From IMG/VR virus record IMGVR_UViG_3300040751_002535: DNA of 64,000 bases. One strand, 5' to 3'. This DNA is from a virus. The translations under genes were made by a program, and so were the position numbers. Under the pieces are notes generated by a model. The model worked only from the letters and a program-made list of their open reading frames with translations. It had not been told where the DNA came from and made no database searches. Positions within the stretch are counted from its first letter, which is position 1; each line of letters opens with the position of its first letter. Of the stretch, positions 1 through 64,000 are shown one piece after another.

Positions 1-2
1 TA

Positions 3-356
3 CAAAAGTATATCCCCTTAGATGTAGACCAAAAGACTTTTGACGGTGCGTTACAGAGTGAATGGTTTATGCCAGATGAATATAAAGAACTCAGTGTGTC
101 TGCACATGTTTTAGATCGTTGTACAACTGATGCACAGCGACAGCGAGTAGAAGAAGAACTTACAGCGTTCAATGAACGAGGACTAGTTCCTTTACTACAA
201 TATATGATCTATCTTGTAGACTTTATGCGTGAGAATGATATTGTATGGGGTGTAGGACGTGGATCGAGTGTAGCAAGTTATGTACTGTATTTGATTGGTG
301 TGCATCGTATTGACAGTATTAAATACGATTTAGACTGGCGTGAATTCTTACGATGA
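3..356 (+). CDS. dnaE: DNA polymerase III alpha (DnaE) fragment, 5'-truncated by the window
   Basis: Frame is open from nt 3. WGVGRGSSVASYVLYLIGVHRID is the DnaE GRGS motif; the ORF stops before the PDIDxD catalytic motif. Confidence 0.85.
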   Translation, partial: QKYIPLDVDQKTFDGALQSEWFMPDEYKELSVSAHVLDRCTTDAQRQRVEEELTAFNERGLVPLLQYMIYLVDFMRENDIVWGVGRGSSVASYVLYLIGVHRIDSIKYDLDWREFLR

Positions 357-2230
357 ATATTTACTTGGTTCAAGCAAGTGATAATCATGGACCAAATAAG
401 TTTTTACCACTTGCAATAGGGTATCAATGGTGCTATGGTAAAAACGATAACTGGACTCTTAAAGACGTTCTTATAGAAAAAATTAATCCTATAGATTATG
501 TAGCAACTATGCAACAACCTAAACTAGTTGCAATGAGTAGTTATGTATGGAACTGGGAATACAACAGAGAACTTGCCATACAAATCAAACGTAAGTTTAG
601 ACAATGCAAGATTATTACAGGCGGCCCGCAAATAAACAAGTACGATCCTGATTTCTTTGACAAGCATCCTATGTTTGATGCGTTTGTACACGGCGAGGGC
701 GAAGAAGCATTTAAGCGCATACTTGCAGGTGATGACTGGAAAGATATTCCCAACGTACAAACATTGTATCATATGCCAGAGCCAGCAGTGCGTAGGAAAA
801 ACATAAATGATATACCTTCGCCTATACTAGAAGGCTTTTATGAACCTATTATGGCAAAGTATCCTGAGGACACCATGTTTCAAGTTACTTGGGAAAGTTT
901 GCGGGGCTGCCCATACCATTGCAGCTTTTGTGATATAGGGGAAAGTTACTGGAATAAACTTACACTGTTTGATATGGAACGTTGTAAAGCAGAAATAGAA
1001 TGGATGGGTAAAAACCGTATTGAATATGTTAGCGTGTGCGATAGCAACTGGGGCATGTTGGATAGAGATTATGAACTAACACAACACGTATTAGAAACAA
1101 AGAAAAAATACGGATACCCCAAATGGTGGGATGCAACTTGGAGTAAAAATAATCACGATAAAAACTATGCGATAGCAAAATATGCACACGATAGTGGCGT
1201 TGATATTTTCAAAGGTATTACAGTAGCATTACAAAGTTTTAACGATGATACATTAGAACATGTAGATAGATTTAATTTGGACTTTGACGAACTTAAAAAA
1301 TATTTTGATCAGTATAAAAAAGATGGTATTAAAACTTATAGCGAACTTATATGGCCATTGCCTGGAGAAACATTCGATAGTTTAAAGTCTGGTATACAGC
1401 AACTTATAGATGCAGGACAAGACAACTATCTCATGATACACCCATTAGTTGTTACTGACAACTCTCCAATGGGTAACAAAACATATCAAGAGCAGCATGG
1501 TTTAGATGTGCGTAAGATAGCATTAGACACTGTGTATTTAGATGCAGATGAAAAATATATTACGGAATACACTGATGTAATATACGCTACAGACACAGCA
1601 GACCACGATACAGTTATCGAAGGGCACATGTATAGTTGGTTAGTAATATTAATGTATTACTATGGTTGGGGACATTATCTTGCTAAGTACATGCGTAAGC
1701 AAAATATTTTAGAAACTGACCTGTATTATAAACTATTTGAATGGATCAAACACAATCCGGGATTATTACATGACGAATACATAGAAACTAAAAAAAGTTT
1801 TGAAGATGTATATGCAAAACGTGCATTGTGGGGTAGACAAGCATTTGGTGGAGACGATATGCTTTGGGAATACAAAGGCGCAAGTAGTGCAAGGATAAGT
1901 AAAGCAGTATATAGACTAGAAACAGATTTATATAACTTTTTATTAAGTACAAAACTAATATCGGAATGGAAAGTACGTGATATTGTTGCTCTCAATCTTA
2001 GAATGTGCAGAGAAAAAGATATGGAATATCCTATTACTGTAACTGTTTTAAAAGAAGTTGCACGTGATATGGTAGGTATTGATGCAGATCGTATACATAT
2101 CGATCATTTTGATAAAACAACACCAACAAACGATTGGCACAGAAAAGCATATCATTATCAAAGAAAAATAGGATACTGGAAATGCAATGCATCAAAAAGT
2201 AAAAAACCACTTGACATATGTCATAAGTAG
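353..2230 (+). CDS. Cobalamin-binding radical SAM enzyme
   Basis: N-terminal B12-binding-like SSYVWN...ITGGPQ...HGEGEE; RGCPYHCSFC CxxxCxxC motif. Confidence 0.85.
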   Translation: MNIYLVQASDNHGPNKFLPLAIGYQWCYGKNDNWTLKDVLIEKINPIDYVATMQQPKLVAMSSYVWNWEYNRELAIQIKRKFRQCKIITGGPQINKYDPDFFDKHPMFDAFVHGEGEEAFKRILAGDDWKDIPNVQTLYHMPEPAVRRKNINDIPSPILEGFYEPIMAKYPEDTMFQVTWESLRGCPYHCSFCDIGESYWNKLTLFDMERCKAEIEWMGKNRIEYVSVCDSNWGMLDRDYELTQHVLETKKKYGYPKWWDATWSKNNHDKNYAIAKYAHDSGVDIFKGITVALQSFNDDTLEHVDRFNLDFDELKKYFDQYKKDGIKTYSELIWPLPGETFDSLKSGIQQLIDAGQDNYLMIHPLVVTDNSPMGNKTYQEQHGLDVRKIALDTVYLDADEKYITEYTDVIYATDTADHDTVIEGHMYSWLVILMYYYGWGHYLAKYMRKQNILETDLYYKLFEWIKHNPGLLHDEYIETKKSFEDVYAKRALWGRQAFGGDDMLWEYKGASSARISKAVYRLETDLYNFLLSTKLISEWKVRDIVALNLRMCREKDMEYPITVTVLKEVARDMVGIDADRIHIDHFDKTTPTNDWHRKAYHYQRKIGYWKCNASKSKKPLDICHK

Positions 2231-2239
2231 TTATAGTAT
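2211..2239 (+). promoter_or_regulatory. Sigma70-like promoter
   Basis: TTGACA-17 nt-TAGTAT upstream of a GGAG RBS and the ORF at 2261. Confidence 0.6.
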
Positions 2240-2260
2240 AATAATTGGAGATATTAAAAC

Positions 2261-2677
2261 ATGGGAACTAGACAAAAAGGTCGTAAAACATACAGAAGTA
2301 TGCAAGGTAGAGTTGTAGACTTAGATATGTTGATTAAAAGAAATGAACTTACTCCTGCCGTCGGCAATGCTAGAGTAAATGCTAGAGGCGACGAGCTAGG
2401 ACCAGGTGGAAAAATTATCCGTAAACGAGAAGAAGTTGTAAAGGATTATTATAGTACAGGAAGTGAACCTGTACAACATGAAAAAAGTGCAGCTCAAACT
2501 GAAGAGCTAACACAAGCAGAACAAGAAGAGTTGATGGCGTTTGATGAAGAAGTTGTTCCCGCAAAACCAAAAGCATCGCCTCCTAAATCAACTCCAACTC
2601 CTAAACCCATAACAGCCCAGACTCAAGATGAATGGGTTGAAGACGAAGATGGCAATTTTATAAAAAAAGGTGATTAA
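2261..2677 (+). CDS. Hypothetical phage protein
   Basis: 138-aa ORF with RBS; basic N-terminus, Pro-rich and acidic tail. Confidence 0.7.
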   Translation: MGTRQKGRKTYRSMQGRVVDLDMLIKRNELTPAVGNARVNARGDELGPGGKIIRKREEVVKDYYSTGSEPVQHEKSAAQTEELTQAEQEELMAFDEEVVPAKPKASPPKSTPTPKPITAQTQDEWVEDEDGNFIKKGD

Positions 2678-3084
2678 TGGCATTAAACATGAATACAATA
2701 AAAGGTACTCTAACTCCTATTAATGATAGAGTAATTGTAAGCAATATGTACTTTGGAGAGCAAACTCTTAAAAGTGGACTTATTATTAGTGATGATAACG
2801 GATCAACTCGTGGTATCTATCCACGCTGGGGACAGGTACATGCAAAAGGTCCTAAAAATGATTCAGCATATCAGATTGGAGATTGGGTATTGATTGAACA
2901 CGGACGCTGGACTCGAAGTGTAAAGATTGATGAAGGTACAGGCGAGCTAGAGCTACGTATGGTAGATGCAGATTGTATATTAGCATTTAGTAATGAAAAA
3001 CCCACTGGTGTACAGTTTGGTAAAGAATACAACGATGGTGATCATGCAACGATTAGTCCAGAATCATTTGGAGCCGGCGCATAA
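2677..3084 (+). CDS. groES: GroES-like co-chaperonin
   Basis: LTPINDRVIV...TLKSGLII...GQVHAKGP...IGDWVLI matches the Cpn10 pattern. Confidence 0.75.
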   Translation: MALNMNTIKGTLTPINDRVIVSNMYFGEQTLKSGLIISDDNGSTRGIYPRWGQVHAKGPKNDSAYQIGDWVLIEHGRWTRSVKIDEGTGELELRMVDADCILAFSNEKPTGVQFGKEYNDGDHATISPESFGAGA

Positions 3085-3440
3085 TGACAAACCCATTTAA
3101 AGATATTGACACGTTTGCAACAGCGTGTGACCAACCGCCTAGTGAAGCAAACTACAAAATGTACCTCAGTCTCATTGACGAAGAATACGATGAACTGTTA
3201 GATGCTGTAGTAGCACAAGATCGTGTAGAACAGCTTGATGCACTAGTAGATATTCTTGTTGTAACTATGGGCGCTATTCGTGCAGCTGGCTGGGACGGCG
3301 AAGCGGCTTGGAAAGAAGTAATGGACACGAACTTTGCAAAGATTGATCCAACTACAGGCAAAGTACGCAAACGTGAAGATGGTAAAGTACTCAAGCCAGA
3401 AGGCTGGAAAGCACCTGAACTAGCACAGTTTGTAGGCTAA
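3084..3440 (+). CDS. MazG-superfamily NTP pyrophosphohydrolase (PRA-PH-like)
   Basis: LIDEEYDEL...LDALVDILVV...REDGKVLKPEGWKAP. Confidence 0.85.
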   Translation: MTNPFKDIDTFATACDQPPSEANYKMYLSLIDEEYDELLDAVVAQDRVEQLDALVDILVVTMGAIRAAGWDGEAAWKEVMDTNFAKIDPTTGKVRKREDGKVLKPEGWKAPELAQFVG

Positions 3441-3461
3441 ATACTACAAAGGAGAACTGCT

Positions 3462-4085
3462 GTGAATAAATCTGATATCAAAAAAGCAATTATTAGAAGT
3501 CAACATTGTCAACGTAACTGGGATTTAAGTAAAACTATTCCAGATGAGGATATCGAGGTTATTAGAACAGCCGTTGCCGATTGTCCTAGTAAACAAAATG
3601 TAGCATATTACAAAGTTATATTTGTTACAGATAGAGATAAGATTGAACGTATATATCAAACAACCAACGGTTTTATCTCTAACTTTCAAACAAATGAAAC
3701 TGTCACAAACAGTCAGGTATTAGCAAATTTATTGGTCGTATTTGCTGAATCAAACGAAGAACCAAAAGAAAATATTTTTGGAGATGTATTTGTTCCAAGC
3801 AAGGATTTAGAAAAGCCTGAAGACTTGCTCAAAGACAAACACATGGCAGTGGGTATTGCAGCAGGATATGCAAATATTACAGCAAGTATGCTAGGTTATA
3901 GCACAGGTTGTTGCGCATGTTTTGATCCTGCACAAGTTGCAGAAATATTAGATATTGATACACATGTACATTTGTTGATGGGTATAGGATTCAAAGACGA
4001 AACTCGTCCACGACGTGAACATCACGCAGAGGATTTTGTTTTTCCCACCAAGAAGAAACAAAAAATACAAGTGGATAAATGCTAA
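3462..4085 (+). CDS. Nitroreductase-family flavoprotein
   Basis: CQRNWD...IPDE...CPSKQN...GIAAG...LGYSTG...LMGIG pattern. Confidence 0.7.
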   Translation: MNKSDIKKAIIRSQHCQRNWDLSKTIPDEDIEVIRTAVADCPSKQNVAYYKVIFVTDRDKIERIYQTTNGFISNFQTNETVTNSQVLANLLVVFAESNEEPKENIFGDVFVPSKDLEKPEDLLKDKHMAVGIAAGYANITASMLGYSTGCCACFDPAQVAEILDIDTHVHLLMGIGFKDETRPRREHHAEDFVFPTKKKQKIQVDKC

Positions 4086-4987
4086 ACGGTAGAATACTTA
4101 AAAACGAAAAAATACTAGTTCATGCATTACAATGGTATATCGGTCATAGTTGTAACTTAACTTGTACAAACTGTAGTAACTTTAATAACTTTGCTATTAG
4201 TGGACAAGAAAAGTTTAGTGACTTTGCAAGAGAAGCACAGAGATGGAGTGAAAAACTTCATGTAAATGATTTTGGTATTATTGGTGGCGAACCTTTTACA
4301 AACAATGATTTAGATAACTGGGTTCACGGATTACGTGATGTATTCACTTGTAGAGATTTTAGAGTGGTAACAAACGGGACTTTATTATCTAAACATGCAG
4401 ATAAAATGAAAGCCTGGTTTGACAGAGGAGTTACTGTAGAACTTAGTTTTCATTCGCAGGATCATGTTCCTAAAGCATTTAAAATCATTGACGAAGTTCT
4501 AGATGGCAAATACGAAAAGTACAAGGTAACAAAAAACAACTTTATCAAAGATCAAGCACGCCATGCTGGATGCTATTACGAAGAAGCTATTCTTGTAGGT
4601 GATCATCCAGCATTTATAATAAACTACAAAGACAAGTTTATGCCATGGGGTGTAAAAAGTATCGACAACGGTGTTTATAACTTTTATGAAAGTGATAGAG
4701 AGCAAGCACACACTGCATGTTGGCACAATGATTGTCCGTATATATACAAAGGTAAAATGTACAAATGCGGCACTGTTGTAGGAGCACAAGCGTTTGTTAA
4801 GAAATATCCTGTAAGAAAACAGGATAAAGATCTATATGAAAGCTATAAACCCATTGATGCATTTTCAAATACACTAGAAGAACAGGTATCTGCACTTTCA
4901 AATAGTGTACCACAATGTGTATTATGTCCTATTAACTCTGGTAGTGTAGAAAAGATTTCACTTGACAAAAAGAAAATTATGCCGTAG
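4079..4987 (+). CDS. Radical SAM protein
   Basis: CNLTCTNC, GGEP, VTNG and extra C-terminal Cys residues. Confidence 0.85.
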   Translation: MLNGRILKNEKILVHALQWYIGHSCNLTCTNCSNFNNFAISGQEKFSDFAREAQRWSEKLHVNDFGIIGGEPFTNNDLDNWVHGLRDVFTCRDFRVVTNGTLLSKHADKMKAWFDRGVTVELSFHSQDHVPKAFKIIDEVLDGKYEKYKVTKNNFIKDQARHAGCYYEEAILVGDHPAFIINYKDKFMPWGVKSIDNGVYNFYESDREQAHTACWHNDCPYIYKGKMYKCGTVVGAQAFVKKYPVRKQDKDLYESYKPIDAFSNTLEEQVSALSNSVPQCVLCPINSGSVEKISLDKKKIMP

Positions 4988-4990
4988 TAT
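4962..4990 (+). promoter_or_regulatory. Sigma70-like promoter
   Basis: TTGACA-17 nt-TAGTAT overlapping the 3' end of the upstream ORF. Confidence 0.6.
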
Positions 4991-5020
4991 AAAATATACA
5001 AAACAACAACGAGGCATATT

Positions 5021-5545
5021 ATGATTCACGCAATGATCGACTTAGAAACACTAGATGTAACTCCACAAGCAACTGTGCTTACAGTTGGCGGTGTAAAGTT
5101 TGATCCCAACAGTGATGCTGAACCGCACAGTGAGTTTTACTACAAACTGGATCTAGACTCACAAGATCGTAGTGTAAATGATAGCACTATTGCTTGGTGG
5201 GGTCAGCAGGATCAAAAAGTACAAGACGAAGCATTTGGCACTGAAGGACGAGAGCACGTTGATGTGTTTTTAGATAGTTTGCCAAAGTGGATGGTAGGTG
5301 TAGATGTTCTTTGGGGACACGGATACGGTTTTGATATTACTATTATTGAAGATATGTTGCGGCAGCGTGGCAAAGGTATTCCATGGCAGTTTTGGCAGGT
5401 GCGAGATAGTAGAACATTGTTCAGCATGGCAAAAGTAGATCCACGCAAAGCAATGCAAAGTAACTTGCACAATGCACTGGCAGATGCATATTTCCAAGCA
5501 AAAGGTGTGCAAATGGTATACAAAGAGTTAGGAATACAGCGTTGA
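5021..5545 (+). CDS. DEDDh 3'-5' exonuclease (exonuclease VIII-like)
   Basis: MIDLETL...FDITI...HNALADA. Confidence 0.85.
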   Translation: MIHAMIDLETLDVTPQATVLTVGGVKFDPNSDAEPHSEFYYKLDLDSQDRSVNDSTIAWWGQQDQKVQDEAFGTEGREHVDVFLDSLPKWMVGVDVLWGHGYGFDITIIEDMLRQRGKGIPWQFWQVRDSRTLFSMAKVDPRKAMQSNLHNALADAYFQAKGVQMVYKELGIQR

Positions 5546-5706
5546 TACGATGGTATGATTATCCAGCAGCGTTTTTAGCCGCAGACTTAATGATGACTGC
5601 TGCATTTAGTATTCCCTGGATTGGATTCGTTGTTGCATATGCTATGTACGAATATGGCTGGGAAGCATATTGTAACTGGAGGCTCAAGCAAGAATATGGA
5701 AGATAG
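5542..5706 (+). CDS. Small membrane protein (not in ORF track)
   Basis: TTG start overlapping the upstream stop; 54 aa MIRWYDYPAAFLAADLMMTAAFSIPWIGFVVAY... Confidence 0.55.
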   Translation: MIRWYDYPAAFLAADLMMTAAFSIPWIGFVVAYAMYEYGWEAYCNWRLKQEYGR

Positions 5707-5974
5707 TCCTATAAACACACTGCAACAGCTGATGTGTATTACCATGGAAGAGTGTGGAGAACTAACACAACGTTGTAGCAAGATAATGCGTAAATACGAA
5801 TCTTTTGACTTGATTGAAGAAGCTCAACGTGTTAAACTAGTAGAAGAGATCGGCGATGTACATTGTATGATCGAACTAATGGTAGGACATGGCATTACAG
5901 ACTGGCGTGAACTGCATGATCGTGCAGATGTAAAGAAAAACAAACTTAAAAAGTGGAGCACACTGATTAAATGA
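5696..5974 (+). CDS. MazG-like NTP pyrophosphohydrolase
   Basis: ITMEECGELTQ...EEIGDV; start moved to ATG 5696. Confidence 0.8.
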   Translation: MEDSPINTLQQLMCITMEECGELTQRCSKIMRKYESFDLIEEAQRVKLVEEIGDVHCMIELMVGHGITDWRELHDRADVKKNKLKKWSTLIK

Positions 5975-6483
5975 AAGTGTATATAGGATCATATCCTAAT
6001 CATAGGTTTTATCACAACTGGTTATACAACTGGTTTGGGTATTCACCTAAGCAACGAACAAGTATAAAGATCCACAAATACGATACGTGGAGTATGGATG
6101 ATACTCTTGCTCCTATTATCTTGCCTATGCTTGTACAGCTAAGAGCTACAAAGAACGGCGCTCCTATGGTAGACATGAAAGATGTTCCAAAAGAACTACG
6201 TGCTACTAAAAAGCAACTGCACGCCGAGCAAGACGGTGAGGTAGATCCCAAGCACTTCGAACGTTGGGATTGGATCCTAGACGAAATGATTTGGGCGTTT
6301 GAACAAAAGTGCCGTGATGATTGGCAAGATGATTATTATGGCGACTATGTTGAAGATCCAAAGAATGGACCGATGGCTGGTAGTTTTGAATGGATTGACC
6401 ATGAAGGACGGAAAGTACATCAGGAAAGAATGAGCAACGGCTTCCGTCTGTTCGGACGATACTACGAAAATTTATGGACGTAA
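5971..6483 (+). CDS. Conserved hypothetical phage protein
   Basis: DTWSMDDTLA...WDWILDEMIWAF...NGFRLFGRYYENLW. Confidence 0.75.
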   Translation: MKVYIGSYPNHRFYHNWLYNWFGYSPKQRTSIKIHKYDTWSMDDTLAPIILPMLVQLRATKNGAPMVDMKDVPKELRATKKQLHAEQDGEVDPKHFERWDWILDEMIWAFEQKCRDDWQDDYYGDYVEDPKNGPMAGSFEWIDHEGRKVHQERMSNGFRLFGRYYENLWT

Positions 6484-6493
6484 AGAGGAAGAA

Positions 6494-6592
6494 ATGATAA
6501 GTAACAAAAAATATCTTAGACTTCAGCGTATTACATTACCACTAGTGGGTATTTTAATGTTTGTTGGAACTATCTTTATGTTGATATCTTAA
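6494..6592 (+). CDS. Small single-TM protein (not in ORF track)
   Basis: GAGG RBS; MISNKKYLRLQRITLPLVGILMFVGTIFMLIS. Confidence 0.5.
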   Translation: MISNKKYLRLQRITLPLVGILMFVGTIFMLIS

Positions 6593-6637
6593 CACGGAGT
6601 GAAAGACTATGAGTGAAGATCTTCTAAAGCAACTACG

Positions 6638-6697
6638 CAACGTATGAGCAACGGTTTTAAGTTGTTTGGGACTTACTTTGAGAACTTGTGGGACTGA
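6638..6697 (+). pseudogene. Orphan duplicate of the 3' end of ORF 5971..6483
   Basis: Encodes QRMSNGFKLFGTYFENLWD* versus ERMSNGFRLFGRYYENLWT* upstream. Confidence 0.7.
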
Positions 6698-6701
6698 TAG
6701 G

Positions 6702-6875
6702 ATGAAAAAACTTTGGAGACTGTGGGCAAAAAGCCTCGGTGAAAAAGTCGGAGAAACAGACAGCCAAGCAGACAGTGTGGCTGTTATTAGAACCATTTGG
6801 TGGTTGACACATATGGTAACTTGCTTTATGATTATTATACATAATGGCGCAAAATTAGGATGGTGGTTAAATTGA
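6702..6875 (+). CDS. Small membrane protein
   Basis: MKKLWRLWAKSLGEK...VAVIRT followed by a hydrophobic segment. Confidence 0.65.
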   Translation: MKKLWRLWAKSLGEKVGETDSQADSVAVIRTIWWLTHMVTCFMIIIHNGAKLGWWLN

Positions 6876-7786
6876 AAGAACTCTGGGTAGAAAAATATAG
6901 ACCTAAAACAGTAGATGGGTATGTGTTTCGAGATGAAGCACAAAAAGCACAAGTAAACACTTGGATCAAAGACGCAAGCATTCCGCATTTGCTGTTTAGT
7001 GGCAATGCCGGAATTGGTAAAACAACACTTGCTAAACTGTTGTTCAACGAACTTGATGTAAATCCTCTTGATATTCTTGAGATCAACGCAAGTCGTACAA
7101 ACAGCGTTGAAGATGTGCGAGACAAGATTGTTTCGTTTGTACAGATGATTCCATTTGGTGACTTTAAAGTTGTATTACTTGATGAGGCTGATTACTTGTC
7201 GCCAAACGCACAAGCAGCACTACGTGGTGTTATGGAAGAGTATCATACTACAGCACGTTTTATTCTAACATGCAACTATCCCAACAGAATCATTCCTGCG
7301 ATTCACAGTCGTTGTCAAGGGTTTCATATCGCTAAAGTTGATCAAACAGAATTTACTGCCAGAGTTGCAACTATTCTTATCACAGAAGGTATTACTCCAG
7401 ACTTGGACACATTGGACACTTATGTAAAAGCAACATATCCAGACTTGCGCAAGTGTATCAACATGGTACAAATGAATTCAGTAGACGGCAAGTTGATATC
7501 ACCACAAGAAGGCGACAGCGGCGAAGCTGACTGGAAACTTGAAATGGTTGAACTGTTCAAAGCAGGCAAGATTCATGATGCAAGAAAACTGTTGTGCGGC
7601 GCGGTACGAGCAGAAGAAATGGAAGAGATTTATCGCTGGTTGTATGACAACATTGAGTTGTTCGGAACAGATGCTCAACAGGATCAAGCAGTGCTAATTA
7701 TTAAGCAAGGGTTAGTTGATCATACACTAGTTGTAGATCCAGAGATTAATCTTGCAGCAACACTTATTCGATTAGGAGCACTATGA
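6872..7786 (+). CDS. Clamp loader AAA+ subunit (RFC small / gp44-like)
   Basis: [25 protein letters not shown] motif. Confidence 0.95.
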
Positions 7787-8124
7787 CTTACATTGTAAAT
7801 GATGCATGTATTAAATGCAAACACATGGACTGTGTAGAAGTTTGTCCAGTAGATTGTTTTTACGAAGGTGAAAACATGTTGGTAATAAATCCGATTGAAT
7901 GTATTGACTGTGGTGTTTGTGAGCCAGAATGTCCTGCAGATGCAATTCTTCCTGATACAGCACCTGGTGCAGCAGAGTGGGTTGACTTTAATCAAAAGTA
8001 TGCAGACTTGTGGCCCGTGATTACAGAAATGCGTCCCGAAGACGTACCAGATGATGCAGAAGAATGGCACGGCGTAAAAAATAAAATGGAGCACTTTAGC
8101 GAGGCTCCGGGCAAAGGAGATTAA
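7783..8124 (+). CDS. fdxA: 7Fe ferredoxin (FdxA type)
   Basis: [42 protein letters not shown]. Confidence 0.95.
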
Positions 8125-8313
8125 ATGTTTAGTAAACAATGCAAAGCACACTTAGAAGAAGTAGAAATGACAGGGTGGCAGCATATGAAACACGCTCTTG
8201 GTATTGCATTTAAAATGCAACTTCTAGTACCTGTCATAATCATACATAGTATTGCACCAAGATTTTTTAAAACTACTGCAACTGATACAATGAAACGGAT
8301 AATCAATGATTAG
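8125..8313 (+). CDS. Small hypothetical protein (DUF6356-like)
   Basis: HLEEVEMTGWQHMKHA...IIHSIAPRFFKTTATD. Confidence 0.55.
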   Translation: MFSKQCKAHLEEVEMTGWQHMKHALGIAFKMQLLVPVIIIHSIAPRFFKTTATDTMKRIIND

Positions 8314-8788
8314 AGCAATTTTAGCATGTGACGACAACTGGGGAATCGGCAAAGACGGAACACTTCCGTGGCCACACAACCCAGCAGATCAGCAATGGTT
8401 TAAAGAATGTACTCTAAATAGTACAGTAGTTATGGGAAGAGCAACTTGGGATGATCCTGACATGCCCAAGCCTATGCCCAGACGACACAATGTTATTGTA
8501 TCAAGCACCATGCGAGAAAACAGTCACGAGCGCATTGAAGTAGTACGTCCTGACATTTACAAGTCTCGTTGTGTTACTATGAACATGACAGATGATGTTT
8601 GGATCATTGGCGGCGCAAGATTGATTGCTGATAGCCTTGACATCATTGACGAGATTTGGCTTAGCCGTATTAGTGGCACATACGACTGCGATACATTCCT
8701 TCCTCGAGAATTGATTGAAACTACATTTAGTCTTGTTAGCAGCCAACGAGAAAACCATGTATATATAGATAAGTGGAGATCATATTGA
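8306..8788 (+). CDS. folA: Dihydrofolate reductase
   Basis: GIGKDGTLPW, VVMGRATW, IIGGA, CDTF. Confidence 0.93.
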   Translation: MIRAILACDDNWGIGKDGTLPWPHNPADQQWFKECTLNSTVVMGRATWDDPDMPKPMPRRHNVIVSSTMRENSHERIEVVRPDIYKSRCVTMNMTDDVWIIGGARLIADSLDIIDEIWLSRISGTYDCDTFLPRELIETTFSLVSSQRENHVYIDKWRSY

Positions 8789-9651
8789 AACAGTATTTAG
8801 ACGCATTAGAATATATTTTAGAGCACGGCAAAGATCGTAATGATAGGACAGGTGTAGGCACACGTGGTGTGTTTGGTTATCAAATGCGTTTTGATTTACG
8901 CAATGAGTTTCCTGCTGTCACTACAAAGAAACTTGCTTGGCGTAGTGTAGTAAGCGAACTACTATGGTTCTTAGAAGGTAGCAGTGACGAGCGCAGGCTG
9001 GCTGAAATTCATTATGGTAAGCCACGTGAAGAACTAGTAGACAAAACAACTATTTGGACTGCTAATGCAGACAATCAAGGTGCTACATTAGGATATATCA
9101 ACAACGATACTACAAAAGATTTGGGTCCAGTATATGGACACCAATGGCGCACCTGGGATGCACAACTTGGACATGTAGATCAAATTGCACAAGTGTTAGA
9201 AGGTCTTAAACACGATCCTGATAGTAGAAGGCACATTGTTTCTGCTTGGAACGCTGATCGTGTACCTGTAATGGCATTGCCACCTTGTCATACCATGTTC
9301 CAGTTTTACGTGCAGGACGGAGAACTAAGCTGTCAACTTTATCAGCGCAGTGCTGATATGTTCCTAGGTGTGCCTTTTAATATTGCAAGTTATAGTTTGC
9401 TGGTACACATGTTTGCACATCTCTTAGAATTAAAAGTAGGTGACTTTGTTTGGACTGGTGGCGATTGTCATATCTATCAAAATCACTTTGATCAAGTCAA
9501 AGAACAACTTACTCGTGAACCACGCAACGGACCAACACTTCTGATGCCTAAGTTTAGCACATTAGAAGAACTTGTTAATACTAGTACAAATGATTATCAG
9601 TTATTAAACTACGATCCTATGCTTAGTATCAAAGCACCAATGGCAGTGTAA
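8785..9651 (+). CDS. thyA: Thymidylate synthase
   Basis: DRTGVGT, ELLWF, MALPPCH, YQRSAD, GVPFN. Confidence 0.97.
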   Translation: MKQYLDALEYILEHGKDRNDRTGVGTRGVFGYQMRFDLRNEFPAVTTKKLAWRSVVSELLWFLEGSSDERRLAEIHYGKPREELVDKTTIWTANADNQGATLGYINNDTTKDLGPVYGHQWRTWDAQLGHVDQIAQVLEGLKHDPDSRRHIVSAWNADRVPVMALPPCHTMFQFYVQDGELSCQLYQRSADMFLGVPFNIASYSLLVHMFAHLLELKVGDFVWTGGDCHIYQNHFDQVKEQLTREPRNGPTLLMPKFSTLEELVNTSTNDYQLLNYDPMLSIKAPMAV

Positions 9652-9908
9652 TGCCGCCAACAGTTGAAATAGATATTGAATGGACTGAAAAGTATGCATG
9701 GTGGCCAACACGCAGCAGTTGGAGTAAAAAGCGTATCTGGTTGAAAACGTATTGGAAAGGCGAAATATTCTATGACGCTATGGGTCGTCCGCCTATTAAA
9801 CAAAGTAGTTGGAAACTCACCTATACTGAAAATGAGTACTTGTTGATGTTGTTAAGAGAGGATGCTAAAAATCAACATCCTCTCGGGTTTAAAAGTGTTA
9901 GAGTTTAA
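9651..9908 (+). CDS. Hypothetical protein
   Basis: 85-aa ORF overlapping the thyA stop. Confidence 0.6.
   Translation: MPPTVEIDIEWTEKYAWWPTRSSWSKKRIWLKTYWKGEIFYDAMGRPPIKQSSWKLTYTENEYLLMLLREDAKNQHPLGFKSVRV
9856..9884 (-). terminator. Hairpin at the convergent junction downstream of phoH
   Basis: GAGAGGATG...CATCCTCTC inverted repeat, extendable by G-U pairs on the - strand. Confidence 0.45.
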
Positions 9909-10642
9909 ACGTCTCCGTAAATCTCTAATACTTCTTTAACTGCTTCATGTCTTTCGATGTCGCCTTTATGAAACACAACAGTACTAATACGTCTTGATGA
10001 GCTGTTTTCTAAATGGTTAACAAAGTCAAGTAATCCGTTATCTTTTAATCTATCTGCTTGAGCCAAATCACCTGTAACAACCATTTTTGATCCTGTGCCT
10101 ATACGTGTTAACAACATTTTCATTTGGTTCGGTGTAGCATTTTGCATTTCGTCTGCAATAATATAAGCATCTTTAAAAGTTCTTCCTCGCATATATGCAA
10201 GTGGTGATATTTCAATAACACCTTCTTTTATCATACCTTCAATTTCATTTGCATAAAAATGTTCTCTAAATACATCAAAAATAGGCCTAGTCCAAGGTGC
10301 CATTTTTTCTTCTAATGTACCTGGTAGAAAACCTAAATCTTCATCAGCACTTACTGCCGGCCTTGTAACAACTATACGTTCTACTTCGCCATTTAAAAAT
10401 GCTTTAACAGCACTCTGACATGCCAGAAGTGTTTTACCTGTACCAGCTGGACCAATACCAAAAACTATGTTTTTATCCGTATCCAGTAGTTCTAGGACGT
10501 ATTCTTCTTGGTTGCGATTTCTTGGAAGTATATCAACATTTCGTTGTTTTTTTGGAAGGAAAGTGTTTAGTTTAACAACATTATTAATGTTATTATTTGA
10601 TTTAATGTGTGCTTGCCTTTTAGCGGCTCTAGCTTTACCCAT
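9905..10642 (-). CDS. phoH: PhoH-family ATPase
   Basis: GPAGTGKT, LGFLPG, YMRGRTF, DEMQN, VTGD; AGGAGG RBS. Confidence 0.95.
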   Translation of the reverse strand: MGKARAAKRQAHIKSNNNINNVVKLNTFLPKKQRNVDILPRNRNQEEYVLELLDTDKNIVFGIGPAGTGKTLLACQSAVKAFLNGEVERIVVTRPAVSADEDLGFLPGTLEEKMAPWTRPIFDVFREHFYANEIEGMIKEGVIEISPLAYMRGRTFKDAYIIADEMQNATPNQMKMLLTRIGTGSKMVVTGDLAQADRLKDNGLLDFVNHLENSSSRRISTVVFHKGDIERHEAVKEVLEIYGDV

Positions 10643-10664
10643 GTAGTCCTCCTATGAGTTAGAA

Positions 10665-10710
10665 CAGGGGATGTTTCCTTTGCAGGAAACCTTCCCTGCA
10701 CTCGTATTTA
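10665..10710 (-). promoter_or_regulatory. Late-type TAAATA promoter and 5' leader hairpin of phoH
   Basis: TATTTA at 10705-10710 (TAAATA on -); stem CAGGGGATGTTTCCT/AGGAAACCTTCCCTG at 10665-10698. Confidence 0.55.
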
Positions 10711-10768
10711 CTCTTTTTATGATTGTATTATATACGTAGTGAATTATTTTATTAACATTACTATAGGT

Positions 10769-10776
10769 GATAAATA
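10769..10776 (+). promoter_or_regulatory. T4-like late promoter (GATAAATA)
   Basis: The same motif precedes several late genes. Confidence 0.55.
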
Positions 10777-10799
10777 GTTATAATAAAGCGAGGACAACA

Positions 10800-11375
10800 A
10801 TGCCTAATATATTAGACACTCTTGATGTGATAGAAAATCTTAGTTCGATCTATGAAAACGATCGTGCGTTTGCAGTACTTAAAGACTTTGAAAGAGTCAT
10901 TGATGAGTTAGGGTTGTATGTGTATGACAACTGGGAAGAAGGCGAACTAGCAGCTGGCCCAGAAATAGATCGTCACTGGGTCAAATGTAGTTTTATGTGG
11001 CCAAGAAAACGTATGCCTGACCCACAAGGTGGTAAGCGTTTGCTTGATTATGATTGTAAAATACAATATGAAAAATCAAGTATCATTAAACCACGTCAAA
11101 TAAAAAAACCAGGAGATATTCGTCCTGGAACTAAAAAAGGTAAACTTGATAAAGTTCCAGTATGGTTAGTGCATATAACTATGCCTAAAAAACTAATCAT
11201 TAGTATTTTTGGTGGAGATGTTGAAACTATCGATCTACCAGATACTGAAAGTAAAAATGCAGCAGGTGCACCAGCACCAGCAGGTGGAGCAATGCCAGCA
11301 CCAATAGCAGCACCAGCACCAGTAGGTGGAGCAGCACCAGCCGCTGTCGCTGCGCCAGCACCAGGAGCAGTATAA
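10800..11375 (+). CDS. Conserved hypothetical protein with Ala/Pro-rich tail
   Basis: ATG after a GAGG RBS; low-complexity APAP tail. Confidence 0.7.
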   Translation: MPNILDTLDVIENLSSIYENDRAFAVLKDFERVIDELGLYVYDNWEEGELAAGPEIDRHWVKCSFMWPRKRMPDPQGGKRLLDYDCKIQYEKSSIIKPRQIKKPGDIRPGTKKGKLDKVPVWLVHITMPKKLIISIFGGDVETIDLPDTESKNAAGAPAPAGGAMPAPIAAPAPVGGAAPAAVAAPAPGAV

Positions 11376-12094
11376 TGGGATTAAGAGCCAACGATTTACA
11401 CGACTTAGTAAAACCAGTTTTTGAAGTAGATAGTTTTCAAAGTAAAATGGGAACAGATGAGGATATTGTAGTAGTAAGTTTTAGTGTATTAGATGAACAA
11501 GCTGCAAAAGATCTTGTAGATTTTATTGAAAAAGGTTATGGATTTGTATTAGATGCAGATGCAACACCTGGCGAAATTGAAAATAATGTTTATAAAGTAT
11601 TTGTAGAAATGGAAAGAAATGCCAAAGTTCCTGCAAATATTTCAAACTTGTTAGACGGAGTTGGAAAATTAGCAGAAATCGAAAACTTTAGATTTCGCTA
11701 TCATAAAAGTTTTACAAGTTACGAAGCAAATGTAACAAATCTATCAGAAATGATACCAGCGGATCAATTTATCTACAACGATACTATTGTACAAGAAAAT
11801 AATATGAATCACTTTAAAGACTTTTTTAGCAAGAGCTTTATGGAAAATATTGAAATATTTGGAGATGATTTAATTCTTAAAAGACCGTTTGGCGATGCTA
11901 TTGGACTTACTATAAAAGATTTTAACACTACTCATTATATAAATAAAAATTTAACTGAAAAAATAAACATGAATGATTATGCAGAAATATTATTTTTAAC
12001 TAAATATCTTGGTGATTACAATGTTACTAAATTTGGTAAAAATACACTAACGTTTGAAAACGAAGGACACACACTTGTCGTTGAAAGACTTTAA
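11375..12094 (+). CDS. Conserved hypothetical (probably late) protein
   Basis: 239-aa ORF coupled to the upstream gene. Confidence 0.7.
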   Translation: MGLRANDLHDLVKPVFEVDSFQSKMGTDEDIVVVSFSVLDEQAAKDLVDFIEKGYGFVLDADATPGEIENNVYKVFVEMERNAKVPANISNLLDGVGKLAEIENFRFRYHKSFTSYEANVTNLSEMIPADQFIYNDTIVQENNMNHFKDFFSKSFMENIEIFGDDLILKRPFGDAIGLTIKDFNTTHYINKNLTEKINMNDYAEILFLTKYLGDYNVTKFGKNTLTFENEGHTLVVERL

Positions 12095-12245
12095 TAAGAA
12101 TCACTGCAACAACTGCGGACGTCCATCACATTGTGGCGTTCCATACTATCAAGACTTACAAGACTATAATCAGCCGCCAGTTACAACTAAAATATGTGAC
12201 CATTGTAGATGCGGACGCTGTACTAATATAGAGGATAACAAATAA
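12081..12245 (+). CDS. Small Cys-rich, zinc-finger-like protein
   Basis: CNNCGRPSHC...CDHCRCGRC. Confidence 0.55.
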   Translation: MKDFNKNHCNNCGRPSHCGVPYYQDLQDYNQPPVTTKICDHCRCGRCTNIEDNK

Positions 12246-13108
12246 TGGCTAAAGAAGATTTCGACTTTGATTTTGAGCCTTGGATGGCTGAAGAACTAAT
12301 CCACAGAAGCGACTGGGAAGAATGGTATGAAGCTATGCTTGAAATACTTCCACTATGGGATGTAAACACAATACCAAGAGTTGCAGGATTTATTGCACAA
12401 TGCGGACACGAATCAGGCGGTTTTAGGGTACTAAGTGAAAACTTAAACTATAGTGCTAAGGCACTCAACACAATCTTTCCAAAATATTTTAAACGTGCAG
12501 GAAGAGATGCAAATGAATATCATAGACAACCTGAAAAAATTGCGAACGTTATTTACGCAAACAGAATGGACAACGGCGATACCGACAGTGGTGATGGCTG
12601 GAGATTTAGGGGCGGCGGCATTCTGCAACTTACCGGCAGATACAACTATACCGAGTTCGCCGAAGACGTAGAAATGACACCAGAAGAAGCAGTAGATTAT
12701 GTGCGTACTAAAAAAGGTGCGTTGGATAGTGCTTGCTGGTTCTGGGATGAAAACAACATCAACAAACACTGCGATGCTATGGACATACTAAAAATGACCA
12801 AACGTATCAACGGCGGCACTATTGGACTGGAAGATCGTAAAAAGCATTGGGCACACGCATTAGATGTGCTAGGTGGCGATATGGAAATTGAACCGGAAGA
12901 AGAAAAAGAGTTAAACACAAATCAAACAATACGTCAAGGTTCACGTGGTCCATTAGTACAAGAAGTACAAGAAATACTGGGCATTGCACCAGCTGATGGC
13001 ATCTTTGGACCAGGCACTGCTAGACTTGTCAAAGAATGGCAAGCAGCAAACGGCTTAGTTGCAGATGGTATTGTAGGACCAAACACGCTGGGAAAGTTAT
13101 TAGGGTAG
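12245..13108 (+). CDS. Endolysin: GH19 lysozyme/chitinase fold plus C-terminal peptidoglycan-binding domain
   Basis: FIAQCGHESGGF, ENLNYS, GDGWRFRGGG, TKRINGG; C-terminal DGIFGPGT...ADGIVGPNT. Confidence 0.92.
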   Translation: MAKEDFDFDFEPWMAEELIHRSDWEEWYEAMLEILPLWDVNTIPRVAGFIAQCGHESGGFRVLSENLNYSAKALNTIFPKYFKRAGRDANEYHRQPEKIANVIYANRMDNGDTDSGDGWRFRGGGILQLTGRYNYTEFAEDVEMTPEEAVDYVRTKKGALDSACWFWDENNINKHCDAMDILKMTKRINGGTIGLEDRKKHWAHALDVLGGDMEIEPEEEKELNTNQTIRQGSRGPLVQEVQEILGIAPADGIFGPGTARLVKEWQAANGLVADGIVGPNTLGKLLG

Positions 13109-13119
13109 GTGGTATTGGT

Positions 13120-13608
13120 ATGGGCATGAAACTTGCAGGAGTAATGTTTTTAGTGATGTGTATTATGGGTGGCATAGGCTACTGGTATTACAATGACACA
13201 CAGGAACGTATGGCCATACTACAAGAAAACAATGCTAAACTTGAAATAGCTGTAGAAACAAACGAAGCAGCATTAGAAAGTTTGCAAACAAGTTATGCAA
13301 GTGCCCAAGCAGAAAATACTAGATTGAATGATGCATATGCAAGTATACGCAGACAGAATCAAGCACTAGCAGACAAACTACAACAGATTGATTTAACAGC
13401 AGCAGCAATAGCAAATGCGGAAGGCATTGAACGTGCTGTAAACAGAGGCACTGAAAATGCAGGTAGATGTTTTGAACTTCTATCAGGAGCAGAACTAACG
13501 GACAAAGAAAGGAACGCAGAAAATGACATCGCTTTTAACAAAGAGTGTCCTTGGCTTTACGATACTTATAAGTCTCGCGGCTTGCTCAACGAAGCCACAG
13601 GTAATTGA
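13120..13608 (+). CDS. Inner-membrane spanin (Rz-like)
   Basis: N-terminal TM then a long coiled coil; follows the endolysin. Confidence 0.7.
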   Translation: MGMKLAGVMFLVMCIMGGIGYWYYNDTQERMAILQENNAKLEIAVETNEAALESLQTSYASAQAENTRLNDAYASIRRQNQALADKLQQIDLTAAAIANAEGIERAVNRGTENAGRCFELLSGAELTDKERNAENDIAFNKECPWLYDTYKSRGLLNEATGN

Positions 13609-13912
13609 AATAAGTGCAAAACCGATTGAAAAACCTACACTAACTCTGCCTCCTGTTGACGAACTAAACATGCGCAAACTAGAGTGGATTGTTATCAACG
13701 AAGCAAATGTTGATACTGTAATAGCAAGGCTTGCAGCAAGTGGAAAGCCGTTTGCTATATACGGATTAAGTGGTGACGGGTACGGAGACTTAGGGCTAAA
13801 CTTTAGTGATATTCGTGCATTAGTACAGCAACAGCAAGCAATCATAGCAGCATACGAAGGTTATTATGAACAGGCTGAACAAGCAATGGATAATGCTGTT
13901 GTAAACGAATAA
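13523..13912 (+). CDS. Outer-membrane lipoprotein spanin (Rz1-like)
   Basis: Lipobox LAAC, Pro-rich linker, overlaps the i-spanin. Confidence 0.7.
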   Translation: MTSLLTKSVLGFTILISLAACSTKPQVIEISAKPIEKPTLTLPPVDELNMRKLEWIVINEANVDTVIARLAASGKPFAIYGLSGDGYGDLGLNFSDIRALVQQQQAIIAAYEGYYEQAEQAMDNAVVNE

Positions 13913-13915
13913 ATA
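13910..13915 (+). promoter_or_regulatory. Late promoter TAAATA
   Basis: About 25 nt upstream of the ORF at 13940. Confidence 0.5.
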
Positions 13916-13939
13916 CACACATAATAAGAGGGCTTTTAT

Positions 13940-14251
13940 ATGTGGGAAATGATACAAAACATGGCGGGAGATCGCACATGGATTTATACTAGTATAGCAG
14001 GCAGTATTTTGGGCGCCGTAGTACTAGCATATTTAAGTACAACAAGAATAGGATTATGGGGCTACGCTAAGTTTGACTTAGCTGTAGACTATCTTGTTGA
14101 GCGTTGGGGTCTTACATGGCTCGAACAACCAGAGGATGCATGGAGAAAAAAGTATCCTAAAATCACGGCAAAAATAGACGATCTAGAGAGCAGATTACAA
14201 AAATTGGAGGGTAACAATGCCACGAAGAAAACCGGAAGAACTAAAAAGTAA
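13940..14251 (+). CDS. Membrane protein, holin/antiholin candidate
   Basis: One TM segment, coiled coil and basic tail, within the lysis cluster. Confidence 0.5.
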   Translation: MWEMIQNMAGDRTWIYTSIAGSILGAVVLAYLSTTRIGLWGYAKFDLAVDYLVERWGLTWLEQPEDAWRKKYPKITAKIDDLESRLQKLEGNNATKKTGRTKK

Positions 14252-14672
14252 GTCAACACCAGCACCTGCGGCAAAAGTAGAACCAGTTAGTTCTGCGCCA
14301 GCAAAACCATCAGTTGCTGCAACTCCAGCACCTGTGGCTGCAACTCCAGTAGTTGCTTCTCAACCATCTGCATTTCATCCTGCAGATATAAACGGCGATG
14401 GGCATATTGACGAAGAAGAAAAACGAATGGAACTTGAGTTTAGACGCAAGGCATTAGAAGATGCAGATGCCATGCGTGACGCACAGCGTAACATGACTTG
14501 GTTTGCATTGTTTGGACTATTGCTGTATCCATTTGCAGTTGTAGGCGCTTCGTTAGCAGGTTTAGATGAAGCACAAAAAACACTAGGATCAATGGCTCCA
14601 ACATATTTTGTTGCTGTTGCTGGTATTGTTGCTGCGTTTTTTGGCGCACAAGCATATACTAAGAAAAAATAA
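14217..14672 (+). CDS. EF-hand plus two-TM protein, holin candidate
   Basis: DINGDGHIDEEE loop; two hydrophobic helices; KKK C-terminus. Confidence 0.55.
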   Translation: MPRRKPEELKSKSTPAPAAKVEPVSSAPAKPSVAATPAPVAATPVVASQPSAFHPADINGDGHIDEEEKRMELEFRRKALEDADAMRDAQRNMTWFALFGLLLYPFAVVGASLAGLDEAQKTLGSMAPTYFVAVAGIVAAFFGAQAYTKKK

Positions 14673-14715
14673 TCACTACTAACTAACCTTAATAGTCTGT
14701 GCGATAAGTATTTGC

Positions 14716-15522
14716 ATGGACTATTATAATATACTAGGTGTTAATAAACAAGCAAGTCAGGATGAAATCAAAAAAGCATACCGCAAGTCTGCTATGGCTA
14801 ATCATCCTGACCGCAATGGCGGTGATGATACACAGTTTAAACGCATTAATGAAGCATACGAAACATTAAAAGATCCTAGCAAAAGACAACAATACGATAA
14901 TCCTCGGCCACAAGCAGACATTAATATGAATTCACAAAATATGAATGACATATTTGGTCAGTTCTTTAGACAAGCACAAAGGCCACGTAAAAATCAAGAC
15001 GTTACAATAAATGTAAGAATTACCTTAAATGATGTAATGACAGGTAAAGATATTGTTGGAAGATACAGACTTGGCACAGGCAGAGAAGAGATTGCAACTA
15101 TACGATTGCCACCAGGTATTGAAAGCGGAATAATAATGCGTTATCAAGGACTAGGTGATGATTCAATTCGTCAACTTCCAAGAGGCGATTTAAACGTACA
15201 AATAATCGTAGAAAATCATCCAGATTTTATAAGAGATAGGTCGCATATTCGAACAAAGTGTAGTATAAATGTATTACAACTAATATTAGGTACAAATGTT
15301 ATAATAACCGATTTGGCAGGAAAAGATGTAAATGTAAAAATACCAGCTGGCACAAATCCTGGAACCATAATGAGTATTGCAGGACATGGGTTACCTGATA
15401 TAAATGGCCGTAGAAACGGTAATATGTATTTAGAAATAAAAGGAACTACTCCCAAAATAGAAGATTGGGAAACACTAGACACAATAAGGAAAATAAATGA
15501 TGGAACTAGTACTGGCACCTGA
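14716..15522 (+). CDS. dnaJ: DnaJ/CbpA-type chaperone
   Basis: DYYNILGV...HPD J-domain plus C-terminal domain; no Zn finger. Confidence 0.92.
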   Translation: MDYYNILGVNKQASQDEIKKAYRKSAMANHPDRNGGDDTQFKRINEAYETLKDPSKRQQYDNPRPQADINMNSQNMNDIFGQFFRQAQRPRKNQDVTINVRITLNDVMTGKDIVGRYRLGTGREEIATIRLPPGIESGIIMRYQGLGDDSIRQLPRGDLNVQIIVENHPDFIRDRSHIRTKCSINVLQLILGTNVIITDLAGKDVNVKIPAGTNPGTIMSIAGHGLPDINGRRNGNMYLEIKGTTPKIEDWETLDTIRKINDGTSTGT

Positions 15523-16021
15523 TGGTAGACTAGAAACAAAACTTGAAAGATTTGATTTTGAACTGATGCATCCTGCGCCTGTTGCAGTAGATATGATTGA
15601 ACTAATGAACAAACACAGCGGATTGGGATTAAGTGCAAACCAAGTTGGGTTTCCTATGCAGATCTTTGTAATGAAGGCATTACTAAACAAAAAACACGGA
15701 GATCCTGTTGTTGTAATGAATCCTATTATCAAAGGACTGAGTGAAGAAATCGAAGCAGGTGTTGAAGGATGTTTAAGTCATCCAGATTTAATATTAAAAG
15801 TAAGACGGCCAGTTAGTGTAATGGTCGAATTTGATACCTTGACATCTGACCTAAAGGATGTTATACATATAGAAGCAAAGTACGACGATATCGATGCACG
15901 AATATTTCTACACGAATATGATCATTTGTATGGTATTCAGTTTATTGATAGAGTCAGCAAACTAAAACTAGACATGGCAGAAAAAAAGCGTCTAAAAAAA
16001 GGAAAAAAAGTTAATGGTTGA
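15497..16021 (+). CDS. def: Peptide deformylase
   Basis: GLGLSANQVG, EGCLS, HEYDHLYG. Confidence 0.95.
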   Translation: MMELVLAPDGRLETKLERFDFELMHPAPVAVDMIELMNKHSGLGLSANQVGFPMQIFVMKALLNKKHGDPVVVMNPIIKGLSEEIEAGVEGCLSHPDLILKVRRPVSVMVEFDTLTSDLKDVIHIEAKYDDIDARIFLHEYDHLYGIQFIDRVSKLKLDMAEKKRLKKGKKVNG

Positions 16022-18257
16022 ACCATCAAAAGAGTTACAGGCAGTGTTTGATAAAGCAGTTAACGATGCTAAGAAACTTCAGCACGAATATATTACATTA
16101 GAACATTTACTATTTGCTATGCTCTGCGAAGAAACATTCGGAACCTTGATATCAGGTTATGGTGCAGACGCTGATCATATGCGTAAAGAACTAGAAAACT
16201 ATTTAAAAACACATCTAAATGATATTAAGATTGAAGAAAAGAAATATAAACCAAAGAAAACTACCACAGTAGAACGTGTTTTAAATCGTGCATTTACACA
16301 AGTACTTTTCCAAGGCAGAAACGATATTACTATTGCTGATGTGTTTATCAGTATCTTGACTGAAAAGAAAAGTTGGGCATACTTTATTACACAAAAAGTT
16401 GGCATTGACAAAGAAAAGTTTCAGAACTATATTAGTGCAGAAACAGAAATATATGATAACCAAGACGAAAACGAAAACAAAGGCATTGCTAACAAAGCAC
16501 TACGAGATTTTACTACAGATCTAAATCAACAAGTTAGTATGAATAAGATTGATCCAGTGATTGGTAGAGATGAAGAAATCGAACAAGTTGCTCTTGCATT
16601 AGGACGCCGTACAAAATCAAATGTTCTTATTGTTGGTGATCCAGGTGTTGGTAAAACTGCTATTGCAGAAGGTCTTGCTTATCAGATTGTTAACGGAAAT
16701 GTACCAGAGTTTCTAAAAGAATACCGAGTGTTTAGTTTAGACATTGGCGCTATGCTTGCTGGATCAAAATATCGCGGCGACTTTGAAGAACGTTTTAAAA
16801 TGGTACTTGCAGGGTTAAAAGGCAAAGGCAAAACTATTATGTTTATTGACGAAGCACACATGATTAGTGGTGCGGGCGCAGGCGGCAGTGGTGGATCGAA
16901 TGATTTGGCTAATATGTTAAAACCTGCACTTGCAAAAGGAAACATCAATGTTGTTGCTTCAACTACTTGGGAAGAATATCGCAAGTTCTTTGAAAAGGAT
17001 CGGGCTCTTATGCGCCGATTCCAGAGAGTAAGTGTTGACGAACCGGATAGAGAAACTACACTAAAAATCCTTGAAGGTATTAAAATATACTACGAAGAGT
17101 TTCATAGTGTTGATATTCAACAGGAGGCACTTGAAGCAGCAGTTGATTTAAGTATGAAATATCAAAACGATAAAAAACTTCCTGACAAAGCTATTGATTT
17201 GATTGACGTAGCATGTGCAAGATTTAAAGTACGTGATATTACTGAAGACAAAGTTGTAACCAAAGATAGTGTTCAGTTTGAACTTGCAAAAATGATTAAA
17301 CTTCCTGAAGAACAAATAAAAGAGCGTGAAAGTGAAAATCTTGCACACTTGGAAGATAACTTGAAAAAGGTAGTGTACGGACAAGACAAAGCAATCGACG
17401 ATATTGTTGACAAAATACTTGTAAGTCAAGCAGGACTTAAAAGTGACAACAAACCAGTAGGATCTTTTGTGTTTATGGGTCCAACAGGTGTAGGTAAAAC
17501 TGAACTTGCCAAACAACTTAGCAACCAACTCGGTGTAAAACTTGTACGTTTTGATATGAGTGAATATCAAGAAAAACATAGTATTAGTAAACTAATCGGA
17601 TCACCTCCAGGATATGTTGGATACGAAGACAATGCCGGCGGTTTATTGATTGATAAGATTCAAGAGAATCCTAACTGTGTGTTGCTATTGGACGAGATTG
17701 AAAAAGCACATCCAGATGTAAGTAGCGTACTACTACAGATTATGGACAATGGCAAGATTACAGGATCTAATGGTAAAGAAGCAGATGCACGTAACTGTAC
17801 ACTGATTCTTACTACCAACTTGGGTGCGCAAGAGGCAGAAAAGAATACTATTGGATTTAGTGACAGTATGGAAAAAGATTATGACGATGTCGATCTTAAA
17901 AAGTTCTTTACTCCAGAGTTTAGAAATAGACTAGATGGTGTTATTACGTTTGGCAAACTCAGCAAAGAAGTCATGCTGAAGATTGTTGGCAAGTTTCTTG
18001 TTGAACTTAAAACACAAGTACAGAAAAAAGATATTGCTATTAACATCACAGATGATGCTCTTGATTATCTTGTAGACAAAGGATTTGATCCTAAGATGGG
18101 TGCTCGTCCGTTACAACGTGTTATTGACAACGAAATCAAACGTCCACTTAGTCGTCAAATGTTGTTTGGTGATCTAAAAGCTGGTGGCAGTGTTACTATT
18201 GATTATCGAGAGAAAGAAATCAAACTCGATTGTGAAATAGAATATGAGACTGTATGA
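16014..18257 (+). CDS. clpA: ClpA-type AAA+ unfoldase
   Basis: Clp N-domain, two Walker A motifs (GDPGVGKT, GPTGVGKT), IGF ClpP-docking loop, no long M-domain. Confidence 0.92.
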   Translation: MVEPSKELQAVFDKAVNDAKKLQHEYITLEHLLFAMLCEETFGTLISGYGADADHMRKELENYLKTHLNDIKIEEKKYKPKKTTTVERVLNRAFTQVLFQGRNDITIADVFISILTEKKSWAYFITQKVGIDKEKFQNYISAETEIYDNQDENENKGIANKALRDFTTDLNQQVSMNKIDPVIGRDEEIEQVALALGRRTKSNVLIVGDPGVGKTAIAEGLAYQIVNGNVPEFLKEYRVFSLDIGAMLAGSKYRGDFEERFKMVLAGLKGKGKTIMFIDEAHMISGAGAGGSGGSNDLANMLKPALAKGNINVVASTTWEEYRKFFEKDRALMRRFQRVSVDEPDRETTLKILEGIKIYYEEFHSVDIQQEALEAAVDLSMKYQNDKKLPDKAIDLIDVACARFKVRDITEDKVVTKDSVQFELAKMIKLPEEQIKERESENLAHLEDNLKKVVYGQDKAIDDIVDKILVSQAGLKSDNKPVGSFVFMGPTGVGKTELAKQLSNQLGVKLVRFDMSEYQEKHSISKLIGSPPGYVGYEDNAGGLLIDKIQENPNCVLLLDEIEKAHPDVSSVLLQIMDNGKITGSNGKEADARNCTLILTTNLGAQEAEKNTIGFSDSMEKDYDDVDLKKFFTPEFRNRLDGVITFGKLSKEVMLKIVGKFLVELKTQVQKKDIAINITDDALDYLVDKGFDPKMGARPLQRVIDNEIKRPLSRQMLFGDLKAGGSVTIDYREKEIKLDCEIEYETV

Positions 18258-18936
18258 AACTAAAAAACTACACTATGGCAAGTACTTTTATAAACTTGCC
18301 ATAGTGAACTGTTGTGCAAGTTATTTTAGAACAGAGTTTCAAACAGACGGAAGTTTAAAATATGCTAGACGCAAACTTGATGAAGTTAACAAACATTATG
18401 TTCCTTCAAATTACGATTGGAAGGTTGAAATACCATTAACAACAACCTACAACGATGTTATTCCTGTTGAGCATTTTTGGGATGCTATTGATATTTACAG
18501 ACATTTACTCAAGCACACTGATTATAAAGTAAGATGCGGATTTAATCAGTTATTAATATACAGTAACAATCGAAAAATGTTAGTAGACTTAGGAAACAAA
18601 CTTAGACAAAAATACACTGAGTTTTGGGAACCAAATCCTGAAACCATACAAACACTGAGTTCTGAAAAGAATGCTATTATAGTAAACAAACCTCCTCAGT
18701 ATGAATACAAAGTTACTCTTGGAAATAAAAAAGGTGTTGCAGCACTTGCCAAATGGATAGAACACAATCCAAAACTTGCATCAATGGGTACAAGAGCACG
18801 TGAAAGTTGTAAAAATGAAGATTACGTATATGGATATTATTTTCATGTTAGAGATCTCAAAACACTGTTGATAATACAAATGATAGCTGGTGATAACATA
18901 CAACGCATAGATAAATTTGTTTATATCAAACAATAG
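18244..18936 (+). CDS. Hypothetical protein
   Basis: 230-aa ORF overlapping the end of clpA. Confidence 0.65.
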   Translation: MRLYETKKLHYGKYFYKLAIVNCCASYFRTEFQTDGSLKYARRKLDEVNKHYVPSNYDWKVEIPLTTTYNDVIPVEHFWDAIDIYRHLLKHTDYKVRCGFNQLLIYSNNRKMLVDLGNKLRQKYTEFWEPNPETIQTLSSEKNAIIVNKPPQYEYKVTLGNKKGVAALAKWIEHNPKLASMGTRARESCKNEDYVYGYYFHVRDLKTLLIIQMIAGDNIQRIDKFVYIKQ

Positions 18937-18943
18937 ATAAATA
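18936..18943 (+). promoter_or_regulatory. Late promoter GATAAATA
   Basis: Ends 4 nt before ATG 18948 (possibly a leaderless transcript). Confidence 0.55.
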
Positions 18944-18947
18944 CAAT

Positions 18948-19313
18948 ATGGCGAGTTCAAGTGAAATAATTTTATCAAATCAAGTTCATCCAGGAGACAG
19001 TACAACTGAAACTGTTACCGGCGACGACTTCAAAGGGGATGGTTACTACGGACGTAGTGACGGGTTCCATACTGTTCAATATAGTCTCGATGGCTTTATT
19101 GGTACATTGGTTATACAAGCAACATTAGCAGTAGAACCAACTAGTAGTGATTGGTTTACATTAACCGAAACAACACATACTAGTGCAAATGACAGTAGTG
19201 ACAACGCAGATGGCGGATTTTTATACAACTTCACAGGAAACTATGTGTGGGTACGTGCATATATCAGTAACTGGACTGATGGAACAGTATCAAACATATT
19301 ATTAAATCATTAA
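18948..19313 (+). CDS. Probable virion protein
   Basis: Beta-rich 121-aa ORF after a late promoter. Confidence 0.55.
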   Translation: MASSSEIILSNQVHPGDSTTETVTGDDFKGDGYYGRSDGFHTVQYSLDGFIGTLVIQATLAVEPTSSDWFTLTETTHTSANDSSDNADGGFLYNFTGNYVWVRAYISNWTDGTVSNILLNH

Positions 19314-19322
19314 GGTAGACAC

Positions 19323-21674
19323 ATGAAACATTTTATTAGTATAGTAATAGACAACGATGGAATAAACGAAAGCAGAGATTTTGTTTTAGACACTGTCTTA
19401 AATACAGCTAACATTGGATTATTAGAAAATACAATGGAATATGAAATATACGAAAGTGAAAATAACACACAAGTATTGAGTATTCCTATCGCACGTGAAC
19501 TAAACGAAAAACAACAAGCATACCTTGCAAAAAAACTTGCCAACAAACTATTTGACAAAGGTTATAATAACTTTGATATTGAATTCAGCATTAATGAAGC
19601 AGCACTCAATGAAGCAGCACCAACTACATTTACTCCAACACACTACGGTGGACCAGGTGGCCTTAACAATGTTATGCTGCACACAGATGGCAATCTTTAT
19701 TTTAATGGCCCTGAAGGCATTACAAGATGGAATGGTAATCCAAGCGGCGAAGGTATTCTTGGTAGATGGAACCCTGCAACTATTAAAGGTACAATAGTTA
19801 ATGGACAAAGAGTTCCGTATCCAGCAGGAACAAACTTTAATAATGCACCAAGAGCAGCGGCACCAGCAGCAGCAGCGCCAGCATCAAGAGTTTCAAATAC
19901 TACACCAACTGGCGGCTTGTTGCGTAGAGGAAATAGAGGCGAAGAAGTCAAACAACTACAACGTGATTTAGGAATGACTGGCGACGAGATCGACGGTATA
20001 TTTGGTCCAGCAACAGAACGTGCTGTGAGAACATTCCAACAAAACAGCGGTGCAAAAGTTGACGGTCTTGTAGGTCCAGAAACTCGAGCAATGATACAAA
20101 AGTATCAAGCACCAGAAGATAATAGTGCTCCTGCACAAACTCCACCTGCGGCAACGGATGATGCAGCAGCAGTAGAACCAGAAGCAGATGCAGTAGAACC
20201 AGAAGCAGATGCAGTAGAACCAATAGACGGTGGCATTGCTCCAGGAACTACAGCAGGTGGGCCAAGCCAACTTCGACAGCGCCAAGTACCAGGTAGTGCA
20301 ACAGATGATGGTGGCTTAGGTCAAAGGCCAGCTCCGGGTGCAAGTCAAGCAGATGAAGTGCCAGATACAGCAGCAGATGAAGTGCCAGATACAGCAGCAG
20401 ATGAGATTGTTGTAACAACAGATAATCAAGCTAACAGTATTTTTCTAAATCCAGATTCAACTGAGGCTGAAAGACAAGCAGCAAGAAGATATTATGGTGC
20501 AACAGATGAGCCAGTAAGACAATATTCCGATATTGGTACAGCAATGATTAGCAGAGCAGAAGTACAACCAGGTGACCAAGTTGTAATCGATGGCGAAGAA
20601 GCAACTGTTGTTACCAACGATAACGAAGAAAAATATTATGTTGATCCAAATGGTCAACCCATTGGTGAATTGCCACAGCCAGATGTTCAAACAACAGTAA
20701 CCAGCCCTGGTGGCGATACATCCGGTGGTGATTCGGGTGTTAATAATAATGCAACAACTGATCCAGAAGTAAATCAAACACCACCAAGTGCATTAGCACA
20801 GCCTGATGCAGACGACGATACACCAAGTATAACTGATGAGCCTGCTAATAGAGATGCCGCAGAAGTTTTACGTCAACAGGAACAATGGCGAGAAAAGTAT
20901 GGCGATAGAACTACAGGCAGAGACGGGTTGCCAAATCAATATGTACAAGTTGTAGATGCAGCCCTAGATGAAATAAGTACAGAAACTGCTCAAAAACTAG
21001 CAGATGAATCTGTTGGTGCTCCGCCTGCGATTGCAAGGACAGTTCTTAGAAATCTTAATACAACGTTTGGCAACAGTGATAATGATTCTAATGTAGTTGA
21101 CGATTTGCTGCAAATGGCACAAGAAGTTGAACAAGAAGATCAAGATCAAGCCGCAGCATTGACTACATTATCTGATCTTGCAAAAACACTAGATAGAATA
21201 GCAAATCCTGATCAAAACAACGAAAGTGTTGAACCAATGCCCAAAGGTGCATTTATGGTTGAGGATCGTGCTATATGGCGTTCGCTGTATGAAAGCACAC
21301 ACTACACAAACGGCAAGCCTCGTCCACGTACCTTTATTACAGAAAGCAAAATGCAAGAAGTTACATTTGATGACGATGACAAGTTCTTTGAAAACTACGG
21401 GGTGATGTGGTTCAATGAAGATGAAATGATCGACGAAGCAGAGTACCAAGGACGTACTGTCAAGCTAGGCAAGCCCATGGCGGGCGATGTTAAGAAGTTT
21501 AAGGTATATGTAAAGAATCCCAAAGGCAATGTAGTCAAAGTTAACTTTGGACAAAAAGGCGCAAGAATTAAAAAAGGTAATCCAGAACGTAGACGCAGTT
21601 TCCGTGCAAGACACAACTGTGATAATCCTGGACCAAGGCATAAAGCAAGATATTGGAGTTGTAGAAAATGGTAA
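19323..21674 (+). CDS. Large modular putative internal virion protein with PG-binding domain and DUF6321-like C-terminus
   Basis: LRRGNRGEEVKQLQ...DGIFGPATERAV; acidic repeats; VYVKNPKGNVVKVNFG...SFRARHNC...RYWSCRKW. Confidence 0.7.
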   Translation: MKHFISIVIDNDGINESRDFVLDTVLNTANIGLLENTMEYEIYESENNTQVLSIPIARELNEKQQAYLAKKLANKLFDKGYNNFDIEFSINEAALNEAAPTTFTPTHYGGPGGLNNVMLHTDGNLYFNGPEGITRWNGNPSGEGILGRWNPATIKGTIVNGQRVPYPAGTNFNNAPRAAAPAAAAPASRVSNTTPTGGLLRRGNRGEEVKQLQRDLGMTGDEIDGIFGPATERAVRTFQQNSGAKVDGLVGPETRAMIQKYQAPEDNSAPAQTPPAATDDAAAVEPEADAVEPEADAVEPIDGGIAPGTTAGGPSQLRQRQVPGSATDDGGLGQRPAPGASQADEVPDTAADEVPDTAADEIVVTTDNQANSIFLNPDSTEAERQAARRYYGATDEPVRQYSDIGTAMISRAEVQPGDQVVIDGEEATVVTNDNEEKYYVDPNGQPIGELPQPDVQTTVTSPGGDTSGGDSGVNNNATTDPEVNQTPPSALAQPDADDDTPSITDEPANRDAAEVLRQQEQWREKYGDRTTGRDGLPNQYVQVVDAALDEISTETAQKLADESVGAPPAIARTVLRNLNTTFGNSDNDSNVVDDLLQMAQEVEQEDQDQAAALTTLSDLAKTLDRIANPDQNNESVEPMPKGAFMVEDRAIWRSLYESTHYTNGKPRPRTFITESKMQEVTFDDDDKFFENYGVMWFNEDEMIDEAEYQGRTVKLGKPMAGDVKKFKVYVKNPKGNVVKVNFGQKGARIKKGNPERRRSFRARHNCDNPGPRHKARYWSCRKW
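20169..20222 (+). repeat. 21-nt in-frame tandem repeat (AVEPEAD x2.5)
   Basis: gcagtagaaccagaagcagat repeated. Confidence 0.9.
20349..20404 (+). repeat. 24-nt in-frame tandem repeat (ADEVPDTA x2.3)
   Basis: gcagatgaagtgccagatacagca repeated. Confidence 0.9.
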
Positions 21675-21805
21675 AATCAGAAGCACAGTTAATAAGAGAG
21701 TTAGGCGATCGTCTTTCAAAAATTAATCCGGTCGACGAAAGTGCAGAAGATAATACTCCTGCAAGACCTTTTTATGTAAAAGTAGAAAAATCTAAAGAGA
21801 AGTAA
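21668..21805 (+). CDS. Small hypothetical protein (not in ORF track)
   Basis: 45 aa MVKSEAQLIRELGDRLSKINPVDES... fills the gap between genes. Confidence 0.55.
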   Translation: MVKSEAQLIRELGDRLSKINPVDESAEDNTPARPFYVKVEKSKEK

Positions 21806-21806
21806 T

Positions 21807-22199
21807 ATGAAAATAAACGAATTTCACGATATGGATATACCAGATGAGATTGTTCCAAAGCCTGACTATGATGTAGCCGCAGACTTACTAATCTTTATGC
21901 GTAACGATCCTATGTTTTATAGAAAAACATTTTTCCCAGCGGTAGAAACATACAAAGAAAATGACAAGGATACTTCGCCTATTGAAAATATGATCAAGGG
22001 CGGATTAGGACAGTATTGTCAAAAGTTTAATATTCTCAACCCAACAGACGAACTAATGGGCGAAGGTGATATACAAGAACTTGCATTAAAAATAATACAA
22101 GATGAAATGGAAGACATTTCTGAAGGTAGAAGTCCTCATAAAAAAGGTACTAAAAAGTACAAGAAGCACATGGCAGCTATCCACGCTAACGGAGGCTAA
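21807..22199 (+). CDS. Putative internal head protein
   Basis: MKINEF leader. Confidence 0.6.
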   Translation: MKINEFHDMDIPDEIVPKPDYDVAADLLIFMRNDPMFYRKTFFPAVETYKENDKDTSPIENMIKGGLGQYCQKFNILNPTDELMGEGDIQELALKIIQDEMEDISEGRSPHKKGTKKYKKHMAAIHANGG

Positions 22200-22200
22200 C

Positions 22201-22407
22201 ATGGATATCAAAGACTTACAGCACCTAGCAGGCATACGCAACAAGTTTACAGGGTTCACTCCGTATGTTCCAGAAAACATGAGTATCACTGGCACTGAAA
22301 AGTCTAAGATTCAACGTAAAAAGAAAATACAACCTGGCACTGAAGAATGGTTTAAACTATGGTTTAGTCAGCCACACCTAACAGGAGAGAAGCCAGTTGA
22401 GGATTGA
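22201..22407 (+). CDS. Hypothetical protein
   Basis: GGAGG RBS; MDIKDLQHLAGI...IQPGTEEWFKLWF. Confidence 0.65.
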   Translation: MDIKDLQHLAGIRNKFTGFTPYVPENMSITGTEKSKIQRKKKIQPGTEEWFKLWFSQPHLTGEKPVED

Positions 22408-22933
22408 ACATTTAGACGAAGGTGTCGGACGCATTATACAAGGTGTAAACACTACGCCCGATGTCGGAGTGAATCAAACACGTATTGAAGCAGCAAAGTT
22501 CGGAAACAAAGTAGACAAAGATGGACGTCCTCCTACCTTAAGTAGTGCTGTTAAAGGCAGTAGCACAAATGTTTTATTTAACTTAGGACTTACTGAAGGT
22601 ATAAAACTACGTTTAGAACGTGACAAAGACATAGATGTATTGCATATTATGGACACCAATGACAAGCAACGTATTGAAGTGCGTGGTAAAAAAGGTTACG
22701 AAACCGGCGGCTATGATTCAAAGGATAAACTACACCAAGTATTAGACCGTGTGGGCAAAGCTGCTAATATAAGTGAACTTATGAACGGTGAAGTAGTAAG
22801 TATCAATCCTAACCATCCACAAGGCACTAGAGCAATACGCACAGCACGAGATGTGTTACAAACCGAGCAAAAAAAATACACAGCGTATGAATGGGCTCTT
22901 ATCGAAGGAGGACATAGTTTAGATGAGATTTAG
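22397..22933 (+). CDS. Putative internal head protein
   Basis: MRIEHLDEG leader; internal LTEG and LQTE sites. Confidence 0.55.
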   Translation: MRIEHLDEGVGRIIQGVNTTPDVGVNQTRIEAAKFGNKVDKDGRPPTLSSAVKGSSTNVLFNLGLTEGIKLRLERDKDIDVLHIMDTNDKQRIEVRGKKGYETGGYDSKDKLHQVLDRVGKAANISELMNGEVVSINPNHPQGTRAIRTARDVLQTEQKKYTAYEWALIEGGHSLDEI

Positions 22934-23132
22934 AGAAATCATAGAAAACTTTGCTGATGGTAAGAAAAAAGGCAAAAGCAGACCAGGGCGTGTAAAAAAG
23001 TCAGGTGCTAGTTGCAATGGCAGTGTAACAGACTTACGCAAACGTGCTAAGAAAGCCAGTGGCGAAAAGGCTAAGATGTATCATTGGTGTGCTAATATGA
23101 AAAGCGGTCGTAAGAAAAAGAAGAAGAAATAA
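22923..23132 (+). CDS. Small basic putative internal head protein
   Basis: MRFREIIENFADGKK; very Lys-rich. Confidence 0.65.
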   Translation: MRFREIIENFADGKKKGKSRPGRVKKSGASCNGSVTDLRKRAKKASGEKAKMYHWCANMKSGRKKKKKK

Positions 23133-23902
23133 TGAAGATTAGAGAAGTCACCGAAGAAGTTGTACCTATCAACAATACCGAACATGCTGTAGAACGGTTG
23201 AAAGTTGCTGCTGAACTTTGTAGTAAAATGGGCAATCAGCCTATTCTTTACAGAGCAATGCACGGAAGCACATATCATGGTGGTGCTAAAAACAATCTAA
23301 TACAAAAAATAACCAATCCTGCAAGAAAAGGTGTAATGGGAAATCATAATACTATACAAGTAGCAGTTCTTAAAGGCTTAGGCATCGCTAGTCCAGCACA
23401 AGCAACTACAGTGGCACCTGCAAGCAACAGCAACTATTTTGGTACAAATCATATAATAATTCCAGGTGGCGACTTTACTGCTCATTGGAACCCAGACATC
23501 GACGACTTGGGTGGCTTCAAAGGATATGATCCACAATATGCTCAAGGTGCTGGCCCAAGCGGCGGAACTATTAGCCGCAGAGACGAGCCAGAAGGTGAAG
23601 AATTACAAAAAATACTAGGTGGTTATCAAAAAGGTATTCCTAGTTATAGCCAACACAAAGGCGAAGTTATATTAGATACAGAGTTTTATTATATGCTAAA
23701 CTTAGAATCGTTTTTGAGTAAGTTCGGCGGCAAGAAAGTTAAAGAATTAATCACAATAGATAATAGGAAAAGTTTTGCTCCTATCAAACAAGATCTATTG
23801 GTAGATAAGTTTAAAACATATCGCGACATTGGATGGTATCTAGCAAACCCTGCTACAAATATGATGAAGTGGATTGCTGATAAGGAAGCAACGAGAGCAT
23901 AA
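23132..23902 (+). CDS. Putative internal head protein with ADP-ribosyltransferase-like fold
   Basis: MKIREVTEE leader; LYRAM...FG...IIP.G.F...WNPDIDDL...GEVIL. Confidence 0.45.
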   Translation: MKIREVTEEVVPINNTEHAVERLKVAAELCSKMGNQPILYRAMHGSTYHGGAKNNLIQKITNPARKGVMGNHNTIQVAVLKGLGIASPAQATTVAPASNSNYFGTNHIIIPGGDFTAHWNPDIDDLGGFKGYDPQYAQGAGPSGGTISRRDEPEGEELQKILGGYQKGIPSYSQHKGEVILDTEFYYMLNLESFLSKFGGKKVKELITIDNRKSFAPIKQDLLVDKFKTYRDIGWYLANPATNMMKWIADKEATRA

Positions 23903-24015
23903 TGACAAAAGAAGAACTAGCACACTACATAACTAAATATAAAGAACACGAAGCACGTAGAGCTAGTACTAATGAACGTAATGCATATTGGAGGAAATAC
24001 AATGAAAATAAGTGA
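23902..24015 (+). CDS. Small hypothetical protein (not in ORF track)
   Basis: 37 aa MTKEELAHYITKYKEHEARRASTNERNAYWRKYNENK, coupled to the upstream stop. Confidence 0.5.
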   Translation: MTKEELAHYITKYKEHEARRASTNERNAYWRKYNENK

Positions 24016-24292
24016 ACTACTAGAAGAAAAAGTTGAAATGTGTCCAGATGCATGTTGCGGTAAACCTGTTACAGAATGTAAATGTGGACCTGATTGCGAG
24101 CATTGTGACTGTCACGAAAAGAACAAAATGAATGAAACTACTAGTGCAGGAAGCGTAGCAGCAGTAGCAGCACCAATCGGTGGTATGCAATCTCGTCAAC
24201 CTAAAAACCCAGATGGTACTGCTAAAAATGCATTAGACAGTGATACATTAATGGCTGGAAAGAAAAAGAAGACTAAGAGTAAAAAGGCATAA
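24002..24292 (+). CDS. Putative internal head protein with Cys-rich segment
   Basis: GGAGG RBS, MKISELLEE leader, CPDACCGKPVTECKCGPDCEHCDCH. Confidence 0.65.
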   Translation: MKISELLEEKVEMCPDACCGKPVTECKCGPDCEHCDCHEKNKMNETTSAGSVAAVAAPIGGMQSRQPKNPDGTAKNALDSDTLMAGKKKKTKSKKA

Positions 24293-24295
24293 ATA
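24290..24295 (+). promoter_or_regulatory. Late promoter TAAATA
   Basis: Overlaps a stop codon; upstream of the ORF at 24324. Confidence 0.5.
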
Positions 24296-24323
24296 CACTA
24301 TAATACGTATTGGAGCCAAATCA

Positions 24324-24686
24324 ATGACTAAAAAAACAAATGAAGGTCTTGCAGACTTAGCTGATGTAGCAGAGCGCGACCACGAAGTACAAATGGCACG
24401 AAGCGATTTGTACAAACTTGCAAAATATTCTATCAAACTACACGAGATGCTAAAAAATGTAAGTGAAGCAGAAGGTATAGAAGGATGGCAGCAAGCTAAG
24501 ATTACCAAAGCAGCAGATTATATTTCAAGTGTATATCACGCATTGGATTATGATACAAAGTTTGAAAGTGTAAATGTAGCAGAAGATGCAAAGCCAAAAA
24601 CAATAAAACGTACATTATCTGATTCTCAAGTTAAATCTTACAAAGGCAGTTTATCTGAAAAACTTTCAACTATAACAGGGAGATAA
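24324..24686 (+). CDS. Putative internal head protein
   Basis: DHEVQMARSDL...WQQAKITKAADYI module. Confidence 0.65.
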   Translation: MTKKTNEGLADLADVAERDHEVQMARSDLYKLAKYSIKLHEMLKNVSEAEGIEGWQQAKITKAADYISSVYHALDYDTKFESVNVAEDAKPKTIKRTLSDSQVKSYKGSLSEKLSTITGR

Positions 24687-24688
24687 TC

Positions 24689-24895
24689 ATGAGAATACGT
24701 GAGCTATTTGAATCAGCAACTCTATGCAACGAATGCGGAAATCCTAGTTGGAAAACACTTGAGTCAGATGATCTCGATGAAGGTAAAAAGAAAAAGAAAT
24801 CAACCAAGAAAAAAGGCAGCCACGGTAAAGTGTGCTGGAAGGGCTATCGTAGAGGCAAAGGCGATAGTTGTCATAAAGTAAAAGGGGACGGTTAA
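24689..24895 (+). CDS. Small basic putative internal head protein
   Basis: MRIRELFES leader; CWKGY motif. Confidence 0.6.
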   Translation: MRIRELFESATLCNECGNPSWKTLESDDLDEGKKKKKSTKKKGSHGKVCWKGYRRGKGDSCHKVKGDG

Positions 24896-25536
24896 TGGAC
24901 TTTAATGCACTACAACACAAACTATTTGCAATGGATCCAGTTGATCCTAGAGAAGATATAGCAAGAATGAAAGCACAAGCTGCCGCTCCAGCAGTTGAAA
25001 GTGATGGGATTGATTATCTTAAAGAAAGTGCCGTAGTGCCAGAAGGTTCATTACAAATGGATCGTGATTATAGTGTTAATGATTTTGCTGCACTAGCAGG
25101 TGTTACTATAACTGAATCACAAAGAACTGGCAGTGCTGGACAAGCAAAAGCCAATGCACCGATGCCGCCGGCAAAACCAGGGCGTACTACACATCCATTA
25201 AAAGATAAACTAGTAGGTGAATGCGCTGATGATACAATTCGCATAGAAAAACTTGAAGATAAAATTAAATCACTAGAAGCTATTGTTATAAAACTAGCTG
25301 CAAAAGCAGGATTAGTTGAACGTGAACTTAGTAACGACGAAGAAAAAGAAAAAGAACGTATTGTTACAGGTATGAAGAAAAACAAAAGCGATTTTAAAGA
25401 TCGTTATGGCAACGATGCAGAAGCAGTTATGTATGCTACTGCTACAAAACGTGCAAAACAAAATGCAAGCGTAGATTATTCAAGTGATATTAAAACAAGA
25501 TTGTATGATGCATTAAATAAGAAAATGGGTGTATAA
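24895..25536 (+). CDS. Putative internal head protein
   Basis: YLKES and ITES sites; FKDRYG..AEAVMYATATKRA module. Confidence 0.6.
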   Translation: MDFNALQHKLFAMDPVDPREDIARMKAQAAAPAVESDGIDYLKESAVVPEGSLQMDRDYSVNDFAALAGVTITESQRTGSAGQAKANAPMPPAKPGRTTHPLKDKLVGECADDTIRIEKLEDKIKSLEAIVIKLAAKAGLVERELSNDEEKEKERIVTGMKKNKSDFKDRYGNDAEAVMYATATKRAKQNASVDYSSDIKTRLYDALNKKMGV

Positions 25537-28199
25537 TGAAACTAAACGAGTTCATCGTTGAAAATGTTTTAAAACAATTTAGGACAGCAGCAGGTCCAGG
25601 ACTTTCAATGAATAATCCTGGTAATCCAGATGGCAGTCATGTTGTAGAAATCAAACGAGCTTTAAGGAAGCATACTCTTGTAACAGGAAAAACACAAAAT
25701 GGCAGTTTTCAAACTGCTGGGCCTGCATGGTCAGGTGATGAGTCAGGAACCTGGGATCAAACATTAGACGATGCTATTAAAACTTGGAAAAATAGTATCA
25801 ACATACAAGTTAATAATCCAAACGAACTAAACACTGCTTTAGGAGAACTACGAGAAAAAGATATTCGCTATCTTATTAGTACTAGTCTTTTTCCAGCTGG
25901 AAGCGGATCTATGGCAGGATTGCTACAAATAGGCAATGATGGCACAACTCCTGGAAATCAAAATACTGCTGCTACCTGGGAAGGACAAGAAGTTGATATA
26001 AATCATGTTATTGATACCCCAGTTGAACAAGTGACTGATACAGCACAAATGATTGCTGCTATTGGCTTTAGTGGCTGGTATTTTATTCTACAAGAACTAC
26101 TCAACAAACGTGAAGAAAACACACAAGGAATACAACAAAGTCAAAACGCAAGACTAGCTGAACTCAATAGAATGATGGTAACCATCTATGAAAGACAGAA
26201 TCAGGTTGGATCTATTTGGCTAGAAGAAGTATGGGAAAGAGGAGTTGTCCTTAAAATAAGTGACGGACTGACTGCTACTCTTGCAAATGGCGAGGAAATG
26301 GAGTTTTTGCCTCCAAACTGGCGCAATGGGTCAATGCGTGAAGAAGCACAACAACTTTACGAATATTTTAGACAACTTGCAACAGGATTAATAGCCAAGT
26401 TTAAACAACAAGACTCCGAAGCTGATGCAGCAAGAAATGCTCCAGATGTAGTTGATACACCTACATTAGATGCAACTACTACAACAGCATGGGTTACTGC
26501 AATGAATCAGGCATTTGAAAATAGTATTAGTGCAGGTATTATACCAGGGGGTAGAGGATTCGGATATGATCGTGAAAAGATCAGCGATCTAATGAATCAA
26601 CTAAACACAGCAGGAGATTGGGACCAAGTTGAGGAAGCATACGATGCACAGTTTGAAGATCTATCAACACAGCTAGTTGATGAACTTAGCGAAGCTGATT
26701 ATCAATCCCTAGTTATAAGACGACTTACTGCATTAAGAAGAATAAATCCAAAACTGTTGTATGCATCTATTGTTTGGGGACAAGACACTGATAGCATGGA
26801 TGTTAGTATCGATGAGGACACCTATACTGTTGTTAAACAGTTAGATAGTAATGGATTTCCTGTGGTCAACAAAGGCAGACGTGAAGTTAACGATGTATTA
26901 GTTATTGATGATGCATTGAAGGCAGCGATTGAACTATCTGGTGGAACTGTTCCTGATCTAAACATTGAAGCTAATGAAGAACACCGTGCAATGGGCGGCG
27001 CTATTATTGTAACAGTAATAAACGATCGTGTTCCAGAAATGACAGCGTTTTATACAATGCAAGATCCGTTCAGTGAATCACAGTTTAAATCACTAGGTCC
27101 GAGACGTTTGCTAGGTATAAGTGAAGGAGCTGCGGTGCTTGTAGCAAATGGTTCAAGTGAAGAATCTGTTGCACAATGGATACACGGACAAGTTATGGAC
27201 GATAGACTTTGGCTTATTGGAGATGAATCTCAAGATATCGAAGGTGCTGCTAATGTTCATTTTGATAGTAGGTATAGAGACGAAAGTGAACAATCAGACG
27301 GATTCGGAAGCGATGATGATGATGTCGAAAATACAGAACTCGAAACTGATCTTATAAACAGATTATTCAGTCCTGATGCACGAAATGCTGCATTGGCAGA
27401 ACTTGGACAAATATCTCCAGACACAGAACTACAAAGAGTATATGACAGAGTTTATCGCGGATATCAAAGTACACACGGCAACTGGCTAGACGAAGATATT
27501 ACACAAGTAAGCGAATTAGAAAACTATGTAGAAGGTGATCAAAACAATATTCCAGATGGCTTTAAATCTATCATGGGTAAAATAGGCATTCCATATGCTG
27601 CACCAACATTGATGGCCCAAATATTTAAAGAAAGTATGGAACCTGGATGGTTTGGTTGGGGAACTGATGAAAATCTATTAGGTGCGTTGATTGCACAAAT
27701 AAGAAATAGAGAAGATTACTTACAAGTAAATGAAAGATACAAAGCAAAATACGGTAGCGACTTAATCGACGATGTCGATGCAGAGGATAGTAGTTGGAAA
27801 CTCAACAATGATGGTGAATTTGTTGAAGCACTTAAACTTGCTATTGGAGAAGATGTTGATATTACACGAGAAGGTATAAGCACGCCTGCTATGAGAGCAT
27901 TTTCTACAATGCGTAACGAACCCGCAGAAAATAATATTGCAGCCTTTAGAGCAAAGATTAGTAAATCTAACTTTGATAGTGTTGGCGCAGTAATGTATAT
28001 ACTAGATGAAATCAATAATATTGTATTAGCAACTCCAGGTGCATCGACGGAACAACAAGAAGAGTTTTTACAAATCATTGCAGATTTTGAAGAAACATTT
28101 GAAGGTGAAAGAGCCGAGCGTACAGGATATAGTGCGCCAAAGTTTGAAGATATAATTGCTGACTGGAAACTAAACAACAGCGATCAATGGTTTCAATAA
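25536..28199 (+). CDS. Large putative ejected protein with annexin-like repeats
   Basis: MKLNEFIVEN leader; GWGTDE...Y..KYGSDLIDDVDAE and GFGYDRE...YDAQFEDLSTQLVDE. Confidence 0.6.
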   Translation: MKLNEFIVENVLKQFRTAAGPGLSMNNPGNPDGSHVVEIKRALRKHTLVTGKTQNGSFQTAGPAWSGDESGTWDQTLDDAIKTWKNSINIQVNNPNELNTALGELREKDIRYLISTSLFPAGSGSMAGLLQIGNDGTTPGNQNTAATWEGQEVDINHVIDTPVEQVTDTAQMIAAIGFSGWYFILQELLNKREENTQGIQQSQNARLAELNRMMVTIYERQNQVGSIWLEEVWERGVVLKISDGLTATLANGEEMEFLPPNWRNGSMREEAQQLYEYFRQLATGLIAKFKQQDSEADAARNAPDVVDTPTLDATTTTAWVTAMNQAFENSISAGIIPGGRGFGYDREKISDLMNQLNTAGDWDQVEEAYDAQFEDLSTQLVDELSEADYQSLVIRRLTALRRINPKLLYASIVWGQDTDSMDVSIDEDTYTVVKQLDSNGFPVVNKGRREVNDVLVIDDALKAAIELSGGTVPDLNIEANEEHRAMGGAIIVTVINDRVPEMTAFYTMQDPFSESQFKSLGPRRLLGISEGAAVLVANGSSEESVAQWIHGQVMDDRLWLIGDESQDIEGAANVHFDSRYRDESEQSDGFGSDDDDVENTELETDLINRLFSPDARNAALAELGQISPDTELQRVYDRVYRGYQSTHGNWLDEDITQVSELENYVEGDQNNIPDGFKSIMGKIGIPYAAPTLMAQIFKESMEPGWFGWGTDENLLGALIAQIRNREDYLQVNERYKAKYGSDLIDDVDAEDSSWKLNNDGEFVEALKLAIGEDVDITREGISTPAMRAFSTMRNEPAENNIAAFRAKISKSNFDSVGAVMYILDEINNIVLATPGASTEQQEEFLQIIADFEETFEGERAERTGYSAPKFEDIIADWKLNNSDQWFQ

Positions 28200-28876
28200 T
28201 AGTGGACGAGTACGATTTAGACGAGCACGAACTTTATCTAAAATATCCACAACATCACAAATGGTGGAATAAACTTTATCTAGCAGAAACTATGGGCTAT
28301 AGTTGTGGTCCAGGGGGTGTAAGAATACCCAGCACAGGCGAATATGTAATACGTCCTATATACAATCTTATAGGCATGGGTGTGTGTACAACTATAAAAG
28401 TATTAAAACAAGGTGATTGTACCAGCACACCTCCGGGTTACTTTTGGTGCGAATACTTAGAAGGCAATCATTACAGTGCTACATACGAAAATATCAACGG
28501 TACATGGAAACCTTTACACTGCTGGCAAGGATGGAACCGGAAATCAAATGTTGTAAAGTTTAATAAATGGATACGCAGTGATTATACACCAACCATTCCC
28601 AAAGCTATTGCTAATATAAATAATGTAAAGTATATCAACATTGAATACAAAGGCGACAATCCTATTGAGTTGCATTTTCGTCCTAGTGGCAATCCAGATG
28701 GTACATCGATTAGTAAGTGGAATGAATATATTCCTATATGGCATGATACTACACAGTTTGAAAAAGACAAACTAGTTGACCAAGGATACACTTGGATAGA
28801 TAATCCGTATGATAACTGGATGGAAGACATGGAGCCGTATTTGAACGAAAGGCGGCTCGGGTACTATGTACGGTAG
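28187..28876 (+). CDS. ATP-grasp-like protein
   Basis: NKLYLA...YVIRPIYNLIGMG...FWCEYLEG.HYS...NIEY...IELHFR. Confidence 0.5.
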   Translation: MVSIIVDEYDLDEHELYLKYPQHHKWWNKLYLAETMGYSCGPGGVRIPSTGEYVIRPIYNLIGMGVCTTIKVLKQGDCTSTPPGYFWCEYLEGNHYSATYENINGTWKPLHCWQGWNRKSNVVKFNKWIRSDYTPTIPKAIANINNVKYINIEYKGDNPIELHFRPSGNPDGTSISKWNEYIPIWHDTTQFEKDKLVDQGYTWIDNPYDNWMEDMEPYLNERRLGYYVR

Positions 28877-29303
28877 AATTGATTTATCCAAAGTAAAATA
28901 CAAACTAGATCCTGACATTTTTTTGCACAAACCTAGTTGGAAAGAAGCAGCACACGTATACAATCTCTATTGTAAATACAAAAACTTTGATAGTGTGTTT
29001 CCATTGTATAGTGATGATATTTTACAGAATGATTTTCATTGTTTGTATATAGACAATAAACTTGTAGCATGGGAACAAACAAGAACATATACAAATGACA
29101 AAGTTGCATTTAGTGATCAGTTTGCATGGGATTACAGCAATCCAGAAGATAGAGTTGGTTGGAGATTTAGCTACCACGTTCCAGCTTATTACAAGTCACA
29201 AGGTTATAAGTATCTATACTTAGGAGATCACCACGACTATAAAAGTCGTATTCAAGGATACGAAATATTAGGTCCAATAAAAACACTTGACAACAAAACA
29301 TAA
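28866..29303 (+). CDS. Aminoacyl-tRNA-protein transferase-like (ATE/Bpt C-terminal GNAT) protein
   Basis: QFAWDYSNP..RVG...GYKYLYLG....YKSRIQGYEIL resembles the ATE_C YLYLG...YK motif. Confidence 0.55.
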   Translation: MYGRIDLSKVKYKLDPDIFLHKPSWKEAAHVYNLYCKYKNFDSVFPLYSDDILQNDFHCLYIDNKLVAWEQTRTYTNDKVAFSDQFAWDYSNPEDRVGWRFSYHVPAYYKSQGYKYLYLGDHHDYKSRIQGYEILGPIKTLDNKT

Positions 29304-29315
29304 CTACTGTATATT
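29287..29315 (+). promoter_or_regulatory. Sigma70-like promoter
   Basis: TTGACA-17 nt-TATATT. Confidence 0.65.
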
Positions 29316-29339
29316 AAACTTAATAAAAAGGAGTATTGC

Positions 29340-29603
29340 ATGAGCGATAGAGTATATGGACAAGAAGAAAAAGCCAAGCTAGAACGTCTAGTTAAAGAAG
29401 GCGTAACAGTACTACAAGAAATCGAAGATTTGCAAGGCGGATTAAAAGAAACTGTAAAAGCAGTAGCAGAAGAACTAAATGTTAAACCAAGTCTTATTAA
29501 CAAAGCCATCAAAGTTGCACAAAAACGTGACTGGAGTCGAGTTGCAGACGAATATGAAGATCTTGAAACTATTGTTGCTACAGTAGGATACGATACGGAG
29601 TGA
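29340..29603 (+). CDS. Small DNA-binding protein (T4 DsbA/GapR-like)
   Basis: KLERLVKEG...IEDLQ..LKETVKAVAEEL.VKPSLINKAIK. Confidence 0.55.
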   Translation: MSDRVYGQEEKAKLERLVKEGVTVLQEIEDLQGGLKETVKAVAEELNVKPSLINKAIKVAQKRDWSRVADEYEDLETIVATVGYDTE

Positions 29604-29643
29604 ATGAAAAGAAATATAGTATAGTGAATAATAAGGAGAACTC

Positions 29644-32325
29644 ATGCCATATGTAGATGCATTCTTTGACAGAGATTCGGATATTATTCGAGTAGTCGAA
29701 CGCAAGGACGGAAAAAGACATTTCCACGAATATCAATCAAAATACACATTTTATTATGAAGATCCACGTGGTAAGTACAAAAGTATCTACGGCGACCAAC
29801 TAAGTCGGATTGTATGCAAAAACACCAAAGACTTTAGAAAAGAACTTGCTATCAACCGTGGCAAAAACTTGTTTGAAAGTGACATTAATCCAATCTTTCA
29901 GTGTTTGAGTGAACACTATCTCAATCAAGATGCCCCAAAGTTGAATGTAGCGTTTTGGGATATTGAGACTGACTTTGATCCAGAGCGAGGATTTGCTCCA
30001 GTTGAAGATCCGTTTATGCCTATTACTGCTATTACTGTACACTTGCAATGGCTTGACTTGCTAATAACTGTTGCTATGCCTCCCAAAGGCATGCCACTTG
30101 AAGAAGCAACAGCAATGTGCAAAAAACGCTGGGGTGATAGTTGTATACTATTTCCTAATAACGAAAAAGGCGAGGGCGAAATGCTGAGTATGTTCCTGGA
30201 TCTTATTGAAGATGCAGACATTCACAGTGGATGGAACAGTGAAGGGTATGATGTTCCGTATACTATCAACAGAATTAAACGTGTACTAAGCAGTGATGAT
30301 ACACGTAGATTCTGCTTATGGGGACAAAAGCCCAAGCGTAGAGAATATGAAAAGTTTGGTAAGACAAGTGAGACATATGATACTATCGGAAGAGTACATA
30401 TGGACTATCTCAACTTGTATCGCAAGTATACATACGAAGAACGTCATACATATCGACTGGATGCCATCGGCGAACTGGAAGTAGGAGAGAACAAAACTGT
30501 ATATGAAGGTACACTTGATCAGCTGTACAACAATGACTTTGAAACTTTTATTGAATACAACAGACAAGACGTTGCACTGTTAGACAAACTAGACAAGAAA
30601 CTAAAATTTATTGATCTTGCAAATGTACTAGCACACGAAAATACTGTGTTACTACAAACCACAATGGGTGCTGTTGCACTTACTGAGCAGGCTATTGTTA
30701 ACGAGTCGCATAGACGTGGTATGCAAGTGCCTAATAGAAAACAACACGAAGGAAACACAGCAGCAGCAGGCGCATATGTTGCATTTCCTAAAAAAGGTGT
30801 GCATGAATGGGTTGGATCAATGGACTTAAACAGCCTGTATCCAAGTGTTATTCGTGCATTAAATATGGGCCCCGAAACTGTAGTTGGTCAAATACGATTG
30901 GATATTAGCGACGAGCGTATTCACAATGATACAACGCTCAAAAAGAAGAGCTTTGCAGGCAGCTGGGAAGGACGTTTTGCAACTGAAGAATATGAAGCAG
31001 TTATGGAACAAAAACGTGATGTAATGCTTACATTAGATTTAGAAAACGGGCAAGAAGAAGTGCTGAGTGCAGCAGAAGTTTGGAAGTTGATTTATGATAG
31101 TCATCAGCCATGGATGCTTAGTTCAAACGGTACAATCTTTACAAACGAGTTTGAAGGTGTTATTCCAGGACTACTAAAACGTTGGTACAGCGAACGTAAA
31201 GATCTACAAAAGAATCTTAAAAAAGCAAAAGATGCTAAGAACGAAGTAGAGATTGAATACTGGGATAAACGTCAGTTGGTTAAGAAGATTAACTTGAACA
31301 GTTTGTATGGTGCTATTCTCAATCCAGGTTGTAGATTCTTTGACAAGCGTATTGGACAGAGTACAACGCTAACAGGTAGAACTATTGTTAAACATATGAG
31401 TGCAGAGGTTAATAAGATTATTACTGGTGAGTATGATCATGTTGGTAAAGCTGTTATCTATGGCGATACTGACTCTGTGTATTTTAGTGCATATCCTGTA
31501 CTAAAAGATGACATTGCAGCGGGAAAGATTCCGTGGACCAAAGATAATGTAATAAAACTTTATGACCAAGTGTGCGAGCAGGCAAACGAAACATTTCCAG
31601 AAATGATGCTAAAAGCATTTCATTGTCCAAAGAGTCGTAGCGATGTTATTGCAGCAGGTAGAGAGATTGTTGCCGAAACTGGGCTGTTTATCACTAAGAA
31701 ACGCTATGCAGCACTAGTGTACGACATTGAAGGATTTAGAACAGATGAAGATGGAAAACTAGGCAAAGTAAAAGCAATGGGCTTGGATCTAAAGCGTAGT
31801 GATACGCCGGTGTTTATGCAGGATTTCTTAAAAGATTTGCTTGATATGGTACTACAGAAAAAACCTGAAAAAGAACTACTTGAAGCTATTAGTCAGTTTA
31901 GACGTGAGTTCAAAGATCGTCCGGGATTTGAAAAAGGTTCGCCTAAACGTGCAAACAAGATTGGACATTATCAGCGTCTTGAAGAAAAGCAAGGCAAAGC
32001 AAACATGCCCGGACATGTAAGAGCAAGTATCAACTGGAATACACTCAAGCGTATGAACGGCGACAAATATTCGCAAGAGATTGTAGATGGTATGAAAGTT
32101 ATTGTTTGTAAACTAAAACAAAATCCACTAGGATATACAAGTGTTGCATATCCAACAGATGAACTACGTATTCCGGATTGGTTCAAAGAACTGCCATTCG
32201 ATGGCGATGCTATGGAAGAAGTTATTATTGACAACAAACTAGACAACTTGATTGGTGTGTTGGATTATGACTTAGAAAGTACAAAACAAAAAACTACATT
32301 TAACAACTTATTTGATTGGGACTAA
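29644..32325 (+). CDS. polB: Family B DNA polymerase (gp43-like)
   Basis: DIETD exonuclease I motif, DLNSLYPS, KINLNSLYG, YGDTDS, KKRY. Confidence 0.97.
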   Translation: MPYVDAFFDRDSDIIRVVERKDGKRHFHEYQSKYTFYYEDPRGKYKSIYGDQLSRIVCKNTKDFRKELAINRGKNLFESDINPIFQCLSEHYLNQDAPKLNVAFWDIETDFDPERGFAPVEDPFMPITAITVHLQWLDLLITVAMPPKGMPLEEATAMCKKRWGDSCILFPNNEKGEGEMLSMFLDLIEDADIHSGWNSEGYDVPYTINRIKRVLSSDDTRRFCLWGQKPKRREYEKFGKTSETYDTIGRVHMDYLNLYRKYTYEERHTYRLDAIGELEVGENKTVYEGTLDQLYNNDFETFIEYNRQDVALLDKLDKKLKFIDLANVLAHENTVLLQTTMGAVALTEQAIVNESHRRGMQVPNRKQHEGNTAAAGAYVAFPKKGVHEWVGSMDLNSLYPSVIRALNMGPETVVGQIRLDISDERIHNDTTLKKKSFAGSWEGRFATEEYEAVMEQKRDVMLTLDLENGQEEVLSAAEVWKLIYDSHQPWMLSSNGTIFTNEFEGVIPGLLKRWYSERKDLQKNLKKAKDAKNEVEIEYWDKRQLVKKINLNSLYGAILNPGCRFFDKRIGQSTTLTGRTIVKHMSAEVNKIITGEYDHVGKAVIYGDTDSVYFSAYPVLKDDIAAGKIPWTKDNVIKLYDQVCEQANETFPEMMLKAFHCPKSRSDVIAAGREIVAETGLFITKKRYAALVYDIEGFRTDEDGKLGKVKAMGLDLKRSDTPVFMQDFLKDLLDMVLQKKPEKELLEAISQFRREFKDRPGFEKGSPKRANKIGHYQRLEEKQGKANMPGHVRASINWNTLKRMNGDKYSQEIVDGMKVIVCKLKQNPLGYTSVAYPTDELRIPDWFKELPFDGDAMEEVIIDNKLDNLIGVLDYDLESTKQKTTFNNLFDWD

Positions 32326-32326
32326 T

Positions 32327-32746
32327 ATGAAAGTAGGTATTACATTTAGTGCATTTGATCTACTTCATGCAGGACATATTGGTATGTTGCGTGAAGCAAG
32401 AGCAAACTGTGATTATCTCATTGTAGGGTTGCAAACTGATCCTACTATCGATAGACCAGATACCAAAAACAAACCAGTACAAACATTGGTAGAGCGTTAT
32501 GCACAACTTAATGCACTCAAGTTTATTGACGAGATTGTGCCATACGAAACTGAGCAGGACTTGATGGACATACTGGAACTGTTTCAGATCGATGTAAGAT
32601 TCTTAGGTGAAGAATACAAAGAAGACGAGTTTAGTGGCAAAGATATATGTCGCAAGCGAGGTATTCAACTGCATTTTAACAAGCGTGATCACAGATTCAG
32701 CACAAGTGATTTACGCAAACGAGTTGCTGAAAGAGAGAATAGATAA
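32327..32746 (+). CDS. Cytidylyltransferase (TagD/RfaE-like)
   Basis: FDLLHAGH...GLQTD...FSTSDLR. Confidence 0.9.
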   Translation: MKVGITFSAFDLLHAGHIGMLREARANCDYLIVGLQTDPTIDRPDTKNKPVQTLVERYAQLNALKFIDEIVPYETEQDLMDILELFQIDVRFLGEEYKEDEFSGKDICRKRGIQLHFNKRDHRFSTSDLRKRVAERENR

Positions 32747-32910
32747 TGTGGACACTACTTATTGTTAGTACAGTTATTGGACTAGAAGAACCTAAAATAA
32801 CATATTGGAATAACTATAAAACTCAAAAAGAGTGCTTATTAGAACGAGCAGTACTTACTTCAACCTTTACACAAGGCGAAAGAGCATTGTGTAGTAAAAA
32901 GGAGAAATAA
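32746..32910 (+). CDS. Small hypothetical protein (not in ORF track)
   Basis: 54 aa MWTLLIVSTVIG...EC...ALC. Confidence 0.5.
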   Translation: MWTLLIVSTVIGLEEPKITYWNNYKTQKECLLERAVLTSTFTQGERALCSKKEK

Positions 32911-32911
32911 G

Positions 32912-33637
32912 TTGAATAGATTTATATTTGATGTGGACGGAACACTTACTCCTAGTAGACAACCCATAGATCCTGAGTTCAAAGAGTTTTTTAAACACTT
33001 TATTCGTGACAACAAAGTATGGTTGGTAACAGGCAGCGATTATCCAAAAACTGTGGAGCAACTCGGTGCAGACATTACTGAAAGTGTTGTTACCTGCTAC
33101 AACTGTAGTGGAAATGATGTATGGCATCAAGGCAAACGAGTAAATGCTAAGTCATTTGAAGCACCTCAAGAACTGTATAGTTTGATGGAAGGCTGGTTAC
33201 AAAGCAGTCCTTTCTCGCTACGAACAGGCAATCACATTGAACCACGTATGGGCACTATCAACTTTAGTGTCGTAGGCAGAAACTGCACATTGGAAGAACG
33301 CAAGTTATATGTCGAGCACGATATCAACAACAGAGAACGTGAAAGCATTGCACTTCAAATCAACAGTGAGTTTCCTAGTATTACAGCAACAGTTGGCGGC
33401 GAAACTGGTATTGACATTTATCGTACAGGTTGTGACAAAAGTCAAATCCTAGACGACTTTGACAGAAACATTTCCACATACTTCTTTGGAGACAAAGTTG
33501 AACCGGGCGGCAATGATTACCCATTGGCAAAGGCACTGAAAGATCGTGGATTTAGAGGCGCATCATTTAATGTCAAAGACTGGCGTGACACATACGAAAG
33601 ATTACAATATTTTCAAGAAGCAAAGGTAGCAGCATGA
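32912..33637 (+). CDS. HAD-IIB phosphomannomutase-like enzyme
   Basis: FDVDGTLT, VTGSD, IEPRMGTINFS, FFGDKVEPGGNDY. Confidence 0.88.
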   Translation: MNRFIFDVDGTLTPSRQPIDPEFKEFFKHFIRDNKVWLVTGSDYPKTVEQLGADITESVVTCYNCSGNDVWHQGKRVNAKSFEAPQELYSLMEGWLQSSPFSLRTGNHIEPRMGTINFSVVGRNCTLEERKLYVEHDINNRERESIALQINSEFPSITATVGGETGIDIYRTGCDKSQILDDFDRNISTYFFGDKVEPGGNDYPLAKALKDRGFRGASFNVKDWRDTYERLQYFQEAKVAA

Positions 33638-34389
33638 TTATTGCAGGATACGGCTTTGTAGGCAAAGCACACGAAATACTATTCAAAAACTATCGTAGAG
33701 AGATTGTAATACACGATCCTCCCAAAGGTATGACGGCAGACTTTGACAATACTAGTGCTGTTGTTGTTTGTGTTCCCACTCCAGAACTGGAATCAGGTGC
33801 ATGTGATATTAGTGCAGTATACGATATTGTATCGCAGTGCAACAAAAATACACCAATATTGATCAAAAGCACTATTAGTTTGCAAGGATGGCAATACCTA
33901 AAAGAAACATTTCCCGAACATCGTTTGTGTTTTAGCCCAGAATTTCTTCGTGCAATGAACTACTTAAACGATATTAAGAACGTTGACAATGTTATACTAA
34001 GCGGTGACACAGATTACTGGCGTGATCAATACAGTGTAAACTGGTCAAATATCAAAATAAACATTGTATCGCCTGAAGAAGCCATTGCCATCAAATACTT
34101 TCGCAATGCATTCTTGGCAACCAAAGTAAGTTTTTTCAACGAGATTTATGACTTCTGCAATGCAAACGATATAAACTTCGATCAAGTACGTGGAGGTATT
34201 GCAGCGGACGAACGCATCGGCAATAGCCATACGTTTGTTATGCCAGATCAAGGCGTTAGAGGATGGGGCGGTATGTGTTTCCCCAAAGACACCGCAGCAC
34301 TATTAAAAATGGCAGCAGAAAAAAATATTAATCTAAATACACTTGAAGCAGCAGTTGAATACAATAAAAAAATAAAAAATAATGCTTGA
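33634..34389 (+). CDS. UDP-glucose/GDP-mannose dehydrogenase family
   Basis: GYGFVG, CVPTP, IKST, PEFL, GGMCFPKD. Confidence 0.9.
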   Translation: MIIAGYGFVGKAHEILFKNYRREIVIHDPPKGMTADFDNTSAVVVCVPTPELESGACDISAVYDIVSQCNKNTPILIKSTISLQGWQYLKETFPEHRLCFSPEFLRAMNYLNDIKNVDNVILSGDTDYWRDQYSVNWSNIKINIVSPEEAIAIKYFRNAFLATKVSFFNEIYDFCNANDINFDQVRGGIAADERIGNSHTFVMPDQGVRGWGGMCFPKDTAALLKMAAEKNINLNTLEAAVEYNKKIKNNA

Positions 34390-34414
34390 CTTTCTACAAT
34401 TTAAACATTATAAT
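34386..34414 (+). promoter_or_regulatory. Sigma70-like promoter
   Basis: TTGACT-17 nt-TATAAT. Confidence 0.7.
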
Positions 34415-34434
34415 GAAACATATAGGAGATAAAA

Positions 34435-35163
34435 ATGCAAGACATTCTACAAGACATCGTAAGCCATACACATTCGTTGGGCTTTATTACTACATTAAAA
34501 GTGACAGCAGAAACTGAAACACAGATTGAATCAATGGCAGATGATCGTAGTGTTATTATGACTGCAACTACAAACACGCCAGTTGGAGAATTTGTTGGTA
34601 CGTTTGGCATGCCTGACTTAGGCAAACTAAGCTATCACTTGAAAAATCCAGAATACAAAGAAAACGCTAGTATTCAAGTTGTACAAGCTGAACGCAACGG
34701 CGAAACTATTCCAACACACATTCACTTTGAAAACACAGCAGGCGATTTTGAAAATGATTATCGCTTTATGAACAAAGCAGTGATTGAAGAGAAACTTAAA
34801 AGTGTTAAGTTTAAAGGCAACAGCTGGAATGTTGAGTTTCAGCCAAGTATGGCAAGTATTGCACGTATGAAACTTATGTCTGGAGCACATTCAGAGGAAG
34901 CAGTGTTTCAAGTAAAGACAGAAGATGGCAATCTTAACTTTTACTTTGGCGACGAAGCAACACACGCAGGTTCATTTACATTTGAACGTGATGTTGAAGG
35001 AACATTAGCGCATACATGGGCATGGCCTGTAGCACAAACTATTGCTATTTTGAACTTAGATGGTGACAAAACAATGAGTATTACAGACCAGGGTGCTATG
35101 AAGATTAGTGTAAACAGTGGCATGGCAACATACGACTATATTCTACCAGCGCAGCAAAAATAA
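34435..35163 (+). CDS. Sliding clamp (gp45/PCNA-like)
   Basis: 242 aa, beta-rich, ends ISDQG-type GAMKI...YDYILPA; near polB, with a clamp loader in the window. Confidence 0.65.
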   Translation: MQDILQDIVSHTHSLGFITTLKVTAETETQIESMADDRSVIMTATTNTPVGEFVGTFGMPDLGKLSYHLKNPEYKENASIQVVQAERNGETIPTHIHFENTAGDFENDYRFMNKAVIEEKLKSVKFKGNSWNVEFQPSMASIARMKLMSGAHSEEAVFQVKTEDGNLNFYFGDEATHAGSFTFERDVEGTLAHTWAWPVAQTIAILNLDGDKTMSITDQGAMKISVNSGMATYDYILPAQQK

Positions 35164-36710
35164 TGAATACAAACCTTACTGAATCGCAAAACGATTATGC
35201 GTTTTTTCTACCCAGCATCAGTGGCTTCTATGCTACTTTTATCGGAAAGCAACGCTATGGTGAATATGTTGATCCAGCAAGGGTTCCGGCAGGCATTGGC
35301 ACTGTAGAAGCAATGAACTTCCTCAACGCTAAAGAAGGCGTGTTCCACTACAAGTGGGCACTCTATTCAGCTGGACATGCAGAGCTAGATGTAAACAAGC
35401 ACAGTGAAAAAGAAGACATGCTTCGCAACCGTGATAGAGACAATTCATGGTTGCTAGGCGACTCGGGCGGGTTCCAAATTGCCAAAGGTCTTTGGCCTGG
35501 TGATTGGACTGATCCTAACTGTCCACATGCTGCTAAAAAGCGTGAACTGGTTGTTAACTGGATGGAAGAATATATGGACTACGGAATGATGTTGGATATT
35601 CCAACTTGGACATTCCAGGATCCTAAAGCAGCAGAAGCAGCAAACATTCACAGCTATCAAGATGCAGTAGATGCTACACATATTAATGCAAAATACTATA
35701 TGGCTAATCGTCGTGGTAACTTTAAAGTACTAAATGTTCTACAAGGTAGCAATCATGGTGACGCAGACAGCTGGTACGAAGAGTTTAAAGATTACTGTGA
35801 CCCTGCTAAGTATCCAGACACACACTTTAATGGCTGGGCAATGGGTGGACAGAATATGTGTGATGTACACTTGATTCTGCGTAGACTTGTGCATATGATA
35901 CACGATGGATTGCTTGAAGAAGGATTGCATGATGTAATGCATTTCCTTGGTACTAGTAAACTAGAGTGGGCTGTATTGCTTACTGATATCCAACGTGCTG
36001 TTCGCAAGTATCATAATCCCAACTTTATGATTACATACGATTGTGCATCACCATTCCTTGCTACAGCTAATGGACAGATTTATCACAGCATTCGCATTGA
36101 GGATCGTGGTAAATGGAGTTACATGATGAGCCCTGGTGCCGATGCATTAAAATATGCTACAGACACACGCAAGTTTAAAGATGCGGTTGTCACAGATCGT
36201 ATACTAGATGCATTTGAAGACTCTCCGATGAGTGTACACTGCAAAATGAATGATATTTGTATATATGCAGAAGGCGATAAGAATAAGATCGGCACACCTA
36301 AAGTTAAAGCTGGCGATGTTGACATTGACAAACATGGCAACCCTATACTAGACGAAGATGGCAATCCTGTTGTACGTAAGAAAGATTCAACAAGTTGGGA
36401 TAGCTTTAGTTATGCACTACAAATGGGTCATAATGTTTGGATGCACATCGAAAGCACACAACGTGCAAACAGAGAATATGACGCTGGCATTTCGCCTTAT
36501 ATGCTAATCAATGACACAGACTTTCCGGGTTGGGGAGTTGTTAAATTCAAAGAAGTAGTTAACGAGATCTTTAGTTTGAAAGACAGGCAGAAGAGCTTGG
36601 ACTTGATTGAAAAATATGATCGGTATTGGATGCATGTGATTGGTACACGCCTTAACATTGGTAAGAAGGCTAAAAATGCACTGACAAAATATGGAGAGTT
36701 ATTTGAATGA
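35163..36710 (+). CDS. dpdA: TGT-fold guanine transglycosylase (DpdA-like)
   Basis: GDSGGFQ, LDIP, VLQG, GWAMGG, HFLG, YDCASP (nucleophile Asp); folE and queE in the same region. Confidence 0.8.
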   Translation: MNTNLTESQNDYAFFLPSISGFYATFIGKQRYGEYVDPARVPAGIGTVEAMNFLNAKEGVFHYKWALYSAGHAELDVNKHSEKEDMLRNRDRDNSWLLGDSGGFQIAKGLWPGDWTDPNCPHAAKKRELVVNWMEEYMDYGMMLDIPTWTFQDPKAAEAANIHSYQDAVDATHINAKYYMANRRGNFKVLNVLQGSNHGDADSWYEEFKDYCDPAKYPDTHFNGWAMGGQNMCDVHLILRRLVHMIHDGLLEEGLHDVMHFLGTSKLEWAVLLTDIQRAVRKYHNPNFMITYDCASPFLATANGQIYHSIRIEDRGKWSYMMSPGADALKYATDTRKFKDAVVTDRILDAFEDSPMSVHCKMNDICIYAEGDKNKIGTPKVKAGDVDIDKHGNPILDEDGNPVVRKKDSTSWDSFSYALQMGHNVWMHIESTQRANREYDAGISPYMLINDTDFPGWGVVKFKEVVNEIFSLKDRQKSLDLIEKYDRYWMHVIGTRLNIGKKAKNALTKYGELFE

Positions 36711-36901
36711 ATTACGATAGTCTTGAATCGCATGTAGCTGAACTTATTAAAAAACATCGTCAACTAGATGAAGATATTAAAAGAATGTCTCAACACCATA
36801 TTAGTGCAGAACTGAGGCAACTAAAAACACAAAAACTTTGGCTCAAGGACGAAATACACAGATTAAAAAAACAACTTGCTGGAACTAATGGACATGGATA
36901 G
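36707..36901 (+). CDS. Small coiled-coil protein (DUF465-like)
   Basis: HRQLDEDI...LKTQKLWLKDEI. Confidence 0.7.
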   Translation: MNYDSLESHVAELIKKHRQLDEDIKRMSQHHISAELRQLKTQKLWLKDEIHRLKKQLAGTNGHG

Positions 36902-37061
36902 TAAACAAATACAACTTACTAATCTAGAACTTGCACTCGAAGATCTTGATAAAATCATTGACAATATGAAAAAGAACAACTATAGTAAAGAAGAGTTAAA
37001 CGAATACGTAAAAAAACGTTGGAATGTTTGGAACGAAATACATCAGGTGAAAAAACAATGA
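36888..37061 (+). CDS. Hypothetical protein
   Basis: Short ORF overlapping both neighbours. Confidence 0.55.
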   Translation: MDMDSKQIQLTNLELALEDLDKIIDNMKKNNYSKEELNEYVKKRWNVWNEIHQVKKQ

Positions 37062-37582
37062 AAAGAGTATATGATCAAGGAACTGAAGAAAATGTTGAAT
37101 ACTTTGTAGGTACAGAAGTAGAACATACTCCTCAATATAAAAAGAAAACACTATTTGTTGTAGGCATTAAAGACGCCGAAGAGATTATACGTATTGCAAA
37201 AGATAATGGCTGCAATCACATTTATCTTGGTGCCAATATGAGTTTTAATGTTACAGACGATACCGGGCCGCAATGGCAACCTTGGGAAGACATGGCATTT
37301 CCATTGTTGGACAAAGGCTTTTGGGTTACATTAGATGTAGATACTAGTCGAGTAGAAGGACTGTTGGAAACAGGGTTAACCGAACACAATCGTTTTATTC
37401 CAATGATTTCGACTAAGATTCCGTATATTGATCAACTTGGATATAATGCTTGTTTAAAGATCGATGACAAGGACTTTGATGCAAGTAATCCAGGTGTATG
37501 GGTTCATAGACTTCATGATCTAAAAGAAAAGAATGTATTTACAGATTGGTCGCAATACACCTCAGACGAAATAATATCTTGA
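37058..37582 (+). CDS. Conserved hypothetical protein in the deazaguanine locus
   Basis: FVGTEVEHTP...TLFVVG...HIYLG...WVTLD...FTDWSQY. Confidence 0.7.
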   Translation: MKRVYDQGTEENVEYFVGTEVEHTPQYKKKTLFVVGIKDAEEIIRIAKDNGCNHIYLGANMSFNVTDDTGPQWQPWEDMAFPLLDKGFWVTLDVDTSRVEGLLETGLTEHNRFIPMISTKIPYIDQLGYNACLKIDDKDFDASNPGVWVHRLHDLKEKNVFTDWSQYTSDEIIS

Positions 37583-37607
37583 CAAAATGCAACAAGAACG
37601 TTATTAT
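37579..37607 (+). promoter_or_regulatory. Sigma70-like promoter
   Basis: TTGACA-17 nt-TATTAT; implies the next gene starts at 37647. Confidence 0.6.
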
Positions 37608-37646
37608 ACATATATGCAACGGCGCAGCAGAGAAGAGGACGCTAAA

Positions 37647-38039
37647 ATGACAAACGCATTAGAAAATGCAAAACGTAGTATTTGGGTAACTTTTACAAAA
37701 GAAGGCATTCATTGCTATCCAGCAGCAAAAGATGATCCTGCACTAGCAACAGGTGACGAGTACGATGTTAGCTTTTTAGGTTATCCACATCGACACATGT
37801 TTCACTTTAAAGTGCAGATCCAAGTAACACACAACGATCGAGACATTGAGTTTATTCAGTTCAAGCGTTGGCTCGAATCCTTGTATGCAGGTGATATCCT
37901 GCAACTAGATTACAAATCATGTGAAATGATTGCAGATGATTTGTATACACAGATTAACAGCAAATATCCTGGCCGGTTTGTTGTTATTGATGTCGCCGAA
38001 GATGGCGAAAACGGCTGTCAAATTGTTTACCCAGCATAA
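37647..38039 (+). CDS. T-fold QueD paralog, DpdL-like (putative CDG decarboxylase)
   Basis: LGYPHRHMF (LxxxHRHxF, not CxxxHGH), RDIEF, SCEMIA, VAEDGENG. Confidence 0.65.
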   Translation: MTNALENAKRSIWVTFTKEGIHCYPAAKDDPALATGDEYDVSFLGYPHRHMFHFKVQIQVTHNDRDIEFIQFKRWLESLYAGDILQLDYKSCEMIADDLYTQINSKYPGRFVVIDVAEDGENGCQIVYPA

Positions 38040-38053
38040 AGGAATTAAGGTAA

Positions 38054-38254
38054 ATGACTATTACAAATCCAGTAGTAAACAAAATATTTAACGATCTTGA
38101 AGAGTTCCACGACTTCTGTCGTACTGAAGGACACCCTTTTAACAAGGAAGATTTATATCGCAACGATCGTCGGCCGTGGATGGCCTTCCAGAAATACAAA
38201 AACTGGCTACGTGCAAAAGCTCGCGGTGGCGAAAGAAAGCCTCGTAATGCGTAA
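38054..38254 (+). CDS. Hypothetical protein
   Basis: IFNDLEEFHDFCR.EG.PFNKEDLY. Confidence 0.65.
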   Translation: MTITNPVVNKIFNDLEEFHDFCRTEGHPFNKEDLYRNDRRPWMAFQKYKNWLRAKARGGERKPRNA

Positions 38255-39425
38255 ACTGTTTTATATGGGGCTAGAGCCCTATGAAGGCAGGTACACACTC
38301 CAGTTGCAAGACTGGAGTGAACGTGCATTTAAAAAACGTGGCATTGACTACGTTGTTGTACCTGGCAAAACTATTGACAATACTAAAGCTATTAGTGTTG
38401 GACAAGTGTTAGATGCACACGGACGCAGTTACTTTGGTATGAGTCAGATGATGAATCTTGTACAAATGATGCGTGAAGGTGAATGTACTGGCGAAGACGT
38501 TGTTTTCTTTGAAGACATGTTTCAGCCAGGCATGGAATCACTTCCATATATTATGGATCAGATTCCAGAAGAACAACGCCCTAAGGTTTGGGTGCGTTGT
38601 TTGGCACAAGCCGTAGACCCAGATGACTTTGTTCATGTTTGGGGTATGGGCAAATGGATGAGTTTGTATGAAGAAATGTGCAACGAGTTTGTTACTGGCG
38701 TACTAGCAAGTAATGAAGAAATGGTTGCTAACATGAAGATTGCAAACTGGAAGGCTCCTCTCTACAATGTCAGTGGACTTGCATTTGATAAGACTGAAGT
38801 GCAAGAACGTGTAAACGGTGTAGTCAACGACTGGACAGATCGTAAGGATCGTGTTGTATTTACTGCACGGTTTGATCAAGAAAAACAACCAGACTTCTAC
38901 ATGGATTTGATTGAAGAATGGTACGGTACACCTGGAACACCTGAAGTAGAGTTTGCTATTTTACAAGGCGGACCATTGCGTAGCAACAATCAAAAGTATA
39001 TTGATCGTGCTAGAAAAATGGAAGAACGTGGACAACTTGTTATCTACGAAAACTTGAAGAAGGACGAATACTACGATATTGTAAACAACAGTAAAGTATT
39101 GTTTAACTGTGCATTGCAGGATTGGACAAGCAATACTGTAAGTGAAGCAGACGCATTGGGTTGTAATGTGCTGTTTCCAGCGTATCGTAGTTTTCCTGAG
39201 ATCTTTAACAACGATCATACACGCTTGTATGTTCCGTGGAGTATCGAAGATGCAATGAACAAAATGCAAACTTTATTACACATTCCACACAAAGATGTTG
39301 GCAAGATTTCAGATTGGACCACTGGTACTATTGATCGTTATATTGACATTATGTCGGGCAACGGTGAACAATGGCGCCGTGATGACAACCGCTATAGAGA
39401 TCATGTAGCAAGCAGAAAGTATTAA
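38247..39425 (+). CDS. GT-B glycosyltransferase
   Basis: FTARFDQEKQP, QDWTSNTVSEA...PAYRSFPE. Confidence 0.8.
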   Translation: MRKLFYMGLEPYEGRYTLQLQDWSERAFKKRGIDYVVVPGKTIDNTKAISVGQVLDAHGRSYFGMSQMMNLVQMMREGECTGEDVVFFEDMFQPGMESLPYIMDQIPEEQRPKVWVRCLAQAVDPDDFVHVWGMGKWMSLYEEMCNEFVTGVLASNEEMVANMKIANWKAPLYNVSGLAFDKTEVQERVNGVVNDWTDRKDRVVFTARFDQEKQPDFYMDLIEEWYGTPGTPEVEFAILQGGPLRSNNQKYIDRARKMEERGQLVIYENLKKDEYYDIVNNSKVLFNCALQDWTSNTVSEADALGCNVLFPAYRSFPEIFNNDHTRLYVPWSIEDAMNKMQTLLHIPHKDVGKISDWTTGTIDRYIDIMSGNGEQWRRDDNRYRDHVASRKY

Positions 39426-39427
39426 AT

Positions 39428-40000
39428 ATGACAGCTAAACTTAAAAGTCTAAAACCGTTTTTAGAAGGTACAAAAATACCCGCAGGTATTGACAACGCTC
39501 ATAGAGGAAAGTACATCGAAACACTGTATGAAGACCAAGGATTCGAAGTAAACAAAGGTCTTGGAGCAGATTTTGAAGATGCAGAGATTGATATTAAAAG
39601 TCGTATGTTAGAATCTCGCAGTGCTCATAGCATTACAACTTGTACTGAAGATCACATAATTGCCAAAAGTTATCAAGATAGCAATGTTTGTCCTAAAGTA
39701 CAACGTTGGGATCAACCAGTATACTCTGAATCTTACAATGAAATAGTCAAGCATGAAAACTACGATTTTAGAGACGACTATATTCAAGGCATTATTCAAG
39801 AAGGGTATGAAGATTGTAGATCACAGATTGTTAACGGAACAACTAGCAATTATGTTCGCAGCAAAAATGGTTATGTGATTTTTGAAAGGTCTTCTCAGCG
39901 CGACAATTCATGGCAGGTTAGATTTCCACACAGTGCTATGAAAAAACTCAAGGGCATGAGCAAACAAGTTTCTCATAGTAATCTATTCGAGTTTGTATAA
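39428..40000 (+). CDS. PD-(D/E)xK endonuclease-like protein
   Basis: GKYIE...G...N...GAD...EIDIKSR resembles MutH/Sau3AI/MvaI cores. Confidence 0.55.
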   Translation: MTAKLKSLKPFLEGTKIPAGIDNAHRGKYIETLYEDQGFEVNKGLGADFEDAEIDIKSRMLESRSAHSITTCTEDHIIAKSYQDSNVCPKVQRWDQPVYSESYNEIVKHENYDFRDDYIQGIIQEGYEDCRSQIVNGTTSNYVRSKNGYVIFERSSQRDNSWQVRFPHSAMKKLKGMSKQVSHSNLFEFV

Positions 40001-40001
40001 G

Positions 40002-40877
40002 ATGAAAGTATTAGTCACAGGTGCAAGCGGTTACATTGGTAGCCATGTTTGCAAGTTATTGAAAGAACATGGACACACAGTTGTTGGCTGGGATACAGAA
40101 ATCCACGGCGAAACAAATGATGTTGCTGCTTATTGTGATCAATACCATAATGTGGATGTCACTGGACAGTACGCCGGTGGCATCTACGATGCTGTTGTAC
40201 ACCTTGCAGGACGCAGTGTAGTACCACAGAGTTTGTTAGAGCCCACAGAGTACTACAGAGTGAATGTAATGGGCACTGCAAACCTGTTAAACATGGTTAC
40301 AACGCCACATGTGCTGTTTGCTAGTACCAGCAGTGCTTGGGAAATGGCTTCGCCGTATGCACGTAGCAAAGTAGCAGCCGAAGATGTAATCAAGGAAAAG
40401 GCAGATGGATATACAATATTTAGATTTTTTAATGTATCTGGTACTGACGGGCATAATCGTCAGTTGGGCGATCCTACCCATCTTATTCGTGTTGCTGCTA
40501 TGGTGGCTGCTGAGAAACTACCCGACATTAAGATCTTTGGTACGGACTATGATACTAGGGATGGCACTTGTATTCGTGATTATATTCATGTTGTTGATTT
40601 GGCTCGTGCCATTGTCAACGGAGTGGAACGAGGTCCTGCCAACACACCATACGAATGTCTTGGTTCTAACGTAGGATACAGTGTGCGTGAAGTAATCAAT
40701 ACCATGCAGCAAGTCACTGGTAAAAAGTTAAATACTATTAAAGCAGAACGCAGAGAAGGTGATGCTGTATCTAGTGTTGTAGATAATCTTAGTGATTTAG
40801 TAACATTAGAAAAAAGCATCGAAGATATGTGTTTAGATCAATACACCCTGGAGATTAGAAAAAATGGAAAAACTTAA
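40002..40877 (+). CDS. galE: UDP-glucose 4-epimerase
   Basis: VTGASGYIG, YARSK, RFFNV, DGTCIRDYIHV, RREGD. Confidence 0.92.
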   Translation: MKVLVTGASGYIGSHVCKLLKEHGHTVVGWDTEIHGETNDVAAYCDQYHNVDVTGQYAGGIYDAVVHLAGRSVVPQSLLEPTEYYRVNVMGTANLLNMVTTPHVLFASTSSAWEMASPYARSKVAAEDVIKEKADGYTIFRFFNVSGTDGHNRQLGDPTHLIRVAAMVAAEKLPDIKIFGTDYDTRDGTCIRDYIHVVDLARAIVNGVERGPANTPYECLGSNVGYSVREVINTMQQVTGKKLNTIKAERREGDAVSSVVDNLSDLVTLEKSIEDMCLDQYTLEIRKNGKT

Positions 40878-41091
40878 TAAACTCACATTACAAATAGTAG
40901 AGATGTTAGATAATGGCGATCTTATGGGATGCTATAGTTTATTTGAAGCAGAGATAAGAGATATTATACCAACTTTAGATCAAGAATCAGAAATAGGAAA
41001 AACGTGGCTACATCAAGTTAAACTGATTGACGACGAAGACTGGGGCGGAGTAATGGAAAATATGGAAAATATTAGAAAGTTTGTTGAATAA
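40864..41091 (+). CDS. Hypothetical protein
   Basis: 75-aa ORF coupled to its neighbours. Confidence 0.55.
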   Translation: MEKLNKLTLQIVEMLDNGDLMGCYSLFEAEIRDIIPTLDQESEIGKTWLHQVKLIDDEDWGGVMENMENIRKFVE

Positions 41092-41408
41092 TGGAAGAAG
41101 ATACTATTACTATTAGTAGTGCCAGTGAATCTACGTTTGACATCGCTGATTTAACAGTTAATACCATTGATATTAGTAGTATTACATCAAGTACTGTTAG
41201 TACTATTACACTTGACGACACACACTGGTCAGACGGGATTACTTGGGAACAAATTGAGTTTGAAGATAGTATGCCCTCAGTTGCTAAAGTAGAAGATATG
41301 TGCAATGATTATCCGGCATTGGCAAAAGCATACGAAAACTTTAAAACTATATATTCTCTAGTACATCAAGATTGGAAAGGCAAACAGGATGACCAGCTTC
41401 CGTTTTAA
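41091..41408 (+). CDS. Hypothetical protein
   Basis: Ser/Thr-rich N-terminus; YPALAKAYENFKTIYSLV. Confidence 0.65.
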   Translation: MEEDTITISSASESTFDIADLTVNTIDISSITSSTVSTITLDDTHWSDGITWEQIEFEDSMPSVAKVEDMCNDYPALAKAYENFKTIYSLVHQDWKGKQDDQLPF

Positions 41409-41910
41409 TATAACTCCGGATTGGAATATTGATGATTACAAATCATTAAGCTTCAAACGTGATACTGTAAAAGGACAAACTACAGTACAGGAATACTTTC
41501 GAGTAGGACATCAGCCTGGCCGAATGACAATGCTCAACTATTTTGAACCTAACCCTATGCCTAGTAGTGTTGATTATGTTAAAACATTTTTCAGCGATTT
41601 AGTTAATGTTACTGCGGCGATTAATGTGTTTGAACCTGGACACTACTTACCATTACATCGAGACAACTATAGAAAATATCAAAGTGTTGCTAAAGAGATT
41701 TTAAAAGACAGAGGCATAAATGCAATATACCGATATGTTGTTATGCTTGAAGATAGTGTTCCTGGGCAAATGATGCATATTGGAAGTACTATACATCATA
41801 CATGGAGCGCTGGCGATGTATTTGGTTGGGTTGGTGACGAAATGCATACATTTTATAATATGAGTTTGAAGGATAGATATGCAATACAAATCACCGGAAT
41901 ACAAACGTAG
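41389..41910 (+). CDS. 2OG-Fe(II) oxygenase-like (DSBH) protein
   Basis: PG..LPLHRD...H...N...RYAIQITG. Confidence 0.7.
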   Translation: MTSFRFNITPDWNIDDYKSLSFKRDTVKGQTTVQEYFRVGHQPGRMTMLNYFEPNPMPSSVDYVKTFFSDLVNVTAAINVFEPGHYLPLHRDNYRKYQSVAKEILKDRGINAIYRYVVMLEDSVPGQMMHIGSTIHHTWSAGDVFGWVGDEMHTFYNMSLKDRYAIQITGIQT

Positions 41911-43156
41911 TGATGTTTTTTTAGATAACTGCTTGGTTATACAAATAAAAGGACAAACTCGATTTATAAACGAACATTACAATATACTAGACAATCTCAA
42001 CAACTATATTGGATGTGATCAAATGTATAAAATGAGTTTTTTAAGTCATTATGATGGAAACTTTATACAAATACACGATATGGGACATCTTCCATACTTG
42101 GAGAATTTAAATCTAAGCTCTATTGATATTAATGAACTAAACAAAAATAAGCTAACTATTTTTCTCACTGAACAAATAATTCATACTGATAACGATTATT
42201 GTAGAATATTACTAGGAACAGATGATACTGCAAGCACCTCAACGTCTGGCATTCCTTACAATACTACAAACACTATTTGGTCGCCTGAACTTGACAGTAT
42301 TGAAATATTTGTAAAAAATAATAATCTAACCAATGTTTCAGTTTGTGTAAGTTTTGATGACATCACTGATATTTACAAAGACAGATACAGTTTTAACTTA
42401 TATCGAAATGATGCTTGTTTAGATGCACTAAACAACTTATATAAATCATTTGATGAGGTAGAACATATTCGACCTGTTGACATTAACAAAAAGTTTTGGT
42501 GTGCAAACTGGAGATATAGTTCTCATAGACATCTTATTACAGCATATGCTAGTACACTTGACACTGAATATAGTTGGGGATTTATTGACGACGACTTGAA
42601 AGTTTTAGAAAATTTATGGTTAGATTTAGAAAACTTTAAATTCAAAGATAGCATTGTTGATAGATTAGAATATTTAAACAAAAACAATAGAAGTATAGAT
42701 ATACCAACTACGTCGATGGAGATTGATGGCAACATACTTGACGAAGCTAAACGTCTACAAGAAATACCAGCTGGACCATATGATACTAATCAATATGCTA
42801 GTAGTGATTTATTTAAAAATACATTTTGTTCAATTGTTAATTTAAGTACATTTGCAGAGCCGTTTCCCTGCTACGATGAAAAACCACTAAATGCAATATT
42901 TAACTTACGTCCATTTATATTATGTGGACCACCGGGCAGTTTGGCACTTATGCGTAAAGATGGGTTTAAAACGTTTGGAGATTTTTGGGACGAATCATAC
43001 GACAATGAGTTGGATCATACCAAACGTTTAGAAAAAATATTCAAACTAATAGATGAGATAGATAGTTGGAGCATACGTGATTGTCAAGAAATATATGCCA
43101 ACATGATTCCAACACTATTTGAAAACTATCATAAATTTAAAAAACCAAACTTATGA
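41879..43156 (+). CDS. Glycosyltransferase-like protein
   Basis: C-terminal EKPL.AI...RPFIL.G..GSL...GFKTFGDFWDESYD; exact start uncertain. Confidence 0.5.
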   Translation: MQYKSPEYKRSDVFLDNCLVIQIKGQTRFINEHYNILDNLNNYIGCDQMYKMSFLSHYDGNFIQIHDMGHLPYLENLNLSSIDINELNKNKLTIFLTEQIIHTDNDYCRILLGTDDTASTSTSGIPYNTTNTIWSPELDSIEIFVKNNNLTNVSVCVSFDDITDIYKDRYSFNLYRNDACLDALNNLYKSFDEVEHIRPVDINKKFWCANWRYSSHRHLITAYASTLDTEYSWGFIDDDLKVLENLWLDLENFKFKDSIVDRLEYLNKNNRSIDIPTTSMEIDGNILDEAKRLQEIPAGPYDTNQYASSDLFKNTFCSIVNLSTFAEPFPCYDEKPLNAIFNLRPFILCGPPGSLALMRKDGFKTFGDFWDESYDNELDHTKRLEKIFKLIDEIDSWSIRDCQEIYANMIPTLFENYHKFKKPNL

Positions 43157-44082
43157 AATGTGCAGCGTTATACAATCATACTAACATAAGGGGAGGTGAT
43201 CGCATCTTCCCTTGCTGCCGTTTTAAAAACAGCATACAATGGTTTGACGGTGACGTAAACAACATACTAAACAGTTACAGTTACAATCTACTTAGAAGTA
43301 GAATGGAATCTGGCGAAAAGTTACCAGAATGTGCCAAGTGCTGGCATGAAGAAAATCTAGGCAAACCTAGTCTTAGACAATGGTTCAACGAAAACTACAG
43401 TACAGATGAAATCAAACTTAGATACCTTGAGGTAGGATTTGACAACATTTGCGATCTAACCTGTGACGGATGTTGGGAAGAATGGAGCAGTAGTTGGTGG
43501 GTCAAAAAGAATCCCGGACTTCCTCCCAAACAAGGTATTACTAGTACAACTGAATTTAGAAACATTCCAGAAAGCATTGAAAAGGTTGTGTTTTTAGGGG
43601 GTGAGCCGCTGATGACAAATCGTCATAGACGCTTCTTGGAAAGTTTTGATACACTGGATCATTTAGAAGTAGAATACTTTACAAACGGTATGCATAGTTT
43701 AACACAAGAGGATTACGCTGTATTGAGTAAATGCAAACGTGTACATTTCACTGTAAGCATAGATGGTGTCGGTGCACTAAATGAACAAGTACGTGGAAAC
43801 AGTATTTGGAGTAAGGTTCTAAAAACACTAGACGAGATTGCTGACACATTTGATTATACTATTCATACTACAATACATAAAAATAACTGGCATGGATTGC
43901 CTGATATGTACCAATGGACAAAAAAATATGCAAAATGGACAACAAATGTCTTGACATATCCTAAAAAATTAGATATAATAAACTTAGAGCAGTGTGACAA
44001 ACAAAAACTTTTGGATATCTTAGATGAGTTTGATATTCCAAATAAACAATATATAGGCACACACTTAAAAGGAGACGCATAA
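43153..44082 (+). CDS. Radical SAM protein with N-terminal SPASM/twitch-like Cys cluster
   Basis: PCC...CAKCW; CDLTCDGC; GGEP; SIDG. Confidence 0.85.
   Translation: MKCAALYNHTNIRGGDRIFPCCRFKNSIQWFDGDVNNILNSYSYNLLRSRMESGEKLPECAKCWHEENLGKPSLRQWFNENYSTDEIKLRYLEVGFDNICDLTCDGCWEEWSSSWWVKKNPGLPPKQGITSTTEFRNIPESIEKVVFLGGEPLMTNRHRRFLESFDTLDHLEVEYFTNGMHSLTQEDYAVLSKCKRVHFTVSIDGVGALNEQVRGNSIWSKVLKTLDEIADTFDYTIHTTIHKNNWHGLPDMYQWTKKYAKWTTNVLTYPKKLDIINLEQCDKQKLLDILDEFDIPNKQYIGTHLKGDA
43951..43979 (+). promoter_or_regulatory. Internal consensus sigma70 promoter
   Basis: TTGACA-17 nt-TATAAT inside the radical SAM gene. Confidence 0.6.
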
Positions 44083-44693
44083 TGGATATGCGAAGTTATG
44101 AAGATTGGCAAGTACACGATGCTACTGAAGGATCAGTAGAAGATGTTACTTGGAACAGCAATGACCTTCTTACGTTACCGTGGGAAGCAACATATATGAC
44201 AGACGAAATTCCCGAAGATAGTAGTTGGGATACATTTGCAACAAAAAACAAAAAAGCATTAGAAGCAATGTACGCACAATGGGGAGTACCTAAAGAAGGT
44301 AGCTTACACTATATGAGCATACGTCCTGAACTTACAAAAGGACTAGGCAGTATTATTTCTCCGTATGCACATATGACATTTAACTATAACTTTTTAAAAC
44401 TTACACCGGGTTGTAGTTTAATGTGGCACTTTGATACATATGCTACATTTGTAAGATACAACAACATTGCAGAAGACGATGTTCACAATGTATGTAGAAC
44501 TGTTATTATGATGAAAGACTGGGATAGAGGACAAGTATTACAAGTAGGTGATGAAGTTTACACACATTGGCAAGAAGGTGATACGTACACTTGGAAAGGC
44601 GATACGTGGCACGGTATGGCAAACTTTGGTCCTAGTGACATAGTTGTTGCACAAGTAACATTTTTGGATGAAAATGACCGATATACCCAATGA
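44082..44693 (+). CDS. 2OG-Fe(II) oxygenase-like (DSBH) protein
   Basis: PG..LMWHFD...W..GD...WHGMAN; paralog of the ORF at 41389. Confidence 0.7.
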   Translation: MDMRSYEDWQVHDATEGSVEDVTWNSNDLLTLPWEATYMTDEIPEDSSWDTFATKNKKALEAMYAQWGVPKEGSLHYMSIRPELTKGLGSIISPYAHMTFNYNFLKLTPGCSLMWHFDTYATFVRYNNIAEDDVHNVCRTVIMMKDWDRGQVLQVGDEVYTHWQEGDTYTWKGDTWHGMANFGPSDIVVAQVTFLDENDRYTQ

Positions 44694-45573
44694 TAAACGC
44701 AGCATGGATTTTGGCAGTGCATTTGCTATAGCAGATCCAGAAACTATAAAGCTGTTGCGTCAAACTTTTAATTTTACCGATCTTAACAGCGATAGTATCA
44801 TTGATGAGTTTTTGAATGAATATGACACTTGGATTAAAAGTGGCACACTAAATGTATTTACTGGATTAGAAGATTTCAAATACAAATGCTATAGTAATGG
44901 TACTACTGAAAGTTTTGATAAGTTTTACATGAAAAATTCCAAGCGTAGGTTTCGCTGCTACAAAGGCGAGTATATGTATCATAAACTTGCATGGCGTGAT
45001 AAGTTTGATTGGCAATGGTTAGAAGAGTCCCCGTTGCACAAAAACGATGCTGTTGTTATAAGTTTGCCGTTTGCAGACACTGGCGACAAGCATACATTGT
45101 ATCATGAACTTATGCGCAAGTGCAGCAAGCTAAACATACCTGTGTTAGTAGATTGTGCATACTACGGGGCTTGTAGGCATATACATATTGATTTAGCGTA
45201 TCCGTGTATTACAGATGTTACATTTTCGTTAAGCAAAACATTCCCTGTTGCATATGCACGTATCGGAATACGCTATACTAGAGTTGACGATGATGACACT
45301 ATGTTTGTGTATCATAAAATAAACTACAACAATAAAATAGGTGCATTGCTAGGATTAGAATATTTTAAGAACTTTACACCCGATTATATATCAAACAAAT
45401 ATCTTGACAAACAAACAGAATTCTGTAATAATACTAATGTGTTACCAAGTAAGACAGTATTATTTGGTATTGACAACAATAATAAATACCCTCAATACAA
45501 CCGAGGCGGAACTAGTAATCGACTAAGTTTCCACAAGCAATATATTAAAGGACTAGACTTTGCCAGTACATAG
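44668..45573 (+). CDS. PLP-dependent fold-type I enzyme
   Basis: NGTTESF, VISLP, VDCAYYG, FSLSKTF, RIG. Confidence 0.75.
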   Translation: MKMTDIPNDKRSMDFGSAFAIADPETIKLLRQTFNFTDLNSDSIIDEFLNEYDTWIKSGTLNVFTGLEDFKYKCYSNGTTESFDKFYMKNSKRRFRCYKGEYMYHKLAWRDKFDWQWLEESPLHKNDAVVISLPFADTGDKHTLYHELMRKCSKLNIPVLVDCAYYGACRHIHIDLAYPCITDVTFSLSKTFPVAYARIGIRYTRVDDDDTMFVYHKINYNNKIGALLGLEYFKNFTPDYISNKYLDKQTEFCNNTNVLPSKTVLFGIDNNNKYPQYNRGGTSNRLSFHKQYIKGLDFAST

Positions 45574-46615
45574 TAATAACGATTGGGATCCACTAGAAGA
45601 AATTATTATTGGCACAGCAGAAAACTGTGTACATCCTACTATGAATAAGAGTACACACAGTTTTATCTATGGCGGAGAACAACTTGAAGATATCAAACAG
45701 TTTGACGGTCAACCTATTGAACAATGGATTGTAGATGAAGCAAACGAAGACTTAGAAGGTCTTGAAAAATGTTTGCAAGGGCTAGGTGTTAAAACATTAC
45801 GTCCTGAACCAATAGATCACAACAAGAAGTTTAGCACACCAGAATGGGAAACAACAGGCTGGTATACTTTTTGTCCACGTGACTTACTACTACCATTGGA
45901 CAATATGATTATTGAATGTCCAAGCCCTATGCGAGCAAGATACTTTGAAACTAGAGCATACTATAAACACTTGTATCGTTGGATGCAAGAAGGCACACAA
46001 TGGATCAATGCTCCTAAGCCTATCCTAACAGATGACAACTATCAACTAGAAGACAGGCGTGATGCTACACTAGTAAACAAAGAGATTATTTTTGATGCAC
46101 CTAACATTGTGCGACTAGGCAGAGACTTGCTGTGTCAAGTAAGCAACAGTGGTAATCAACTAGGCTTTCAGTGGCTAAAGACTATCTTAGAACCCAAGGG
46201 ATATCGGTTGCACGTTGCAGAGAAGTATTATAGCTTTGCACACTTTGACAGTACAGTACTACCTTTACGCCCAGGGTTGGTACTATTAAACGCAGGAAGA
46301 CTAAGCGAGGATTGGTATCCACCTATTTTCAAAGACTGGGATAAGATCTGGGTAGGCGAAGAAGACTTGCACGTTCCGGCTGCAAACACAGGTGTTGCTC
46401 CATGTAGTCCTTACATTGGACTTAACTTTTTAAGTGTTAACGAAGAACTGGTTATTGTAGACGAAAAGCAAGAGTCATTAAGACGCATCTTGGGCAAGCA
46501 TGGTATTGATACTATTGGGTTGCCCATGCGTCAAGCACGTAGTATGAGCGGCGGCTTTCACTGTGCAACACTAGATACAAAACGCAAAGGCACACTAGAG
46601 GATTATTTTCAATGA
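45560..46615 (+). CDS. Amidinotransferase (glycine/inosamine-phosphate family)
   Basis: NDWDPLEEIIIG, CPRD, FDA, HFDST, GGFHCATLD. Confidence 0.92.
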   Translation: MPVHSNNDWDPLEEIIIGTAENCVHPTMNKSTHSFIYGGEQLEDIKQFDGQPIEQWIVDEANEDLEGLEKCLQGLGVKTLRPEPIDHNKKFSTPEWETTGWYTFCPRDLLLPLDNMIIECPSPMRARYFETRAYYKHLYRWMQEGTQWINAPKPILTDDNYQLEDRRDATLVNKEIIFDAPNIVRLGRDLLCQVSNSGNQLGFQWLKTILEPKGYRLHVAEKYYSFAHFDSTVLPLRPGLVLLNAGRLSEDWYPPIFKDWDKIWVGEEDLHVPAANTGVAPCSPYIGLNFLSVNEELVIVDEKQESLRRILGKHGIDTIGLPMRQARSMSGGFHCATLDTKRKGTLEDYFQ

Positions 46616-46794
46616 CCATGAACCCACGGCCAAACAAAAATACAGAACAAGAAATGATTGATGAGTTTTTAAACAAGGGTGGAAAGATCACCAAAGGCAA
46701 AACTAAAGCAATGCCCAGTGAACTTGGCATCAGTAACAATCAATGGAACAACAAACTTACTAAAGCAGAAAAAGATGCAAAGGACGGCAAGTAA
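46612..46794 (+). CDS. Hypothetical protein
   Basis: IDEFLNKGGKIT. Confidence 0.6.
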   Translation: MTMNPRPNKNTEQEMIDEFLNKGGKITKGKTKAMPSELGISNNQWNNKLTKAEKDAKDGK

Positions 46795-47018
46795 TGTTAC
46801 ATACTATTGAAGATCTTATACATCGTATTAATTTAATGAAAGACAAAGCAATCTTATTGCATCGAGTTCGCAACGAGTTTGCTGAGATTTCTTATAAAGA
46901 ATATGACAAAGTAACATGTCAAAATCTTATTGCCGATATTCAAAGCATTGCTCGAGGTATTGCTAACGATACCCAAGGCGATGAAATAAAAACAGAAATG
47001 GATGAATGGAAGAAATGA
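46794..47018 (+). CDS. Hypothetical protein
   Basis: 74-aa ORF coupled to its neighbours. Confidence 0.55.
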   Translation: MLHTIEDLIHRINLMKDKAILLHRVRNEFAEISYKEYDKVTCQNLIADIQSIARGIANDTQGDEIKTEMDEWKK

Positions 47019-48106
47019 ACAACTATATCTTTACAAGCGAAAGTGTTAGTGACGGACACCCTGATAAAGTAGCAGATCAAATATCTGATGCATTAGTAGA
47101 TGTCGGGCTTGCTAATGGAGACGAGACAACTCGTGTAGCCATCGAAACACTTGTAACCACTAACCACGTAACGTTAGCAGGCGAAGTAAAAAACTTTAAT
47201 GTCACCAAAGACAAAGTTAAACAACTTGTGCGTGACAAAGTTAAAGAGATTGGTTATGAACAAGAAGGATTTCATTGGGATAACTTGCGTATCTATAATG
47301 AGATTCATTCTCAATCAGGAGACATTGCACTAGGTACAGATGACTTTGGTGCAGGCGATCAAGGACTGATGTTTGGATATGCTTGTAATCATACTGATAG
47401 TATGATGCCAGCACCTATTCATTATAGCCATGAAATCCTAAAAAACTTGAAAACAAAGCGTGGTAAAATACTAGGACCAGATGCTAAAAGTCAAGTAAGC
47501 GTAGAGTACTATGGTGCTAGACGTGATGGTGTGATTAAACGTATTGATCAAGTTGTGATAAGTACACAGCACACAGAAGGCAACGTAGAAGAGGCAAGAC
47601 ATCTTTGTAAACTTGCCGCAATGGAAGAATTAGGAGACTTAGTCGATGAAAGAACTACATGGCATCTTAACCCTACTGGAAATTTCGTTATTGGTGGTCC
47701 TGACGGTGATGCAGGTGTTACTGGGCGGAAAATTATTGTTGATACTTATGGGGGTTTTGCTCCTCATGGTGGCGGTGCGTTTAGTGGCAAAGATCCAACA
47801 AAAGTCGACAGAAGTGCCGCCTACATGGCACGATGGCTCGCCAAGAATGTAGTAGCAGACAATATGGCGGACTGGTGCAATATACAGTTGAGCTATGCTA
47901 TTGGTGTTAAAGAACCTACAAGCATTTATGTTGATTCAAACGGTCATAATGCTAGTATTGCAAAGTTTATTGAACGTGAAATCGACTTAACTCCAAAAGG
48001 AATCATTGACAGATTTGATTTATTCAAGTATACTAACTATAGTAAAAACTGTACATACGGACACTTTGGCAACAAAGATGTTCCTTGGGAGAAAATTGGA
48101 TGGTAA
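47015..48106 (+). CDS. metK: S-adenosylmethionine synthetase
   Basis: FTSESV..GHPDK, GAGDQG, GGGAFSGKD. Confidence 0.97.
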   Translation: MNNYIFTSESVSDGHPDKVADQISDALVDVGLANGDETTRVAIETLVTTNHVTLAGEVKNFNVTKDKVKQLVRDKVKEIGYEQEGFHWDNLRIYNEIHSQSGDIALGTDDFGAGDQGLMFGYACNHTDSMMPAPIHYSHEILKNLKTKRGKILGPDAKSQVSVEYYGARRDGVIKRIDQVVISTQHTEGNVEEARHLCKLAAMEELGDLVDERTTWHLNPTGNFVIGGPDGDAGVTGRKIIVDTYGGFAPHGGGAFSGKDPTKVDRSAAYMARWLAKNVVADNMADWCNIQLSYAIGVKEPTSIYVDSNGHNASIAKFIEREIDLTPKGIIDRFDLFKYTNYSKNCTYGHFGNKDVPWEKIGW

Positions 48107-48675
48107 AAAAATATTACACATATGATGATGTACACAATGCTGCAATGCACATTGTATTGCAAATGTACAAAGACAACTGGCGGCCAGACTATGTTGTAGG
48201 TATTACAAGAGGCGGCCTTCCATTAGCATTGCGCATTAGTAACCTGCTAGATTGTCGTATGGAAACACTCAAAGTTAAACTGCGAGACGGTAAGCCAGGT
48301 GAAGAATGCGAAAGCAACTGCTGGATGGCTGAAGATGCATTTGGATACGAACACTATAAAATTTTAGAACACAATGCAGACATTAGTGCCAGTGCAGGAG
48401 AACCTATTGTAGATCTTCCGATTAGCAAAAAGAACATTCTTATTGTAGATGACATCAACGACACTGGTGCTACATTTAACTGGATTAAACAAGACTGGCA
48501 AAGTGGGTGCTTGCCCGACAATCCTAACTGGGATACTGTATGGGGCGGTAATGTAAGATTTGCTACTATGACTGAAAATTTTAGTAGTCAGTTTCCTGAC
48601 GTCAACTATTGGTGGCACGAAGTAAATAAGTCAGAAGAAAATACCTGGCTAGTATATCCATGGGAATATGATTAA
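48100..48675 (+). CDS. Purine phosphoribosyltransferase (Gpt-like)
   Basis: GITRGG, ILIVDDINDTGATF, WLVYPWE. Confidence 0.9.
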   Translation: MVKKYYTYDDVHNAAMHIVLQMYKDNWRPDYVVGITRGGLPLALRISNLLDCRMETLKVKLRDGKPGEECESNCWMAEDAFGYEHYKILEHNADISASAGEPIVDLPISKKNILIVDDINDTGATFNWIKQDWQSGCLPDNPNWDTVWGGNVRFATMTENFSSQFPDVNYWWHEVNKSEENTWLVYPWEYD

Positions 48676-48684
48676 GGAGATAAT

Positions 48685-48816
48685 ATGAGTTGTGGTTGCG
48701 GAAGATCGCCAACAGGTAGATGTGTTGGCTGGCATAGTTTGACAGAAGAAGAATATCATGTTAAACTAGAAGAATACAATAAAAGACAAGCATTAAAGGA
48801 GAAAAAAGATGCGTGA
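48685..48816 (+). CDS. CDGSH-like Fe-S mini-protein (not in ORF track)
   Basis: AAGGAG RBS; MSCGCGRSPTGRCVGWH. Confidence 0.6.
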   Translation: MSCGCGRSPTGRCVGWHSLTEEEYHVKLEEYNKRQALKEKKDA

Positions 48817-49009
48817 ACAACTAGTTAAGGCAGCACGGATGCATGCCGAAGGAGAACTCGAAAGAGCAAAAACAAACATCTTGGTATACATGAATCACAG
48901 TGTAGGTATTGGTGAACACAGTGATATTGTAGAAGCTATTCAAGAAGAACTTGATAAAATGGCAGCAGCAACTGATCGTATTGAAATGTTAAACTTACAT
49001 TTTAGTTGA
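48809..49009 (+). CDS. Conserved small phage protein
   Basis: VGIGEHSDIVEAIQEEL. Confidence 0.75.
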   Translation: MREQLVKAARMHAEGELERAKTNILVYMNHSVGIGEHSDIVEAIQEELDKMAAATDRIEMLNLHFS

Positions 49010-49034
49010 CAAAAGATCTAAATAATGTTACTAT
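49006..49034 (+). promoter_or_regulatory. Sigma70-like promoter with nested TAAATA late motif
   Basis: TTGACA-17 nt-TACTAT; TAAATA at 49019-49024. Confidence 0.6.
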
Positions 49035-49075
49035 AAACCTATATAGACATCCACGTCTATAACTCGGAGAAATAA

Positions 49076-49807
49076 ATGATAAAAAATAATACTGGACTTG
49101 ATACTGATACTGTAGATACAGTTAAAATAAGTGAAGTCGTTCGCGAGCGCTTGCGTAAAAACGGCGTTCGCTTTTTTGCTAATGACAACATTAGCGAACA
49201 TATTAGTGAATTTGAGTTACAAGAGATTCAAAATGAACTAGCCTACAAGTTTCAAGATGTACTTGAAACATTGATTATCGATACTGATAACGATCCTAAT
49301 AGCGAAGGCACTGCAAAGCGACTTGCTAAAATGTATATTAATGAACTTATGCAAGGACGTTATTTTAAAGCACCTAATGCAACTTCGTTTCCAAATGAAA
49401 CAGACGACCCATATGACGGTATGTTAGTTGTACGCAGTGAACTAAAAAGTGTTTGTTCACATCACCACCAGCCTGTAACAGGTGTTGCGTATATTGGTAT
49501 TCTTGCAGCTGATAAACTTATTGGTCTTAGCAAATACACACGTATTGCACAATGGTGTGCTAGACGTGGAACATTGCAAGAAGAACTGTGTATGGACATT
49601 ACCAAAGAAATTATGAAAGTAACAGGTGCTAAAGACTGCGGTGTTTATATCCAAGCAACACACGGTTGCTGTGAGAATCGTGGCATTATGGCACATAGTT
49701 CGCTTACACAAACAAGTGTGCTTAAAGGTGCATTTAAAACCGATCCAGGTACAAAGAAAGAGTTCTTTGACAACATTAAACTACAGCAGGAGTTTGCACC
49801 AAGATGA
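49076..49807 (+). CDS. folE: GTP cyclohydrolase I
   Basis: SVCSHHHQP, IGLSK, LQEE, HGCCENRG. Confidence 0.95.
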   Translation: MIKNNTGLDTDTVDTVKISEVVRERLRKNGVRFFANDNISEHISEFELQEIQNELAYKFQDVLETLIIDTDNDPNSEGTAKRLAKMYINELMQGRYFKAPNATSFPNETDDPYDGMLVVRSELKSVCSHHHQPVTGVAYIGILAADKLIGLSKYTRIAQWCARRGTLQEELCMDITKEIMKVTGAKDCGVYIQATHGCCENRGIMAHSSLTQTSVLKGAFKTDPGTKKEFFDNIKLQQEFAPR

Positions 49808-49947
49808 GCGATTGGATTAAAATTATAGGTTATCTGATTGCTATTATTGTTATCTTTGGATCTATTGGCTGGTACACAGTACATACATGGAGTGACTGTT
49901 TAGAAGAAAACAGTGTATTAACTTGTGCAAGGATGTTATACAAATGA
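49804..49947 (+). CDS. Small membrane protein (not in ORF track)
   Basis: 47 aa with one TM; ATGA-coupled to both folE and queE. Confidence 0.55.
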   Translation: MSDWIKIIGYLIAIIVIFGSIGWYTVHTWSDCLEENSVLTCARMLYK

Positions 49948-50840
49948 AATTAAGATATAGTGAAGCATTTTACAGTGTGCAAGGTGAAGGTAAGTTTGTA
50001 GGAGTACCTAGTGTATTCCTACGTACATTCGGTTGTAACTTCCGTTGTATGAACTTTGGTGTTGACAAAAGTGTCGGCGATCGTTGGGAACAACACGCAC
50101 GAGGCGAACGTTACAATGCAGAAGTAAAAGCATTGCTCGACGCAGGTGTACACGAAACAACTGAGAAGTTTGAGGACTTGCCTATCATTCACACAGGTTG
50201 TGATACATACGCAAGTATCTATCCTGAGTTTAAGGACTTTAACAAGTTGGCAACTATTGACGAAGTAGTTGAACACTTGCTTAGTTTGTTGCCAGAGGGC
50301 AAATGGACTATGGATAATGGTCAAGACGTGCATTTGATCTTGACAGGTGGCGAACCACTGCTTGCTTGGCAACGGTTGTATGTCGAGTTATTTGAACACC
50401 CAGGTATGAAGGATCTAAAAAATGTCACAATCGAAACCAACACTACGCAGTCTTTACACGATGAATTCTACGAGTATCTCAACAATAACGAACGAATTCA
50501 GGTTACTTTTAGTTGCTCACCGAAGCTATCCGTTTCGGGCGAGTCTTGGGATGATGCTATTAAGCCTGATGTTGCTCGTGAGTATTCCCTTGTTGATGGT
50601 AGCGATATTTATTTTAAGTTTGTTGTTGCTGATAGAAGCGATGTCGACGAAGTTACTCGAGCTGTTCAGCAGTACAGGGATTCCGGGCTGGAATGTCCAG
50701 TATATCTTATGCCAATGGGCGGTCGCAGTGAAGAATATTCCCTTAATGTTAAAGAAGTGGCGGAACTCTGTATGGAAAGAGGATGGCGATTCACTCCCCG
50801 ACTCCACATCAGCTTATTCGGAAATGCCTGGGGGACTTAA
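49944..50840 (+). CDS. queE: 7-carboxy-7-deazaguanine synthase
   Basis: FYSVQGEG, FLRTFGCNFRC...CDT, TGGEP, ETN, SPKL, PRLH. Confidence 0.93.
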   Translation: MKLRYSEAFYSVQGEGKFVGVPSVFLRTFGCNFRCMNFGVDKSVGDRWEQHARGERYNAEVKALLDAGVHETTEKFEDLPIIHTGCDTYASIYPEFKDFNKLATIDEVVEHLLSLLPEGKWTMDNGQDVHLILTGGEPLLAWQRLYVELFEHPGMKDLKNVTIETNTTQSLHDEFYEYLNNNERIQVTFSCSPKLSVSGESWDDAIKPDVAREYSLVDGSDIYFKFVVADRSDVDEVTRAVQQYRDSGLECPVYLMPMGGRSEEYSLNVKEVAELCMERGWRFTPRLHISLFGNAWGT

Positions 50841-50912
50841 TAAGGAAGACTTAGAAATCCTCCAAGGCAAGAAGATTACACAAGAGCAATATGAAAAGGT
50901 AAGGAAACAGAT

Positions 50913-51113
50913 ATGAAAGATCCAAAAGTAACAGATCTTGTAAAACAGTTTAATAAAGATGTGGCGGCGCTTAATAAAACTTGGAAGGCGCTGCAACAGA
51001 ATAATGTTTACGCTCGTGTAAATCTAAAAGGCTCTGCTACATATGCAGAACCTAAATACATCGAAGTAACTGAGATTACACAACATGTAGCATATATGAA
51101 GGAAGAATCATGA
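50913..51113 (+). CDS. Hypothetical protein
   Basis: AAGGA RBS; 66 aa. Confidence 0.6.
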   Translation: MKDPKVTDLVKQFNKDVAALNKTWKALQQNNVYARVNLKGSATYAEPKYIEVTEITQHVAYMKEES

Positions 51114-51514
51114 AACAATGGTTAAAACGCTTTACTGGCATTGAAGCAAAAGAACAAGAACTGGCAGTAGAAGAAGCACGTATCGTAGAAGAAGAAATGA
51201 AACTTCTTAAAAAGAAAGATCCTAAAGCATATGCTACACGCCGCAAAGAGCCTTGGGTAAATGTTCTTGATATGCAAGTAAACGAAGAGAACATCCGAAA
51301 TGGGTTTTTCGAACTTGATTGGAATGACTTGTTTATTAAAGAACTCATTACTAATGGGTACGGCACTAATGATGATCCACAAGAAGAAATTGTAGATCGT
51401 TGGTTCCGTGATATTATTTATAACATGTTAGCAGAGGAAGGCCTGGACACAGATCGAGGTGCTGGTTACATTAATGTTGTACCTATCGACAAAGGACGCA
51501 GTGAAGTATCATGA
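51110..51514 (+). CDS. Conserved hypothetical protein
   Basis: EPWVNVL...GFFELDWN...IVDRWF. Confidence 0.7.
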   Translation: MKQWLKRFTGIEAKEQELAVEEARIVEEEMKLLKKKDPKAYATRRKEPWVNVLDMQVNEENIRNGFFELDWNDLFIKELITNGYGTNDDPQEEIVDRWFRDIIYNMLAEEGLDTDRGAGYINVVPIDKGRSEVS

Positions 51515-51849
51515 AATATGTAATCGATATTGATGGCACCATCTGTAAAGAAGTGATTATTCCTGACAGTGGTGGCAAGAAAGACTATGCAAATCATATT
51601 CCAATGCCTGAGCGCATTGCAAAAGTAAATGCATTGTATGATGCAGGACATACAATCAAATACATGACAGCACGAGGATGTGTAAGCGGTGTAGACTATT
51701 ACGAGCTTACATATGCACAGCTGATGAAGTGGGGTGCAAAGCATCACGAACTAAGTGTTGGCGAAAAAGAAAACTACGATATTTGGATTGACGACAAAGC
51801 ATTTTGGAGTGAAAACTTCTTCCGCGAAACAGGGGAAACTTATGAGTGA
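51511..51849 (+). CDS. HAD phosphatase (capsule-biosynthesis type)
   Basis: DIDGTIC, TARG, IDDKA. Confidence 0.85.
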   Translation: MKYVIDIDGTICKEVIIPDSGGKKDYANHIPMPERIAKVNALYDAGHTIKYMTARGCVSGVDYYELTYAQLMKWGAKHHELSVGEKENYDIWIDDKAFWSENFFRETGETYE

Positions 51850-52168
51850 TTACACATGTGATAACTGGGTCGTTATCAAGATGAAAGGCGATGATCCTCA
51901 CTATCGTCTTCTTGTTGGAACATCTGGTGGTTACTTAGATGGCAACAGTTGGCGTATGAATAGTGGTATCACTGAAGTAAATGAGACCGAAGATAACTAC
52001 TACTTTAAAGGTTCTAGTGGTAGCACATATCGTTGTTATAAAGAGTCGTACAGACTGAGAATGAACAATGCTCATGTCTGGAATCGACTACAAGAACTTC
52101 ATGGCGACAAAGTTGAGATGATGTCAGAAGATACTGACTGGATGAATATGGATTGGATTATCAAATGA
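51842..52168 (+). CDS. Conserved hypothetical phage protein
   Basis: DNWVVIK...GGYLDG.SWRMNSGI...GSSGS.Y.C. Confidence 0.75.
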   Translation: MSDYTCDNWVVIKMKGDDPHYRLLVGTSGGYLDGNSWRMNSGITEVNETEDNYYFKGSSGSTYRCYKESYRLRMNNAHVWNRLQELHGDKVEMMSEDTDWMNMDWIIK

Positions 52169-52359
52169 GTCTGAAAAGTAAATGTGACCAATATGATGTA
52201 GCAGTCAAGGAGTTGTTCAGGCTGCTTGACGCCACTGAAGAAACTGACGAAGGTCGTGAGTTTCATCCAGTAAGAATCGTCTGTTGTCGTAATGATGTGA
52301 CTGAAAAACTTGAGAACGTCTTGGCTACATTAAAAAGCACAATGGAGGATAGAGGATGA
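52165..52359 (+). CDS. Hypothetical protein
   Basis: EETDEGREFHP. Confidence 0.6.
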   Translation: MSLKSKCDQYDVAVKELFRLLDATEETDEGREFHPVRIVCCRNDVTEKLENVLATLKSTMEDRG

Positions 52360-52520
52360 AGTTTACACACCAACACAGTGACGGCACAAAGATTGAAATA
52401 GAAATGGCAGAACATGCGTCTATGGATGCTGTTCTTGAAGAGTTTCAAAACTTCCTTCGTGCCTGTGGATACGTAGTTGAATACAATCAATGTTTAGTTT
52501 TGGAGAATATGGATGAGTAG
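52356..52520 (+). CDS. Small hypothetical protein (not in ORF track)
   Basis: 54 aa, VLEEFQNFLRACGY. Confidence 0.6.
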   Translation: MKFTHQHSDGTKIEIEMAEHASMDAVLEEFQNFLRACGYVVEYNQCLVLENMDE

Positions 52521-53316
52521 ATTTATTGCAGCAATGGATCACAGTGGCGGAAGCACAGGCGGTGTACTAGAACGTTATGGACGTGAGTACACAGAAGATA
52601 ACAAAATGGAACGTGTACACGAAATGCGTATGCGTATGGTTAACTCACCTGCGTTCAACGATAAAAATATTTGGGCAGCAATTCTCTACCAAGACACAGT
52701 TACACGTGGAATGGTTAATATCTTGGATGAAAAAGGTATTGACACGTTCCTAAAGATTGACAGTGGATGTGACGAAGACGGCACACTCAAACAGTTTCCA
52801 GTAAAACAAATGTTAGAGTTTGCTACAAACGGCATTGGTCCTCGAATCTACGGCACCAAGATGCGTAGTATTGTACATGGTACAGGAATGATACATCCTG
52901 TGCTTAAACAACAGTTTACACTTGCTCGTACTATTTGGGAGCATGGGCTTGTGCCTATCATTGAACCCGAAGTGCCCATTGACCATCCTATCAAAGCTGA
53001 AGTTGAAGACGCTCTTATGTATCACTTACAAGAGTTCTTAGATGAATATCCAGGCAAATGTATTCTCAAACTAACACCGCCAGAAACGCCCAACTTGTAT
53101 CATAATCTTACAGTGTTTCCTAACGTAGAACGTGTTGTGTTTCTAAGTGGCGGATACAGCACAGCAGAAGCATGTAATAGACTTGGACTTAATGACAATG
53201 TAAGTGCGAGCTTTAGTAGAGCATTGTCAGAAGGCTTGCGTTATGACTTGACAGACGACGAGTTTAATGCTACAATCAGTAGTAACATTAAACAAATAAC
53301 AGAGGCATCTAAATGA
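52513..53316 (+). CDS. Class I fructose-bisphosphate aldolase (bacterial type)
   Basis: FIAAMDHSGGST, GTKMRS, PIIEPEV, ILKLT, LSGGY, SFSRAL. Confidence 0.9.
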   Translation: MSRFIAAMDHSGGSTGGVLERYGREYTEDNKMERVHEMRMRMVNSPAFNDKNIWAAILYQDTVTRGMVNILDEKGIDTFLKIDSGCDEDGTLKQFPVKQMLEFATNGIGPRIYGTKMRSIVHGTGMIHPVLKQQFTLARTIWEHGLVPIIEPEVPIDHPIKAEVEDALMYHLQEFLDEYPGKCILKLTPPETPNLYHNLTVFPNVERVVFLSGGYSTAEACNRLGLNDNVSASFSRALSEGLRYDLTDDEFNATISSNIKQITEASK

Positions 53317-54296
53317 GCACTTATATCTTAGTAGATACAGCAAACACATTCTTTCGTGCAAGACATGTAGTACGTGGTGATCTTGATACTAAACTCGGCA
53401 TGGCACTACATATTACACTTAATAGTGTAAAGAAAGCATGGTTGGACTTTAATGCAGATCATGTTGTGTTCTGCTTAGAAGGCCGTAGTTGGCGCAAGGA
53501 TTACTACGAGCCTTACAAGCGTAATCGTAAAGAACATCGCGATGCAATGACTACACAACAGCAAGAAGAAGATACATTGTTTTGGGAGATCTTTGATGAG
53601 TTCAAAGACTTTATTGGCAATAAAACTAACTGTACTGTAATGCAAAATCCTGTACTAGAAGCAGATGATCTTATTGCAGGCTGGGTACAGGCACACCCTA
53701 ACGACGATCATGTTATTATCAGTACAGACGGTGACTTTGCACAGTTGATTGCGCCTAATGTACGTCAGTACAATGGGGTAAGTAATACTACTATTACAGT
53801 AGAAGGATATTTTGATGACAAAGGCAAGCCCGTATGCGATAAGAAGACAGGAGAACCTAAGCCTGCTCCACACCCTGAATTCATGTTGTTCGAAAAATGT
53901 ATGCGTGGAGATACTAGTGACAATGTGTTTAGTGCCTATCCAGGTGTTAGAAAAAAAGGTACAAAGAACAAAGTTGGACTAGTTGAAGCATTTGAAGACA
54001 AAACTACAAAAGGCTTTAGTTGGAATAATATGATGTTGCAACGCTGGACTGATCATGAAGGCGTAGAACATCGTGTACTCGATGATTATACACGCAATGT
54101 TACATTGTGCGATTTAACTGCGCAGCCCGAACATATTAGACAAGAAATAGATAACACTGTTGCAGAAGTTAAACCTAAAGACATTACACAAGTTGGCATG
54201 CGTCTTATGAAGTTTTGTGCTAAATGGGATATGCAACGTATTGCAGACCAAGCAGCAAGTTATGCAGATCCATTACAAGCGAGATACCCACAATGA
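53313..54296 (+). CDS. rnh: T4 RNase H-like 5'-3' exonuclease
   Basis: VDTAN, YKRNR, EADDLI, STDGDFAQL, GDTSDN. Confidence 0.9.
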   Translation: MSTYILVDTANTFFRARHVVRGDLDTKLGMALHITLNSVKKAWLDFNADHVVFCLEGRSWRKDYYEPYKRNRKEHRDAMTTQQQEEDTLFWEIFDEFKDFIGNKTNCTVMQNPVLEADDLIAGWVQAHPNDDHVIISTDGDFAQLIAPNVRQYNGVSNTTITVEGYFDDKGKPVCDKKTGEPKPAPHPEFMLFEKCMRGDTSDNVFSAYPGVRKKGTKNKVGLVEAFEDKTTKGFSWNNMMLQRWTDHEGVEHRVLDDYTRNVTLCDLTAQPEHIRQEIDNTVAEVKPKDITQVGMRLMKFCAKWDMQRIADQAASYADPLQARYPQ

Positions 54297-54766
54297 CTAT
54301 GAAAGCTAAACCTGTACTAAAAGATAAGTTTTGGATTGTTGAAGAAGAAGGATTACGAGTCGGTACTCTTTCAAAAAACGATGAAGGATTTGTTGTTAGT
54401 CAAAAAGGTTCTGTTAAGTTTTATCGAAGTGAAAATCAGTTAAAAAAGACATTTGGAAAAAACTTTTTAGTTGCAAATATTAAAAATGAAACTAAACATT
54501 CAAACAGAGAAGTACACGGATATCCAACCCGTACAACTCCTTACAACAGCATGTATGATATTAAACATAAACTGCCATTGTTTACTAAAAGTGAAAAATC
54601 TAAAAGTGTATACTGTGCTGGATATTATCTTGTTAAGTTTAATGTTAACTGGCTTAAAAGTTATTGTCCAAAGCTAATTACTATTGAACGTAATGAATAT
54701 CTAGGTCCATACAAGACTGAGTTAGAAATGAAAGCAGCACTAAGCAATGTCAACAGATCCAATTAA
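54293..54766 (+). CDS. Conserved hypothetical protein
   Basis: LPLFTKS..SKS.YCAGYY...CPKLIT...GPYKT. Confidence 0.7.
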   Translation: MTMKAKPVLKDKFWIVEEEGLRVGTLSKNDEGFVVSQKGSVKFYRSENQLKKTFGKNFLVANIKNETKHSNREVHGYPTRTTPYNSMYDIKHKLPLFTKSEKSKSVYCAGYYLVKFNVNWLKSYCPKLITIERNEYLGPYKTELEMKAALSNVNRSN

Positions 54767-54989
54767 TACAATGCCAATACAGCAGCTGATCCAAATGGTG
54801 AAAGCTGCTGAACAAAGTAAAGCAAGAGAAATAAGACTTGATATAAATCAAGCAAAAATATTAGCACTTACATTAGGCGAAGTTATGGCAAGGTTACATG
54901 GAGATTTAGAAAAAATCATTGATAGTAAACTTGAAAAGCTCAATGAAGATCAAATCATTGAAGTAAATATGGACTCTGGAGCTTGGTAA
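54747..54989 (+). CDS. Hypothetical protein
   Basis: 80-aa ORF. Confidence 0.65.
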   Translation: MSTDPINTMPIQQLIQMVKAAEQSKAREIRLDINQAKILALTLGEVMARLHGDLEKIIDSKLEKLNEDQIIEVNMDSGAW

Positions 54990-55028
54990 AAAGATAAATA
55001 TATGCGTAGTTAATAAAGGAAACGCATT

Positions 55029-55316
55029 ATGAGTAGACCTAAGCCAGTCGTTAGACTTGAATACACAAATAAAGTTACCTATAAATGTGAACAGATTTTA
55101 GATGCAGAAGCTATTTGGGCTGTGTTCTATCAAGATAAACCATTTAACTTAAAAAGTTCAAATGCGTTAACTAACTATCCAGGGCCTAAATATAAAAAAA
55201 CTAGTTTTTCAAATCCAGGACATGCTCATAATCTAGCTAAAAAACTAAACACTATGTTTAACTGCAATGACTTTTCGGTTTATATGTTATCCGAAGGTGA
55301 GAAGTTGTTTGACTGA
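55029..55316 (+). CDS. Conserved hypothetical protein
   Basis: MSRPKP...KYKKTSFSNPGHAHNLA; GATAAATA at 54993 upstream. Confidence 0.75.
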   Translation: MSRPKPVVRLEYTNKVTYKCEQILDAEAIWAVFYQDKPFNLKSSNALTNYPGPKYKKTSFSNPGHAHNLAKKLNTMFNCNDFSVYMLSEGEKLFD

Positions 55317-55692
55317 TAAAGTTACTTATACTAAACTTTTTTTAAAAGAGCTTAATAAAAGTTACAATGATATAAATGTAAAAGAATATATGCCATTGTG
55401 GTGGCAAAACACACGAACCAAAGGCAACGGCGGTTTAAGACTTACTGAAGAAGGATTTGATGTTATTAATCAAATTGGTATTACCACATACGATATTCCA
55501 TATCCAAGAGATATTCCACTAACCACACAGATTATAATACATCTTGATAAGTTTATAACTTGCCCTTACTATCTTACAAATCGAAGTATAACGGTTACAG
55601 ATGAACGCAAAGCAATAGAGCTAGGACTGTTTAGTGGCGACTTACGTAAATACGGATTAACAAAAGCAATGAATCGTTCAAAAAACGGTTGA
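55309..55692 (+). CDS. Hypothetical protein
   Basis: GGLRLTEEG...LDKFITCPYY. Confidence 0.65.
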   Translation: MTDKVTYTKLFLKELNKSYNDINVKEYMPLWWQNTRTKGNGGLRLTEEGFDVINQIGITTYDIPYPRDIPLTTQIIIHLDKFITCPYYLTNRSITVTDERKAIELGLFSGDLRKYGLTKAMNRSKNG

Positions 55693-55716
55693 CACTTGTG
55701 TTTTTTGTGTTATATT
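55689..55716 (+). promoter_or_regulatory. Sigma70-like promoter
   Basis: TTGACA-16 nt-TATATT with an extended -10 TG. Confidence 0.6.
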
Positions 55717-55748
55717 AAGTATATAAACAACGCAAAGAGGGCTTTACA

Positions 55749-56147
55749 ATGTTTACATACAGTAACGATGTTATTTCAGATCTACACAAAGACGCTTATG
55801 GCTTCCGTCCATCGCAGCGTTTCTTTGATGACTGGTCTACATATGCACCTGCAGAGAAGCAAGAGTGCTGGGATATAATGTGCCGTGACATGGAACAGGC
55901 TTGGGCAGAAGAAAAAGTTCAAGAGGCAGCAGATGTTGCCAAGTTTGAAGACCGTGTGCAAGATGTTATTGCAATCGGCGCTGGCAACCGAACTACTGCA
56001 CTTAAATGGATTGTAGGACAAGAAACTTTCTACCACATTCAAGATGTTGAACATTTTGTTTGGCAGCAAGGCATCTTGTTTACAGATTATGGCAAAAAAC
56101 TTATCAAAGAAATTGCCGCTATTGTAACATACAAAGATGCATATTGA
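55749..56147 (+). CDS. Conserved hypothetical phage protein
   Basis: ISDLHKDAYGFRP. Confidence 0.75.
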   Translation: MFTYSNDVISDLHKDAYGFRPSQRFFDDWSTYAPAEKQECWDIMCRDMEQAWAEEKVQEAADVAKFEDRVQDVIAIGAGNRTTALKWIVGQETFYHIQDVEHFVWQQGILFTDYGKKLIKEIAAIVTYKDAY

Positions 56148-56149
56148 GG

Positions 56150-56178
56150 TTGACATCTACAACAACGTTTGTTATATT
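56150..56178 (+). promoter_or_regulatory. Sigma70-like promoter
   Basis: TTGACA-17 nt-TATATT. Confidence 0.65.
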
Positions 56179-56218
56179 AATGTATAGGCACTGAACACAA
56201 ATCTAAAAGGAATATAAA

Positions 56219-57304
56219 ATGTCAGACGTAATTCGCACCGTTTCTCCAAATAAAGCAAAAAACGCTCTTCGTCATGCAATGCAAAAGAAGCGTCCTGTTT
56301 TTCTTTGGGGACCTCCAGGTATTGGTAAATCCGATATTGTAGAACAGATTACTGCAAGTTTTTCTAACTCGCATCTTATTGATATTCGGTTGAGTCTTTG
56401 GGATCCAACTGATATTAAGGGTATTCCATACTTTGACAGTAATAATGTTAAAATGGCATGGGGTGCACCAAGTGAACTGCCAGATGAAAAAATGGCAGCA
56501 CAATATGACCATATCACATTATTCTTAGACGAGATGAACTCTGCGGCACCTGCTGTACAAGCGGCTGCGTATCAGTTGATTTTGAATCGTCGTGTAGGTA
56601 CTTATAAACTACCAGACAATGTTATTATTGTTGCGGCAGGTAACCGTGAAAGCGATAAAGGTGTTACATATCGTATGCCTGCTCCGTTGGCTAACCGTTT
56701 CGTTCACTTGGAACTTGCTGTCAACTTTGATGACTGGTTTGAGTGGGCTGTTGCCAACAATCAGCACACAGACGTTGTAGGTTATTTGACTTTTGCAAAG
56801 AAAGACTTGTATGATTTTGATCCAAAGTCAGCAAGCCGTTCGTTTGCAACACCACGTAGTTGGTCTTTTGTTAGTGAACTAATCGAAGACGAAATTGACG
56901 ACAATACAACTACTGACTTGGTTGCAGGTACAGTAGGTGAAGGTCTTGCTGTCAAGTTTATGGCACACCGTAAGGTTGCCTCAAGTATGCCAAACCCAAC
57001 AGATATTCTAGCAGGTAAAGTAAAAGAGCTAAAAACTAAAGAAATCAGTGCCATGTATTCCTTAACAGTTTCACTCTGCTACGAACTTAAAGAAGCATCT
57101 GATAAAAATGACAAAAAGTTTGATGAAAAAGTCAACAACTTCCTGCGCTTTGCAATGGATAACTTTGACACCGAGCTGGTTGTTATGGGTATTAAACTTG
57201 CTCTCACACAATATGCACTTCCTATCGATCCAGACGAAGTGGAATGCTTTGATGAGTTCCACAATCGCTATGGTAAGTATATTAAGGCAGCGCAACAAGT
57301 TTAA
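56219..57304 (+). CDS. MoxR-type AAA+ ATPase
   Basis: GPPGIGKS, FLDEMN, AAGN, LANRF, TPRSW. Confidence 0.9.
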   Translation: MSDVIRTVSPNKAKNALRHAMQKKRPVFLWGPPGIGKSDIVEQITASFSNSHLIDIRLSLWDPTDIKGIPYFDSNNVKMAWGAPSELPDEKMAAQYDHITLFLDEMNSAAPAVQAAAYQLILNRRVGTYKLPDNVIIVAAGNRESDKGVTYRMPAPLANRFVHLELAVNFDDWFEWAVANNQHTDVVGYLTFAKKDLYDFDPKSASRSFATPRSWSFVSELIEDEIDDNTTTDLVAGTVGEGLAVKFMAHRKVASSMPNPTDILAGKVKELKTKEISAMYSLTVSLCYELKEASDKNDKKFDEKVNNFLRFAMDNFDTELVVMGIKLALTQYALPIDPDEVECFDEFHNRYGKYIKAAQQV

Positions 57305-57312
57305 GTTGGTAC

Positions 57313-57340
57313 ATAATGGGCAGTTTCGGCTGCCCATTAT
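57313..57340 (+). terminator. Stem-loop after the AAA gene
   Basis: ATAATGGGCAG-TTTCGG-CTGCCCATTAT, perfect 11-bp stem. Confidence 0.7.
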
Positions 57341-57352
57341 TCTATTTAAAGG

Positions 57353-57380
57353 TTGACATTAATAGTAAATATGTTATATT
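57353..57380 (+). promoter_or_regulatory. Sigma70-like promoter with nested TAAATA
   Basis: TTGACA-16 nt-TATATT; TAAATA at 57366-57371. Confidence 0.55.
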
Positions 57381-57409
57381 AACTGTATAACGCTTACAAG
57401 AGGTGAGAC

Positions 57410-58705
57410 ATGGCTACTAAAGATACACAAACTAAACTTAAAAACTGGGAACCAAATCCAGATATTACTCCAGAAGAGCTGGAAGAAATGCGTGTAGAAG
57501 TACTTGATCGCATTATTATTGCACGAATAGGGTTGCTACTACATCATCCGTTCTTTGGTAACATGGCTACACGTTTACGTATTCAGGCAGCAGATGAATG
57601 GCTAGGTACTGCTGCTGTAGATGGCAGAAACTTATACTTTAATACGCAATTCTTTAATGCTATGAATAACAAAGAAATTGAGTTTGTTATTGCACATGAG
57701 ATTTTGCATTGCGTATTTGATCACTTGGGTCGACGTGATGAACGCAATCCTATGTTGTATAACATTGCCGCAGACTACATTGTAAACAATCTACTTGTAC
57801 GTGATCGTATTGGTGTCAAACCTAGTATCGTAGATTGTTATCAAGACTTTAAATACGAAGGATGGACTAGTGAAGAAGTCTATGACGAGTTGTTTGAAGA
57901 AGCTAAAAAGAACGGCGAAGAGTATCTCAAACAACTTGGCGAAATGTTAGATGAACATTTGGACCTAGAAGGTGAAGATGGTGAAGATGGTGATAACGGC
58001 AAAGATGGAAAAGGCAGCAAAGGTCGTCCCAAGTACAGTAAAGACGAAATGGATCAGATCCGAGACGAAGTAAAAGAAGCTATGATCAATGCTGCTCAAA
58101 CTGCTGGTGCAGGTAATACACCTGCTGGAGTTGCACGTATGATCAAAGATCTTACAGAGCCTAAGATGAACTGGCGTGAGCTTATTCGTCAGCAAATCCA
58201 AAGTACTATCAAAAGCGACTTTACATTTAGCCGCCCTTCACGCAAAGGCTGGCATACTGGTGCTATTCTTCCAGGTATGGATTTCCAAGATACTATTGAC
58301 CTGTGTATCTGCATTGACATGTCGGGTAGTATTGGTAACTCGCAAGCCGCAGATTTCTTAGGTGAAATACAAGGCATTATGGATGAGTTCAAAGACTATA
58401 AGATCAAGTTATGGTGTTTTGATACTAGAGTTTATAACGAGCAAGACTTTAGTGCAGACAATGGTGAAAGCCTATACGACTATGAAATATTAGGTGGCGG
58501 CGGCACTGACTTTATGGTGAACTGGACTTACATGAAAGACAATGACATCCAGCCTAAGAAGTTTATTATGTTCACAGATGGATATGCTTGGGATAGCTGG
58601 GGTGATGAAGATTATTGTGAAACAGTATTTGTTATTCACTCACACCATGATAAAAACTTACAAGCGCCGTTTGGTGTTACAGCACATTATGAGGCGGCGG
58701 CTTGA
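57410..58705 (+). CDS. HExxH metallopeptidase-like plus VWA domain protein (MoxR partner)
   Basis: AHEILHC, IDMSGS MIDAS, GGGGTDF, FTDGY. Confidence 0.9.
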   Translation: MATKDTQTKLKNWEPNPDITPEELEEMRVEVLDRIIIARIGLLLHHPFFGNMATRLRIQAADEWLGTAAVDGRNLYFNTQFFNAMNNKEIEFVIAHEILHCVFDHLGRRDERNPMLYNIAADYIVNNLLVRDRIGVKPSIVDCYQDFKYEGWTSEEVYDELFEEAKKNGEEYLKQLGEMLDEHLDLEGEDGEDGDNGKDGKGSKGRPKYSKDEMDQIRDEVKEAMINAAQTAGAGNTPAGVARMIKDLTEPKMNWRELIRQQIQSTIKSDFTFSRPSRKGWHTGAILPGMDFQDTIDLCICIDMSGSIGNSQAADFLGEIQGIMDEFKDYKIKLWCFDTRVYNEQDFSADNGESLYDYEILGGGGTDFMVNWTYMKDNDIQPKKFIMFTDGYAWDSWGDEDYCETVFVIHSHHDKNLQAPFGVTAHYEAAA

Positions 58706-58980
58706 AACTAAAAGACCCTAATCCTCTCGATGTATTAGATATAAGGAGGGTAGATTTTTGCCCTCCTCATTTTACTACAATAAGTATTCCACGTAGATAT
58801 AACTTGGATCAAGTAATATGTGACTGGATTACTGAAAATCTATCCGGAAGATACTTTTTTGGTAACTCTATTCAGTTAGATGAAGTAAACAATCTTGTAC
58901 AGCAACATTATATTGGATTTGAAAGTTCAAAAGAACTTAGCTTCTTTATGCTGGCTTGTCCACATTTGAAGTACAACTAA
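58702..58980 (+). CDS. Hypothetical protein
   Basis: 92-aa ORF coupled to the upstream gene. Confidence 0.65.
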   Translation: MKLKDPNPLDVLDIRRVDFCPPHFTTISIPRRYNLDQVICDWITENLSGRYFFGNSIQLDEVNNLVQQHYIGFESSKELSFFMLACPHLKYN

Positions 58981-58989
58981 AACACTGGT

Positions 58990-58997
58990 TATAAATA
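58990..58997 (+). promoter_or_regulatory. T4-consensus late promoter TATAAATA
   Basis: Exact octamer upstream of an AAGGAG RBS. Confidence 0.6.
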
Positions 58998-59017
58998 AAT
59001 TATACAAGGAGTAAAAT

Positions 59018-59257
59018 ATGACCGAAAATACACAAGCAAATGAATTAAATATTCAAGATTTAGCATTAGCAAGAGCTGTTATCGAACTTGCAACAGAACG
59101 TGGTACATTTAAGGCTAATGAGTTGGCTAATGTAGGTGCGTTATATAATAAACTAGATGCTTTCTTAAAAGAAGTAGAAGCACAAGCCAAAGCAGCAAAA
59201 GAAGGTGCTGAAGCAGCAATGGCAGAAACTCCACAGGAGAATGAAGATGGCGCTTAA
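59018..59257 (+). CDS. Conserved hypothetical protein
   Basis: LNIQDL...ERGTFKANEL..VG.LYNKL. Confidence 0.75.
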   Translation: MTENTQANELNIQDLALARAVIELATERGTFKANELANVGALYNKLDAFLKEVEAQAKAAKEGAEAAMAETPQENEDGA

Positions 59258-59888
59258 ACATGTAGGCAGAGTTGCTGCCAATAGACGTAAAGTAGTTGTA
59301 GCATATCGAGTTATTCCAGGCGATCCTGATAACTGCTTGGTTGTACAAACAGAAAATCTTAGTGCAGACGAACATGACAGTTTGATTAGAGTTGTTGAAT
59401 CTGCTGCTGGTCAAGAAGCATACGAGTTTGCAGAAGCAATGGCTCGTGCATACTTACCCGACGGACGCAATATGCTGGCAGGATTTCAACAAACTGGAAA
59501 ACTAAGAAAAGTTCCAACCCAAGCTATTGAAATGACTCCAAATGGTAATACTACTATTGCTCTTAATGTACTAAACAGTACTATTGCGGAACAACAAGGT
59601 GTTACAGTAAACGATCTTGCACTTAAAGGACCCGGTGGTCAAACTGCTCCACAGCCAAGTAATCAATCAGAGCCAGCTGTTGATCCTACCGCAGTTTATA
59701 CTAACGAAACTACAGTCTCTGCAGACGATGTGCTCGATGATAATGCACTAGCTGCACAATACAGATCGCAAGCTGATGCCTTATACAAAGAAGCAAAAGC
59801 ATTACGAGCACAAGCTGAAGAGTTGGTGCCAACCATCAAGAAGAAAGCAAAGGTGACAGAAAAGAAAACTGAAACCAGTGACGGATAA
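59247..59888 (+). CDS. Conserved hypothetical protein
   Basis: LKHVGR...VVVAYRVIPG...; coiled-coil C-terminus. Confidence 0.7.
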   Translation: MALKHVGRVAANRRKVVVAYRVIPGDPDNCLVVQTENLSADEHDSLIRVVESAAGQEAYEFAEAMARAYLPDGRNMLAGFQQTGKLRKVPTQAIEMTPNGNTTIALNVLNSTIAEQQGVTVNDLALKGPGGQTAPQPSNQSEPAVDPTAVYTNETTVSADDVLDDNALAAQYRSQADALYKEAKALRAQAEELVPTIKKKAKVTEKKTETSDG

Positions 59889-60171
59889 AAACAAAGACGA
59901 GTATTGGGAAGAAATACTAAATGATATTGATATGGATTATATTCCATTAGAATATATCAATACTGTCATTGTTGGGTTTATTGATGGGAAAGAATGGGAA
60001 ATTGATATCAAAAAAACCAAACAATCTACCGACGATGTTGATTCTATACTAGAAGAGTTTTTTAAAGAATATGATGAAACAATCGATAAGGTTGATTTTA
60101 GATTAGATACTGAACGTTTAAAAAAAGACATTCAAAAAAGAACAACACGGTTTCTTAAAGTAAACAAGTAA
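59878..60171 (+). CDS. Hypothetical acidic protein
   Basis: 97-aa ORF. Confidence 0.65.
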   Translation: MTDKNKDEYWEEILNDIDMDYIPLEYINTVIVGFIDGKEWEIDIKKTKQSTDDVDSILEEFFKEYDETIDKVDFRLDTERLKKDIQKRTTRFLKVNK

Positions 60172-60172
60172 A

Positions 60173-60227
60173 AAAAGGCTATTACAACTGTATTTTTAGT
60201 ACAAAGTTGTAGTAGCCTTTTCCTTTT
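60173..60227 (+). terminator. Rho-independent (possibly bidirectional) terminator
   Basis: AAAAGGCTATTACAACT...AGTTGTAGTAGCCTTTT followed by a T-rich tract. Confidence 0.75.
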
Positions 60228-60250
60228 AAAAATAGTTTCTGCACAGATAT

Positions 60251-60258
60251 GATAAATA
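60251..60258 (+). promoter_or_regulatory. Late promoter GATAAATA
   Basis: Lies after the terminator and before a virion gene. Confidence 0.55.
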
Positions 60259-60286
60259 TATAAAACAGTACCTAGGAGACTTTAAC

Positions 60287-61993
60287 ATGGCTTTAAAGCT
60301 AAGACGCGGAACAGAAGCAAACAGGACAAGTATTACGCCAGCAGAGGGCGAAATAATATATGTTACTGATACTAAAAAACTATACGTTGGCGATGGAAGT
60401 ACACCCGGAGGTGTACTACAAGGTGGTAGCGGCGGCGGCAGTTTAACTGGTATCACCGATAATGCTACAGCATCGGTGTTAACGCTCGGTGACGCAAACA
60501 TTAGTATCGATGTTGATTTAAGCATTACCGGACAAGAAATTGTTGGTGATGGTGATATTAATATATCAGGAGATATTACAGCAAGCGGTGCAGGTACTGG
60601 CATAATAACCGCTAATAGTTTCATAGGTAATGTAACAGGTGATGTAACAGGTAATGTAACAGGCGATGTTGCAGGTAATACGACTGGATATCACACAGGT
60701 GATATGACAGGTAGTGTGTTTGGCAATGACTCAACTATAATCATTGACGGTGTTGAGAATACATTACACGGAAATTTAAAAGATGTTAATAAGGTATCTT
60801 ATGATACCTTGTTAAATATATCCAACGAAACAAATGGTGTAATAAGTTCTACATTTTTGTCTAATACTGGTGAAGCGTCATATCTAAAAATTAGAAGAAC
60901 AGATACTGGTACAGCGCCTGATCAGAATGTTGGTCTATTAGCTTGGGATCAAGTTGATGACACTGGTACAAAAACATATGTTTCTTTTGCTGGTTGGCAT
61001 TCAGGACTATATATTGGTACAGCATCTGATGGCGCAACATATAACCCAACAAACTATGTAGGCATAACTAATGGTAATATGGCTATCGGTGATTATACTC
61101 CAGCAGCAGGTTTAAGACTTGATGTAAGAGGTAACGTAAAAGCAACTGGTTTTGTACAAACAGGATCATTTACAACAGCCGAACGTGACGCACTTACAGG
61201 CGCCGAAGGTATGATGATCTATAATACTACAAACAGTAGATTCCAAATATACGAAGCTGGCAACTGGTTAAACATGCGTGAAGTATCCAGTGGCGGAGGC
61301 GGCAGTACTGACAACTATTCACATTGGAATATCACAGCAGACGATAGTACATTAAGAGTTGTTAACGGTCAAGAAACTATTGGTATACTTGGCGGAACTA
61401 ATATTACTACAACAAGTGATGCAGAAGGTAATATAACTATTACCAATACAGTAGTAGATTTTACTGATTTAGGTGTAACTCCGACAACACTAGCAGGTTA
61501 CGGCATTACAGATGCTATACAAGCAGGATCTGTATTTGATGTTAAAGGTAGTGTGTTTGCTGATGATAGTAGTACTATGATAGACGGCGCGGCCGGAAAG
61601 ATTGTCGGTCCTATCGAAACAACTAACGCAGTTATTTCAGGAACAATAGATAGCGCAGACTCAGCTGCAATCACATTTATTCCTGCTGTTGTTATGAACA
61701 GCGATGTTACTATAGAAAACAATCTTATAGTTACAAATAAGATTATTGCAGATACAATCGAAGTTGAAAACATCATTACTAATGCCAGCGGAACACCAGA
61801 GATATCAAGTGACACTGATATTATTCTTGCAGCAGGAACAAGAGTTGAGGTATCAAGTAGTCCGTTTAAACTAGCAAGTTTTACTACTGTAGAACGTGAT
61901 GCACTAGCTGCTGAAAATGGCGATATGATTTACAATACAACTGACAACAAATTCCAAGGATATGAGAACGGTGCTTGGGCTAACTTAATCTAA
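60287..61993 (+). CDS. Tail fibre/virion appendage protein
   Basis: LRRGT...PAEGE...TDTKKLYVGDG N-terminus; GNVTGDVT repeats; duplicated FTT.ERDAL...G.MIYNTT..FQ.YE.G.W module. Confidence 0.75.
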   Translation: MALKLRRGTEANRTSITPAEGEIIYVTDTKKLYVGDGSTPGGVLQGGSGGGSLTGITDNATASVLTLGDANISIDVDLSITGQEIVGDGDINISGDITASGAGTGIITANSFIGNVTGDVTGNVTGDVAGNTTGYHTGDMTGSVFGNDSTIIIDGVENTLHGNLKDVNKVSYDTLLNISNETNGVISSTFLSNTGEASYLKIRRTDTGTAPDQNVGLLAWDQVDDTGTKTYVSFAGWHSGLYIGTASDGATYNPTNYVGITNGNMAIGDYTPAAGLRLDVRGNVKATGFVQTGSFTTAERDALTGAEGMMIYNTTNSRFQIYEAGNWLNMREVSSGGGGSTDNYSHWNITADDSTLRVVNGQETIGILGGTNITTTSDAEGNITITNTVVDFTDLGVTPTTLAGYGITDAIQAGSVFDVKGSVFADDSSTMIDGAAGKIVGPIETTNAVISGTIDSADSAAITFIPAVVMNSDVTIENNLIVTNKIIADTIEVENIITNASGTPEISSDTDIILAAGTRVEVSSSPFKLASFTTVERDALAAENGDMIYNTTDNKFQGYENGAWANLI

Positions 61994-62004
61994 GGGCTAG
62001 AAAT

Positions 62005-64000
62005 ATGAGTGAACAATATTATTCGTTAGGAACGAATACAGCAGAACAATATATTGAAATACACGATCAACTTTGTGAAGCAACAAATGGGATTGCAAAT
62101 ATTCCAGATAGAGTATGCACATGCACAGATGAAAAAGAACATAGTCTTACAAGAGGAAGTTTTTCCTTAACAGATGCAGAAGCAACTGCACTAAAAGCAG
62201 ATCCACGTATAAAGTTTATTAATATCGATTACTCAAAATATCCTGAAACATATAAAGCGCCGCCGGACGAACTTTATGCAAGTGCTCCAAAAAACTTTAA
62301 TAGATACAAAAATACAGTTAAAGTTTACAAAGAAATGGAAACTTCAAACACATTACCCGGCACACCTGATTCAACAGATATCAATAGAACCAACTGGGGA
62401 ACATTAAGAGGTAGCACACTAGTCGATCCTTGGATAGAAGGCGGTGACGCAGATAACGTTGTAAAAACAAGTAAAATACCTCAATGGGGAGACGGCAAGC
62501 ATGTTGATGTTATTGTAGCTGATGATGGTGCTGGATGGATTGGTCACCCTGAGTTCAATAGAGACACAGAAGGCGAAAAACCAAATGGATACGTAGGTGG
62601 TAATCTACTACCAGGTAACGGAAGTTGCGATGTACTAGATTTAGTGTTAGATGCACCCTATTATTTAGATCCAGATTATTTTAATGCAGATCCAGATAAT
62701 AGACTTATAACACGCTGGGATGGTACTATTGTACCTGTAGAAAGTTTTGCAAGAGGTTGGTGGACAAGCACAGGCAATAGAAGTAGTGTATTCAATGCAA
62801 AGTTTCCTAGTGCGGGTATCGTATCGTCTATTACAAGCTCTTACACAAGAGCATACTGCAACGGCACAAATACAACACCAAGCACTGTAGGACAGCACTG
62901 TACGCCCTGTATGGCGCTTACATACGGTAGAACACAGGGCTGGGCATACAACGCTAACAAATGGACACTTAACTTATATGGCACTAATGGTACTGACATC
63001 GAACCAGGCTTTGATTTACAAAAAATATTCCACAATACAAAACCAGTAAATCCTGCATACGGCACACAAGACCCTACTGTAAGTTCAAACAGTTGGGGAT
63101 ATCGTGCAAGCAAAGGTGATAACCCAGGATGGTATCATTTTAGAGAAGATTCACCTGTAACATATGCAGGAACAGGTGCAGAACCTACATTTATCTCGCA
63201 CATGGGATCACAAGGGGATGGCGGTCGCTGGAAAAGTGAAATGAAAACCAACTCACTTACAACTGCATTAGACGAACTTATCGACAGCGGAGTAATATTT
63301 GTGTGTGCTGCTGGTAATAGTAACCAAAAACAAACCAACTGGGGGCATCCTGATTTTGACAACTATATCAGTGCCAACAGCGATGACACACTTGAGGAGA
63401 GTAGTTATGCTGAATTTGGAGTTGCAGTAACCGGTACAACCAATAGACGTGGATTTCCACAACAAGGTGGCAAACATGATTTAAGTGACGGTCTTGGTAG
63501 CGATTTCTTTAAGCGTGAACTTACAGTTAATGGTGTACGTATTGTAGGAGCCGGTAGCGTTGGTGGGCAGGTAGCAGTGCCAGATGCATGGTTAGAAAAA
63601 GTTGGACGTATGTTTGAACTTTTCTTAGACAAAAATGCCGCAGGTATTAATGAAGCTGCACAAAGAACTGTTATTAAAACACTCAGTGGTGACGCAGGAA
63701 CTTATCATGCAGCCCAAGGACCAACACTACAACGAGTAGCAAGAGGCGCCGGTGGAGACTATAGCACAAACTTCTTAACAGATGATGGTATTACTTTTTG
63801 GAATCTATCACCACTATTTGATAGCCATGTAGCAAACGATATGGTTTGGTATTTGAATTCAACCGGCGATGGTTACGGAGACGGTGACAACGATGCACAA
63901 GAAGTTATTGAACACGTATTCCATACACTTCATATGCATGGACTTGATGCTGTGTCATTAAAGTTGTATTCTTATATTAGTGCAGACTGGGCAAGTGGTC
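62005..64000 (+). CDS. S8 subtilase-like virion protein, 3'-truncated (not in ORF track)
   Basis: Frame 1 is open to the window end: VDVIVADDG (Asp at 62521), QHCTPC (His at 62896), SNSWG, VCAAGN. Confidence 0.8.
   Translation, partial: MSEQYYSLGTNTAEQYIEIHDQLCEATNGIANIPDRVCTCTDEKEHSLTRGSFSLTDAEATALKADPRIKFINIDYSKYPETYKAPPDELYASAPKNFNRYKNTVKVYKEMETSNTLPGTPDSTDINRTNWGTLRGSTLVDPWIEGGDADNVVKTSKIPQWGDGKHVDVIVADDGAGWIGHPEFNRDTEGEKPNGYVGGNLLPGNGSCDVLDLVLDAPYYLDPDYFNADPDNRLITRWDGTIVPVESFARGWWTSTGNRSSVFNAKFPSAGIVSSITSSYTRAYCNGTNTTPSTVGQHCTPCMALTYGRTQGWAYNANKWTLNLYGTNGTDIEPGFDLQKIFHNTKPVNPAYGTQDPTVSSNSWGYRASKGDNPGWYHFREDSPVTYAGTGAEPTFISHMGSQGDGGRWKSEMKTNSLTTALDELIDSGVIFVCAAGNSNQKQTNWGHPDFDNYISANSDDTLEESSYAEFGVAVTGTTNRRGFPQQGGKHDLSDGLGSDFFKRELTVNGVRIVGAGSVGGQVAVPDAWLEKVGRMFELFLDKNAAGINEAAQRTVIKTLSGDAGTYHAAQGPTLQRVARGAGGDYSTNFLTDDGITFWNLSPLFDSHVANDMVWYLNSTGDGYGDGDNDAQEVIEHVFHTLHMHGLDAVSLKLYSYISADWASG

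Follow-up and report, generated by a model that had tools for sequence, protein, structure and literature searches.

What does a protein built around annexin repeats do in a bacteriophage? The question is raised by one gene in the window analyzed here, a 64,000-nucleotide stretch of viral DNA (IMG/VR record IMGVR_UViG_3300040751_002535). A preliminary description based on the sequence of the window had read the gene product as a phage ejection-type protein with annexin-like repeats, which would bind membranes in a Ca2+-dependent manner and act in DNA entry or in resealing of the puncture. An annexin repeat consists of about 70 residues folded as five α-helices, A to E (PMC10882027, PMC3894181). 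A hallmark of annexins is that they bind acidic phospholipids when Ca2+ is present. A survey of annexins in 2014 recorded none in viruses (PMC3894181), and no phage or viral annexin was described in the PHROG families, cultured phages or literature that we searched.

Gene and domain architecture

The annexin-repeat gene (ORF 25536-28199, plus strand) encodes a strongly acidic protein of 887 residues and 98 kDa with a pI of 4.3 and no Cys residues. Signal peptides and transmembrane segments were looked for in the sequence, and neither was found. The features of the locus are collected in Table 1. All structures discussed here are AlphaFold models; the full-length model has a pTM of 0.35, and the arrangement of its domains relative to each other is not reliable.

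Table 1. Features of the annexin-repeat gene and the adjoining genes, in positions of the window
Feature	Position	Strand	Basis or remark
Array of leader-bearing small genes, ended by the annexin-repeat gene	21807..25536	+	Leader pattern
Upstream 213-aa gene, without leader	24895..25536	+	One-base overlap (TAATG) with the annexin-repeat gene
Capsid-targeting-like leader, aa 1-9 (MKLNEFIVE)	25536..25562	+	Resembles T4 CTS; predicted cleavage after E9
PG_binding_1-fold domain with inserted β-hairpin, aa ~31-135	25626..25940	+	Fold match
Helical domain, fold without match, aa ~166-300	26031..26435	+	Model helices
Annexin repeat 1 (R1), degenerate Ca2+ loop, aa ~305-400	26448..26735	+	hhalign, fold, Pfam in a relative
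Conserved middle domain, aa ~401-565	26736..27230	+	Motifs PEMTAFYT and DRxWLIGD; family conservation
Acidic low-complexity linker, aa ~566-599	27231..27332	+	Charge, pLDDT
Annexin-fold repeat 2 (R2), without Ca2+ loop, aa ~600-685	27333..27590	+	Fold only
Annexin repeat 3 (R3), canonical type-II Ca2+ site signature, aa ~687-770	27594..27845	+	Pfam, phmmer, fold
C-terminal helical-repeat domain, aa ~775-887, plus stop codon	27858..28199	+	Model

The helical domain that precedes R1 is modeled with long helices at residues 169-195, 203-217, 225-241 and 267-300 and had no match by sequence (Pfam, family profile) or in the fold search. The middle domain, five helices and a small β-sheet in the model, is among the better-kept parts of the family, with 35% mean pairwise identity; Pfam, PDB sequences, the ESM Atlas and fold searches with the full-length model returned no match for it. 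The linker that follows has a net charge of −10 across 35 residues, and the pLDDT of the model dips there. Of all domains, the C-terminal one shows the lowest conservation (18% mean pairwise identity), and it gave unspecific ARM/HEAT/TPR-like matches only (Z ≤8.7 on about 90-100 residues). Lytic domains, i.e., transglycosylases or peptidases, were not detected in the protein by Pfam or profile searches.

The annexin repeats

R3 is a genuine annexin repeat. First, Pfam PF00191 (Annexin) matches residues 707-752 with 25.9 bits (E 1.1e-5), which is 0.9 bits above the gathering cut-off of 25. Second, phmmer against PDB sequences finds annexin A4 with an E value of 1.9e-8, where R3 on its own can be aligned with all four repeats of A4; a profile of the whole family still finds annexins (E 9e-6). 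Third, the model of residues 687-770 superposes on annexin A13a (6b3i) with an rmsd of 2.3 Å over 76 residues (Z 8.8). The main repeat had been placed near 27610-27800, with a Pfam Annexin search and structure prediction suggested as checks, and both bear it out.

The second, degenerate repeat seen earlier near 26490-26720 is also real and corresponds to R1. The R1 and R3 sub-alignments of the family are homologous (hhalign probability 97.7%, E 1.7e-12), indicating an internal duplication, and in the divergent relative P0042 it is R1 (residues 321-374) that scores above the Pfam Annexin cut-off, with 25.7 bits. In an unbiased fold search, the model of residues 310-397 had annexin I domain 1 (1bo9) at rank 1, with an rmsd of 1.7 Å over 72 of 73 residues (Z 9.2). 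The models of R1 and R3 thus both show the five-helix annexin repeat of about 70 residues. A possible third repeat, noted near 27430-27500 and lying inside residues 600-685, holds by fold but not by sequence. R2 and R3 together (residues 600-771) superpose on two adjacent annexin repeats, i.e., on annexin A5 (6k25) with 5.0 Å over 134 residues and on annexin 24 (1dk5) with 4.5 Å over 137 residues (Z 9.1), as well as on alpha-14 giardin. By sequence, R2 is not significantly similar to R1 or R3 (hhalign probability 4%), and the GxGT loop is absent. According to the model, R2 is an annexin repeat by fold only. In total, three repeats were detected, with R2 and R3 adjacent as in an annexin half-core and R1 about 200 residues upstream; for the five helices at residues 454-561, a possible fourth degenerate repeat, the hhalign probability is 0.3%.

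A generic helical protein carrying a GxGTD-like string might resemble an annexin by chance, given that helical bundles easily reach middling structural Z-scores and that the Pfam score lies so close to the cut-off. However, neither the annexin A4 match nor the family profile nor the internal duplication fits this explanation, and Pfam Annexin matches, found at E <0.01 in 11 of the 38 family members, fall on a different repeat in other members. Whole repeats superpose at 1.7-2.3 Å, and the best 50 Foldseek matches in the PDB are exclusively annexins, the top ones with E about 1e-4. We consider a chance resemblance extremely improbable.

Conservation of the Ca2+ site

The type-II Ca2+ motif of annexins, i.e., GxGTD in the A/B loop plus an acidic residue in the D/E turn, is intact in R3 (G707-W-G709-T710-D711-E712 ... 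E750), where the counterpart of E750 in annexins A4 and A5 is the Glu of their KSEL(S/T)G segment. While the mean column identity of the family is only 31%, G709 is kept in 32 of the 38 members, T710 in 31, D711 in 27 and E750 in 34, and the tip of the loop stays hydrophobic or aromatic. In R1, D345 (33/38), E383 (31/38) and Y389 (38/38) are kept, but GxGT is not conserved; the complete motif is present in one of the three repeats. The GWGTD form with Trp has been associated with membrane binding (PMC3894181). By these sequence signatures, the protein may bind Ca2+ and lipid.

An N-terminal domain with the PG_binding_1 fold

The N terminus had been likened to a peptidoglycan-binding domain, a likeness that stands by fold and falls short by sequence. 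The model of this domain (pLDDT 73.7, pTM 0.72) superposes on SleB (6tci) over 73 of 73 residues with an rmsd of 1.8 Å (Z 8.8) and also on the AP3 endolysin (Z 8.0) and the PG-binding domain of phiKZ gp144 (Z 7.4). In a fold search against 48,161 representatives, the top 14 matches were all of the PG_binding_1 type, with those beyond at Z about 3-4.5, and the match recurs with the full-length model; MMP pro-domains appear among the structural matches, and a Foldseek search with the domain gave no match. Pfam PG_binding_1 has no match in the 887-residue protein itself, and its best scores in the family, at the N termini of P0043 and P0047, are 16.7 and 13.7 bits (cut-off 23; best E 0.008). Against the PG_binding_1 domains encoded elsewhere in the window, the hhalign probability is about 1%. 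Like PG_binding_1 domains (PF01471), e.g., the N-terminal domain of SleB and the cell-wall-binding domains of endolysins, the domain has a helical fold and a conserved pattern, V..IK..L...G.W...LD.AI..WK, that resembles the Pfam consensus; unlike them, it scores below the Pfam threshold and carries a β-hairpin insertion at residues 47-63. In the model, the PG_binding_1 fold is clear, and peptidoglycan binding is putative.

A conserved leader shared with neighboring genes

The first nine residues, MKLNEFIVE, followed by N, resemble the T4 capsid targeting sequence MKTYQEFIAE. In T4, the first 10 residues are enough to bring a protein into the capsid, and propeptides of this type, about 10-19 residues long, end at a gp21 cleavage site behind Glu (PMC8442874, PMC9026906). 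Almost all of the 38 family members retain the motif M-[KR]-[LVI]-x-[EDQ]-[LIVF]-[LI]-x-E, and no other segment of the protein is as well conserved (51% mean pairwise identity vs. 18-36% elsewhere), with Glu9 and the hydrophobic positions 6-7 conserved among proteins that are 22-25% identical. The leader pattern occurs in 6 of 87 plus-strand ORFs in the window, and a stretch of 8 consecutive ORFs contains all six (permutation P 5e-6); the five neighbors begin with MRIEHLDEG, MRFREIIEN, MKIREVTEE, MKISELLEE and MRIRELFES. In relatives, leaders are retained on swapped or unrelated mature parts (e.g., NT5C and PG_binding_1), and one such array member (L022:2835-3731) has the leader followed by PG_binding_1 (Pfam E 6e-13). 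The T-even IP loci likewise keep leaders while mature parts are swapped (PMC3012670). We infer that MKLNEFIVE is a capsid-targeting leader and that the protein is packaged and cleaved. The label of an ejection-type protein, for which the earlier description gave no grounds, gains support from the conserved leader, from the leader-gene cluster and from the gp21-type S77 protease (PF03420, 77.5 bits) encoded by the related phage Atu_ph07.

Alternatively, the protein would not belong to the virion at all, and the shared N-terminal motif would be a signature of translation or expression. Made late, the protein would stay in the cell and either bind the inner membrane from the cytoplasmic side, e.g., at prohead assembly sites, or act during lysis, which would bring it into contact with peptidoglycan. 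AT-rich phage genes commonly start with MK-. The neighborhood of the annexin-repeat gene consists of replication and chaperone genes with no head module, and a gp21-type protease was not found on five related contigs, which are fragments of 29-52 kb with a completeness of 8-15%. However, codon or expression effects can hardly explain why the leader outlasts the rest of the protein, why leader-bearing genes are tightly clustered and why leaders persist on unrelated mature domains, and we regard a purely intracellular protein as quite unlikely. Upstream of the gene, there is no exact T4 late promoter; a TAAATA lies 22 nucleotides ahead of the ATG, as weak promoter evidence.

Comparison with T4 IPI, IPII, IPIII and Alt shows the same kind of leader, of about 10 residues ending in [L/I]-x-E, and the same organization, i.e., clustered, hyperplastic genes with only the leader in common, within the T4 superfamily. 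The mature part of the annexin-repeat protein has no sequence or fold similarity to the T4 internal proteins, and its domains point to the envelope rather than the cytoplasm. As a counter-point to packaging, T4 internal proteins are small (8-20 kDa) and basic, whereas the annexin-repeat protein is large and very acidic, although propeptides direct the packaging of Alt as well (PMC9026906).

Family, divergence and phage context

Judged from its DNA polymerase and clamp loader and from the gp21-type protease of its nearest cultured relative, the phage belongs to the T4 superfamily; this nearest cultured relative by DNA polymerase is Atu_ph07 (46%), which relates it to the Rak2/Atu_ph07 group. 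In Atu_ph07, mass spectrometry identified 131 virion proteins (PMC6102473). The annexin-repeat family comprises about 35 clusters at 50% identity, every one from uncultured giant phages. Between relatives, the annexin-repeat gene is 25-43% identical, compared with 82-94% for DNA polymerase and, between the same relatives, 93-95% for the small gene at 29340-29603. The gene thus evolves far more quickly than the genes flanking it, which we read as a signature of host interaction. Peptidoglycan and lipids, however, are conserved targets, so that action on them offers no obvious reason for such fast evolution.

Discussion

The structural premises of the earlier interpretation stand, namely five-helix repeats, one canonical Ca2+ site and a PG-type N terminus; its Ca2+-dependent membrane role goes beyond them and is taken up here as a proposal. 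We suggest that the annexin-repeat protein is a large protein of the head interior, in a jumbo phage of the T4 superfamily with roughly 350 kb of DNA. The nine-residue leader would target it to the prohead core and be removed after Glu9 by a gp21-type protease, and the mature protein would be ejected together with the DNA. In the cell envelope, the PG_binding_1-fold domain would hold peptidoglycan, while R3 (GWGTDE...E750), aided by the flanking annexin-fold repeats, would bind anionic phospholipid (PG, cardiolipin) via bridging Ca2+, with the loop aromatics W705, F706 and W708 dipping into the membrane interface. In that way, the protein may anchor, stabilize or seal the entry site. As neither a signal peptide nor a transmembrane segment was found, the protein would reach peptidoglycan most simply by being ejected, and the PG_binding_1 fold directly behind the leader favors an envelope target. 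Altogether, the reading of a capsid-packaged, ejected protein that, as the genome enters, binds peptidoglycan and also, via Ca2+, the anionic lipid of the membrane seems to us about equally likely to hold or to fail. The further idea of a viral annexin whose Ca2+-bridged repeats serve an injected protein to manipulate the bacterial membrane at genome entry, whether to seal the puncture or to wrap the incoming DNA in host lipid, is possible but rather doubtful.

A protein that is packaged and injected could also act in the cytoplasm in host takeover or anti-defence, like T4 IPI or Alt, with the annexin and PG-like folds as protein-binding or scaffold modules. The T-even internal proteins are a set of this kind, diverse, injected, active in defence and with nothing but the CTS in common (PMC3012670). 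Extreme divergence relative to the flanking genes would fit an arms race, two of the three repeats lack a complete Ca2+ loop, and in the MMP pro-domains the PG_binding_1 fold serves protein-protein contacts. Against this speaks the selective retention of the R3 Ca2+-site residues and of the hydrophobic or aromatic loop tip in so divergent a family, together with the sister array protein in which the leader is followed by a true PG_binding_1 domain. Moreover, free Ca2+ in the bacterial cytoplasm is sub-micromolar, so that the intact R3 site is better suited to the envelope. A cytoplasmic target is, in our view, unlikely.

Alternatively, the injected protein could remodel membranes, its annexin repeats bending or aggregating inner-membrane lipid around the incoming genome so as to build or stabilize a membrane-bound early compartment as in phiKZ-like jumbo phages. 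A jumbo-phage protein that combines a packaging leader with annexin repeats would suit such a role, as annexins organize the lipids of membranes and have roles in membrane transport and repair (PMC10882027), and a preprint describes a precedent in the lipid-based early compartment that shields the injected DNA of phiKZ-like jumbo phages (bioRxiv 10.1101/2024.03.24.586471). However, the phage belongs with the Rak2/Atu_ph07 group, in which such a compartment is not known, further compartment components were not identified here, and the PG-binding domain suggests the periplasm rather than an intracellular vesicle. We judge this explanation very unlikely.

Returning to the proposed action in the envelope, the protein can be compared with several known systems. 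Like annexins (PF00191), above all the multi-domain annexins of bacteria (Kodavali et al. 2014, PMC3894181), it has the five-helix repeat, a GWGTDE in the A/B loop of R3 with an acidic cap about 39 residues downstream, and no Cys; as in the bacterial proteins, the repeats are joined to unrelated domains. The core of eukaryotic annexins consists of four (or eight) contiguous repeats that form a convex membrane-binding disc, and bacterial annexins also deviate from the tetrad (PMC3894181). The phage protein, in contrast, has three repeats without a contiguous tetrad and one complete Ca2+ site, is phage-encoded and fast-evolving, and is preceded by a capsid-targeting-like leader and a PG-binding-type domain. 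The restriction of the full Ca2+ motif to one repeat, the spacing of about 200 residues that splits the repeats and the marginal Pfam score are counter-points to the proposed action. With the T7 gp14/gp15/gp16 ejectosome and virion lysins of the phiKZ gp144/gp181 type, the protein would share the principle of virion-carried proteins that engage peptidoglycan and membrane. It has no homology to them, and lipid contact would be made via an annexin Ca2+ bridge rather than transmembrane helices; BFVD matches to "internal virion proteins" were not significant (E ≥0.035, probability ≤0.23).

Annexins have been treated as essentially eukaryotic with few bacterial outliers, and the family described here shows annexin repeats circulating in phages, joined to a predicted packaging leader and a putative cell-wall-binding domain. 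New with respect to the earlier description are the resemblance of the leader to the T4 sequence, its sharing with neighboring genes and the fast evolution of the gene. If the mechanism is correct, proteins delivered by virions would have a new means of engaging the bacterial membrane, namely a Ca2+ bridge to anionic lipid in place of transmembrane helices, and one of many unannotated virion or ejection proteins of jumbo phages would have a testable function. If the annexin repeats do manipulate the membrane at genome entry, the protein would be the first viral annexin of its kind, membrane repair or remodeling of the annexin type would be part of phage infection, and annexin repeats would be placed in the virosphere, with a bearing on the disputed origin of the family. 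Moreover, the well-defined leader motif can be used to predict packaged proteins in this phage lineage. Lastly, in all related loci that extend far enough, the 213-residue gene lies directly upstream of the annexin-repeat gene. The upstream gene likewise evolves fast (36-93% identity) and has a single weak PHROG match with no annotated function, and we suggest its product as a candidate partner or chaperone of the annexin-repeat protein.

Results and Discussion

Annexin repeats in a phage protein

The 887-residue product of the plus-strand ORF at 25536-28199, whose limits had been given exactly in the preliminary description, is almost certainly a homolog of annexins. Several observations support this conclusion. 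First, repeat 3 (aa 687-770) matches Pfam Annexin over aa 707-752 (25.9 bits; gathering score, 25), and a phmmer search of all PDB sequences returned 56 annexin chains at E up to 1, including 22 at E < 0.001. The best match was annexin A4 (E 1.9e-8), in which this single phage repeat aligns in turn with each of the four repeats. The profile of the 38-member family still finds annexins among PDB sequences (E 9e-6), and when 1.84 billion representatives were searched exhaustively with HMMER, ∼35 full-length family clusters were followed by true multi-repeat annexins, aligned to aa ∼700-753 only. Second, the sequences show homology between repeat 1 (aa ∼305-400) and repeat 3, both in a BLAST self-comparison (E 3e-7) and by hhalign of the two family sub-alignments (probability 97.7%, E 1.7e-12); in divergent members, e.g., the relative P0042 (aa 321-374, 25.7 bits), Pfam Annexin matches repeat 1 instead. 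Third, a full-length AlphaFold2 model based on the alignment of the 38 sequences (mean pLDDT 79.6, pTM 0.35) was compared with the PDB using Foldseek, and the best 50 matches listed were all annexins (top E ∼1e-4). By rigid-body alignment, aa 687-770 superimpose on annexin A13a with an rmsd of 2.3 Å over 76 residues, and aa 600-771 on two adjacent repeats of annexin A5 or annexin 24 with 4.5-5.0 Å over ∼135 residues. In a search of 48,161 representatives independent of Foldseek, domain 1 of annexin I (1bo9) ranked first on aa 310-397 (rmsd 1.7 Å over 72/73 residues, 22% identity, Z 9.2).

Repeat 2 (aa ∼600-685) was dropped as a sequence homolog of the other repeats (hhalign probability 4%) and is retained as a fold match only. 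In hhalign comparisons, repeat 3 showed no similarity to the middle domain or to either terminal domain. Based on the sequence searches, hhalign, and model superpositions, the three places described as annexin-like from the sequence are thus all annexin-fold repeats, repeat 2 by structure alone, and chance resemblance to annexins is effectively excluded.

The annexin signature consists of GxGTD in the A/B loop, a type-II Ca2+ site, and a Glu in the D/E turn, and the Trp of the GWGTD motif has been proposed as a membrane contact (PMC3894181; PMC10882027). By its sequence, repeat 3 bears a canonical predicted Ca2+ site, with the motif G707-W-G-T-D-E and with E750 aligned to the Glu of the KSELS segment in annexin A4. 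Conserved among these are G709 (32/38 sequences), T710 (31/38), D711 (27/38), and E750 (34/38), in a family with a mean column identity of 31%. Repeat 1 retains D345, E383, and Y389 but not GxGT, and repeat 2 has a short loop only. From these residues, we predict one canonical, one degenerate, and one absent Ca2+ site in repeats 3, 1, and 2, respectively.

A conserved leader resembling a capsid targeting sequence

The protein starts with MKLNEFIVEN. The capsid targeting sequence (CTS) of T4 is MKTYQEFIAE (PMC8442874); its first ten residues are enough for loading into the prohead core, and gp21 cuts after the Glu (PMC9026906). Nearly all of the 38 family members have the motif M-[KR]-[LVI]-x-[EDQ]-[LIVF]-[LI]-x-E, including proteins with as little as 22% overall identity; in a few, the Glu is shifted one residue earlier or later. 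No other segment of the protein is as well conserved as this leader (mean pairwise identity of 51% versus 18-36% for the domains). In the window, the pattern occurs in 6 of 87 plus-strand ORFs, and these six fall into a run of 8 adjacent ORFs (22397-28199; permutation P 5e-6). A gene for a 783-aa protein containing a PG_binding_1 domain lies ahead of the leader-bearing array (Table), which also has a near-miss, MKINEFHDMD; one leader, MKISELLEE, is read from an internal Met at 24002.

In the relatives, leaders are retained and mature parts exchanged, as illustrated by two leader-bearing proteins in related loci, one of them encoded by an insertion immediately upstream of the annexin-repeat gene (Table). 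T-even internal-protein loci likewise encode diverse proteins with only the CTS in common (PMC3012670), and the lineage of the window resembles them in keeping leaders while mature parts vary. The array probably represents a hyperplastic locus encoding packaged proteins, and we consider packaging of the annexin-repeat protein itself rather likely. A nonvirion, intracellular role is one alternative. The nearest cultured relative, Atu_ph07, encodes a Peptidase_S77 (gp21-type) protease (77.5 bits), and its virion contains 131 proteins by mass spectrometry (PMC6102473); its slot between ClpA and DNA polymerase holds genes without CTS-like leaders and no annexin-repeat homolog. A gp21-type protease (PF03420) was not found in the related contigs G001-G006, which are fragments; contigs of 145-147 kb also carry the annexin-repeat gene. 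The exact T4 late promoter TATAAATA has 4 sites in the window versus 6.5 expected, none of them upstream of the annexin-repeat gene. TAAATA lies at 25514-25519, 22 nt upstream of the ATG and within the end of the upstream gene, and similar motifs precede 23972 and 24324; these are possible late-type promoters, although we discounted TAAATA as promoter evidence because of its abundance (34 copies on the plus strand of the window). With the leader favoring the virion, we regard an intracellular role as quite improbable.

Positions of the genes discussed; coordinates refer to the window unless prefixed by the number of a related viral locus (L)
Feature	Location	Details
Two PHROG "virion structural protein" genes	10767-11375, 11375-12094	
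Endolysin	12245-13108	GH19-like catalytic part and C-terminal PG_binding_1 domain; follows the two structural-protein genes
DnaJ, peptide deformylase, ClpA/B-type AAA+	14716-18257	Conserved block
Leader-bearing small-gene array, with the preceding 783-aa protein	21807-25536 (and 19323-21674)	Leaders MRIEHLDEG, MRFREIIEN, MKIREVTEE, MKISELLEE, MRIRELFES
213-aa gene	24895-25536	No leader; one-base overlap (TAATG) with the annexin-repeat gene
298-aa protein	L022:2835-3731, L023:9105-10001	Leader MKFQEIDINE, then canonical PG_binding_1 (Pfam E 6e-13)
Leader-bearing protein (MKISDLSEG...)	L023:5898-6923	NT5C 5'-nucleotidase domain

An N-terminal domain with a peptidoglycan-binding fold

The suggestion that the N-terminus resembles a peptidoglycan-binding domain holds at the level of fold but remains sub-threshold by sequence: neither hhalign against the two PG_binding_1 domains of the window nor a profile search of PDB sequences gave a match. 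For residues 1-160, a separate model was computed from 11 aligned sequences of related loci (pLDDT 73.7, pTM 0.72). Foldseek found no match to this model; with an exhaustive aligner, all top 14 ranks were PG_binding_1-fold domains, with Z falling to ∼3-4.5 below them. They include the N-terminal domain of SleB (Z 8.8, rmsd 1.8 Å over 73/73 residues), SleC, CtpB, the peptidoglycan-binding domains of AP3 endolysin and phiKZ gp144, and L,D-transpeptidases. The match was seen again in the full-length model.

The regions at aa ∼140-300 and ∼400-565 have no recognizable relatives in Pfam, PDB profile searches, or fold searches; the region at aa ∼400-565 contains the conserved motifs PEMTAFYT and DRxWLIGD. 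The middle domain (aa 400-600) drew no usable match from the ESM Atlas and none from the PDB profile search. The C-terminal 110 residues gave unspecific helical-repeat matches only. The BFVD viral structure library yielded nothing at E < 1e-3, and weak matches there to "internal virion protein" were set aside as not significant (probability at most 0.23).

A possible role at genome entry

The protein (98.7 kDa, pI 4.3, net charge -77, no Cys) contains no hydrophobic segment fitting a transmembrane helix or signal peptide. The most economical reading combines three modules, the encapsidation leader and two folds, one of the cell-wall-binding and the other of the Ca2+/lipid-binding type. Lacking a secretion signal, such a protein would reach peptidoglycan after lysis or by ejection, and the leader favors ejection from the virion. 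From the three modules and the missing secretion signal, we propose that the protein, once processed, exits the head together with the DNA and, at the entry site, would link peptidoglycan to the anionic-lipid surface of a host membrane, which it would contact through the predicted Ca2+ site and aromatic loop of repeat 3; this link may then stabilize or seal the passage. We give even chances to an ejected protein that ties wall to membrane at genome entry; for action at the envelope or on lipids via Ca2+, taken by itself, the chances are slightly below even. As an alternative, the protein might form an early membrane compartment, which we consider very unlikely.

Novelty, gene neighborhood, and phage lineage

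Annexin repeats and CTS-directed internal proteins are each known in principle; new are their combination, the occurrence of annexin repeats in a virus, and the split arrangement of the three repeats. No publication on an annexin from a phage or other virus turned up in full-text literature searches, PHROGs has no family for the protein, and tblastn with the whole protein (E 1e-5) and with repeat 3 alone (E up to 1) found no match in 50,697 cultured-phage records. In public annotation, the protein is hypothetical or bears the erroneous name "molybdopterin converting factor small subunit," a JGI/IMG label on some 887-aa family members (P0069, P0071) that looks like a misannotation because no such domain was detected.

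We compared 23 related viral loci, located with a 15-sequence alignment. The annexin-repeat gene always occupies the same slot, directly after the homolog of the 213-aa gene, and diverges far faster than its surroundings: identities of the protein and of DNA polymerase are 43% and 94% in L011, 26% and 85% in L024, and 25% and 82% in L022, with the small gene at 29340-29603 at 93-95% in all three. One alternative to action at the envelope is a cytoplasmic anti-defense role in which the folds are reused as scaffolds; we hold it to be unlikely. The 213-aa gene adjoins the annexin-repeat gene in every related locus reaching that far, is itself fast-evolving (36-93% identity), and could encode a dedicated partner or chaperone.

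The window is phage-like, with nearly all genes on the plus strand and a GC content of ∼38%, and encodes a family-B DNA polymerase, clamp loader, thymidylate synthase, a DnaJ-deformylase-ClpA block, and a GH19 endolysin. ClpA and DnaJ are likewise neighbors in Atu_ph07 (gp292/gp293) (PMC6102473). The nearest DNA polymerases (41-49% identity) are those of 350-490 kb jumbo myoviruses, namely Sinorhizobium phage Phosso, Agrobacterium phage Atu_ph07, Rak2/121Q-type Escherichia phages, and Vibrio phage 2.275.O. We estimate a genome of ∼350 kb because CheckV puts related contigs of 29-52 kb at 8-15% complete. Megablast of 20 kb of the window gave no match either, and as far as the searched collections go, the phage is uncultured.

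The stretch between the annexin-repeat gene and DNA polymerase (28187-29603) is variable, and the same slot is variable in L012, L015-L018, and L024. In relatives, radical-SAM genes homologous to 4079-4987 replace the gene pair at 28187-29303, and in L024 a B12-binding radical-SAM protein takes the place of this pair.

Follow-up and report, generated by a model that had tools for sequence, protein, structure and literature searches.

An amidinotransferase gene cassette of an uncultured marine giant phage with a possible role in early sugar tailoring

Introduction

In the streptidine branch of the streptomycin pathway, the dehydrogenase StrI, the aminotransferase StsC and the L-arginine:inosamine-phosphate amidinotransferase StrB1 act in the order oxidation, transamination and amidination, with a StrI-type NAD dehydrogenase and a DegT/StsC-type PLP enzyme preceding the amidinotransferase. 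The pathway uses an inosamine kinase, and the substrate of StrB1 is phosphorylated. During 2-deoxystreptamine biosynthesis, the twitch radical SAM dehydrogenase BtrN is followed by the PLP aminotransferase BtrS. To our knowledge, all sugar and inosose aminotransferases known so far are of the DegT type, and guanidino sugars, familiar from aminoglycoside antibiotics, have been described for no virus. The Arn pathway (Ugd, the decarboxylase ArnA, the aminotransferase ArnB and the transferase ArnT) places a different cationic sugar, L-Ara4N, on its acceptor.

Related gene clusters are known by annotation from two groups of phages. Campylobacter phages CP220 and CPt10 carry a radical SAM/amidinotransferase module (Timms et al. 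2010, PMC2853527), and Synechococcus phage S-SCSM2R carries 'antibiotic synthesis genes' (2025, PMC12801897). Both clusters contain several radical SAM genes, glycosyltransferases and an amidinotransferase, the latter 29% and 37% identical, respectively, to the protein F described below. However, these amidinotransferases fall on other branches of the tree, and the PLP enzyme family of our cassette (E) was not detected in either cluster; in S-SCSM2R, an annotated AHBA-synthase-family PLP enzyme takes its place (GenBank record; PMC12801897).

Here we analyze a 64-kb stretch of DNA (the window) from an uncultured marine giant phage. The original prediction for this stretch proposed that an island of oxidizing, PLP-dependent and amidinotransferase genes builds a guanidinylated compound decorating the phage DNA or virion.

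Results

A six-gene cassette with a conserved internal promoter

All six predicted overlapping enzyme genes were recovered by an ORF check of the window. They lie on the plus strand, overlap by 1-32 nt and span 41389-46615. Together with the promoter and neighboring genes discussed below, the features are:

33634-34389, plus strand: compact nucleotide-sugar dehydrogenase-like protein (TIGR03026, E 9e-40; GGxCxxKD cysteine motif kept)
39993-40877, plus strand: GalE-like SDR nucleotide-sugar epimerase/dehydratase (Pfam Epimerase, E 1e-35; TIGR01179 galE, E 1.3e-58, below cut-off)
41389-41910, plus strand: A, cupin-like HxD...H protein, 173 aa, paralogue of D
41879-43156, plus strand: B, predicted GT-B fold glycosyltransferase, 425 aa, virus-only unnamed family (AlphaFold model, Foldseek, VIA-align)
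43153-44082, plus strand: C, radical SAM protein, 309 aa, with predicted N-terminal auxiliary-cluster (twitch/SPASM-like) domain (NF033640, Pfam)
43951-43979, plus strand: sigma-70-type promoter TTGACA-17-TATAAT, inside the 3' end of C and about 100 nt upstream of D
44082-44693, plus strand: D, cupin-like HxD...H protein, 203 aa, 'D-type' with conserved N-terminal extension
44668-45573, plus strand: E, predicted compact fold-type I PLP enzyme (HisC/CobD-like), 301 aa, unnamed family (AlphaFold, Foldseek)
45560-46615, plus strand: F, predicted arginine-type amidinotransferase, StrB1-like, 351 aa (1bwd alignment)
47006-48106, plus strand: MetK, S-adenosylmethionine synthetase (three Pfam domains, E 8e-32, 2e-32 and 1.3e-57)

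The predicted consensus promoter at 43951 is real: it shows 12/12 matches with a 17-nt spacer and is the sole 12/12 site in the 64-kb window. Its position is conserved in all close relatives and in the distant locus L028 (C protein 52% identical). The D-E-F gene order downstream is a conserved feature too. Promoter-like sites with at least 11/12 matches number 13 on the plus strand of the window versus 1 on the minus strand. A motif scan found no T4 late promoter motif in the region, where all promoters are of the sigma-70 type, and the cassette is most likely expressed early. Conservation across 64 IMG/VR loci goes well past what chance ORFs would show; the gene set is real and widely shared.

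Predicted activities of the cassette proteins

The alignment of protein F with StrB1 (PDB 1bwd) covers residues 5-349, is interrupted by two short gaps and has an E value of 4.6e-85, compared with 1e-54 to 1e-60 for HsvA, SxtG and AGAT. The Asp in IFDAPN, the His in AHFDST and the Cys in GGFHCATLD of F match the catalytic triad of StrB1, and residues H228, D230, H334 and C335 are invariant among 22 relatives. The alignment thus bears out the intact Asp/His/Cys set of the original prediction, and F is predicted to be a full-length StrB1/AGAT-type amidinotransferase (pentein fold) with its catalytic residues in place, by sequence much nearer to StrB1 than to amidinotransferases acting on glycine and small amines.

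The radical SAM, PLP and glycosyltransferase-like assignments of C, E and B also held, the first through a match of C to NF033640 (N_Twi_rSAM) with an E value of 1.1e-55 and 189.4 bits (curated cut-off 170). C also matches Pfam Radical_SAM. Across 23 relatives, the CxxxCxxC motif (C100/C104/C107), the GGEP motif and five N-terminal cysteines (C3, C21, C22, C60 and C63) are invariant, and a distant orthologue gives a Pfam SPASM match at its N-terminus (residues 20-81), in keeping with a predicted N-terminal auxiliary Fe-S (twitch) domain. This location and the family NF033640 set C apart from BtrN, and the likeness to BtrN is one of analogy; shared with the BtrN/BtrS pair is the proximity of an auxiliary-cluster radical SAM enzyme to a PLP enzyme. 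Two natural proteins (P0121 and P0122) even fuse an E-like PLP domain to a C-like N-twitch radical SAM domain, which ties the two steps together. The next-best NCBIfam families for C, below NF033640, are peptide-modifying radical SAM enzymes or RiPP maturases.

Foldseek searches with the AlphaFold model of E (pLDDT 88) returned HisC, CobD and class I/II aminotransferases (E 1e-10, probability 1.0). The sequence scored 15.7 bits against Pfam PF00155, below the gathering score of 19.7, and the family profile matched no aminotransferase among PDB sequences; E therefore represents a separate, unnamed family with a predicted HisC/CobD fold. About 1670 relatives, mostly from marine samples, are likewise unnamed. 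D162, S189-K190, R198 and R285 are invariant in 26 sequences, and motif position assigns K190 (SxSK) as the Schiff-base lysine and D162 as the Asp of the pyridine nitrogen. By its fold, E is HisC/CobD-like and not of the DegT/StsC type used for streptidine. Its reaction could alternatively be a decarboxylation, or its substrate a phosphate ester or amino acid.

The cupin-like proteins A and D are paralogous (E 3e-12), and their family of 32 members shares invariant H, D, H, R, N and Q residues, in D numbering H116, D118, H177, R139, N181 and Q191. Both had been predicted to be DSBH oxygenases. The HxD...H metal triad stands as invariant, whereas the sole outside support for an oxygenase identity is a weak match of the D-family profile to AtsK/TauD (E 0.004, 46 residues across the distal-His strand). 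D lacks the Arg of TauD/AtsK that binds the 2-oxoglutarate C5 carboxylate; the invariant Gln191 aligns there, and R139 might substitute. In the Atlas, a further lead to a DSBH fold is that the neighbor cluster of D contains PF05118 in 19% of members, and its neighbors include Asp/Asn beta-hydroxylase-like clusters. A on its own matched neither Pfam nor PDB and occurs in part of the close relatives only. A-type proteins neighbor amidinotransferases in other phages, including S-SCSM2R, where the adjoining protein is 44% identical to A. D adjoins E in both phages and bacteria.

B gave no Pfam, NCBIfam or PHROG match, and its Atlas lead pointed to GT10 only (0.79). GT-B enzymes made up nearly all of the 50 best VIA and Foldseek matches to its AlphaFold model (pLDDT 77, three disordered stretches), supporting a predicted fold of two Rossmann domains. 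Its best structural match, T4 beta-glucosyltransferase (PDB 1c3j), reached a VIA-align Z of 10.3 over 268 aligned residues at 5% sequence identity, with EXT1 (9.7), an alpha1,3-fucosyltransferase (9.6), the phage HY126 glycosyltransferase (9.5), T4 AGT (8.8) and many other GT-B chains (8-10) close by. The C-terminal block EK...RPF...FWDESYD is conserved.

A core gene set in the company of sugar genes

The core set C-D-E-F occurs together in 64 viral contigs of IMG/VR, with F identities down to 53%, and E and F are neighbors in every context. This includes a minimal version consisting of PLP enzyme, amidinotransferase and radical SAM enzyme (E'-F-C'), which has no glycosyltransferase or sugar gene within 10 kb. 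Asked whether the genes assort independently, the loci give a mixed answer: the amidinotransferase allele, A/B and MetK are swapped around, whereas C-D-E-F is widely kept as a set. The cassette is mobile among bacteria, giant phages and phages of the T4-like kind.

In most contexts, nearly all full ones included, the cassette comes with B-like GT-B genes, in varying positions and sometimes inserted between E and F; GT-A genes accompany the related clusters of CP220 and S-SCSM2R. Bacterial E-D pairs are found among acyltransferase-3, GT1, GalE and UGDH genes, i.e., in surface-polysaccharide islands. The dehydrogenase-like and SDR genes of the window are likely cassette partners from outside. 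In L028, L029, L032 and L033/35/37/61, such genes are located within the cassette or next to it. In L028 the pair sits between D and E, its SDR protein resembling LegB, heptose-epimerase and UXS/ArnA; the pair also adjoins the cassette in three further non-Dpd context types, and the GalE-like SDR turns up with the cassette in both Dpd and non-Dpd contexts. The pair is absent from L026, L041 and L050-53.

The L028 run of dehydrogenase-like, SDR, PLP and transferase genes recalls the Arn pathway, and if our proposal holds, the end result would be similar too, with a cationic sugar attached to an acceptor. In contrast to that pathway, the UXS/ArnA matches of the L028 SDR are weak and unspecific, the dehydrogenase has a truncated length of about 250 aa, E does not resemble ArnB and there is an additional amidinotransferase.

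Discussion

A proposed sugar-tailoring route

We propose that the cassette acts early in infection to oxidize, transaminate and amidinate a sugar or nucleotide sugar, which is then transferred, and we give this reading about an even chance; all substrates, the step order and the acceptor are what we infer. In the first step, a hydroxyl-bearing carbon of the sugar, most likely nucleotide-activated, would be converted to a ketone by C acting as a BtrN-like, oxygen-independent twitch radical SAM enzyme, by D acting as an iron cupin, or by both, while in some relatives a nucleotide-sugar dehydrogenase and SDR pair may provide the ketone instead. The oxidant may as well be the radical SAM enzyme as the cupins, since the minimal version of the cassette has only radical SAM, PLP and amidinotransferase genes and the PLP-radical SAM fusion exists. 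E would then turn the ketone into an amine by transamination, and F would move the amidino group of arginine onto this amine, releasing ornithine and yielding a guanidino sugar. Finally, B, possibly together with the upstream GT1, would transfer the sugar to the acceptor.

Several observations argue for this route: the closeness of F to the aminocyclitol enzyme StrB1 with its triad kept, the recurrence of C-D-E-F in 64 viral loci, the constant adjacency of E and F down to the minimal trio, the accompanying GT-B or GT-A genes, the nucleotide-sugar dehydrogenase-like and SDR genes in or near the cassette (both kinds in the window), the AHBA-synthase-family enzyme in the place of E in S-SCSM2R and the sugar genes beside bacterial E-D pairs. 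The sigma-70-type promoters, with no T4 late motif in the region, point to early action. The following count against it: the HisC/CobD-like fold of E, the missing 2-oxoglutarate-binding Arg of D, the nearness of C to peptide-modifying families and the contexts devoid of the dehydrogenase/SDR pair. Pfam and NCBIfam scans also recognized no kinase in the cassette, unlike in the streptidine pathway.

The predicted streptidine-type logic of oxidation, transamination and amidino transfer hence fits the enzymes, the D-E-F order and the GT-B, dehydrogenase and SDR company, but does not extend to the PLP enzyme, which is not of the DegT/StsC type. Nor does the phage cassette have a StrI-type dehydrogenase; it contains glycosyltransferases and radical SAM enzymes, and it resides in a phage. 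Once the product is identified, names could be given to four large families of 'hypothetical' proteins (N-twitch radical SAM, compact PLP, cupin and GT-B), and it would become clear whether a phage uses a cationic sugar to mask its DNA, its virions or the surface of the host. The cassette is abundant, and the comparison gives concrete candidate substrates as well as two cultured systems with related clusters, S-SCSM2R and the CP220-type phages.

Alternative acceptors and products

A host-envelope or virion glycoconjugate is our leading candidate for the acceptor, quite possible although short of an even prospect.

Phage DNA is a rather unlikely acceptor. A guanidino sugar or side chain on 7-deazaguanine or another base would add positive charge and block host nucleases, and in the window the cassette does share one co-directional early block with a dpdA-like gene, DpdL, GT1, PRTase, FolE and QueE. 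A second lineage, with DpdA identities of just 49-57%, retains the same synteny, and in a 340-kb phage an amidinotransferase with 40% identity is encoded some 15 kb away from DpdA and FolE. T4 beta-glucosyltransferase as the best match of B, and the DNA-acting T4 AGT and the HY126 enzyme among its top nine, point the same way; HY126 DNA bears arabinosylated 5-hydroxycytosine. Successive action of radical SAM and PLP enzymes on DNA-tethered groups is reportedly known from thymidine hypermodification, as described by Lee et al.

However, the consistent dpdA co-occurrence by which the original prediction was to be checked was not found. DpdA/FolE/QueE adjacency is confined to two related lineages, and the tree of F requires at least three changes of the Dpd context label, which speaks against DNA decoration as a general rule. 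Many loci have the cassette without dpdA, folE or queE; although most contigs are fragments, Dpd genes are absent from full 10-kb flanks in L026, L028, L033, L041, L051 and L053, and the complete S-SCSM2R genome has an amidinotransferase/cupin/radical SAM/GT cluster and lacks both DpdA and FolE. CP220 has a related cluster, yet its G is reportedly replaced 100% by plain dADG (PMC10516641). Furthermore, a search of complete and near-complete genomes turned up no thymidylate-synthase-family hydroxymethylase, the Z scores of B for T4 beta-glucosyltransferase are tied with those for fucosyltransferases, exostosin and other unrelated GT-B enzymes of the same two-domain fold, and bacterial E-D pairs lie in polysaccharide islands. 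The specific version in which, in this lineage, the T4-BGT-like B puts a guanidino sugar on or beside 7-deazaguanine in phage DNA is decidedly unlikely; if true, a guanidinylated, glycosylated purine analogue would be known from a genome for the first time, and with it a novel charge-neutralizing route of nuclease escape.

It is unlikely that the product stays free, as a small guanidino metabolite (e.g., a guanidino alcohol phosphate or amino acid) directed at host metabolism or competitors without glycosyl transfer. The minimal trio, lacking glycosyltransferase and sugar genes, would suit this reading, as would the small phosphate esters used by HisC and CobD (the nearest folds of E), the small-molecule substrates of AGAT, SxtG and HsvA and the 'antibiotic synthesis genes' label of S-SCSM2R (PMC12801897). 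GT-B genes are nonetheless nearly always present, even between E and F, nucleotide-sugar enzymes lie inside the cassette, and F is far nearer to StrB1 than to enzymes of glycine or small amines.

Highly doubtful is a tailoring of an adjacent small protein or a virion protein, with B O-glycosylating a Ser/Thr-rich part: RiPP maturases are next-best for C, Asp/Asn beta-hydroxylase-like clusters neighbor D, the structural matches of B include glycosyltransferases of serine-rich repeat proteins, namely Gtf3 (VIA), SdgB and GtfA (both Foldseek), both Dpd lineages encode, just upstream of the cassette, a small protein that is hypervariable and rich in Ser/Thr/Asp/Ile in one half but conserved in its C-terminal half (L042-49 have a second one after F), and another amidinotransferase and a 2OG oxygenase are present in purified S-SCSM2R virions (PMC12801897), but these small proteins were not found in non-Dpd contexts, sugar chemistry explains the nucleotide-sugar genes better and the promoters of the region are early rather than late. 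The arginine-type amidinotransferases that we know of do not include any acting on peptides.

The gene predicted to lie close behind the cassette does encode MetK and follows F, but its linkage is loose: it is present in part of the close relatives only and placed elsewhere in L003. MetK is an intermittent accessory rather than a fixed cassette member.

Gene layout and promoters of the cassette

The six genes of the cassette, here called A to F, run in the same direction, with overlaps of 1 to 32 nt between successive ORFs.

Open reading frames of the cassette and its internal promoter.
41389-41910 (+): ORF A, cupin-like protein
41879-43156 (+): ORF B, GT-B glycosyltransferase
43153-44082 (+): ORF C, radical SAM enzyme
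44082-44693 (+): ORF D, cupin-like protein
44668-45573 (+): ORF E, PLP enzyme
45560-46615 (+): ORF F, amidinotransferase
43951-43979 (+): sigma-70-type promoter TTGACA-17-TATAAT, within the 3' end of C and about 100 nt 5' of D

On the 3' side of F, two small ORFs precede MetK (47006-48106), the identity of which is certain, followed by phosphoribosyltransferase, FolE and QueE genes. The 5' side carries cytidylyltransferase-like, PMM-like HAD and compact nucleotide-sugar dehydrogenase-like genes as well as dpdA-like, DpdL, GT1-like and GalE-like SDR genes. GC content and skew of the window are even and the plus strand bears all real genes. A Megablast search of 50,697 phage records with the region as query returned no match.

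The promoter at 43951 is the only 12/12 site of the window, and every close relative has it in the same position, as does L028, an IMG/VR locus with 52% identity in the C protein. The plus strand holds 13 sites that match at 11 or more of the 12 positions, versus one on the minus strand, and the T4 late promoter motif TATAAATA does not occur in the 29-51 kb searched. Based on the conserved promoter, the strand bias of the sites and the lack of the late motif in this range, D-E-F probably constitute an early sub-operon. The ORF coordinates, the 12/12 site and an alignment with StrB1 thus confirm what had been read from the DNA by eye, i.e., six overlapping enzyme genes, a promoter at 43951 and an intact amidinotransferase triad.

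Two further sigma-70-like sites with 11/12 matches were found, one with an extended -10 TG in the end of E before F (45404-45432, +) and one in the end of MetK before the phosphoribosyltransferase gene (48006-48034, +). Judged from these motifs, placement of a promoter within the preceding gene seems to be a rule in the cassette block.

Enzymes encoded by the cassette

F aligns with StrB1 (1bwd) over residues 5-349 at an E-value of 4.6e-85 with two short gaps, and the triad Asp, His and Cys of StrB1 are all present in the alignment. Alignments with AGAT, SxtG and HsvA were poorer and required insertions. On sequence grounds, F is a true amidinotransferase of the arginine type. Another subfamily of amidinotransferases, set apart from F at ~36% identity, is encoded at L026:14677-15663 (+) and L001:8995-9954; it shares these contigs with an F-type gene and clusters on the tree with the enzyme of the Synechococcus phage S-SCSM2R.

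The radical SAM enzyme C scores above the curated cut-off of NF033640, a family for which a literature search found no papers. Its CxxxCxxC and GGEP motifs and five N-terminal cysteines are invariant among 23 relatives, and because of these cysteines C is predicted to bear an N-terminal auxiliary-cluster domain.

The PLP enzyme E gave no family match above threshold. Its family, of ~1670 members, all unnamed, retrieved no aminotransferases when its profile was run against PDB sequences; these were recovered by the fold search alone, in which the model of E (pLDDT 88) matched HisC, CobD and further class I/II aminotransferases. The family strictly conserves D162, the SxSK lysine K190, R198 and R285. 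Two clusters of longer proteins, 707 and 711 aa in length, combine an E-like PLP half (E-value 5e-45, lysine retained) with a C-like N-twitch radical SAM half (E-value 7e-8). This fusion indicates that the radical SAM and PLP enzymes work on the same substrate.

A and D are paralogues with an invariant HxD...H motif. The D family profile matches AtsK weakly (E-value 0.004), an Atlas lead points to Asp/Asn hydroxylase-like clusters, and the position of the 2-oxoglutarate-binding Arg of TauD-type enzymes is occupied by an invariant Gln. The assignment of A and D as oxygenases from these motifs is weak. A match of D to beta-carbonic anhydrase (1ddz, E-value 4e-6) covered 29 residues, the Cys there is not conserved in the family, and the match was attributed to chance. 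The 173-aa gp085 of Campylobacter phage CP220, encoded ahead of the amidinotransferase of that phage, showed no similarity to D.

The structural model places B in the GT-B fold. The best match is T4 beta-glucosyltransferase (Z 10.3), with exostosin, fucosyltransferases, phage HY126 glycosyltransferase and T4 AGT following within ~1.5 Z units. A relation of B to rubrerythrin was rejected, as the match reached an E-value of 0.27 only.

Relatives and mobility of the cassette

A search with F yielded 64 viral loci, onto which the proteins of the window were then mapped. The C-D-E-F grouping is retained down to 53% F identity and E adjoins F in every locus mapped. A, B and MetK vary in presence and the B-like genes shift in position: L003 carries one between E and F and a second after F, and L009 carries one after F. 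The L026 cassette is preceded by a tandem array of four radical SAM genes together with two B-like genes, and a T4 gp15 tail gene lies nearby. PHROG annotation of the L041 and L033 flanks gave generic phage genes only.

A minimal form, E'-F-C' (L015/L021, around 9100-12000), has DNA-repair genes on one side and a giant baseplate-like gene on the other. Here F is 88-90% identical to that of the window while E' and C' reach only 32-41%, which shows that the F allele was exchanged on its own. A sharp recombination boundary lies at the E/F junction of these two loci.

Two published precedents concern annotation only. Timms et al. 2010 regarded the radical SAM/amidinotransferase module of Campylobacter phages CP220 and CPt10 as a block that can be swapped and is probably dispensable (PMC2853527), and a 2025 paper labelled the S-SCSM2R cluster 'antibiotic synthesis genes' (PMC12801897).

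Evidence for sugar chemistry and proposed pathway

Nearly all full versions of the cassette are accompanied by GT-B genes. In L028, a nucleotide-sugar dehydrogenase-like gene, which retains the catalytic GGxCxxKD motif, and an SDR gene with matches to LegB, heptose epimerase and UXS/ArnA families are located between D and E. The same pair adjoins the cassette in L029, L032 and L033/35/37/61, and the window carries both kinds of gene. In bacterial genomes, E and D are adjacent, often without C or F, among acyltransferase-3, GT1, GalE and UGDH genes; some of the records, from single-cell or metagenome bins, may be of phage origin. In S-SCSM2R, the place of E is occupied by a protein whose annotation reads AHBA-synthase-family PLP enzyme (PMC12801897), and it showed no similarity to E.

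At only ~250 aa, the dehydrogenase-like proteins (window 33634-34389, +; L028:7440-8207) retain the N-terminal GxGxxG together with the GGxCxxKD cysteine, but the C-terminal nucleotide-sugar-binding domain of UGDH is missing; the gene recurs beside an SDR gene of ~300 aa.

Oxidation, transamination, amidination and transfer on a sugar fit these data best. First, C, D or both would act on a sugar, probably a nucleotide-activated one, and oxidize a hydroxylated carbon to a ketone; in some relatives the dehydrogenase/SDR pair might supply the ketone instead. E would then transaminate the ketone to an amine, F would amidinate this amine with arginine as donor, and the GT-B enzyme would transfer the sugar. 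BtrN performs such a hydroxyl-to-ketone oxidation on an aminocyclitol. Bacterial versions carry D but lack C, whereas in the minimal phage version C is present and D is missing; the two may therefore be oxygen-independent (C) and oxygen-dependent (D) alternatives for one step. The cassette would then represent a variant form of amidinotransferase-based amino-sugar tailoring.

Relation to 7-deazaguanine genes and the acceptor

In the lineage of the window, Dpd, FolE and QueE genes lie on the flanks of the cassette, and a second lineage (L042-49) shows identical synteny, with DpdA 49-57% identical. However, the complete 10-kb flanks of L026, L028, L033, L041, L051 and L053 are free of these genes, and a phylogeny of F requires at least three changes of the Dpd context, its two clades being set apart by non-Dpd clades. 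The complete S-SCSM2R genome contains an amidinotransferase/cupin/radical SAM/GT cluster and neither DpdA nor FolE. CP220, which also carries such an amidinotransferase cluster, reportedly has G replaced in full by plain dADG in its DNA (PMC10516641). Taken together, the adjacency to dpdA appears old in the lineage of the window and not a conserved functional link. In a 340-kb phage, a 40%-identical amidinotransferase lies ~15 kb away from DpdA and FolE.

The wide occurrence without Dpd genes and the CP220 DNA data favor an envelope or virion glycoconjugate as acceptor, as do the polysaccharide contexts of the bacterial E-D pairs and a virion-proteome report on another S-SCSM2R amidinotransferase (PMC12801897); we regard this acceptor as a tentative candidate. 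The original prediction had the phage build a guanidinylated sugar or amino acid for its DNA or virion, and it is partly supported. Of this, the oxidation, transamination and amidination chemistry stays plausible given the enzyme set and the sugar genes. Phage DNA as acceptor is doubtful: early expression, the gene neighborhood and the resemblance of B to T4 BGT speak for it, but the Dpd-free loci and CP220 argue against it. A search with PF00303 for a hydroxymethyl-pyrimidine route to DNA glycosylation was negative in all nine records, most of them fragments, and hence carries little weight. That the product is a free guanidino metabolite is unlikely.

A purine-type phosphoribosyltransferase (window 48085-48675, +) is encoded between MetK and FolE/QueE and is retained in all Dpd-lineage relatives. 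It matches Pfam Pribosyltran at 3e-12 and, weakly, XPRT/HGPRT. The enzyme could convert a 7-deazaguanine base to the nucleotide, which, if so, would hint at a pre-replicative route and not at base exchange on DNA.

In another unlikely alternative, the cassette would modify a small Ser/Thr-rich protein encoded beside it. The small flanking proteins may serve as substrates or scaffolds, or they may be phage proteins that have nothing to do with the cassette.

In both Dpd lineages, a small protein with a hypervariable N-terminal half precedes the cassette. In the window it has 105 aa and lies just 5' of A (41091-41408, +); small proteins of this kind also map to L042:6690-7067, L044:5366-5770 and L042:11052-11402. 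The N-terminal half is rich in Ser, Thr, Asp and Ile (TITISS...TIDISSITSSTVSTITLDD) and the C-terminal half is conserved (MPSVAKVEDMCNDYPALAKAYENFK). L042-49 encode a second small Ser/Thr/Gly-rich protein after F with a similar YPxLxKxY motif.
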